NCBI RefSeq assembly: GCF_001642725.1
Contig: NZ_LSUQ01000025.1
Coordinates: 1 to 36,379, forward strand
Source: Ferroacidibacillus organovorans
GTDB lineage: Bacteria > Bacillota > Bacilli > Alicyclobacillales > SLC66
Direction of reading: 5' to 3'
DNA length: 36,379 bases
Part shown: positions 1 through 36,379 of the stretch, one piece after another
Numbering within the stretch: the stretch's first letter is position 1
Layout: the number at the start of each line of letters is the position of its first letter
The notes under the pieces: generated by a model
The model's input: the letters and a program-made list of their open reading frames with translations, nothing else
Database searches by the model: none
Told to the model about the DNA's origin: nothing
Program-made: the position numbers and the translations under genes

Positions 1-562
1 CACTTTTCTGAAGAATCCCTTTGCAAGCAAGAGACGAAAGGGCGAGTGTCGTTTTGGTACGGATTTTTTCATTTATCGATTTTGGACGGGACATGAGGAT
101 TTTAAGGAACATGGACAGGCCCGAAAGCGTACAAGCGTGACAAGCTCCAAAATCCTTATCGATCGCGCGAAGGACAAGCGATCCTCGAACAAGCTGTGGT
201 ATACGAAAGCCTGTTTTCCCTTGAAGGGATTGGGTAGTCAAGCCTGTGTTATTGGGTAGGTAAGGTAGGATGATTCGGTAGGCAGCGTCAACGCGTTTAC
301 ACGTTTGTTTGGATAAACGGTTTTGAGGCCTGATGGGGTAAGTGCTTTTAGGATGACGTAAACTGAGCTTGTCGCCGTGTGGGTGGATGTAAACGGAAAC
401 GGATGATGAAGACGTATCCGTGGACGTTTCGCATCATCGACCAAGGTGATGTCCAATTTGACATTTACGTTTGTGAAGAGGTTTGCGAGAAAAAGGTGAC
501 AAGCTGGAGGGTCTAAGTGATCGGACAAGCGAGTAGGTATAGAGGGAAATTGAAAAAAGGCG

Positions 563-835
563 GTGTCTTTCAAGGTGAAAAAACACCCTGGTTCTCTCAT
601 GGATCAAATTCCTGCATCCGCTCGCGCCCTGGTCGAACAATTTGATGAAACAAAAAGAAAAGGGAGTTCTTTTGAAAAACAGCACGTACGACAAACCTTT
701 TGGGTTCGCCGCGATCTTGCGAAACGGGTGGATGAATTGTGCAAAACGCGAAGTGGGAATGGTTTTTTCCTGATCAACGTGATCAAACGAAACTCTGGAA
801 CTCAGAAAAAACACGTTTTCACACGAAAACATTAA
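563..835 (+). CDS. Putative ribbon-helix-helix (ParG/CopG-like) DNA-binding protein, possibly degenerate at the C-terminus
   Basis: Segment SFEKQHVRQTFWVRRDLAKRVDELCK has the beta-strand plus helix pattern of RHH proteins found on Bacillota plasmids/prophages. Start codon is uncertain (GTG 563 or ATG 599). Confidence 0.4.
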   Translation: MSFKVKKHPGSLMDQIPASARALVEQFDETKRKGSSFEKQHVRQTFWVRRDLAKRVDELCKTRSGNGFFLINVIKRNSGTQKKHVFTRKH

Positions 836-1170
836 AATTGGGAATGGGTTGCGTAAATTCCAGTCTGCTCAGGGGTGCATTGAGTATTTTATTGAACAGT
901 ACCCTTATTGGAGGAAGATCGGGAAGTTTTAGGCCAAATTAAAAATAGGTGAGTCCATGGTAGGAGAAGATAAAATGCTGAGCAACGGAAAGATTTCTCA
1001 GCGCCTTCATTCGATTGAGTTAAACTGCAATCGAGAGATGGTTCGCAATGATCGATTCGTGATCGCTGTATGGTTTTATCGATAGGGTGTCACCCTGCAA
1101 TTTCCTTGACTTCAGGATTGCAGGCATAAAAGAGAAAGGATGTATGGCGTAACAGAATGTGCGTCATGAC

Positions 1171-1203
1171 GAACCTGCCATGCGCGTGGTAGGCTCCTTT
1201 TTG
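1171..1203 (+). terminator. Hairpin with T-tract upstream of the 1237 ORF (terminator or attenuator)
   Basis: ACCTGCCAT-GCGC-GTGGTAGG stem (with G:U pairs) followed by CTCCTTTTT. Confidence 0.45.
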
Positions 1204-1236
1204 TGCTTTGATACGATTTACAAAGGGAGCTGTGTC

Positions 1237-1347
1237 ATGCGATCTTTTAAGAAGGGCTCGGCGACACTGGCTCTTGCGATGTTGACGACATCGATCAGTC
1301 CAACGTTTGCCTCTACGAGACCAGTGCAGATCGAAATAATTAACTGA
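1237..1347 (+). pseudogene. 5' remnant of a secreted protein gene (signal peptide plus ~11 residues)
   Basis: RBS AAGGGAG, then MRSFKKGSATLALAMLTTSISPTFA-STRPVQIEIIN*: basic N-region, hydrophobic core and TFA cleavage motif, ending abruptly where the AT-rich cas locus begins. Confidence 0.55.
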
Positions 1348-1380
1348 AATTTATAATTAATAATAAACGGCGAAGTGTGC

Positions 1381-1409
1381 TTGATTTTTCGAAGAATTAA
1401 TCGTATTAT
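1381..1409 (+). promoter_or_regulatory. Sigma-A promoter for tracrRNA (and possibly the cas operon)
   Basis: TTGATT (1381-1386), 17 bp, TATTAT (1404-1409), just upstream of the anti-repeat. Confidence 0.7.
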
Positions 1410-1416
1410 TCTTTTG

Positions 1417-1519
1417 AGGGATTTATATCACATCGAGAACTGCGAGGTTGCCATAATAAGGCAATATGCCGCAGAGCACTGACCCGTAGCCTTTAATGGT
1501 TGCGGGTCATCTCATTTTA
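1417..1519 (+). ncRNA. tracrRNA: tracrRNA of the type II-C system
   Basis: 1422-1457 matches the array repeat at 29/36 positions. Three of the differences give G:U wobbles only if the crRNA is the minus-strand repeat. Followed by AAGGC-AATAT-GCC nexus-like hairpin and TGACCCGTAGCC-TTTAAT-GGTTGCGGGTCA 3' hairpin. Ends approximate. Confidence 0.92.
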
Positions 1520-1552
1520 TGAAATGAATCTATGCTTTGGGGGGACACAGTC

Positions 1553-4500
1553 ATGAGTTACCGGATTGGACTTGACGTTGGGATTACATCGGTTGGTTGG
1601 GCTGTCCTGGAACTGACAACGAGCAATGAAGGTAAAAGAAAACCATGTAGAATCATTGATCTAGGAGTTAGGATTTTTGAAGCAGCAGAAGATCGTGGGG
1701 AGTCACTGGCATCTCCACGTAGATTAGCGAGAAGTTCTCGACGCCGCTTACGCAGACACAGGCATAGAATAGCTCGAATCAAACAGTTGATGGATAGACG
1801 AGGTATTATGCCAGTCCCGGAAATCGAGAAAATGTATACGACTGCCAACTCAAAACGGCCCGATGTCTATCAACTTCGTGCCGAGGCACTGGATAGGCTA
1901 CTTAATAATGAAGAGTTTGTTCGAGTTCTCATACATATTGCACAAAGGCGTGGATTTAAATCCAACCGTAGCTCGGAGTTACTCGAGGGAGAGACTGGAA
2001 AATTGCTCAAGGCAGTGCGAGACAATCGGGAATTCCTACGCCAGTCTGGATATCGCACGGTGGGAGAGATGTTGTTTCGGGACAGCCGATTTACCCAAAA
2101 ACGCAATAAGCCAGGAGACTATCGCCATACAGTCGGGCGTGACCTGCTGCTGGAGGAGATTCGTTTAGTCTTTGCTGCACAGAAACAATTTTCTAACCCA
2201 CACGCCTCTCAAAACTTTCTTGAGGAATACCTGTCTATATTCGCTTCCCAGCGCAACTTCGATAGCGGTCCTGGAGGAAACAGCAGGTATGCTAACTTAA
2301 TCGAGGGTATGATAGGAACATGTACTTTTGAGAGAAGCCAGAAACGCGCGCCTAAAGCCTCCTATGCCTTTGAGCGTTTTAATCTTCTAACTAAGCTCCA
2401 GAATATGAGAATTTCCCACAGGAATGAGGATGGGACTCGCAAATCTGAAAACCTGTCTGACGATCAAAAGAGACTAATCATCGATTTGGCACACCAAAAG
2501 CAAGTCCTAACTTATACGGATATTCGTAAATTATTAAAATTGGATGAAAATTCCTCTTTCACTCCCTTGACTTATGGAAATGCAAGGGCTCGAAAGGAAG
2601 TGGAGAAAAGCAAATTCGTTTCGATGCCGTTTTATCATCAAGTAAAAGCATCTTGGCAAAAAAATGGGCTCGACATGGCTACTCTAACTCCAGAACGACT
2701 AGATGAATTCGGCTGGATTTTGTCAGTATGGAAAAGTGACGAAAACCGAAGAACTAAACTTGCCGCCTTGGATCTCTCATCAGAGGAAATAGAAAGCTTA
2801 CTTCCCATTGGAACTGGTAAATTTGGCCACCTATCCTTTATTGCACTTCGCAAGTTAACACCCCTGCTCGAACAGGGGTTGGACTATGATAAAGCTTGCT
2901 CATCTATTGGCTATGGCCAAAGTGAATTTCTTGGCATTGAAAAGACAAATCGCCTCCCCCCGGTTAGTCATGAACAGATTACCAATCCGGTGGTTCTGCG
3001 TGCACTTTCGCAATCGGTGAAGGTAATAAACTCGATCATCCGCGAACACGGAATACCCGAATCTGTCCACATAGAACTTGCTCGTGAGATGTCTAAGACA
3101 TTTGACGAAAGAAACCAACTGACAAAATTACGGAATGAAAACGAACGTACTAACAATAAGGTAAAACTTGAGATTGCTAATATGCTTGGTGTTTCCAAGG
3201 TGTCTCCTATTGATATTGTTAAGTTCAAGCTCTACTTACAACAGCAAGAGCGTTGTTTATACAGCGGAGAATCGTTTGACCGCTCACGATTATTTGAGCC
3301 AGGCTATGCAGAAGTGGACCACATTATCCCTTACAGTATCTCATTTGATGATAGTTACAATAACAAGGTTTTGGTTAAGACTGGCGAAAACAGGCAAAAA
3401 GGTAATAGAACCCCAGTTGAGTATCTCGGTGTGGATCCGGCTCGCTTAGCCCGTTACATCGCTCTAGTAGACAGCCTGCACTTGCCGAGACCAAAGAAAA
3501 ATAATTTACTGCGTGATCTATCAAAGGACATCGTAGAAAGAGAAACATTTAAAGAGAGAAACCTTCAGGACACCCGTTATATTACAGTGGAATTGGCTTC
3601 TCATATCGAGCGTTATCTCTTATTCGACATGGCTAATTCCACTCAGATAAAGCGAGTGGTATCCGTAAACGGTCCTGTCACGGCATTCTTTCGTAAACGA
3701 TGGGGTCTCAGAAAAGACCGTGAACTAGGAGACCTACACCATGCTCAGGATGCCGTAATTGTGGCGTGTGTTGGTGACGATCTCATACAACGTGTGTCCA
3801 AGTACGATAAATTCAAGCGGAGTTACTTAGCTAACCCCAAAGTATTTACAAAGTCATTCGACAAGCAGACGAACACGGTAAGATATGTGGACAATCAGAC
3901 TGGAGAGCTGTTTACTTGGGATAGCTTTGATGATACACACCTTGCCCTAAAGGATAATCTGTTCCCACAGGCATGGCCTCGATTTCGCGATGAACTACTT
4001 GCACGACTGTCTCCTGACCCGACTTACGCTGTCCACATGGCCAATATTTCCAACATATCGAAAGACTTAATGCCCGTTTTCGTTTCCAGGATGCCTAATC
4101 GAAAATGTACTGGACCCGCCCATAAAGAAACAGTGAAGAGTCCAAGACAACTTAGTGACGGAGTAGTCATTTCTAAAGTGAGCCTATCGGAGTTAAGACT
4201 CGATGGCGAGGGCGAAATCGAAGGATATTACAATCCTCAAGACGACACTGTGTTATACGCTAAACTTCGTCGTCTTCTACAAGAGGCAAACGGCAACGCC
4301 GAAAAGGCATTTGCCTCACCTGTATACAAGGTATCAAAAGATGGAAAAACGTCTACACTGGTTAATAAAGTAAAATTATCAGAGAAGGCCAGCTATGGTG
4401 TAATGGTCCACCAAGCACGCGGGGTGGCAACTAAACCCTCAATGGTACGTGTTGATGTATTTATAAAAGAAGGGCGTTTTTACTTAGTCCCGGTTTATGT

Positions 4501-4885
4501 TCCAGACATTGTACGCGGACTTCTTCCGACGAGAGCTATTACGCCCGGGAAGATCTATGAAGAATGGAGAGTGATTGATAGTTCTTTCAGGTTTCAATTT
4601 AGTCTTTATCATAACGACGTGATCAAGGTAAAACCCAAAGGAAGAACCGTCATTAAGTTTAAAGATGGCACAGAACGATTGCTTGGAGAAGAAATTGTCT
4701 ATTACAAATCAACAAACATAGCCAACGGAAGCATTTTTGTAAAAACGCACGATGACGCTGGGGAAGTCAAGAGTTTAGGTGCCAAAACGCTGACTATTTT
4801 TGAAAAATACAACGTCGATTACTTGGGTAGGTTGACGAAAGTTCATGACGAGTCAAGACTGGAGTTTAAGTTAAAAGGGAGATGA
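1553..4885 (+). CDS. cas9: Type II-C CRISPR-associated endonuclease Cas9 (1110 aa from ATG 1553)
   Basis: RuvC-I GLDVGITSVGW, Arg-rich bridge helix RRLARSSRRRLRRHRHR, RuvC-II HIELARE, HNH EVDHIIPYS...DDSYNNKVLV, RuvC-III HHAQDA; G-rich RBS at 1539-1544. Confidence 0.98.
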   Translation: MSYRIGLDVGITSVGWAVLELTTSNEGKRKPCRIIDLGVRIFEAAEDRGESLASPRRLARSSRRRLRRHRHRIARIKQLMDRRGIMPVPEIEKMYTTANSKRPDVYQLRAEALDRLLNNEEFVRVLIHIAQRRGFKSNRSSELLEGETGKLLKAVRDNREFLRQSGYRTVGEMLFRDSRFTQKRNKPGDYRHTVGRDLLLEEIRLVFAAQKQFSNPHASQNFLEEYLSIFASQRNFDSGPGGNSRYANLIEGMIGTCTFERSQKRAPKASYAFERFNLLTKLQNMRISHRNEDGTRKSENLSDDQKRLIIDLAHQKQVLTYTDIRKLLKLDENSSFTPLTYGNARARKEVEKSKFVSMPFYHQVKASWQKNGLDMATLTPERLDEFGWILSVWKSDENRRTKLAALDLSSEEIESLLPIGTGKFGHLSFIALRKLTPLLEQGLDYDKACSSIGYGQSEFLGIEKTNRLPPVSHEQITNPVVLRALSQSVKVINSIIREHGIPESVHIELAREMSKTFDERNQLTKLRNENERTNNKVKLEIANMLGVSKVSPIDIVKFKLYLQQQERCLYSGESFDRSRLFEPGYAEVDHIIPYSISFDDSYNNKVLVKTGENRQKGNRTPVEYLGVDPARLARYIALVDSLHLPRPKKNNLLRDLSKDIVERETFKERNLQDTRYITVELASHIERYLLFDMANSTQIKRVVSVNGPVTAFFRKRWGLRKDRELGDLHHAQDAVIVACVGDDLIQRVSKYDKFKRSYLANPKVFTKSFDKQTNTVRYVDNQTGELFTWDSFDDTHLALKDNLFPQAWPRFRDELLARLSPDPTYAVHMANISNISKDLMPVFVSRMPNRKCTGPAHKETVKSPRQLSDGVVISKVSLSELRLDGEGEIEGYYNPQDDTVLYAKLRRLLQEANGNAEKAFASPVYKVSKDGKTSTLVNKVKLSEKASYGVMVHQARGVATKPSMVRVDVFIKEGRFYLVPVYVPDIVRGLLPTRAITPGKIYEEWRVIDSSFRFQFSLYHNDVIKVKPKGRTVIKFKDGTERLLGEEIVYYKSTNIANGSIFVKTHDDAGEVKSLGAKTLTIFEKYNVDYLGRLTKVHDESRLEFKLKGR

Positions 4886-4891
4886 CGGACC

Positions 4892-5815
4892 TTGTCGCAT
4901 CGGCATGTTTTGATTAGTAATCCGGCTAAACTATCGAGTCGAAATGAACAGTTAGTTATTCGACCCATTGTAACTGACGCTAGTGGAGATACGTACACCA
5001 TTCCACTTGAGGACATACGATCGGTAATGCTGGAGGACAGGGCGACTATTGTCACGTCTGCCCTGTTATCTAAACTTGCGGAGTTTAACATATCTCTATA
5101 CACTTGCGACGAGAAACATCTGCCTAACGGAGTTATGATTGCCTACAACCAACACTCCCGTGCACTAAAAGTGTTGAAATCACAGTTGCACATGAATCGC
5201 CCATTTGCCAAAAGACTTTGGCAATCTATTGTCAAACGCAAGATTGAGAATCAGGCTGGGTGCTTAGAACAAGCGGGTTGTCAAGGCGGTTCCCGCCTTC
5301 GTACTCTCGCTCGTACTGTTGAGTCCGGGGATCGCTCTAATGTAGAATCCCACGCAGCAAGACTCTACTTTCAATCTTTATTCAGCGAGTCGTTTGTACG
5401 TAGAAACGACGATTTTGCTAACTCCGCAATGAATTATGGGTACGCTATTGTAAGGGGTCAGGTTGCCCGAGCGCTATGCTCTTATGGCTATCTCCCGTCC
5501 ATCGGCCTACATCATCATAGCGAGTTGAATAATTTCAACCTAGCCGATGACTTCATGGAACCGTTTCGTCCTATCGTTGACTTGCTTGTCGCAAGCGAAC
5601 TGACTGGAGACGAGCATGATGATCTCACACCGCGCCATAAGCAATGCCTATATGGCGTGCTGGCTCAAGAAGTACTTGTCAACAATCAAAAGTTTAACGT
5701 TACTGCTGCGATCGATGTAATGGTTTCAAGCTTTACTCATTCAATTTCAACCCTAGACCCAGGAGACCTGCTTCTGCCATCCATCACAGCGATTAGGACG
5801 GAGGTCTATGAGTAA
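4892..5815 (+). CDS. cas1: Type II CRISPR-associated endonuclease Cas1
   Basis: IPLEDI, CDEKHLP, NSAMNYGYAIVRG, GLHHHSELNNFNLADDFMEPFRP motifs; lies between cas9 and cas2. Confidence 0.97.
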   Translation: MSHRHVLISNPAKLSSRNEQLVIRPIVTDASGDTYTIPLEDIRSVMLEDRATIVTSALLSKLAEFNISLYTCDEKHLPNGVMIAYNQHSRALKVLKSQLHMNRPFAKRLWQSIVKRKIENQAGCLEQAGCQGGSRLRTLARTVESGDRSNVESHAARLYFQSLFSESFVRRNDDFANSAMNYGYAIVRGQVARALCSYGYLPSIGLHHHSELNNFNLADDFMEPFRPIVDLLVASELTGDEHDDLTPRHKQCLYGVLAQEVLVNNQKFNVTAAIDVMVSSFTHSISTLDPGDLLLPSITAIRTEVYE

Positions 5816-6128
5816 TTACATGAGACTTCTCGTATTGTTCGATTTACCTGTCGGCACGGGGCTCGAGCGCAAGGCAGCGTCTCGATTCCGTACTTTTCTA
5901 CTCACAGACGGCTACTACATGATTCAATTTTCATGTTACTGTCGAATTTGCGGGAGTTTCGAGATAGCCGATAAGCACGAACGTCGTTTAGAAGCAAACC
6001 TACCAGTAAAGGGGTCGGTCCGAAGTCTAGTTGTGACGGAGAAGCAATTTTCAAGAATGAAAATTCTTGTGGGAGAACACGTCTCCAATGAGGTGAAAAT
6101 TCACAGTGAGCAACTTGTGCTTTTTTGA
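5808..6128 (+). CDS. cas2: CRISPR-associated endoribonuclease Cas2
   Basis: MRLLVLFDLP, FRTFLLTDGYYMIQFSCY, GSVRSLVVTEKQF. No csn2 or cas4 follows, so subtype II-C. Confidence 0.97.
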   Translation: MSNYMRLLVLFDLPVGTGLERKAASRFRTFLLTDGYYMIQFSCYCRICGSFEIADKHERRLEANLPVKGSVRSLVVTEKQFSRMKILVGEHVSNEVKIHSEQLVLF

Positions 6129-6179
6129 AAAACGACTGAGCATAACCTTGTGGATAGTTCCCAAGTTGCTTTTTAACTC

Positions 6180-6223
6180 AAAAAAACTGCCAAAATACCC
6201 TTCAAAAGCGGGATTTTAGCAGA
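6180..6223 (-). terminator. Rho-independent terminator for the minus-strand CRISPR transcript
   Basis: Minus strand reads CTGCTAAAATCCC...GGGTATTTTGGCAG-TTTTTTT directly after the last transcribed repeat. Confidence 0.7.
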
Positions 6224-6226
6224 GGT

Positions 6227-9200
6227 ATTATACCACATCGAGAACTACGAGGGAGCGATAACACACGCCCGTGGCGGTGTTGGACGGTGTTTATTATACC
6301 ACATCGAGAACTACGAGGGAGCGATAACTCTACGAACGGTTGGATGATCTCGAGGTTTATTATACCACATCGAGAACTACGAGGGAGCGATAACTCTCGA
6401 GCTCTTGAAGATAGGATAGTTCTAATTATACCACATCGAGAACTACGAGGGAGCGATAACATTGCAATCAGTAGTGTTGGGAGCATTACGATTATACCAC
6501 ATCGAGAACTACGAGGGAGCGATAACACTATGTTGAGGCTGTTAACCCTGCTTATGATTATACCACATCGAGAACTACGAGGGAGCGATAACAGTGTTGC
6601 TTCTGGCAATTCAAGATCATAAATTATACCACATCGAGAACTACGAGGGAGCGATAACTCCAGAAAACAGCTTGCAAGCATTGCAAAATTATACCACATC
6701 GAGAACTACGAGGGAGCGATAACACGACTACTACGATCCTGAGTCGGAGAAGAATTATACCACATCGAGAACTACGAGGGAGCGATAACCCAGATTGCGT
6801 GATCGCAAGTGACTGGAATATTATACCACATCGAGAACTACGAGGGAGCGATAACCCATTGATTCGGCCTTGTTTTATCGCTTCGATTATACCACATCGA
6901 GAACTACGAGGGAGCGATAACATAGGAGCCGGAACTGTAACAAACTCTTCTATTATACCACATCGAGAACTACGAGGGAGCGATAACCATGGGGTTTCCT
7001 TCTTTCGGGTGGTTTGTATTATACCACATCGAGAACTACGAGGGAGCGATAACTAACGGTTCCAAGACTGTCCACGATCTCCGATTATACCACATCGAGA
7101 ACTACGAGGGAGCGATAACACACTGACCGATATCCACACAGGCGATACATTATACCACATCGAGAACTACGAGGGAGCGATAACTTGAGACTCTCATGAT
7201 CGGTTGGTCAATGAATTATACCACATCGAGAACTACGAGGGAGCGATAACAAGATCTTTTGGGTTGTCATAGGACAAATGATTATACCACATCGAGAACT
7301 ACGAGGGAGCGATAACGTCACGCAAACAATAGGGCTTGCGGATAACATTATACCACATCGAGAACTACGAGGGAGCGATAACGGAACTGCAACAACGGCG
7401 AGTGCTACTGTATTATACCACATCGAGAACTACGAGGGAGCGATAACATAGGAGCCGGAACTGTAACAAACTCTTCTATTATACCACATCGAGAACTACG
7501 AGGGAGCGATAACTGCATCAACCCTTTGACCGTTTGCGCTACGATTATACCACATCGAGAACTACGAGGGAGCGATAACAATAACGTGGTGGCGGCGATT
7601 AACGGCGCGATTATACCACATCGAGAACTACGAGGGAGCGATAACTCGCTAGCACATCCGCACTGCTGTCTGATATTATACCACATCGAGAACTACGAGG
7701 GAGCGATAACAGCGCACGTCGAATTTGTTGCCGCGATGAAATTATACCACATCGAGAACTACGAGGGAGCGATAACCTGCATTTGTCACGCTAGGATACG
7801 CTTTGTATTATACCACATCGAGAACTACGAGGGAGCGATAACCCCCGGCTGCACGCCTTTTGCAACCCCACTATTATACCACATCGAGAACTACGAGGGA
7901 GCGATAACTACACGTTTGCGATACAAAATGCAGAAGGGATTATACCACATCGAGAACTACGAGGGAGCGATAACACCCGGCTGGATCAAGTCAAGTCCCG
8001 GCAGATTATACCACATCGAGAACTACGAGGGAGCGATAACTACAAGTAGAAAGGGGCGTGAAGTATTTGAATTATACCACATCGAGAACTACGAGGGAGC
8101 GATAACCATCTCTGTCGCTTTGTTCGCGCCAGACGCATTATACCACATCGAGAACTACGAGGGAGCGATAACTCTTCTTCGTCGACATCCAACTCTTGGA
8201 GATTATACCACATCGAGAACTACGAGGGAGCGATAACCGTGGAGGCTGTCTAGGATCGCGCGATGGCATTATACCACATCGAGAACTACGAGGGAGCGAT
8301 AACCGCATCGGCGTCAAACCCGCGGACCTTGAAATTATACCACATCGAGAACTACGAGGGAGCGATAACAGTAGGCGATCCGATGTTAAACCCCGTGCCA
8401 TTATACCACATCGAGAACTACGAGGGAGCGATAACTCTATAAAGGCGGTAACTTTTTAGTACAAAATTATACCACATCGAGAACTACGAGGGAGCGATAA
8501 CCTGAGCTCGTGGAACGTTTGCGCGTGCCCATTATACCACATCGAGAACTACGAGGGAGCGATAACCATCAAAGCGATGGGTGTTAATTTTTCGATATTA
8601 TACCACATCGAGAACTACGAGGGAGCGATAACTTGCGGTCACATCAGGAATTTACAAAGGACATTATACCACATCGAGAACTACGAGGGAGCGATAACAC
8701 CAGTCTTGAAGAAGAGATGAAACGAGCAATTATACCACATCGAGAACTACGAGGGAGCGATAACTGCGGTCTCCGTGTATTGTGTACATTGACGATTATA
8801 CCACATCGAGAACTACGAGGGAGCGATAACCGGAGAAGACAAGATAACAAATTGATCGCCATTATACCACATCGAGAACTACGAGGGAGCGATAACATGG
8901 ACAAGCAGAGTCTTTTAAGAGGTCGCATTATACCACATCGAGAACTACGAGGGAGCGATAACCGGGGCTCATCCCTCGATCAGGCAACACAAATTATACC
9001 ACATCGAGAACTACGAGGGAGCGATAACTTCATCACCGCGTCATCGACAACAATCGGCATTATACCACATCGAGAACTACGAGGGAGTGATAACAAGTAA
9101 CTTATTCTCGTCAGGATACAAGTTATTATACCACATCGAGAACTACGAGGGAGCGATAACAGATGAGGCGGGCGACCGAGTGGGTGGAGCATTATACCAC

Positions 9201-9340
9201 ATCGAGAACTACGAGGGAGCGATAACTCTCCGCGTTCGATGTTCGCGACGGACTGCATTATACCACATCGAGAACTACGAGGGAGCGATAACCTGGTTGG
9301 ACAGCAGGAAATTGTCTTTGATATTATACCACATCGAGAA
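6227..9340 (-). CRISPR. Type II-C CRISPR array: 47 full 36-nt repeats, 1 half repeat, 47 spacers (41 x 30 nt, 6 x 29 nt)
   Basis: Repeat on + ATTATACCACATCGAGAACTACGAGGGAGCGATAAC; crRNA sense GTTATCGCTCCCTCGTAGTTCTCGATGTGGTATAAT ends in an extended -10 (TGnTATAAT). One variant repeat (C>T at 9088). Final repeat 9323-9340 is truncated. Confidence 0.99.
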
Positions 9341-9418
9341 TGGAACAGTATCATTTTAGTTGAGTCGACAAACTCGTAATTCTGGACAGAATGATAAAAA
9401 AAGGAAGAAGGAATCCAG

Positions 9419-9706
9419 ATGCGAGTGTACGATAAAGAATTCAAAGAAGAAGCATTAAAATTATCTTATGAAATCGGGCCCACAGCGGCCTCCGAACAAC
9501 TGGGGGTTCCACCCACAACGCTGTACACATGGAGGGGTCAAAGCAAGAAGCATGGATCCTTGGCATTTGTAGGGAGTGGCCACCAGCGCATAGATCCGAA
9601 AACTGCCGAAATGAAAGGGTTGGAGAAAAAGATCAGGGAACTGGAATCCGCCAATGATATCCTGAAAAAGGCGTTAGCTTTTTTCGCAGAGAGCCAAAAG
9701 AGGTAG
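9419..9706 (+). CDS. IS3-family transposase OrfA (HTH)
   Basis: YDKEFKEEALKL...ASEQLGVPPTTLYTW HTH followed by leucine-zipper-like LEKKIRELESANDILKKA. Confidence 0.92.
   Translation: MRVYDKEFKEEALKLSYEIGPTAASEQLGVPPTTLYTWRGQSKKHGSLAFVGSGHQRIDPKTAEMKGLEKKIRELESANDILKKALAFFAESQKR
9679..9685 (+). promoter_or_regulatory. Candidate -1 programmed frameshift site (T TTT TTC) fusing OrfA and OrfB
   Basis: X XXY YYZ heptamer in the orfA frame; the -1 frame is open from here into orfB. AAAAAG at 9665-9670 is an alternative. Confidence 0.55.
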
Positions 9707-9717
9707 CTGCACGAGAC

Positions 9718-10605
9718 TTGTTTCGTTTTATAGGGATTCAAAAGAAAAAAGACGAAGCCAAGCACAGTGTAAAGGAAATGTGTAAGGTTTTGCATGTCAG
9801 CGAAGCCGGTTACTATCGCTGGCGGCGCACTCAAAACAGTCCCTATAAATATGATGATCTTTTGGCGAAGATCCGTCAGATTCGTGCAGAAAACAAGGAC
9901 TATGGAACGTACCGCATCTTTTTGGCCTTGCAACTGTTCCACAGCTATACCGGTACCTATTATGTGGTTCGGAGACTTTGCAAAACGCATCAGTTGATGC
10001 TGAAGAAGAACCATCATGCCAAGGGAACGACCAAGGCTGACCCTGCTGCACAAGCGAGCGAAAACCTGATAAAGCAGGATTTCACTGCCACGGCTCCCAA
10101 TCAAAAGTGGCTGGGGGATATCACGGAGATCCCCACGGCGGAGGGCAAACTGTATGTCAGCGCCGTTTTGGATTGTTATGATGGCGCGATTGTAGGATTT
10201 AAGATGGCGGACAACATGAAAGCCGAACTCTGTGTCGCGTCATTCACCTTGGCTGCCCAAAAACATCAAGCCTTTGGCATGACGTTTCATAGTGACCGAG
10301 GAAGTCAATACACCAGCAAGATGTACCGAGAAACCTTGGCCAGGTTTGGTGCAGTGCAAAGTATGAGTCATACCGGAAGATGCTATGACAACGCCAGAAT
10401 GGAATCCTTTTTTGCCACGCTGAAAAAAGAGTGCATTTACAAGGTTAAAACAGAAACATTGAAGATGGAGGTGGTCAAAAGCATGGTTTTCCGATTTGTC
10501 GAAATTCACTATAACCGGAAACGAATTTACACAACCAACGATGGTTATCCACCTTTGATGAAACGTCGTCAATATTACCGAGACCAGCTGTCCAAGGTAG
10601 TCTAA
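9718..10605 (+). CDS. IS3-family transposase OrfB (DDE/rve integrase core)
   Basis: PNQKWLGDITEI, FHSDRGSQYTS, QSMSHTGRCYDNARMESFFATLKKE. Confidence 0.95.
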   Translation: MFRFIGIQKKKDEAKHSVKEMCKVLHVSEAGYYRWRRTQNSPYKYDDLLAKIRQIRAENKDYGTYRIFLALQLFHSYTGTYYVVRRLCKTHQLMLKKNHHAKGTTKADPAAQASENLIKQDFTATAPNQKWLGDITEIPTAEGKLYVSAVLDCYDGAIVGFKMADNMKAELCVASFTLAAQKHQAFGMTFHSDRGSQYTSKMYRETLARFGAVQSMSHTGRCYDNARMESFFATLKKECIYKVKTETLKMEVVKSMVFRFVEIHYNRKRIYTTNDGYPPLMKRRQYYRDQLSKVV

Positions 10606-10926
10606 AAAGCGGGTAGCTAAGGTCTTGCTCCAACCATCTGTCGCAAGACCGTTTTTCATTTTGTTTAGGGATTCATTCGTCAAGGTCAGGTCGTATTTTC
10701 CAGAAAAGTACGTCTGGAAAATCTCCACCTTACCCTTGACTTCACTCACAACCCCTAGGCGTAGCCATGAATCGGTATTACGAGTTTCGGGACTAAACTA
10801 AATTTGACAATTCCAAATTTGAAAAGAGAATTTTGGGCTTTGACGCGATGTGGTCCGAGTGGTGTAAAAGGGACATCAAGCGTTTGCGTGGATTTTCGCG
10901 CTCGCATTTCTGTGGTAGAAGGTGGG

Positions 10927-10952
10927 TCCCCCGCGCGGTGCGGGGGATTTTT
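10927..10952 (+). terminator. Rho-independent terminator
   Basis: TCCCCCGC-GCGGT-GCGGGGGA-TTTTT. Confidence 0.7.
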
Positions 10953-11142
10953 ATGGTTGGCGGGAGGAAGATTGTCGCGGCATCGCGAGAAAGTGGCATT
11001 GGCGATGGAACATGTAGAAATCAAGATCGTAAAGGATCAAATGGAATACGAGGTTGCGCGCGATCACCAGAAAGGTCTTGATAATACCAGTGAACTGTGG
11101 GGTGTGATGGACGAAGATGCATGGAACACGCTCCGGTTCCTT

Positions 11143-11257
11143 TCCTTCAGAATTATAGCGCAATAACGCAATGGTTTAGACAAGCCCCACAATGCATAAC
11201 CATGGTGCACTCAGGTCGAATCGCTATTGCAGATAAGCTTCCTTTAGTCCCATAAAG
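11143..11257. repeat. Cassette-junction module 1 (weak site, TGCATAACCA box, site TATTGCAGATAA-GCTTCCT-TTAGTCCCATAA)
   Basis: Same layout and spacing as the modules at 12409, 13152 and 14251. Confidence 0.5.
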
Positions 11258-11285
11258 AAATCCCTCCCGATTTACGGAGGGACTG
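11255..11285 (-). terminator. Terminator of the phosphotransferase gene
   Basis: Minus strand TCCCTCC-GTAAATCG-GGAGGGA-TTTCTTT. Confidence 0.7.
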
Positions 11286-11292
11286 TCGAAGG

Positions 11293-12294
11293 TTAATTCC
11301 AAATGTCCACGATAGGTGTACCATTTTCAATTCTCATCTTTGCTTCAGAGATGAAATCTTTTCCCCACTGATTCAACTCTGATACATCGGGATGGTTTTT
11401 GTACATGCCAACATATACGATAATTTCCCGTAAACGAAGGAATAATGGGATTTGCATCATCCAGTATTTATCAATTTCGTGTTCTTGAGAATACCCCTTC
11501 ATGAAATGCTCCATGAAGCGACTTGCCTGAGATTCACGAAGTTCCCTTCCGTCATCTCCTCCATAGACATACACCAGGTAGTACATCTGAGTGACGATAT
11601 CATTTATAAACCAACTGTACTGTGCTTCATCAAAATCAAACAAAACAACCCGTGAGCCATCTACCCTAAAATTACCCACATGGACATCCCCATGCGTAAG
11701 TCCAAATGATTGGCGTTCTGCAGGTAGTGCCTGAATGTTACTGATAGTGTTCCTACATCCCTCGAACATATTGACTTGATCACTAGGAACAAATCCATGG
11801 ATGTTTGTCAGATAAAAGTTGTCACGCCATTCTCCACGCTGAACCCTCTTAGAGGAAGGTAAGAACGACTTGGACACAGCGTGCAGCCTGCCAATCGCTA
11901 CGCCACAATTGTAGTACAGTTCGTAGTCATGTAAACAATCAGGATAAGGAACAGACCTGCCTTCTGCTTTTACAAACGATGCAACAGTGAAGCCCGAACC
12001 ATGTTGTCCAACAAATTCAGCCAAGTTTCCCCTCACGGATGCAACTGGAGCAGACACTGCCACTCCATTCTTCTTCAAGTAGAGAAGCCACTCAAGTTCG
12101 CCTCTCACTAAATTGACGCTTCGATGTGCGCTTGGTGTAAAACGAAGAATATAGGTTTTTGCGCCACTTTGATATTCATAAACAAAGTTCATCGACCCAT
12201 GACATGGAGTCAATGATTCTAGTGATACACCAAATAAAGAGGCTCCATAGCCAACTATATCGCCGGTGAACTGTTGCAGAAGATTCTTCTCCAA
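11293..12294 (-). CDS. APH/homoserine kinase type II-like phosphotransferase
   Basis: YILRFT, ELEWLLYL, Brenner motif HGDVHVGNF and DFDEA; RBS AGAGGAG before TTG. Confidence 0.9.
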   Translation of the reverse strand: MEKNLLQQFTGDIVGYGASLFGVSLESLTPCHGSMNFVYEYQSGAKTYILRFTPSAHRSVNLVRGELEWLLYLKKNGVAVSAPVASVRGNLAEFVGQHGSGFTVASFVKAEGRSVPYPDCLHDYELYYNCGVAIGRLHAVSKSFLPSSKRVQRGEWRDNFYLTNIHGFVPSDQVNMFEGCRNTISNIQALPAERQSFGLTHGDVHVGNFRVDGSRVVLFDFDEAQYSWFINDIVTQMYYLVYVYGGDDGRELRESQASRFMEHFMKGYSQEHEIDKYWMMQIPLFLRLREIIVYVGMYKNHPDVSELNQWGKDFISEAKMRIENGTPIVDIWN

Positions 12295-12408
12295 ACTTAT
12301 TCTCCTCTCTAAAGATGTTGTTAGAGGGGGACGTTGCGTAGTTTAATGCACCTAAAGCAATGCATTCTTGTCACTCCTTCCATATCTCAAAACATCATGA
12401 TGATAATT

Positions 12409-12525
12409 TTCTTCAGCATAACTGCCCAAGTGCGACACAACCTTTGCGTACCTCGAACTGCATAATCATAAAAGACCAGACGAGACATCATTCTTCATAC
12501 GATCCTACGCCCGTTATCCGAATAA
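12409..12525. repeat. Cassette-junction module 2 (TCTTCAGCATAA-CTGCCC..., TGCATAATCA box, TTCTTCATACGATCC-TACGCCCG-TTATCCGAATAA)
   Basis: The second site contains the HAD stop codon (12514-12516). Confidence 0.5.
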
Positions 12526-13101
12526 CAAAAGCTCTACTTGTGGTATCCACGTTCCGAATTCATCTGCTTGTAAGGTCATCCATCCCAATTCAATGGCCGG
12601 TATGAAGTTTTTCTCTTGGTCATCAACGAATAAAACAATCTGTTCCGCATCAAGTTTATTTGCCAATACGTCATATATCTCACGGTGCGGTTTGCAACAC
12701 CCTACGTCACTGGATATGGTAAAAGTTCTTATGTATTTGCGTACAGTGGCCAAGGGTTTCATAAGCCATTCGGTACGATGGTTACTTAATAGATGGATGT
12801 CTGCTATCTCGCTCCATCTTGCCAAATGGTTCAAAGCTGGCAATGGTTGAAGGCTTGATTGTAAAGAGTCTTTGGCGTTGTTCAAGTTGACAGTTGGGAA
12901 TGTCACACATAGCCGATTCCAAAATTCTTCTTCCGTAAATGCACCAGTCCATAACTGTTCTCGAACGTTGACCTTAAAATCCGAGACTAGGTCTTCATAC
13001 GAAATACTTGCGCTATCTGATAACAGTTGCCAAAATAGGGGTGACATATTGGTAATCAGCACTCCCGCAATATCTAGAACGAGTTGTGGCTTATTGCCCA
13101 A
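12514..13101 (-). CDS. HAD-family hydrolase/phosphatase
   Basis: LVLDIAGVL, LLSN, KPHREIY, LFVDDQEKN; start placed at TTG 13101 after GGAGG. Confidence 0.88.
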   Translation of the reverse strand: MGNKPQLVLDIAGVLITNMSPLFWQLLSDSASISYEDLVSDFKVNVREQLWTGAFTEEEFWNRLCVTFPTVNLNNAKDSLQSSLQPLPALNHLARWSEIADIHLLSNHRTEWLMKPLATVRKYIRTFTISSDVGCCKPHREIYDVLANKLDAEQIVLFVDDQEKNFIPAIELGWMTLQADEFGTWIPQVELLLFG

Positions 13102-13151
13102 AACCTCGCCTCCCATCCCATTATCTCAGCATGATTTCATATCGCCATTAC

Positions 13152-13262
13152 GAACTGAAGATTCCTGCCCGAATGCACATGAGTCATCGCGGTGACACTC
13201 TGCATAATCACGCGCTGGTCAAGCGATGGTGATATTGCTTTTTTCCACACCTGAAAGCTGAA
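13152..13262. repeat. Cassette-junction module 3 (ACTGAAGATTC-CTGCCCG..., TGCATAATCA 13201-13210, degenerate TATTGC site)
   Basis: CTGCCC 36 bp before and TATTGC 32 bp after the box, as in modules 1 and 2. Confidence 0.4.
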
Positions 13263-13319
13263 GGACAACAGGGGTAAATTTGCATCTATTTGTGTATCTA
13301 AGATTACGGTAAGGATCGA

Positions 13320-13721
13320 TCAGGTTTTCCTTCGAATGATCCAGGCATTTTCCGCTTTATCAAAACCAACCGTCGGATAATATGTCATTGCCGTAGGGGC
13401 AGACAATAACAATAGCGATACTTGGTCAGATCATCGTAACTGTGTTTGACGAATCAGTTCTTTTCCGACACCACACCGTTGATAATCCTTGTCAACGGCC
13501 AAATCGGACAAGTAACAACAAAAGCAGAAATCAGTCAGTGAACGAGCCATTCCGACTAATTTTGCTCCGTCCCAAGCTGTGATGATAAGGTTTCCGTGAT
13601 CGATCATCTTTTGTATACGTTCCACATCAGCCGTCGGTCGATTGATTCCAGAGCGTTTGAAAACATCCGCGACCTCTTCTCCAGTTATTGGTGCATTGAA
13701 GTGATATTCGATCGAAGACAA
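13320..13721 (-). pseudogene. GNAT acetyltransferase with in-frame TGA at 13431-13433
   Basis: LVGMARSLTDFCFCCYLSDLAVDKDYQRCGVGKELI...QLR*SDQVSLLLLSAPTAMTYYPTVGF; the GNAT C-terminus continues in frame after the stop. Confidence 0.85.
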
Positions 13722-13776
13722 TTTCAATCCTCCTCTTTTTACCACACAACAATCATTCAACGCGCTGTGGATTCGC

Positions 13777-14196
13777 TCATTCGAGGTATTCCTCCGATCG
13801 AATGGGATTCAAATAGCGGGCCATGGATGTCTTAGCTTTCTTTAATCCCACACTCCGATAAAAATCTTCGTTCCCTGTCGTAGAAATGAGATGGACGCAT
13901 GAAATGTCTTGCAAATGCTGAAGGAGGTCGTTCATGATCAATCTTCCGATGCCCATGCCTTGGTAATTTGAATGGACCACAACGTCATAGATGGCTGCAT
14001 TAAAAACGCCGTCGGATAGCGCCCGGCCAAAGCCGATGACACGATCATTGTCCATCGCGAGGGTGACATGCGTGCTGGCGTTGAAAATTTTCGTGATGAT
14101 GTCTGCGTTATGTGTCATCCAGCCGACGGATGCATAGACGTCTTGCAGTTCCTCCGGGTTGACGGAAGGGAAGTCATTGTGTAGCTTGATGTTCAA
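13777..14196 (-). CDS. GNAT acetyltransferase
   Basis: IGFGRALSDGVFNAAIYDVVVHSNYQGMGIG, NEDFYRSVG; TTG start after GGAGGG. Confidence 0.9.
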   Translation of the reverse strand: MNIKLHNDFPSVNPEELQDVYASVGWMTHNADIITKIFNASTHVTLAMDNDRVIGFGRALSDGVFNAAIYDVVVHSNYQGMGIGRLIMNDLLQHLQDISCVHLISTTGNEDFYRSVGLKKAKTSMARYLNPIRSEEYLE

Positions 14197-14250
14197 TCGT
14201 AACCCTCCGTTTCGCACAATGCGGGATGATGGAACCGTTCAGAACTGCTT

Positions 14251-14362
14251 TTATGGCATTAAGAATACGAGGGAATGCTGTATTTTGTCGTATTATCTAT
14301 GATTATTTATACAATTCGATTGGTTTGCTTTCTTGAACATCAGCTCCCTTTAGAGACAGAAG
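14251..14362. repeat. Cassette-junction module 4 (weak site, TCTATGATTATTTA box, TTCTTGAACATC-AGCTCCCT-TTAGAGACAGAA)
   Basis: Site 14330-14361 lies 9 bp beyond the stop of the GNAT remnant; weak partner site ~80 bp to the left. Confidence 0.45.
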
Positions 14363-14370
14363 AGAGTGAA

Positions 14371-14640
14371 TTACAGCAATGCTTTAGTGAAAAGTATCTC
14401 CAACGGTTTGCTGTGCAACAATAAACAACCTGCGTCTCGATACCCTAACTTTCTATAGAAGTGCTGAGCATCTTCATTCGACAATGTTGATGTCATCACG
14501 AGATCAAAACCTTTTTGTTTCATTTCATTTTCCCAGCAGAGAACAGCTTGCTACTCCACGCCGTTTCCTCGATGCTTCTCGTCAACCCAAATCATGTTTA
14601 TGAATGGTGTGTTGTCCCAAAAGTGCCCATACCTAATGTT
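14371..14640 (-). pseudogene. GNAT acetyltransferase remnant (5'-truncated, in-frame TAG at 14551-14553)
   Basis: RYGHFWDNTPFINMIWVDEKHRGNGVE*QAVLCWENEMKQKGFDLVMTSTLSNEDAQHFYRKLGYRDAG; not in the ORF track. Confidence 0.8.
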
Positions 14641-14660
14641 TAAGAACACGACATATCAAT

Positions 14661-15179
14661 TTACAAATCGATCCAAAATCGTAGTAGAACATTTCCGTTT
14701 TCTTCAAAGTAGCTTGTATCCTGAATCCCACCATTGTTTCGTATTGTCTTTTCAGAGCCTGTATTATCCTTATGGCAAATGACTAAAACTTTTTCTATGC
14801 CTAACTCACTTGCCTTTAGCAATGACAGAGCTAATAGCTTTGTAGCGTACCCTTTTCGTCTCTCAGAAGGTCGAATGCCATACCCAATGTGACCGAAAGT
14901 CGTAAGACTGTGACGGATATTTACTGACCCGACAACCTTTCGGGAGTCAGTTATCAACCAGTATGTTGAAGAAGGTATCCCTCCATCGGGCAAATACTCT
15001 ACTTTCTCGTTATTTAACAAGGATTTAATCATCTTGTGAAAATCTGCAGGGTCTTTGGAAATCACCCATGGTGCCATACCTTCCAACTCTTCACCACCAT
15101 TTACCCACTCCTCATAGAAGGAGATATACTCATTTTGTAAGTCAATAGACGGTCTGCATAGATGTACATTCTCCCCCAT
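14661..15179 (-). CDS. GNAT acetyltransferase
   Basis: STYWL, VGSVNIRHSL, GHIGYGIRPSERRKGYAT, NTGSEKTIRNNGG. Confidence 0.9.
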   Translation of the reverse strand: MGENVHLCRPSIDLQNEYISFYEEWVNGGEELEGMAPWVISKDPADFHKMIKSLLNNEKVEYLPDGGIPSSTYWLITDSRKVVGSVNIRHSLTTFGHIGYGIRPSERRKGYATKLLALSLLKASELGIEKVLVICHKDNTGSEKTIRNNGGIQDTSYFEENGNVLLRFWIDL

Positions 15180-15265
15180 TGTTCAACCCCCAGAAAGTTT
15201 TTCCATAACCAGTTAATATCCGAAAACCAATTCCCGATATAATCCCAATATAATTGATTAGATTG

Positions 15266-15329
15266 TTATTTGGAGATAACCTCCTGTTAGTTCCAGAACA
15301 GTCAGATTGATCTTGTACATGATTATACA
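15266..15329. repeat. Cassette-junction site ATTTGGAGATAA-CCTCCTG-TTAGTTCCAGAA plus TACATGATTATACA box
   Basis: Closely resembles the 11225 site; the box starts ~48 bp after the site start, as in modules 1-3. Confidence 0.5.
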
Positions 15330-15648
15330 CCGAAGTAATTCGTTGGGGGCGACCTCTGTCGTGTTCAAACACTGTTGCCAAAATCGTGTAGGCTTACTTA
15401 GAAAGCGGACGCGATAGTACACACGGTGTCCGTCTATAAGAAAAATTAAAAGTACATGGGTAAAATGATTTTTTGATCCAAAAGAAGCCTCGAGGATGTT
15501 AAGTTGACGATGATACTGAAAACGATTTTCTGGGGAATCAGGAGATTTGCAAGTGAAGATTATTCGTTGCATCTCTATCTGTGCGGATTATTTTTTAAGT
15601 TAAAAATTAATAATTTTTTTGGTTAATATTGAATTTTAGGTGACCTCT

Positions 15649-15681
15649 CTTATGATTTAACTCTCCCGTTTGTTCAATTAG
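15649..15681. repeat. Cassette-junction site CTTATGATTTAA-CTCTCCCG-TTTGTTCAATTA
   Basis: Contains the histidine phosphatase stop codon (15674-15676). Confidence 0.5.
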
Positions 15682-16276
15682 ATTCAGAAATAGTTTTATC
15701 ACCAAATGTCCCGATTTTTTCTATCCCGTTGATATTCTCATTTTTGAAGCTGAGTTTGTAGATGTCAGGCTTGGGCAAGTGTCGAAAGAAGTTAAAGTCA
15801 AATCGGGAGTCGTAGTGGTGCATGATGATTGTCATGATACCTCCATGAATCCCAATTGCCACTCGTTTACCGTTATGTTTTTGAAGTACTTCGTTCATTG
15901 CACTAATTCCACGTCGTTCAACGTCTCTAATCGATTCACCACCTGGGAGTGCAAATTCAGGTTCTATAAAACTTCTCTCGATGGCTTCTAAAGGGTCGGT
16001 GACAATGTAATCGGATTGTGCAAATTTCCGTTCTCGAAACCGTTCGTCCAAGTCGATTGTCACCCCAAGCCTGGTGGCTGTACCTTTGATCGTTTGAATT
16101 GCCCTTACGTATGGACTCGAACAAACCATTTGAATACGTTCTTTCATTAGCAATTCTGTCACAGTCAATGCATCGATACGTCCACGTTCAGAGAGCGTAC
16201 GTGTCTCTTCGTCTCCAGAGGAATAATCCGAATCAGCATGACGCACAAGATAGATTTCAGTTATCACTTCAAGCAC
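15674..16276 (-). CDS. Histidine phosphatase (phosphoglycerate mutase) family protein
   Basis: YLVRHA, SSPYVRAIQT, FRER, GGES, IGIHGG; start may be GTG 16267. Confidence 0.92.
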   Translation of the reverse strand: MLEVITEIYLVRHADSDYSSGDEETRTLSERGRIDALTVTELLMKERIQMVCSSPYVRAIQTIKGTATRLGVTIDLDERFRERKFAQSDYIVTDPLEAIERSFIEPEFALPGGESIRDVERRGISAMNEVLQKHNGKRVAIGIHGGIMTIIMHHYDSRFDFNFFRHLPKPDIYKLSFKNENINGIEKIGTFGDKTISESN

Positions 16277-16472
16277 TCTCCTTTTCTCGGTCTTGCCTAA
16301 GTAGCGTGGATAAAATTTTTAAAATGGTTGTTTTTCCCGCGCCGTTTGAGCCAAGCAGAGCGAAAATACTGCCCTGTTTCACTTCGAAATCTACACCGTT
16401 CAAGACATGGAGCTGTTTGTAGGACTTCTGAAGTCCTTTCACTTGGATTGCCAAGTCTTGCATACTTTGCAC
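16269..16472 (-). pseudogene. ABC transporter ATPase, N-terminal fragment
   Basis: Walker A GSNGAGKTT in a DrrA-like N-terminus, ending ~15 residues later; no permease follows. Confidence 0.85.
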
Positions 16473-16476
16473 ACCC

Positions 16477-17343
16477 TTAGATAACCGTGACGTTTGATAG
16501 ATCGCATCCTATGCCTTTAAGCGAAGCAAAGGTCAACTTATCCAACATCGCTCCGTCAAAGCAGATGGTTTTGATGGCACGGTAGTATTTTTTGGACCAG
16601 GTAAATCCGGAAAGGAAGGATACGTTTCTTAATGTCGCACCTCGAAACGAAACGTCGTTCAGTGCAGATTTATCAAACTTGACACCGATGAAGGTTTGCC
16701 CGTCAAGACACATGCCTCGCAGATCGGAATACTTGAAATCAACGCCATGAAAGATGCAATTCTCAAAGGTCGTTTTTCTGAGGTCAGTCATGGTCAATTT
16801 GGCATCAGTCAGTTTAACATCGATGAACATTGCGCCTTTCAAACTTGACATGCTCACGTTTGTACGTACGAAAACGGATTTGCGGAAGCTTGCATCCGTA
16901 AGGTCAGAGGTGGAAAAGCTACAGTCAGTTAGATTTGCTCTGTCAAAATTGGCTTCTCGCACATCGCTGGCTTCAAATGAGCTACTGGTCAAGTCTGCGC
17001 CAGCAAAATTGGCACCGCGCAACGCGCTCGCTTTGAATTTTCCTTTGTGAGCGCTCACGCCCGCAAAGTCACTCTCTTTCAGATTGCTCGCGCTGAAATT
17101 TATCAGCACCTGACGCTCCAGTGAGTGGGAGAGGTTGGCGACCTCCTGTACCGTTTGCTCAATGTCGCCAATGCTGTCAAGGGTCATTTCAAAAGCTGTA
17201 TCATCATCCTTGCCTTCGGCTTTGAGTTCACGAAAGCGCTCCTGCAAATCGGAGAGTAGGTCAGCCTTTAGTTCGGTAACGCTTTTTATTCCATCGTAGG
17301 GCGCGAATAAATCGTTTAAATAGTTCGTCAGTTTATCATGCAT
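16477..17343 (-). CDS. Pentapeptide repeat protein with N-terminal helical (permease-prefix-like) domain
   Basis: A(D/N)LXX repeats (ANFAGADLTSSSF, ANFDRANLTDCSF); ATG 17343 after AAGGAG. Confidence 0.88.
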   Translation of the reverse strand: MHDKLTNYLNDLFAPYDGIKSVTELKADLLSDLQERFRELKAEGKDDDTAFEMTLDSIGDIEQTVQEVANLSHSLERQVLINFSASNLKESDFAGVSAHKGKFKASALRGANFAGADLTSSSFEASDVREANFDRANLTDCSFSTSDLTDASFRKSVFVRTNVSMSSLKGAMFIDVKLTDAKLTMTDLRKTTFENCIFHGVDFKYSDLRGMCLDGQTFIGVKFDKSALNDVSFRGATLRNVSFLSGFTWSKKYYRAIKTICFDGAMLDKLTFASLKGIGCDLSNVTVI

Positions 17344-17357
17344 AACGTCAAATCTCC

Positions 17358-17687
17358 TTACAATAAGATGTCGAGCACGCGTTTTGCGTACTCCCAATTG
17401 TTTTTGTTGCTGGCGTAAGTAGCCCTACCCTTTTCGGTTATCCGAAAGTACTTGCGCCGTCCCCCCTGAGATTCATCGCCCCAATACCACTCGATGTCAC
17501 CATCTGCCTCCAGCCGCCGGACGCTTGAGTACATCGTAGCTTCTTTCAACTCATACTCACCATCTGAACGCTCGGCAATCCGTTTGACAATTTCGTAGCC
17601 ATAGCGGTCAGCTTCGGATAAGAGTCGCAAAATCATCGTATCGGTGTGTCCTCGCAGCAGGTCAGATGTGATTTTATTCTCACTCAT
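17358..17687 (-). CDS. PadR-family transcriptional regulator
   Basis: DLLRGHTDTMIL, YGYEI, EATMYSSVRRLE, GGRRKYFRITEKG. Confidence 0.93.
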   Translation of the reverse strand: MSENKITSDLLRGHTDTMILRLLSEADRYGYEIVKRIAERSDGEYELKEATMYSSVRRLEADGDIEWYWGDESQGGRRKYFRITEKGRATYASNKNNWEYAKRVLDILL

Positions 17688-17796
17688 ATCGTCACCTCGA
17701 CATCGGCATCATACATCACATTACTATATCAGTCAATATACTTTGTTAGCTGTTTTACAGTGCGTAATTTAAACGGCGTCGTTTTATAACTAAAAC

Positions 17797-17842
17797 AAAA
17801 CCCGTTATTCCGCTGACGAAAATCAGCAGAATAACGGGTTTT
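17797..17842. terminator. Long hairpin, probable bidirectional terminator
   Basis: AAAACCCGTTATTC-C-GCTGA-CGAAAA-TCAGC-A-GAATAACGGGTTTT. Confidence 0.65.
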
Positions 17843-17912
17843 GGGGGTGTTTTCAGCATGTAGGCGGAGAATTTTTACTTGGCGACAAGATTTCGACTCT
17901 GGTTTGTCTCCA

Positions 17913-18449
17913 TTACATCGTGTGAATTGCTTTTTTAACTCGATAAACTCGGCCTCGTATGACGAAACAGTAAATAACACCTAGGAGTGCCCCTGATATG
18001 CCTTGAATCGATGGGTAAAGATAAGACGGAAATGGAACATGAAATCCATTTTTGCTAATGATCAGGAAACCTAAGATTACAAAAAGTAACGTGTTCATTG
18101 AGAATTTCATTCTTCGATCGATTTCTTCACATGCTTCGAGAGCGACGGATGGTTGTTTCAATCCATTTTCAGCATCTCCCGCTAGAATGAATTCGACCAA
18201 TGCAGGGTTATATTTTTTCGATACATGAAGTGTTGATAATCTATGAAAAAATCTTCGGGTTGGGAATGTTTGGATCGTCAAACTTAAAAACCATGTGATT
18301 AGAAATAGTGCAAAGAAGATTAGGCCGATGTAGCCAACGTGCCAAATGCCGGAACCCATGAGACCCAGAAACGCAGTACCGATCATGCCATCGGATAGTA
18401 TGTTAACTGCCCCCATCAAACGCTGATCCCCCATACCCTCGCAGGGCAA
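17913..18449 (-). CDS. Hypothetical membrane protein (~4 TM)
   Basis: Four hydrophobic segments, no recognisable motif; start uncertain. Confidence 0.55.
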   Translation of the reverse strand: MPCEGMGDQRLMGAVNILSDGMIGTAFLGLMGSGIWHVGYIGLIFFALFLITWFLSLTIQTFPTRRFFHRLSTLHVSKKYNPALVEFILAGDAENGLKQPSVALEACEEIDRRMKFSMNTLLFVILGFLIISKNGFHVPFPSYLYPSIQGISGALLGVIYCFVIRGRVYRVKKAIHTM

Positions 18450-18483
18450 AATTATGATTTACTTTAATATTACCACAAAAGTA

Positions 18484-18513
18484 AAAATTCTCCGCGCAGT
18501 GCGGAGAATTTTT
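18484..18513. terminator. Terminator after MFS gene
   Basis: AAAATTCTCCGC-GCAGT-GCGGAGAATTTT inverted repeat. Confidence 0.75.
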
Positions 18514-20227
18514 ACTTGGACTCAGTGGACGATTCGCTCTCGCGGTGGATATAGCGCTTGCCGCGAAAGAGAGAGACGACGGCGGCGATGAGGGACATGA
18601 TGAGCGAGACGGTGAAGGCGAGTACGAGACCGTGCATGAAGGGCTGCGCGATCAAGGTCGGAAAGAACCGCTGACCGACGACGATGCTCGCTTGGCTCGC
18701 TGGCATGTGCTGGAGAATTCCGAATTGCTGTAGGAGGTTTTGCAAAGGGTTATAACCGAGCAGCGCCGCAAAGAGCGAGGCGGTTGGCGGCAAATGGGAG
18801 ATTTGCACGGCGCCGGCAAGAGGGACGCCATGGCGTGTAAGTCCCGTCAGCATGGCGTGCGGCAACTTCTGTGCGAGTCCGGCAATCATGACGGAAAAGA
18901 AGAGTCCCATGCTGAGCATGGAGCCGGCGTTTGTGAAGGTGGAGCGCATCCCTGATCCGACGCCGCGATACTGCGGCGGGAGTGAATTCATGATGGCGGC
19001 GCTGTTCGGTGACGCGAAAAGACCCATGCCGGCGCCGATTATGAAAAGATACGTAAAAAACATCCACGGATTGAAATCCACAGGGAGTGTGGCCATCAGG
19101 AAAAATCCGAGGGCGGTAAGCACCATTCCAGAGGTGGCGAAGATGCGCGCGCCAAAGCGATCGGAGAGTATCCCGCTGACAGGGCCTGCGACGAGAAAGC
19201 CGATCATCTGCGGGAGGGTGTAGAGTCCCGCGATCAGCGGCGTTCGCGCGTAGGAGATGCCGTGCAGTGGGAGGTAGATCCCCTGCAGCCAGATGATGAG
19301 CATGAATTGAAGGCCTCCGCGCGCCAGTGATGCGAGCAGTCCGCTCAGGTTTCCTGCAGTAAATGGCCAGATCTTGAAGAGTTTCAGATTGAAAAGCGGT
19401 TGCTCAGTGACGTGTTCGATGAGGACGAAAAGGCCGAGCATAAGCACGCCGCCGATCAGCCCTGTGAGCACCCAAGGGTTGGTCCAGCCCATCGTGTGAT
19501 GGTTGTAGGGCATGATGCCGTAGGTGAGGCCGAGCATGATACCGAGAAGACCGAGCGTGAGCGTGATGTTGCCCCAGATGTCCAGGTGCTGTTTTGCCGC
19601 TTTCTTGTTGACTTCTTTGAGCGCGATGTAAGCCCACACGGTGCCCAAGAGCCCGACGGGGACGTTTACGAGAAAGATAAAGCGCCAGTTGCCCGTCGCG
19701 GCGAGTGCCCCGCCGATCAAAAGGCCGATGATCCCGCCGCCAACCGCGGCGACTTGGTTTAGTCCGAGCGCCAAACCGCGCTGGTTCTCGGGAAAGGCGT
19801 CCGTCAGGATGGCGGCGCCGTTTGCAAAGAGAAAACCGCCGCCGATGCCTTGAATGATGCGAAAGATGATCAGTTCGACTTCCCCCGCCGTCCCTTTGCT
19901 CCAGGTGAGCGCTGCGAGCACGGAGCCGATGGTGAAAATGAGAAATCCCATATTGTAAAGGCGCACGCGGCCAAACATGTCAGACAGGCGACCGAACAGC
20001 ACGAGCAATACGGTGGTCGCGATGTTGAAGCCGAGCAGCACCCAGAGCAGGAGCCCAGTTTGATTGCTGGCGAGTGGGTTGACCTTTAGTCCATTGAAGA
20101 TCACGGGGAGCGCGATGATCAGGATAGACTGATTGATCGTCGCCATCAAGACGCCAAGCGTCGTGTTGGATAAAGCGATCCACTTATAGTGGGGGCTCGC
20201 GGTCTTTGGTGTGGCGTCAGGCGACAT
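18512..20227 (-). CDS. MFS drug:H+ antiporter (DHA2/EmrB-QacA-like)
   Basis: GRLSDMFGRVR motif A, WRFIFLVNVPVG, ~14 TM; ATG 20227 after AAGGAG. Confidence 0.92.
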   Translation of the reverse strand: MSPDATPKTASPHYKWIALSNTTLGVLMATINQSILIIALPVIFNGLKVNPLASNQTGLLLWVLLGFNIATTVLLVLFGRLSDMFGRVRLYNMGFLIFTIGSVLAALTWSKGTAGEVELIIFRIIQGIGGGFLFANGAAILTDAFPENQRGLALGLNQVAAVGGGIIGLLIGGALAATGNWRFIFLVNVPVGLLGTVWAYIALKEVNKKAAKQHLDIWGNITLTLGLLGIMLGLTYGIMPYNHHTMGWTNPWVLTGLIGGVLMLGLFVLIEHVTEQPLFNLKLFKIWPFTAGNLSGLLASLARGGLQFMLIIWLQGIYLPLHGISYARTPLIAGLYTLPQMIGFLVAGPVSGILSDRFGARIFATSGMVLTALGFFLMATLPVDFNPWMFFTYLFIIGAGMGLFASPNSAAIMNSLPPQYRGVGSGMRSTFTNAGSMLSMGLFFSVMIAGLAQKLPHAMLTGLTRHGVPLAGAVQISHLPPTASLFAALLGYNPLQNLLQQFGILQHMPASQASIVVGQRFFPTLIAQPFMHGLVLAFTVSLIMSLIAAVVSLFRGKRYIHRESESSTESK

Positions 20228-20231
20228 CAGG

Positions 20232-20702
20232 TTATTCTCCTTCAGTTTCATTTTTGCGAAACCCATTCTCGCGAAAATAGAGGGATTTTTGCAGACGCTC
20301 TTGATAACGGTCGCGCATTGCAGTCACGCTTTCTATTTTTTCATCCATTTTTTCAATCAGTTGACGGAGCACCTCGATATAGCGATCGGTGTATTCCAGT
20401 TGTCTTTCGTGATCCTGCCTGTTCTGATGGAACGATTGTCGCAACGCATCGAGTGCCTGCTCGGCGTCGAGAATCTCGCGAATCTCTTGAAGCGAAACGC
20501 CTAAATTCTCTTTCAATCGAAGAATCTGCTGTAAGCGTTCCACCGTCTTCTGGTCATAGAGGCGGTGCCCGCCGCTGGTTCTTGAACTGGGCGCGATCAA
20601 CCCGACTTCTTCGTAATAGCGAAGTGTGCGCGGGGTTAGAGGAAGTTGGCGAAGGACGGCTTCAACAGTCAATTCACCAGGTTCTTGTTCTGTCACGGTC
20701 AT
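20232..20702 (-). CDS. MerR-family transcriptional regulator
   Basis: RTLRYYEEVGLI, SGGHRLY, LGVSLQEIREIL plus coiled coil. Confidence 0.9.
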   Translation of the reverse strand: MTVTEQEPGELTVEAVLRQLPLTPRTLRYYEEVGLIAPSSRTSGGHRLYDQKTVERLQQILRLKENLGVSLQEIREILDAEQALDALRQSFHQNRQDHERQLEYTDRYIEVLRQLIEKMDEKIESVTAMRDRYQERLQKSLYFRENGFRKNETEGE

Positions 20703-20760
20703 CACCGGCCTTGAGTGGAGTTGCAAGAAGCACCTAAGACACGATAGTATACAAATACGC

Positions 20761-20780
20761 ACCTGACGTCAACGTTAGGT
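20761..20780. promoter_or_regulatory. Palindromic MerR-type operator between divergent genes
   Basis: ACCTGACGT-CA-ACGTTAGGT. Confidence 0.6.
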
Positions 20781-20809
20781 TTCGCGAAAACAAATCTTTG
20801 GGGTGAATC

Positions 20810-21544
20810 ATGAGAATCGCAGACGGTGTTGAAATGTTGGAGCTTGAAATGGTATTTGCGGGTAACGCGAGCGTGATTCATCCTACGCTTCTTTATGATG
20901 ACAAACACGCAGTTTTGGTTGACGTGGGTGTGCCGGGACAACTGCACGCCATTCGCGCAGCGGTCGAGAAGGCGGGTGTCCCTTTTGAGCGCATTGACGC
21001 GGTGATTCTCACCCATCAGGACATCGATCACGTCGGCAGTATCGAAGCGGTTCTAGGCGAGCTTGGTCAGTCCGTGGCGGTGTACGCGCACGCCGAAGAT
21101 AAGCCGTACATTGAAGGGGACAAACCGTCGATCAAGATGACCCCTGAGCGCGTGGCGCAGATGCTCGCGCGCCTGCCGGAAGACGCGCGCAAGCAGGCGG
21201 AGGCGATGTTTCTCCATCCGCCAAAGGCGAAGGTGACAAATGTTGTGGCGGACGGCGAGATTTTGCCGTTTTTTGGCGGGGTACAGGTGGTGTTTACACC
21301 GGGGCACACACCGGGGCACATCGCGCTCTATCATCTTCCGAGCAAGACGCTCATTGCGGGGGATTCTACGGTGGGTCGCGAAGGGAAGCTGCTCGGACCG
21401 AGTGCCCAAGCGACCCCGGATATGCCGATGGCGTTGGCGTCTCTAAAGAAGTTTACAGCGCTCGATGTTGCACAGGTGATCTGCTATCACGGCGGACTGT
21501 GCGACGATCATGTGAATGAACAGTTTCGCGATTTGACGAAGTGA
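20810..21544 (+). CDS. MBL-fold metallo-hydrolase
   Basis: THQDIDHVG, TPGHTPGH, IAGD, CYHGG. Confidence 0.92.
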   Translation: MRIADGVEMLELEMVFAGNASVIHPTLLYDDKHAVLVDVGVPGQLHAIRAAVEKAGVPFERIDAVILTHQDIDHVGSIEAVLGELGQSVAVYAHAEDKPYIEGDKPSIKMTPERVAQMLARLPEDARKQAEAMFLHPPKAKVTNVVADGEILPFFGGVQVVFTPGHTPGHIALYHLPSKTLIAGDSTVGREGKLLGPSAQATPDMPMALASLKKFTALDVAQVICYHGGLCDDHVNEQFRDLTK

Positions 21545-21590
21545 GTTGATACATGATGCGGCTGTTCGCGAAGTGAGTTGAAAGGATTCT

Positions 21591-21626
21591 TGGGGTGGAG
21601 ACGAAGGGGCGTCTCCACCCTTTTTC
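21591..21626 (+). terminator. Rho-independent terminator
   Basis: GGGTGGAGACG-AAGGGG-CGTCTCCACCC-TTTTT. Confidence 0.8.
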
Positions 21627-21745
21627 GATCTGCTACATTCTTGAGGTTTATCGTCTAATCTTGACATAGTAGTGTATCATGATTACTAAGAAACCTGTTT
21701 TCTGTGTAAATGGAAAATCATATTCTGATTAAGGAGGCATACAAT

Positions 21746-22159
21746 ATGGAAACCCTATTGACGAAAGGACATACCGTGGAGGGGAAGTATTTGGATGCAA
21801 AACCCAAGGTTATCAGCGTCTCGAAAAGCCGCCAGATTACCTTGCCGATACAGTATTATCGCGAGCTTGGCATTCATGATGAAGTAGAATGTCTGTTGCG
21901 AAATGACGAAATTGTCATTCGACCAGTTCGACGTGGGGATGATTTCTCAGAAGAGATCCTCAAGGATTTGATTCAACAGGGATACAACGGGGAGGCGTTG
22001 TTAACAGAATTTCAGCGATTGCGCGATGGGATTCGTCCGGCAGTAAAACGAATGGTAGATGAGGCACATCAAGCTGCAAAAGATAGGATGGATAGCCGTT
22101 CTCCAGAGGAACAGCTTATCGAATTGTTTCGCGACGACAGCGTCGAACAGGGGGACTGA
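21746..22159 (+). CDS. AbrB/MazE/SpoVT-family DNA-binding protein (putative antitoxin)
   Basis: ISVSKSRQITLPIQYYRELGI..EVEC...IVIRP swapped-hairpin motif; ATG 21746 after AAGGAGG (TTG 21791 alternative). Confidence 0.85.
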   Translation: METLLTKGHTVEGKYLDAKPKVISVSKSRQITLPIQYYRELGIHDEVECLLRNDEIVIRPVRRGDDFSEEILKDLIQQGYNGEALLTEFQRLRDGIRPAVKRMVDEAHQAAKDRMDSRSPEEQLIELFRDDSVEQGD

Positions 22160-22164
22160 TTTCC

Positions 22165-22464
22165 CTGATCCCCTTTTTTCACCGACCTCCTTTTGAACGA
22201 TACATCAAAAAACTAGTTGAAAAACCCTTGAAAAATCTTTTTCAGGAAGCGGTTATGGATATTCTCACTAATCCCTATTGTGGACAAATTAAAGTTGGAG
22301 ATTTACAGGGTTTTTGGGGATATGACATTCAGTACAAAGGTATAAATTATGAAATTGCCTATGTCATCATAGAAAATGATGACGGTTCACCACAGTCCGT
22401 TGTCTTTTATATGGCTGGAACACGCGAGAATTTTTGGAACGAAATTAAAAGATACTTACGATAG
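22165..22464 (+). CDS. RelE/ParE-superfamily toxin (type II TA)
   Basis: PFERYIKKL...ILTNPYCGQIKVGDLQGFWGYDI...YEIAY...MAGTRENFWNEIKRY; frame is open upstream of the tracked TTG 22228, start probably CTG 22165 or nearby. Confidence 0.8.
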   Translation: MIPFFHRPPFERYIKKLVEKPLKNLFQEAVMDILTNPYCGQIKVGDLQGFWGYDIQYKGINYEIAYVIIENDDGSPQSVVFYMAGTRENFWNEIKRYLR

Positions 22465-22599
22465 TACGCATCTTGAAGTTTGGTCAGGAAATTGACATAT
22501 GCCCAAATATTGTATCCTATTCATCGATTTACCAGTTTGGATGAAGCTGCGTGTAATCATGGGGACAGGTTAGATGTTCGTAGGGGGGAATCCATATCC

Positions 22600-23010
22600 A
22601 TGTCTGATCTGCCGAAGCATTATGTGTCAGCAGCCGTCGTCGTGATGAATGAACAGAGTGAAATGTTGCTCATCAAGGGACCGCGCAGAGGTTGGGAACC
22701 ACCGGGCGGCGTTGTTGAGATGGGTGAATCGATACGCGATGCAGCCGTTCGCGAAGTGAAGGAAGAATCCGGGTTTGACATCGAAATCACATCTTTTTGC
22801 GGAATCTATCAACACTTGACGAACGGCGTAGTGAACACCTTGTGGCTGGGAAAGCTGATTGGCGGGACGCCGCAAACATCGGATGAGAGCTTGGCGGTCG
22901 GCTTTTTTCCAGTGGATCGCGCGCTGGGCATGGTCACATGGAGTAATTTCCGCGAACGCATCGAACAAACCTTAGAAAAGCGTGCCCATCCCTTTTTTGT
23001 CGCTTATTGA
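22600..23010 (+). CDS. NUDIX hydrolase
   Basis: Nudix box GGVVEMGESIRDAAVREVKEESG; ATG 22600 after AGGGGGG. Confidence 0.92.
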   Translation: MSDLPKHYVSAAVVVMNEQSEMLLIKGPRRGWEPPGGVVEMGESIRDAAVREVKEESGFDIEITSFCGIYQHLTNGVVNTLWLGKLIGGTPQTSDESLAVGFFPVDRALGMVTWSNFRERIEQTLEKRAHPFFVAY

Positions 23011-23095
23011 TCCAATATTCGCGATGCTGTGATGAGATTAGCGATCATTGAAAATGAATTGAATCCTGTCTTGCGTGTGAAAGGCGGTCGCCCGA

Positions 23096-24490
23096 ATGGA
23101 AAACTGGAAGTCATTTCTCGAAGCCAATCAAGAGTCGTTTCTCGCAGATTTGATAGACTTTCTTCGCATTCCAAGCATCTCAACACTACCTGAGTATCAA
23201 GCCGAGGTTAAGCGTGCAGCCGAGTGGCTCGCATCCCGCATGGAATCAGCCGGGTTAGAGCATGTCGAAGTGCTCGCAACAGATGGGCATCCGATCGTTT
23301 ATGGCGACTGGCTACACGCAGAGAACGCGCCGACGCTTCTGCTCTATGGACACTATGATGTGCAGCCGGTTGATCCGCTTGAATTGTGGACGACGCCGCC
23401 GTTTGCGCCGGATCTTCGCGAGGGTCGGCTTTTTGCGCGCGGCGCAAGCGATATGAAAGGCAATGTCCTGGTGATGATCCACGCGATAGAGGCGCACCTG
23501 CGTACAACAGGTAAACTCCCTGTCAATCTGAAAGTTGTGATTGAAGGGGAAGAGGAAATCGGAAGCCGCTCGCTACCAAAATGGCTTGCGGAGCATCGCG
23601 ACAAGATCGCGTGTGACATCGCGGCGAGCGCTGACTCTGCGCAACTCGCGCTTCAAATTCCCACGCTCATTGTGGGGGCAAAAGGAATGTGCGGCTTCCA
23701 GATGGATGTGAAGACGGCGGAGAGTGACCTGCACTCTGGGCTGGCAGGGGGCGTTGTCCACAACGCGCTTCACGTCGCAGCACAGATTGTTTCGTCGATG
23801 CATGATGAGTCCCGACGCGTGACGGTGGCAGGATTCTATGATGACGTCGCGCTCCCCGCGCCTGACGAGCGCGCCATGTGCGCCCGCATGCCGCTTGGCG
23901 AAGATGACTTTCGCCGATCGATCGGCGTGAACCAATTGATCAGCGAACCTGGGTTTACTCCGATGGAGTCGACGTGGTTTCGCCCGACATTAGAAGTCAA
24001 TGGCATGTGGGGAGGATTTCAGGGCGAGGGTACAAAGACGATTATTCCCTGCGTCGCGCACGTAAAAATCACATGTCGACTGGTGGCCCATCAACAACCC
24101 GCGAAGATCATCGAGTTGCTCAAGGCGCATCTTGCGCGTGTGACGCCATCTGGCGTGGAGGTGCATGTGACACCGCTATTTGATATGGCGGACCCTTATC
24201 TCCTGCCGGAGGATCACCCCGCGACGAAGGCGGCGGATGCTGCGCTTCAGGATGTGATGGGGGGACACCCGATGCACATGCGAATGGGTGCAACCGTGCC
24301 GATTCTTGGCATGCTCAAAGAACTGCTGGGTGTGGAAGTGTTGTCGCTTGGCTTTTCCGGGATTCGCGACGGCATGCACGCGCCGAACGAGTCGCTCGAC
24401 CTCTCTTTTTATCGCGTGGGGGCGCACGTTTACGCGCGACTTTTTGAAACGCTTGCGACGTTGCGCGGCAGCTTGCACAGCTCAGACTGA
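23096..24490 (+). CDS. M20-family metallo-dipeptidase
   Basis: YGHYDVQP, ARGASDMKG, IEGEEEIGS, DLHSG, HAPNE. Confidence 0.93.
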   Translation: MENWKSFLEANQESFLADLIDFLRIPSISTLPEYQAEVKRAAEWLASRMESAGLEHVEVLATDGHPIVYGDWLHAENAPTLLLYGHYDVQPVDPLELWTTPPFAPDLREGRLFARGASDMKGNVLVMIHAIEAHLRTTGKLPVNLKVVIEGEEEIGSRSLPKWLAEHRDKIACDIAASADSAQLALQIPTLIVGAKGMCGFQMDVKTAESDLHSGLAGGVVHNALHVAAQIVSSMHDESRRVTVAGFYDDVALPAPDERAMCARMPLGEDDFRRSIGVNQLISEPGFTPMESTWFRPTLEVNGMWGGFQGEGTKTIIPCVAHVKITCRLVAHQQPAKIIELLKAHLARVTPSGVEVHVTPLFDMADPYLLPEDHPATKAADAALQDVMGGHPMHMRMGATVPILGMLKELLGVEVLSLGFSGIRDGMHAPNESLDLSFYRVGAHVYARLFETLATLRGSLHSSD

Positions 24491-24491
24491 A

Positions 24492-25694
24492 TCATGAACT
24501 GAAGTGAGGTTCATCGCTCGCGACAGGATGCAAGCGGTTTTCCTCCATGCGCATGATCACGATGAGCATCGCAAAGAGGAGCAGTGCGAATCCTGTAAGA
24601 TTCCACAAATTGATCCGAATGGATTCGTGATCCATGAGCCACCCAAAGAGTGCGGGCATGAGCGCGCCGCCGAGGCCGGCAAACAGTGTGACAAGGGTTG
24701 TGACGCGCTGGTTTTGCCCCGGAAAAGCGTGATTGGCAAAGACCATGATGATGACAAAAATACCTGACATGCTCAGCCCGAGAAGAAATACGAAGATGAC
24801 GTCTGCCCACGGGTTTTGAATAAGCGCCAAGAGTGCGAACAAGACCATGGTGGCGCCAATGCTGATGAGAAGAAAGCGCGAGTAGGGCACGCGGCGTATG
24901 ACGCGCCCGGTAAGCGCGCGACCGATGACCATGGCGATCCAGAAAAGGGTGACCGTTAAGGTGGCCACGCTCGTTTTGATATGGATGTAGGAAATAAAGA
25001 TCGACGGGAGGAAGTTGTTCATACAGGATTCGAGCCCGACGTAGAGAAAAATCATGCCGACAAACACGGAGATGAGCAGAGTTTTAGCGCCTGCCCCTTG
25101 AACGGTGAGCGCTGCGCTGTGGGCGTCGCGCGGGCCAACGTGCGTGTCATGTTGCGCGTTGATCGGGATGAACATCCAGGCTAGGCTCAGTACGAGCGAG
25201 ATGATTCCAACGAGATAGAAGCCGAGATTCCAGTGGTGCCACGCGATGAATCCGCTGACGGCGAGCGGCATGATGAGCGATCCTGCGCCAAAGGTCACCT
25301 CCATCCGACTCATGACGACGGCGCGCCGACCTGCAAACCACTCCATGAGAGATGCCACGATCGTATTTTGCGTGCAGGCGAGGCCGAAGCCGTTCATTAG
25401 ACAGGTGACGATAATGATAGGCATGGGGGGGAGCATGGCCGTGACGATCTGCGCGATGGCGATACACAGGCTCGCCAAGACCAGCGTGTGTCGGTAGCCG
25501 ATGCGGCGCACGATGAGCGAAGACACCCCGACGCCGAGTAAGAAGCCGAAGAATTGCAGAAAGATGAGTTGTCCGCCCAGTGTGTACGAGACCCCGTAGT
25601 GCCTTAAGAAAACTACAAAGACGGACCCGAGTGACTCATTGGAGAGGCCATTCATAAGGTACATCCACGACGCCAATTGTACAAATCCGTTCAA
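24492..25694 (-). CDS. MFS transporter (GlcP/FucP-like sugar:H+ symporter)
   Basis: ~12 TM, FLYVGLE, FWIAMVIGR; third gene of the DeoR-Cof operon. Confidence 0.85.
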   Translation of the reverse strand: MNGFVQLASWMYLMNGLSNESLGSVFVVFLRHYGVSYTLGGQLIFLQFFGFLLGVGVSSLIVRRIGYRHTLVLASLCIAIAQIVTAMLPPMPIIIVTCLMNGFGLACTQNTIVASLMEWFAGRRAVVMSRMEVTFGAGSLIMPLAVSGFIAWHHWNLGFYLVGIISLVLSLAWMFIPINAQHDTHVGPRDAHSAALTVQGAGAKTLLISVFVGMIFLYVGLESCMNNFLPSIFISYIHIKTSVATLTVTLFWIAMVIGRALTGRVIRRVPYSRFLLISIGATMVLFALLALIQNPWADVIFVFLLGLSMSGIFVIIMVFANHAFPGQNQRVTTLVTLFAGLGGALMPALFGWLMDHESIRINLWNLTGFALLLFAMLIVIMRMEENRLHPVASDEPHFSS

Positions 25695-26515
25695 GCGTTT
25701 CTCTCCTTGTGCGCGAATTCTGCGGTGCAGTCCCGGTTGTAATGGTTCACAAAAGCACAGACGTCTGCCACGGAAGCGGTGACGTGGCGCGCCGCTTTCA
25801 AGACGGCGGGATCACTGTGAGACATGGCAAAGCTGTGCGGTGTCACCTCAAACATCGCGAGGTCATTAAACGAATCGCCGATGCAAACCATTTCTTCGCT
25901 TTGGATGTTGCGATGCTCGATCAGCGAGCGTAGGCCGACGCCTTTTGACACATGGCCTGGAATCACATCCAGACAGTCCCTATCTGCAATGACTGCGTGA
26001 AGCGCATTTGGAAAGCGTTCGAGGAGATGCGTGCGGAGTTTGTGAAGTGTGTCCAAATCCCCAAAAAAGCCGAACTTGCATGGCAGGGTACCCTGTTCAA
26101 ACAGGCGCTCCATCTCGGCACATTCACGAACAGGCATGAACATGCGGTCTCTCAAAGCTTGTGTGCTTTTGAGTGGCGGGATGTAGATTTGGTTGTCCGT
26201 GCAACTGACCGTGTAGGGGAGCGAACCGTTCGCTGCGAAGGAGAGCAACTGGCGTGCAAGTGTTAGATCAAAGCTCGCAGACGCAAGGAGACGCTCGTTG
26301 TGATCATAAACAAACGAACCATTTTGACTGACGCGATGGCAAGGGATGTCAAGACGTTTCGCGACCTCTTGCAGTTCAGGGTCCATGCGGCCAGATGCTA
26401 GACCAATTTCGATTCCTTGCTGGTGCGCTTGGCGCAGTGCAGCTACGTCGTTTTCACGGATTGCATCATCGATCCATAGCGTGCCATCCACGTCGCTTAC
26501 AATCAGTCGAATCAT
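25691..26515 (-). CDS. Cof-type HAD-IIB phosphatase
   Basis: SDVDGTL, LASGR, SKGVGL, IGDSFNDLAMF. Confidence 0.93.
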   Translation of the reverse strand: MIRLIVSDVDGTLWIDDAIRENDVAALRQAHQQGIEIGLASGRMDPELQEVAKRLDIPCHRVSQNGSFVYDHNERLLASASFDLTLARQLLSFAANGSLPYTVSCTDNQIYIPPLKSTQALRDRMFMPVRECAEMERLFEQGTLPCKFGFFGDLDTLHKLRTHLLERFPNALHAVIADRDCLDVIPGHVSKGVGLRSLIEHRNIQSEEMVCIGDSFNDLAMFEVTPHSFAMSHSDPAVLKAARHVTASVADVCAFVNHYNRDCTAEFAHKERNA

Positions 26516-27291
26516 GAGCGATCCTCCTTGACCACGATCACGTGAACTTCAGATTCATCGAGTGCGCGCTGAAGCTCAACGCCTGGTTCCTGATCGGTAA
26601 CCAAGATGTCAATCGCCACCAAATCGGAAATCTTATGGAACAGACGCTTTCCGAATTTCGTGTGATCCGCGAGGACGATCACTTGGTCGGCGTGTCGGAT
26701 CATTTCGCGTTTAACGACGCCATCTTCTTCATGCGGATACGACAGCCCATCCCCAGTGATTCCGCAAGCCCCGAGAAACAGCTTGTCGACGTGGTACTCG
26801 GAGAGCTTTTCGAGTGTCGAGGCACCGTGTAAAAAACGGTGTGCACCATTTAAAACCCCACCCAAAACATGCACGGTGACGTTCTCTTTTTCTGACAAGA
26901 TGCTCGCGGCGTCGATCGCGTTTGTCACAACGGTCACGTTTCGCGCCGTCAAGCATTCTGCAACAAACTGTACGGTTGTCGATGCGTCCAGGATGATGAA
27001 TTCGCCGTCTGAAACGAGGGAAGCGGCGGCTCGTCCGATCTCTAATTTACCGAGTGATTCACGGTTCAGGCGCTCTTTATAGCCGTAAACCTCTTTTGAC
27101 AAGCTTGGCAGCATCAGGCCGCCGCGTGTTCGCACAACCTGTGTGGTTTCTGCAAGTTTCACAACGTCCCTGCGCGCTGTGTCGCGGGAGACATCGTAAA
27201 GCTCACAGATCGTTTGGAGTGTCACGCGGTGATGTTGATTCAGGTAACTCAGGATATGGACAAGTCGCTCCTCTTGACTAAGTGATTTCAA
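26512..27291 (-). CDS. DeoR/GlpR-family regulator (GlcR-like)
   Basis: VSRDTARRDVVKL..RTRGG HTH, LDASTT, LADHTKFG; TTG 27291 after GGAGGTG. Confidence 0.92.
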   Translation of the reverse strand: MKSLSQEERLVHILSYLNQHHRVTLQTICELYDVSRDTARRDVVKLAETTQVVRTRGGLMLPSLSKEVYGYKERLNRESLGKLEIGRAAASLVSDGEFIILDASTTVQFVAECLTARNVTVVTNAIDAASILSEKENVTVHVLGGVLNGAHRFLHGASTLEKLSEYHVDKLFLGACGITGDGLSYPHEEDGVVKREMIRHADQVIVLADHTKFGKRLFHKISDLVAIDILVTDQEPGVELQRALDESEVHVIVVKEDRS

Positions 27292-27396
27292 GCGAAACAC
27301 CTCCATGTGTAAGGATTATAAGTAAATATTTGAAAAAACGTCAAGGTAATTTAAGTGATTATGCGTGTTTTTTAAGCAAAGCGAAGGTAAGTGTTT
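27279..27396 (-). promoter_or_regulatory. Sigma-A promoter of the DeoR operon with TAAGTGATT-type direct repeats (probable operator)
   Basis: Minus strand TTGACG (27344-27339), 18 bp, TATAAT (27320-27315); repeats at 27279, 27319, 27352, 27388. Confidence 0.65.
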
Positions 27397-27473
27397 GACC
27401 GTGATGTTATTTCGATTGGTAAAAGGATAGAAGTGGACGGGTTGGAAACCCTAACTGCACGTCGTACTGTCAG

Positions 27474-29216
27474 GTGATTCTTGTGTTTTTGAGAATGAAA
27501 TATAAAAAAAGAGCGCAACAGAAAAAAACGCTTGCACCCCAAAATCATGATGAGAATCTTGTAAATCGTCAAGAAAACCGCATAAAAAACGAAAAAAGTG
27601 GAGATTCACAAAAACCGTCTGAATTTTTCCTGCACAGTGTATTTACCAAAGAATTAGAGCCCAATCTTGCACTGTTTGAGAATGCATTAGGATCAAACAT
27701 GGATTTGTTGATTCGCAGATTTACCATCGAGTTGAATGATGACTTGATCTCCTGCGGGCTCGTTCACTTGGATGGCTCCTCTTCAAAGACGGATATCAAT
27801 GATATTCTGGCCGCTCTGATGTTTACGATAGACCAGAGCCAGCAGCGAGGAACCTCCGCATTTCGCGTCATCTATTCGCAGTGCATACCGTACGCGGATG
27901 TTGCGATCAAAAACTCCCCGCGGGAAGCAGCCGATTGGATCATCGCTGGAAACTCCATCCTCTTCCTCGACGGATACGAAAGAGTCATAGGGCTGAGTAC
28001 CCAGGCTTTTAAAGAGCGCGCCGTAGAACAATCGCAAACAGAACAAGTGATCCAAGGTTCGCGAGAAGCGTTTATCGAATCGATCGGCACGAATGTTTCT
28101 TTAATTCGCAAGCGCATGCGGTCGACCGATTTAAAGGTGCATAAGATTCAAATCGGGGAAGAGACGGCTACGAATGTCGCATTCTGTTATCTAGAGGGGA
28201 TCGCGAATGAAGCGTTGGTAAACGAAGTTAAAAAGAGACTCGAGGTGGTGAAAACAGATTCTCTCTATGGGTCGGGGTATCTTGAACAGTTTATTGAGGA
28301 TAGCCCATTTTCGCCTTTTCCTCAGGTACAAAATACGGAACGCCCGGACAAAGCGGTGGCTTCCATTCTTGAAGGGCGTGTGGCGATCTTGGTGGATGGC
28401 TCTCCCTTTTGTCTGATCGTTCCAGCGGTTTTCTCTCAATTTTATCAGACGACGGAAGACTACGATACGCGGTTTCTCATGGCCAGTTTGATTCGCGCCA
28501 TTCGTTTGATTTCATTGTTGTTTGCGCTGATCTTCCCTTCGGTCTATGTCTCTTTGATTGAATACAATCCGGAAATGATCCCAACCAAATTTGCCGTCGC
28601 GGTGGCGGGTGGCCGCGCGGGCGTTCCATTTCCCGCTATTGTAGAGATTTTTGGACTTGAGATTATCATGGAAATTCTGCGTGAAGCGACGATTCGACTT
28701 CCGCAACAAATTGGCGGGGCGCTTTCGATTGTAGGCGTTCTCGTGATCGGTGAGGCTGCTGTGAACGCAGGATTTGTCAGCCCCATTACGGTGGTTGTCG
28801 TATCGCTCACCACGATTGGTTCATTTGCGACACCCGCCTATAATGCGGCCATTGCGCTGCGCATGTTGCGATTTCCTCTTATGATTATATCGGGAATCTT
28901 CGGACTGTATGGCGTGATGGTGGGCATTATTTTAATTACAAATCATTTGATTAAGTTGGAGTCCTTCGGTGTGCCTTACTTGAGTCCGCTCCTGCCTGGG
29001 AATAAATTCGGATTTTTTGATTCGATCATCAGAGCGCCCGTATGGATGATGTCCAAACGACCAGAACAATTGCAAACAGGGAAAGCGACACGCATAAAGG
29101 TCAATCAGGAAACCCTAAAAAACCAAAAAGGGCGTCCGCTAGCTCCTCAATACCAAAATATTTCTGAGAATTCCTCTACATCTTCAACGCCAAATGATGA
29201 ATCAAATCAACCATAA
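27474..29216 (+). CDS. Spore germination receptor subunit A (GerA/GerKA family)
   Basis: GSREAFIE, SPFPQVQNTERPD, EGRVAILVDGSP, EILREATIRLP, ESFGVPYLSP; start uncertain. Confidence 0.95.
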   Translation: MILVFLRMKYKKRAQQKKTLAPQNHDENLVNRQENRIKNEKSGDSQKPSEFFLHSVFTKELEPNLALFENALGSNMDLLIRRFTIELNDDLISCGLVHLDGSSSKTDINDILAALMFTIDQSQQRGTSAFRVIYSQCIPYADVAIKNSPREAADWIIAGNSILFLDGYERVIGLSTQAFKERAVEQSQTEQVIQGSREAFIESIGTNVSLIRKRMRSTDLKVHKIQIGEETATNVAFCYLEGIANEALVNEVKKRLEVVKTDSLYGSGYLEQFIEDSPFSPFPQVQNTERPDKAVASILEGRVAILVDGSPFCLIVPAVFSQFYQTTEDYDTRFLMASLIRAIRLISLLFALIFPSVYVSLIEYNPEMIPTKFAVAVAGGRAGVPFPAIVEIFGLEIIMEILREATIRLPQQIGGALSIVGVLVIGEAAVNAGFVSPITVVVVSLTTIGSFATPAYNAAIALRMLRFPLMIISGIFGLYGVMVGIILITNHLIKLESFGVPYLSPLLPGNKFGFFDSIIRAPVWMMSKRPEQLQTGKATRIKVNQETLKNQKGRPLAPQYQNISENSSTSSTPNDESNQP

Positions 29217-29242
29217 ATCACCTCATGTTAGGCGGTTAGCGT

Positions 29243-30400
29243 ATGACAGATCAAAGGAACAACAGTAGTCAGTCAATGAAACAAGAAAGTGAGAAACCGA
29301 AAGAAGCGTCTGTGATTCAATTAGCGATGTCGATCGGGACCGCGATCATTGGGGTGGGTTTGTTAGCGTTTCCGAGAATCACGGTGAATTATGTCATGAC
29401 GGCCGCACCCGCGGCGACCGCGATGGCCGTACTCTTTGTGCTTGGCATTGGAATACTTGTCGCGTACCTCGGAAGCCAATATCCTCAGCTTACGATGTTT
29501 GAATACGGGGATCAGTTGCTCGGTAAATGGGTGGGGTGCATCATCCATGCGCTGCTGAGTTTTTACTATCTTGAGCTGGCTGCTCTCGCTACACGCGAGT
29601 TCGGGGAAGTGGTGGTAACGTCCGTTTTGCAACGTACACCCGTCGAAGTAACGGTGCTGACGATGCTCATTCTCGCAGCGATTGCATCACGAAATAATGT
29701 TTTTGTCGTCATACGGATTCTCACGTATTACATGCCATGGGTGTACTTTCCAGTTATCGTCATTGTGTTGCTAACGCTCAAAGGAGGGAATGAACTAAAC
29801 CTTCAGCCGTGGTTTCACATCACCCACCCTATGAGTTTACTAAAAGCTGTTTTGACAATTTCGGCGCTGTTTCAAAACATCCTGATCGCAGGAATGTTTA
29901 TTCCATACATGATTCATCCAGAGCGAGCGTGGAAGGGCATTTTGATTGGCGTGGGTGGGGCGGGCTCACTCTATGTCATCTTAATGCTCGCAACGCTTGG
30001 GGTGTTTGGAACTGAGGAGATCAAACACATTCTCTGGCCGACACTTGATTTGGCAAAAACCGCGTCACTGCCCGTATTTTTTATTGAGAGGCTGGATCCG
30101 ATCTTTGTCGCGGTCTGGGTGACCGCTGTTTTTACAGGGATCCTCTCCTCATACTATTGTTCAATCCGCGGCATGGCGCACGTTTTTCAACTTTATGACC
30201 ATCGGAGCATGTCGATCTTTATCTTTCCCGTGATTTTTGTAATGTCTCTCTTGCCGAAAAACATCGCCAATCTATACACGATTGTTGAGATTGTCGGCCA
30301 ATTCGGCATTATCCTCACGATGGGCTACCCTGTTCTCCTTGTACTCATTCACCTCTTGAAAAAGGTACTTAAAAAAAAGAAGGTTTTGCGTCATGCGTAA
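29243..30400 (+). CDS. Spore germination receptor subunit B (GerAB/APC permease)
   Basis: IIGVGLLAFP, LLGKWVG, LQRTP, FIERLDP; ~10 TM. Confidence 0.92.
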   Translation: MTDQRNNSSQSMKQESEKPKEASVIQLAMSIGTAIIGVGLLAFPRITVNYVMTAAPAATAMAVLFVLGIGILVAYLGSQYPQLTMFEYGDQLLGKWVGCIIHALLSFYYLELAALATREFGEVVVTSVLQRTPVEVTVLTMLILAAIASRNNVFVVIRILTYYMPWVYFPVIVIVLLTLKGGNELNLQPWFHITHPMSLLKAVLTISALFQNILIAGMFIPYMIHPERAWKGILIGVGGAGSLYVILMLATLGVFGTEEIKHILWPTLDLAKTASLPVFFIERLDPIFVAVWVTAVFTGILSSYYCSIRGMAHVFQLYDHRSMSIFIFPVIFVMSLLPKNIANLYTIVEIVGQFGIILTMGYPVLLVLIHLLKKVLKKKKVLRHA

Positions 30401-31592
30401 ATGGATTCGTTCCTCTGCGTTGATTGCTGTGTTGGTGGGTGGGGCGTCCCTGCTAACAGGTTGCTGGGACCGATTGGAGATTGAAGAGCGGGGAACCATT
30501 CTTGGGATTGCCATCGATCCTGTGAATGACGAGCCTCCAAAAAATATTACGGGTCCCCATGCGCGTGGTGTAGGGTACAGAATCAGTGCGCAAATTGCGA
30601 TTCCTGGACGCATTCCCCTCGGCCCGACGGCGGGAGGCGGCGGTAAAACAGAGCAACCTGTCTGGATTTTAAGCGCGACAGGAAAAACGGTGGATGACGC
30701 GATGGAGCGTTTGCAAGAAGATTTGGCAGACCGAATTTTTATTGGTCAAATGCGCATCATCATTGTCAATGAACAGATTGCTAGAACCACAGGTATGCTT
30801 GCGCTGCAGGATTATTTTCGGCGTAATGCAGAAACGCGCAGATTGATATGGATGATCATTAGTCACGGAGATGCAAAACAAGTGCTGCAAGCTTCTCCTA
30901 AGCTAGAACGCGTTCCCACACTTTATTTGGTTGGAACGATGGAACACGCGGTAACGCTTGGGAAAATTCCAAATGTATTTTTAGGAAACTATTGGTCAAC
31001 CTTGTCATCGTTTGGCCGCGAGCCTATTCTCCCTTTTATCACCGGCGAAGATAACCGGATTTATTTGGATGGATTAGCCTTATTCCATGGCGATAAAATG
31101 GTGGGGACGCTTAACACACTTCAAGTGGCTCCGTATATGGAGTTGACCAACCAAAAGCAAGCGGGCTACGGTTATTCTGTTCCTCTTCCTGATGAACCCA
31201 ATCAAAGCGCCACGCTTAAAGGCACCATTAGACACACGATCATCAAGTTGAAAATGAAACAGAACAAACCATTTTTTGATATCTATGTGATCATCAACGG
31301 GAACGTCCATGAGTTGACATCCTCAAGACATCAGCTAAGCAGTACGCTGATGGAAAAACTGTCTATTGAATCGGCACAATTTTTGCAAGATGGTCAGGTC
31401 AAATTTATAAAGAGAATGAAGCGGTTGGGGATTGATCCAATCGGATTGGGCGAGTATGTTCGCGCTCAGTATCCGGTCTATTGGAGTCATATCGAGACGA
31501 GAAATCGCTGGGATCAGGTATTCGCCAAAGATGCAACCATCCGTCTACACAATACATTCAATGTCGTTCGCTCCGGTCTTGCCCCACATTAA
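30393..31592 (+). CDS. Spore germination receptor subunit C, Ger(x)C lipoprotein
   Basis: Lipobox LLTGC-WDRLEIE, GIAID, DPIGLG. Confidence 0.93.
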   Translation: MRKWIRSSALIAVLVGGASLLTGCWDRLEIEERGTILGIAIDPVNDEPPKNITGPHARGVGYRISAQIAIPGRIPLGPTAGGGGKTEQPVWILSATGKTVDDAMERLQEDLADRIFIGQMRIIIVNEQIARTTGMLALQDYFRRNAETRRLIWMIISHGDAKQVLQASPKLERVPTLYLVGTMEHAVTLGKIPNVFLGNYWSTLSSFGREPILPFITGEDNRIYLDGLALFHGDKMVGTLNTLQVAPYMELTNQKQAGYGYSVPLPDEPNQSATLKGTIRHTIIKLKMKQNKPFFDIYVIINGNVHELTSSRHQLSSTLMEKLSIESAQFLQDGQVKFIKRMKRLGIDPIGLGEYVRAQYPVYWSHIETRNRWDQVFAKDATIRLHNTFNVVRSGLAPH

Positions 31593-31882
31593 GTGATTGC
31601 GGACATGATCTGAATGAACGCGATGAGTAGAAAACCCCCAATCACATAAAATAAGGAAGCAAATTTCATAAAGCGAAGCTCGTATTTGGAGGGCTTCGGA
31701 CGTGGCGTTGTTCGCGAAGGTTGTCGTCCAGCAGAAGGAGAGGCTGTCTTGAAATAGGTTTCATTTGAGTCATCTGATGGGTGTTGGTTCTGAGGGGATG
31801 TTTCCTTCTCGCTTTTCTTTAATGGTCTATAATCCACGAAATACGTGATCAGTCCACAGAGTAAGAAGATCAATCCAATCAT
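31589..31882 (-). CDS. Small two-TM protein resembling ger-operon-associated CLC_0170-type proteins
   Basis: MIGLIFLLCGLITYFVDYRPLKK...YELRFMKFASLFYVIGGFLLI; convergent with and overlapping the gerC-type stop. Confidence 0.55.
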   Translation of the reverse strand: MIGLIFLLCGLITYFVDYRPLKKSEKETSPQNQHPSDDSNETYFKTASPSAGRQPSRTTPRPKPSKYELRFMKFASLFYVIGGFLLIAFIQIMSAIT

Positions 31883-32159
31883 TGGGATATCACTTGTTAT
31901 TAAAATTTGAAGTAAAATATTTATGGAAGATCCCCCGCATTCAAGGTGGAATTTTATGCGTTTACTTCGTGACTCGAGTAAATCACGGATAGAATGCCCA
32001 ATTGCGCTCTTCCCATGCTGATCTTGATGAACGGTGCATGGTGGAGGCGGCAAACTTCTAGGGTGGCAAAAGCATGCTACTGTCGAGTCGAGTGAACCTT
32101 TGCTATGATGATAGGAAGGCAATCTCCGCTCGACTCGATTGAAAGACAAGGAGCATGAC

Positions 32160-33743
32160 ATGAGTGAATCGCCCGTGAAACCTTGGTTAAGCTTAAGCAC
32201 TCCGTATTCTGGTCGGCAAGGACAGGGGAGCGAAAAACAGCGCCGCAGTACATGGCGCTCGGATCGCTCCGTGTACCACTACGTGTTTGTGCTCGTGCTC
32301 CTTGGCGTGCTCACGTTGATTTTGTGGAATGTTGGGTGGCTTTTCAATCGTGTCAACATCGCGATGCTCTATCTTTTGCCTGTCCTATACAGCGCGCTGC
32401 GTTTTGGGCGGGGGCCAGCTTTTTTTGCGGCGAGCCTCGGCGTGGTTTTGTTCGACTTTTTCTTCGTTCCGCCTGTGCTGAACTTCTCCGTGAGCGATTT
32501 TCGCTACCTGATCTCTTTCAATGTGTTTCTCATGGTCGCAGGGCTTACGGCAACCCTCGCCTCTCGTCTGCGGGCTCAGTTGAAAGAAGCGACAAGGCGC
32601 GAAGAGCAAACGTCGATCTTGTATCGCATCAGCCGTCAGATGGTGTCGCTCACCGACCTCGCATCGATGATTGCGACACTCGAACAGCAGGTCTCAAACG
32701 CCCTGCACATGCCGGTTGTGATCGTGTTGCCACAGGCAGACGGGCGAATGGTCGTTGAAAAAACGGCAGATCACGCGTGGCTGAATGAATTGGATCAGAC
32801 GTTTGCGTCGTGGGCGTTTCATCACGGACAAATGTGCGGTCGCGGAACAGAGTATTTTAAAGAAGCGGCGGGACTCTACCTGCCGCTCAAAACGGAGGCG
32901 AACGTGTACGGCGTTCTCTGTATTCATATCGGTTTGTCAGTTCCGTCGCTTGACCTTGAGCGAATGACACTCGTTGAGGCGCTCTCAAGCCTTGCGGCCA
33001 TTTCGATCGCCCGCTTCAAACTCGAAGAAGAGGCGAAAGTGGCCCATCTCGCGGCAGAGTCCGAGCGCTTGCGAACGGTGTTGCTCGACTCGATCTCTCA
33101 CGAACTGCGCACGCCACTGGCCTCGATCATTGGCGCGGCGACAGGCATTCTCGAAGGCGAAGGCGTTCTTGACGTGGCGGATCATCGTGAGCTGATCGCG
33201 ACCCTTCGCGCAGAAGCTGTTCGCATGAATCGCCTGGTGACAAACCTGTTGAACATGGTGCGTCTTGAGAGCGGCATGATGCGCTTGCGCAAGCAGTGGT
33301 GTGACATCGAGGATCTGATCGGCGTGGCGCTACACCAACTGCGCGAATCCCTGGCGGAGCGCGAAGTGACCGTCGATCTTCCGGATGACCTGCCGGGCGT
33401 ACACGTTGACAGTGTCTTGATTGAGCATGTGCTGGTCAATGTGTTGAGCAATGCGATCAAATATTCCCCTGAGAAAAGTGAAATTGCGCTTCACGCATAC
33501 GTTGTCGATCACACGATGCGTGTCGCCATCAAGGATCAAGGCATGGGCATCGCGACAGAAGAGCGCGCGCGGATCTTTGAGAAGTTCTATCGTTCTCCGC
33601 GCAATAAGCACATCACGGGCACGGGACTTGGACTTGCCATCTGCAAAGGCATCGCGCTCGCCCACGGTGGGAACATCTGGGTTGAAGCCGCAGATTCTTC
33701 AGGCAGCACGCTGGTCTTGAGTCTGCCGCTCACTTCGCGGTAA
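32160..33743 (+). CDS. kdpD: KdpD-type sensor kinase lacking the N-terminal KdpD/USP domains (DUF4118-GAF-HisKA-HATPase)
   Basis: NIAMLYLL, FDFFFVPP, DSISHELRTPL, SNAIKYSP, GTGLGLAICKG; ATG 32160 after AAGGAG. Confidence 0.88.
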   Translation: MSESPVKPWLSLSTPYSGRQGQGSEKQRRSTWRSDRSVYHYVFVLVLLGVLTLILWNVGWLFNRVNIAMLYLLPVLYSALRFGRGPAFFAASLGVVLFDFFFVPPVLNFSVSDFRYLISFNVFLMVAGLTATLASRLRAQLKEATRREEQTSILYRISRQMVSLTDLASMIATLEQQVSNALHMPVVIVLPQADGRMVVEKTADHAWLNELDQTFASWAFHHGQMCGRGTEYFKEAAGLYLPLKTEANVYGVLCIHIGLSVPSLDLERMTLVEALSSLAAISIARFKLEEEAKVAHLAAESERLRTVLLDSISHELRTPLASIIGAATGILEGEGVLDVADHRELIATLRAEAVRMNRLVTNLLNMVRLESGMMRLRKQWCDIEDLIGVALHQLRESLAEREVTVDLPDDLPGVHVDSVLIEHVLVNVLSNAIKYSPEKSEIALHAYVVDHTMRVAIKDQGMGIATEERARIFEKFYRSPRNKHITGTGLGLAICKGIALAHGGNIWVEAADSSGSTLVLSLPLTSR

Positions 33744-33781
33744 GATAAGAGTCTCACGAGGAACGGAAGGATGGTCACAGC

Positions 33782-34498
33782 TTGACGGCCCACGGTGCGC
33801 GAATCCTCGTCATTGATGACGAGAAGTCGATTCGCAGGCTTTTAAAAGTCAATCTCCAGGCGCATGGCTACGCGATGTTTGAGAGCGAGTCAGGCGCTGA
33901 TGGCATTCTCAAAGCGAGTGAGATGCGCCCGGATTTGATCATCCTTGATCTCGGACTCCCAGATGTGGAGGGCCATCAGGTGCTCAAGCAAATCCGCGAA
34001 TGGTCCCGCGTTCCGATCATCGTGCTCACGGTGCGCGAGGATGTGGAAGAAAAGATCGCGGCGCTCGATCAGGGGGCGGATGATTTTGTCACAAAGCCGT
34101 TTGCACTCGGCGAACTTCTCGCCCGCATCCGCGTGTGGCTTCGCCATATTCCAAAACAAGAAGAGCCTGTTCTCACGTTTGGCGACCTCACGGTCGATCT
34201 CGCGCAGCGCTTGGTGCTGCATCATCAGCAACCGGTGAAACTCACACCGATCGAGTATGATCTTTTAAAGGTCTTGGTTCGCCACGCGGGGCGGGTGATG
34301 ACTCACCGACAGCTCTTGCAGGAGGTTTGGGGAAACTATAACGTGGATGAATCAAGTCACTATTTGCGCATCTATATCGGTCATTTGCGAAAGAAACTAG
34401 AGAGAGATCCAGCGCGTCCCTCTCTCATTCTCACAGAACCGGGCGTCGGGTATCGCTTTATCGTCGCGTATGAAGAAGAAACAAATGCCAAAGACTAA
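33782..34498 (+). CDS. kdpE: KdpE response regulator (OmpR family)
   Basis: LDLGLPD, GADDFVTKPF, YLRIYIGHLRKKLE, TEPGVGYRF. Confidence 0.93.
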   Translation: MTAHGARILVIDDEKSIRRLLKVNLQAHGYAMFESESGADGILKASEMRPDLIILDLGLPDVEGHQVLKQIREWSRVPIIVLTVREDVEEKIAALDQGADDFVTKPFALGELLARIRVWLRHIPKQEEPVLTFGDLTVDLAQRLVLHHQQPVKLTPIEYDLLKVLVRHAGRVMTHRQLLQEVWGNYNVDESSHYLRIYIGHLRKKLERDPARPSLILTEPGVGYRFIVAYEEETNAKD

Positions 34499-34520
34499 AC
34501 GCGTTTCGCGATGAAACGCG

Positions 34521-34589
34521 TTTTTTACGGTTTTTTTACACGGGAGACGAATATCTTTACGGCATATTTACGTGTCGCAAAGCTACAAT
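34521..34589 (+). promoter_or_regulatory. KdpE-binding direct repeats and kdp promoter
   Basis: TTTAC at 34524/34535 and 34556/34567 (two pairs, 11-bp period); TACAAT -10 at 34584-34589. Confidence 0.65.
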
Positions 34590-34634
34590 GACGAAAGGTT
34601 TGTTTGTGTTGAGTGGATGGTGGAGGTGGTTAAT

Positions 34635-34718
34635 TTGGGAGATCTAATCTCTCTTTTGCTCTATGTCGCGGTCTTTTCTCTTTTTTTATGGCTATTTCGC
34701 ATTTTTGACAGGACGTAA
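34635..34718 (+). CDS. 27-aa membrane micropeptide (KdpZ-like) MGDLISLLLYVAVFSLFLWLFRIFDRT
   Basis: RBS GGAGGTG, TTG start, single TM; first ORF of the kdp operon. Confidence 0.75.
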   Translation: MGDLISLLLYVAVFSLFLWLFRIFDRT

Positions 34719-34730
34719 GGAGGAACCGGG

Positions 34731-34808
34731 ATGTGGGTCTTGTTGTTTGTCGCGGCGATCGTCATGGTCTATCTGACGTATGTGATTTTTCACCCAGAAA
34801 AGTTCTAA
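34731..34808 (+). CDS. kdpF: KdpF subunit MWVLLFVAAIVMVYLTYVIFHPEKF
   Basis: RBS AAGGAGG; C-terminal YL.Y....PEKF signature; directly before kdpA. Confidence 0.92.
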   Translation: MWVLLFVAAIVMVYLTYVIFHPEKF

Positions 34809-34824
34809 GAGGGAGCGACACGTT

Positions 34825-36379
34825 GTGACGGTTGCAGGTTCGATTGGCATTGTCGTCATCATAGGGCTCATTGTCGCGCTGAGCGTCCCGCTTGGCGTGT
34901 ATCTGTTTCGCACGTTTGCCAAACAGCAAAAAGCGTCCGAAGGATGGGCTGCACCTTTTGAAAAGGTGCTCTATCGGTTGGTGGGGGTAAACCCTTCCGT
35001 CCAGATGGATTGGAAGGCGTATTTGCGTGCGCTGATGCTGGTCAATTTCACCATGATGATTTTTGTCTATGTGATCTTTCGCCTACAAGGGGTGCTACCG
35101 CTAAACCCGGACCACATCCCCGGCATGAGTTGGGATCTGGCGTTTAACACGGCGGCTAGCTTCATCACGAATACGAACTGGCAGAATTACGCGGGTGAGA
35201 ACGCGATGTCGTATCTCGGGCAAATGCTCGCAATTACATATCTGCAATTCACCTCGGCGGCCACCGGGTTTGTCGCAGCCATCGCATTCCTGCGCGCGCT
35301 GATCTCTAACCGCGGCGAATCGCTGGGGAATTTTTGGATGGATTTCATCAAGATTCACACGCGCCTGCTTTTGCCCCTATCCATCGTTCTCGCGGTGGTG
35401 TTTGTGGGACTTGGGATTCCTGATACCCTGATGGGCGCGCAAGTGGCGCACACGCTGTCCGGCGGCACGCAGATCATCTCGCGCGGACCCGTGGCGTCGC
35501 TCGAAGCGATCAAGCAACTCGGCACCAACGGCGGCGGTTTTTTTAATGCGAACTCCGCGCATCCGTTTGAAGACCCGTCCGCATTCACGGGCGTCCTTGA
35601 GATGATCGCGATGGGCGTGATCTCGGCGAGCCTTCTGACACTGTTCGGGCTGATGATCAAAAATCGCCGCCAGGCGGTCGTGCTCTACGTGTTTTTGACG
35701 GCGATCTTGTTGATCGGGGCGTTTGTGATCTACGCAAATGAGACCGGGGGCAACCCGCTTCTCGCGCACGCGCTTGGCATCAAGGGCCCCAACATGGAAG
35801 GCAAAGAAATGCGTTTTGGTGAGGCGCTCAGCAGCGCGTTTACGGCGATCACCACAGCGTTTACGACGGGTGCTGTCAACACGATGCACGACAGTCTCAC
35901 ACCGCTTGGCGGGCTGGTGCCACTGCTTTTCATGATGTTCAACGTCATCTTTGGCGGCAAAGGCGTGGGGCTGTTGAACATCCTCATGTTCCTGATCATC
36001 TCTGTGTTTCTCTCCGGCTTGATGGTTGGGCGCACCCCTGAGATCTTTGGCAAAAAAATCGAGGCGCGCGAGATTAAGCTGGCGATGATCGCGATGCTTG
36101 TGCACCCGTTTATCATCTTATTTCCAACGGCGCTCGCACTTTCGCTGAAGGCGGGGACGTCATCGATTCTCAATCCGGGACTGCACGGTTTGACGGAGGT
36201 ACTGTACGCGTATTCTTCGACGGCTGCCAACAACGGCTCGGCGTTTGCGGGACTCAGCGGAAACACCGTGTTTTACAATGTCTCGCTCGGACTCGTGATG
36301 TTGCTTGGGCGCTATGTCTCCTTGATTGCGATGTTTGCGATCGCGGGGTCGCTCGCCAAAAAGCCGGTCATTCCAGAAA
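34825..36379 (+). CDS. kdpA: K+-transporting ATPase subunit A (runs off the window end)
   Basis: FNTAASFITNTNWQNYAGE, IKQLGTNGGGFFNANSAHPFE, MEGKEMRFG, GAVNTMHDS, ANNGSAFAG; absent from the ORF track because it has no stop in the window. Confidence 0.96.
   Translation, partial: MTVAGSIGIVVIIGLIVALSVPLGVYLFRTFAKQQKASEGWAAPFEKVLYRLVGVNPSVQMDWKAYLRALMLVNFTMMIFVYVIFRLQGVLPLNPDHIPGMSWDLAFNTAASFITNTNWQNYAGENAMSYLGQMLAITYLQFTSAATGFVAAIAFLRALISNRGESLGNFWMDFIKIHTRLLLPLSIVLAVVFVGLGIPDTLMGAQVAHTLSGGTQIISRGPVASLEAIKQLGTNGGGFFNANSAHPFEDPSAFTGVLEMIAMGVISASLLTLFGLMIKNRRQAVVLYVFLTAILLIGAFVIYANETGGNPLLAHALGIKGPNMEGKEMRFGEALSSAFTAITTAFTTGAVNTMHDSLTPLGGLVPLLFMMFNVIFGGKGVGLLNILMFLIISVFLSGLMVGRTPEIFGKKIEAREIKLAMIAMLVHPFIILFPTALALSLKAGTSSILNPGLHGLTEVLYAYSSTAANNGSAFAGLSGNTVFYNVSLGLVMLLGRYVSLIAMFAIAGSLAKKPVIPE

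Follow-up and report, generated by a model that had tools for sequence, protein, structure and literature searches.

A probable decaying array of mobile gene cassettes, with a candidate Xer-like recombinase, in an Alicyclobacillus-related bacterium

Examining a 36,379-nucleotide stretch of the Ferroacidibacillus organovorans genome (the window), we found that the segment from 11150 to about 16480 is probably a decaying array of mobile gene cassettes belonging to a site-specific recombination system. In this array and in those of relatives, a short site recurs far more often than expected by chance, in one orientation and at gene boundaries, and homology stops at its invariant CCC. We found no published description of the system behind the array, which is best read as a widespread cassette system. 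An initial annotation had proposed an integron-like array shuffled by a tyrosine recombinase; this reading is supported, with sequence comparisons suggesting both that recombination would have occurred and which enzyme may have acted. The host is an Alicyclobacillus-related bacterium.

All Pfam-assigned genes of the array, encoding an APH-family phosphotransferase, a HAD-like hydrolase, four GNAT ORFs and a histidine phosphatase, lie on the minus strand, in agreement with the initial annotation, and the modules and sites described here lie on the plus strand. The left flank (10982 to 11192, plus strand) is what remains of a large serine recombinase gene, namely its 3' end and downstream DNA: positions 10982 to 11115 match G000:C41 19988 to 20127 at 88.6%, within a 520-aa serine recombinase ORF (L011:1803-3365), a tblastn match spans 27 aa at 89% identity, and the upstream side is cut by an IS3-family element (9419 to 10816). 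From there, genes and modules alternate. Module M1 (11193 to 11256; nhmmer E = 4.6e-10) carries a right-hand site at 11232 to 11256, initially placed at 11225 (centre TCC at 11240 to 11242; 12.3 bits with the position weight matrix, PWM, described below). It is followed by the APH cassette (11259 to 12294; gene 11293 to 12294; PF01636, 83.1 bits), with a terminator-like hairpin at 11259 to 11284 after the stop codon. The degenerate module M2 (12417 to 12526) has a CTGCCC-type site at 12417 to 12441 (initially 12410; 14.9 bits) and a second site at 12502 to 12526 (initially 12491; 10.4 bits), within which falls the stop codon of the HAD-like gene (12514 to 13116; PF00702, 20.4 bits, E = 7.5e-4, below the family cut-off). 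Module M3 (13160 to 13266), part of a 71% match between 13164 to 13310 and G000:C41 22040 to 22175, has sites at 13160 to 13184 (initially 13152; 16.8 bits) and 13242 to 13266 (10.9 bits) and precedes a GNAT fragment (13431 to 13760) and a whole GNAT gene (13777 to 14217; PF00583).

Further along, module M4 (14300 to 14362; nhmmer E = 3e-6), with a right-hand site at 14338 to 14362 (initially 14330; 14.9 bits), is followed by two more Pfam-assigned GNAT genes, a truncated cassette (14371 to 14523), whose homology to G012 extends to 14634 and whose whole homologue is L010:1533-1943, and a whole gene (14661 to 15179). Module M5 (15236 to 15299; nhmmer E = 1.1e-4) has its right-hand site at 15275 to 15299 (initially 15268; 15.4 bits). 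A lone site without a module (15657 to 15681, initially 15649; 12.5 bits) marks a gene-to-gene junction and overlaps the stop codon of the histidine phosphatase cassette gene (15674 to 16276; PF00300, 93.9 bits). The array probably extends to about 16290-16480: the first homologous position is 16290 for G003, G004 and G017 and about 16472 to 16478 for G001, G005 and G035, a metagenome contig of run X5 diverges at 16291, and the depth of run X7 climbs from 81 to 247. This right edge (16285 to 16488, plus strand) holds site-like strings with no PWM match of 6.5 bits or more.

The site core spans about 25-30 bp, with two imperfectly inverted arms, a 7-8-bp asymmetric spacer and an invariant CCC. 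All sites point in one direction, antisense to the genes, and fall into two types, CTGCCC on the start side of a gene and GCnCCC on the stop side, where overlap with the stop codon is frequent. Among Alicyclobacillales, sites of both types flank a non-coding module that is conserved, measures about 85 nt and contains a palindrome with TATAAT. These modules behave as cassettes, as genes do, and all four junction types (gene-module, module-gene, gene-gene and module-module) are found, including a gene-gene hybrid junction in G027:C50 and tandem modules in G012:C64. The cassette picture of the initial annotation is thereby retained, but amended to include two site types, modules that are themselves cassettes and a start beside the serine recombinase remnant. 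A module profile, seeded partly from three window copies, found 17 copies at E < 1e-3, distributed over 11 contigs of the host genome; 16 lie directly 3' of a gene, in antisense orientation, and the exception, on C35, lies inside a 506-aa ORF. With a covariance model, 38 of 61 related genomes were found to carry modules, G012 alone having 33, and all 21 sequences with at least two modules keep one orientation throughout. Other arrays carry GNAT, HAD, NUDIX, glyoxalase, DinB, MFS, APH and methyltransferase genes, the usual kind of cassette cargo.

Each of the five initially quoted site strings was found once, and 21-mers at 11227, 14333 and 15270 form a mutually similar triple (48/63 matches); none of 60 dinucleotide shuffles reached 48/63, and any triple appeared in 7 of 60. 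A 25-nt PWM, trained on 122 distinct sites located on other contigs or in other genomes, with all window copies left out, scored all five quoted sites at 10.4 bits or higher and also recovered the sites at 12417, 13160 and 13242; both M2 sites and the lone site at 15657 were absent from every seed and training set. At 10 bits or more, the 5.4 kb from 11101 to 16520 hold 10 matches on the plus strand and 1 on the minus strand, against 0.75 on average and at most 4 in 500 shuffles, and the remaining 30,959 bases of the window hold 1 and 4, respectively. Two of these matches lie inside genes, one in the APH gene (11419, 13.7 bits), possibly by chance, and one in a GNAT gene (14950, 10.1 bits). 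As the initial annotation anticipated, sites recur in the window and in other arrays, co-oriented and at gene boundaries. Of its weaker copies, those at 12410 and 13152 score, but those at 11144 and 14251 remain below 6.5 bits and fall where the alignment puts degenerate left sites of M1 and M4. Its remark that not every junction has a site also holds, with none at 13760/13777 or near 14650; between 13266 and 14338 no position reaches 6.5 bits with the PWM, so the GNAT pair at 13431 to 14217 lacks an intervening site. The imperfect inverted 12-bp arms it described are barely above chance in the window, where 5, 5, 6, 6 and 8 of 12 positions are complementary (placing them in the top 18%, 18%, 6%, 6% and 0.5% of positions across the region), and a clear arm-spacer-arm shape is seen only in relatives.

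Between relatives, segments of 97-99% identity start and stop exactly at the invariant CCC. For example, G012:C69 and C70 share 99.1% identity over 794 nt from the CCC of one site to that of the next, and G012:C35 and C69 share 99.3% over a 591-nt stretch that, read in gene orientation, has GGG at either end and unrelated modules beyond it. At loci selected for holding modules, of 48 positions where homology ends internally, 20 are no more than 8 nt from a site, compared with 1.4% of random positions, the other 28 lying away from any scoring site; at loci selected for holding the recombinase, 24 of 110 ends lie at a site, compared with 1.3%, and 86 lie away from one, the counts across relatives being non-independent owing to kinship. 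Similarity in other genomes thus ends at sites, a point the initial annotation had made decisive, and it does so in the window as well: the alignment with the whole GNAT cassette in G012:C64 (88.5%) starts at 14339, inside the M4 site, the match to C41 ends inside the M1 site, contigs of metagenome runs X5 and X7 diverge there at 11247 and 11244, and the alignment of X7 contig record 16 stops in M2 at 12422 with 61 letters left over. For the difference between G000 and G001 (window 14288 to 16471), the only site-like strings near the ends are degenerate or non-scoring.

These boundaries make it quite improbable that the sites belong to a dispersed intergenic repeat of regulatory or structural function (a promoter, operator, terminator or REP/MITE-like element) whose cassette look stems from homologous recombination between copies. 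Such a repeat would fit the operator-like 14-bp near-palindrome with its conserved TATAAT, the usual position of modules 57-216 nt upstream of the next gene, and their spread round the chromosome in complete genomes (G046), with orientation following the replichore. However, exchange within an 85-nt repeat would not yield identity that stops at the CCC at both gene ends with unrelated modules outside, nor does a repeat account for single sites without a module, such as that at 15657 and most Bacillaceae sites, or for a tyrosine recombinase that travels with the arrays. Moreover, sigma-70-like promoters are not enriched (11 found versus 13.3 expected), and the modules form no consensus RNA structure and match no Rfam family, consistent with the initially noted lack of classical attC hairpins.

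The recombinase, located inside such arrays, is a 280-aa Xer-like protein with a PF00589 domain and a SAM-like N-terminal domain, whose catalytic R, K, H, R, H and Y columns do not vary among 15 homologues. Its nearest families are XerC, XerD and XerA, and its score for the IntI-specific domain TIGR02249 (84-95 bits versus a cut-off of 265) rejects it as an IntI. The linked tyrosine recombinase that the initial annotation expected elsewhere therefore exists; both copies in the host genome are broken (contigs C83 and C61), and intact ones occur in relatives. The recombinase unit is bounded by sites on both sides, and in 10 of 12 fetched loci a site follows its stop codon by 50-142 nt in a fixed orientation, the other two (L059 and L063) having no scoring site after the gene. 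Bacillaceae homologues (49-56% identity) are embedded in long arrays whose arm-spacer-arm sites are clean and co-oriented. Around these homologues, by way of which the arrays were found, the same PWM gives 0.27 matches per kb per strand, compared with 0.04 genome-wide in the host; 53 of 76 loci have at least five matches, at least 80% of them on one strand in 41 of the 53.

Alternatively, the sites could be genuine recombination sites worked by the host XerC/XerD or another chromosomal recombinase, as in pdif modules, with the array-borne gene as a passenger. We consider this unlikely, although the gene is flanked by sites like other cargo, its closest families are the Xer proteins, and modules occur in 20 of 42 relatives without an orthologue, including G012, G027, G032 and G046, where near-identical cassettes appear across contexts and the best tyrosine recombinase matches are only 28-36% identical. 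Nevertheless, an orthologue is present in 19 of 61 relatives, 18 of which have modules; the recombinase shows 73-96% identity across two families and retains about 50% across Bacillaceae, always in arrays, which random cargo explains poorly; and every site is in direct orientation, in contrast to the alternation in pdif modules.

It is very improbable that large serine recombinases moved the cassettes, even though the first module in each of the window, C41, C72 and G004:C27 has a gene or remnant of one immediately upstream of it (in site orientation). Among six paralogues of the C72 enzyme in the host genome, only C72 itself has scoring sites in array layout within 400 nt; C56 and C68 show a single weak match apiece (10.7 and 13.7 bits), and no match on the right strand occurs at C46 or C69. 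In addition, the Bacillaceae arrays were reached through the tyrosine recombinase, and arm-spacer-arm sites with a 7-8-bp spacer suit tyrosine, not serine, recombinases.

An arm-spacer-arm core with an asymmetric spacer is the usual substrate of a tyrosine recombinase. We propose that any two sites could recombine, by which the unit would be excised or inserted as a circle, and that the acting enzyme would be the 280-aa Xer-like recombinase, itself a cassette in such arrays. The modules may serve as promoters, operators or accessory binding sites. The host array is presumably inactive now, because both recombinase copies are broken; these broken genes, the two GNAT fragments and the degenerate sites fit the eroding array initially described.

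Cre/loxP and FLP/FRT share the geometry of inverted arms around an asymmetric, directional 7-8-bp spacer, in which direct repeats would excise a circle. They are, however, single sites or pairs for plasmid or phage maintenance, not arrays around dozens of unrelated genes, and we know of no sequence relation between their sites and those of the array. The pdif (dif) modules of Acinetobacter plasmids and chromosomes are likewise separate units of genes delimited by short arm-spacer-arm sites of Xer type; they have the nearest recombinase family and, as here, small modules that swap contexts. Their sites alternate in orientation (XerC/D then XerD/C) and depend on host XerCD, whereas here all sites are direct, the arrays are long and chromosomal, and a dedicated recombinase gene lies within them.

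Integrons, sedentary chromosomal integrons and CALINs likewise consist of cassettes in one orientation, most with a single gene, that carry accessory cargo (such as GNAT, phosphotransferase and glyoxalase genes). As here, the recombination site bounding an integron cassette can overlap the stop codon, some cassettes have no ORF, and a tyrosine recombinase is linked to the array; the window array resembles a CALIN, an array without an integrase. In contrast to integrons, the recombinase here is Xer-like without the IntI-specific domain, the sites are short double-stranded arm-spacer-arm cores instead of folding attC hairpins of 57-141 nt, and the recombinase gene is flanked by sites instead of residing on a fixed platform with attI and Pc. 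IntegronFinder surveys report almost no integrons in the host phylum, Bacillota (PMC4889954, PMC9024848). The array thus points to integron-like gene shuffling in a bacterial group thought to be almost integron-free.

Genes and short non-coding modules in this array (~11150 to ~16480) meet at a conserved core of ~25 nt centered on CCC. According to Pfam, the array genes, all on the minus strand, encode an APH (11293-12294), a HAD-like protein (12514-13116), a GNAT fragment (13431-13760), a GNAT (13777-14217), another GNAT fragment (14371-14523), another GNAT (14661-15179), and a histidine phosphatase (15674-16276), with an ORF without a family at 15258-15572. A BLAST comparison of the region with the remainder of the genome (G000) showed that the non-coding stretches of the array recur on other contigs, and an iterated profile built from them found 17 copies (E < 1e-3) on 11 contigs, sharing one orientation within each contig. 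The copies lie directly 3' of, and antisense to, a gene, the sole exception being one within a 506-aa ORF on contig C35. Longer alignments resolved a conserved 85-nt non-coding module between two direct cores, each of ~25 nt. Read along the plus strand of the window, the spacer of the left core contains CTGCCC, and this core borders a gene on its start side; in the right core, GCnCCC precedes GTTAG-like bases and CAA, and the gene that comes next is bordered on its stop side. With a covariance model, modules were found in 38 of 61 related genomes belonging to two families, 33 copies being in relative G012. Moreover, 70 modules in 31 sequences from six genomes showed a single orientation in all 21 sequences with at least two modules.

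These cores are largely what the initial annotation had noticed as loxP/dif-like sites. All five strings that it quoted were found in place: those at 11225, 14330, and 15268 are the right-hand cores of modules M1, M4, and M5, the one at 12491 is the right-hand core of the degenerate M2, and the one at 15649 is a lone core without a module. Two of the weaker copies held up, 12410 being the left core of M2 and 13152 that of M3, and those at 11144 and 14251 were not recovered by a position weight matrix (PWM). The inverted arms proposed for the five sites are weak, with 5-8 of 12 positions complementary, a level reached by 18% to 0.5% of positions in the region. Three of the five sites form the top-ranked direct-repeat family of a repeat finder, with 48 matches in 63 positions, which none of 60 dinucleotide shuffles reached. 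The motif is also significant against shuffled DNA: a PWM trained on 122 distinct cores, none from the window, gave 10 plus-strand and 1 minus-strand matches of at least 10 bits in 11101-16520, compared to a mean of 0.75 and a maximum of 4 in 500 shuffles of this segment, and 1 plus-strand and 4 minus-strand matches were found in the remaining 31 kb of the window. Since the sites at 12417, 12502, 13160, 13242, and 15657 were absent from every seed and training set, they provide independent validation of the model. Two matches, at 11419 and 14950, sit within genes and are possibly due to chance; the former (11419-11443, 13.7 bits, within the APH coding sequence) is either chance or an internal secondary site.

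RNAalifold predicted 0 pairs for 21 modules, so that neither an attC-like hairpin nor a structured RNA is supported, in agreement with the earlier proposal of sites without attC-type hairpins. A by-eye search for an RYYYAAC/GTTRRRY pair found none, and Rfam gave no match at gathering score over the whole window, with three chance-level matches (E 2.4-4.4) in 10600-18600. A promoter scan returned 11 candidate sites where 13.3 were expected, with no consistent placement in the modules, and a terminator scan gave a convincing result for the APH terminator alone. The modules carry a conserved, perfect TATAAT within a 14-bp near-palindrome with the consensus TGTATAATCATACA (for example, at 11193-11210, 14300-14316, and 15236-15252), which resembles an operator or accessory binding site. 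Neither orientation of the modules showed a conserved -35 box, and a -35/-10 pair picked out by eye was rejected, as it is not conserved between module subfamilies.

Homology breakpoints are evidence that the cores act in recombination. As anticipated in the initial annotation, homology ends at the sites: long, near-identical segments in differing contexts begin and end at the invariant CCC. In G012, positions 7727-8517 of contig C69 and 8992-9785 of C70 are 99.1% identical from the CCC of one core to that of the next, and 18145-18735 of C35 and 5111-4521 of C69 are 99.3% identical, with GGG at either end (gene orientation) and modules of differing subfamilies outside. A segment at 15312 of C35 shared with C86 (97.5%) and a DUF2785 cassette shared by C61 of G000 and C50 of relative G027 are likewise bounded by CCC. 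Free recombination among the sites predicts four junction types, and all four were found, namely gene-module, module-gene, gene-gene (G027:C50), and module-module (tandem modules on G012:C64). HSPs with at least 88% identity over 250 nt or more have 48 internal ends. Of these, 20 are no more than 8 nt from a core in one or both partners (12 in both), compared to 1.4% of random positions; the other 28 lie away from scoring cores, several being IS ends or ordinary homology decay. An early idea took the C-rich spacer for the complementary strand of a ribosome-binding site, or the motif for a coding leftover, and was dropped after copies with breakpoints appeared.

Breakpoints of this kind are found in the window as well. 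The alignment with the complete GNAT cassette on G012:C64 (88.5%) starts at 14339, within the site at 14330, and the match to contig C41 of G000 stops within the site at 11225. Among independent metagenome assemblies, one contig from run X5 tracks the window to 11247 and two from run X7 to 11244, each then continuing with a differing right half-site, and the match to an X7 contig ceases at 12422, in the left core of M2, leaving 61 letters unaligned. Another X5 contig has the window's own arrangement over 11087-13624. Run X7 has no cover over 11313-12396 (the APH cassette), which we did not count as evidence, using the loose ends at 11244 and 12422 alone. Similarly, the same-genus genome G001 has 313 nt in place of window 14288-16471, with ends near degenerate, site-like strings; since neither end has a PWM-scoring site, this difference was not counted as support. 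One contig each in X6 and X7 skips 13226-13523, and with it part of M3 and the 3' portion of the GNAT fragment; the joints (13225/13524) are not at scoring sites.

A tyrosine recombinase encoded elsewhere had been postulated, and we found a candidate linked to arrays on contigs C83 and C61 of G000, both copies being broken. On C83, the recombinase gene is broken by an in-frame stop and a frameshift. A core comes next, and after it an array in which an MFS gene, a phosphoesterase plus GNAT, DinB, and HAD genes have modules in between; at the end of C61, a gene-plus-core block 96.8% identical to that of C83 adjoins a different cassette. Orthologues (at least 60% identity) occur in 19 of the 61 relatives, and 18 of these 19 have modules. 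A core of at least 11 bits lies 50-142 nt past the recombinase stop codon, in fixed orientation and followed by arrays, in 10 of the 12 loci examined, the exceptions being L059 and L063. On contig C54 of relative G053, for example, 15 cores share one orientation over 9 kb and mark successive gene junctions. The recombinase gene is itself flanked by cores and moves as one unit with sites at its ends. In the G053 and G060 loci (L059 2504-4645, L060 2247-4818, L061 1939-4078), this ~2.1-kb unit holds the recombinase gene and two small divergent genes, one UPF0158 and the other without a family, which are candidates for accessory or regulatory factors.

The intact enzyme has 280 aa. It matches the catalytic domain PF00589 at 124 bits and PF02899 at 29 bits, its N-terminal domain is SAM-like, and the catalytic residues R137, K161, H227, R230, H253, and Y262 do not vary among 15 homologues, as in the Xer-like branch of the tyrosine recombinase superfamily. 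In NCBIfam, the predicted enzyme is closest to XerC, XerA, and XerD, all under their cut-offs (XerC, 194-208 bits against 335). The integron integrase model TIGR02249 gave 84.1, 90.3, and 94.9 bits for three intact enzymes, in two stretches, with a cut-off of 265; at 84-95 bits, the array-borne recombinase is thus not an IntI.

The co-occurrence of modules with orthologues would fit a simple story in which this one enzyme serves all arrays. However, modules are also present in 20 of the 42 relatives without an orthologue, including G012, G027, G032, and G046, whose best tyrosine recombinase matches are 28-36% identical. Host Xer-like genes are present (C10 and C80, at 32-35% identity). Large serine recombinases flank several arrays, and we considered them as the cassette enzyme as well, but the paralogues of the one on C72 do not consistently adjoin cores. 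This 497-aa large serine recombinase occurs in G000 as six paralogues 66-74% identical (C72, C56, C59, C46, C69, C68), of which two, along with an orthologue on G004:C27, lie at cassette-array edges, and they may belong to a mobile element preferring cassette-array regions.

The window array, too, is bordered by the remnant of a large serine recombinase 3' end (10982-11115); contig C41 carries the gene whole, as the second member of a tandem pair. An adjoining IS3-family element (9419-10816; orfA 9419-9706, orfB 9718-10605) may have truncated the gene; its final 217 nt have copies at 83-96% identity in G000 and many relatives. Before it, Pfam and repeat scans identified a type II-C locus with cas9 (1532-4885; a 1117-aa Cas9 with HNH and RuvC domains), cas1 (4892-5815), cas2 (5808-6128), and a CRISPR array (6227-9292; ~46 units with a period of 66, made of a 36-nt repeat and ~30-nt spacers). 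On the other side, Pfam identified minus-strand genes for a pentapeptide-repeat protein (16477-17397), PadR (17358-17687), and an MFS transporter (18512-20266). The G+C content of the window is ~44% to ~18 kb and 55-58% after; the step, from 42-46% to 55-58% at ~18000-18500, is where the accessory region ends, and the cas genes through the PadR gene may be one acquired low-G+C block. The pentapeptide-repeat protein (16477-17687 with the adjoining PadR gene) has relatives 66-75% identical at the protein level in Paenibacillus and in MAGs labeled Treponemataceae, Ktedonobacteraceae, Anaerolinea, and Bacteroidota, a distribution that suggests wide horizontal spread and, since it extends over phyla, makes the protein uninformative as a taxonomic marker. 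A 178-aa ORF without a family (17913-18449, in the region 17866-18485) is absent from G001 and bridged by metagenome contigs (joints 17863>18501 in X6 and 17859>18489 in X8); these breakpoints lie at the MFS terminator hairpin and not at a cassette site.

The Xer-like tyrosine recombinase, the cassette enzyme that we favor, belongs to a family for which a database search gave 1341 proteins at E <= 1e-40, all carrying the name "tyrosine-type recombinase/integrase" or "XerD". In a collection of species-level genomes, relatives are encoded in at least 560 stretches; we examined the 80 best, which include Neobacillus, Priestia megaterium, Psychrobacillus, Lysinibacillus, Fictibacillus, Gracilibacillus, a Symbiobacteriaceae MAG, and Truepera, at 49-56% identity. 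Around 76 of these best 80 loci, the Alicyclobacillales PWM gave 624 matches of at least 12 bits in 1136 kb, a density of 0.27 per kb per strand compared to 0.04 genome-wide in G000; 53 of the 76 loci have at least five matches, and in 41 of these 53 at least 80% are on one strand. Neobacillus mesonae and Fictibacillus nanhaiensis have sites at every junction in arrays of more than 18 kb with genes for 100-340 aa, and some of their sites have perfect 10-bp inverted arms around an 8-bp C-rich spacer, matching exactly the arm-spacer-arm geometry proposed from the window. Core sites of the lox/dif/FRT type, on which tyrosine recombinases act, consist of two inverted binding arms and an asymmetric spacer of 6-8 bp. 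The Bacillaceae consensus has the arms TTSAACTAA and TTAGTTSAA and a spacer with CTGCCC, although over 479 sites mean arm complementarity is 5.2 of 10, perfect arms being a feature of single sites. In these loci, 24 of 110 internal homology ends fall at a core, compared to 1.3% of random positions, and identity often ceases directly after the CCC. A strict two-block site pattern had no match in the genome-contig collection, and a second one matched at 5 loci, which belong to Alicyclobacillus tolerans, Alicyclobacillus sp. SP_1, and one Bacillota MAG. The reach of the system in Bacillota appears wide.

Taken together, the observation behind the initial annotation is confirmed and its interpretation is supported overall. 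Judged by sequence, the layout of the sites is that of a tyrosine recombinase substrate. Recombination between direct sites would excise a circle with one hybrid site, which could re-insert at any other site, and such a model would account for the four junction types and for cassette-sized differences between genomes. The array had been called eroding, which fits: neither recombinase copy of G000 is intact, two GNAT cassettes are cut short, and several of the cores are degenerate, so the window array looks like a fossil. We give an even chance to the broader proposal that Bacillota (Alicyclobacillales, many Bacillaceae, and perhaps Sulfobacillus and Symbiobacteriaceae) harbor a second kind of "integron", with chromosomal arrays of dozens of single-gene cassettes, short double-stranded lox/dif-like sites, and a dedicated Xer-like recombinase that is itself a cassette, in which small non-coding modules move independently and may supply regulation. 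Should the arrays be what they look like, Gram-positive soil and acid-mine bacteria would have a cassette system of their own. A large stock of mobile accessory genes would become open to study, among them phosphotransferases and acetyltransferases of antibiotic-modifying types. With simple double-stranded sites and an Xer-like enzyme, it would be invisible to attC-based tools such as IntegronFinder. Cassette capture would then need neither the IntI-specific domain nor folded single-strand substrates, and the recombinase and its site would be a compact new pair for genome engineering.

Integrons are the textbook device to stockpile and shuffle accessory genes. According to PMC4889954 and PMC9024848, complete integrons are essentially absent from Firmicutes, with one case and a few CALINs. 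A Bacillota-wide cassette system would explain this near-absence of classical integrons, the niche being already taken. Our literature search, which was of limited coverage and included the site motifs as text, found no description of this cassette system. Integrons have an integrase of the IntI clade with an IntI-specific additional domain, unlike the array-borne recombinase, and attC sites that are imperfect palindromes of ~57-141 nt with R''/L''/L'/R' boxes, forming single-strand hairpins, unlike the sites here. As for an integron-style platform with integrase, attI, and promoter at the array end, a site follows the recombinase gene in 10 of 12 loci, sites also precede the gene, and no promoter was identified. 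Recombination of pdif modules relies on the host XerC/XerD, acting at sites similar to the chromosomal dif, and these sites alternate in inverted orientation, whereas here all sites within a locus have one orientation. We file the arrays as a putative cassette system with integron logic but different chemistry. The likeness lies in co-oriented cassettes, each of a gene and a site, with exchange at the site, and the window array looks like a fossil comparable to a CALIN.
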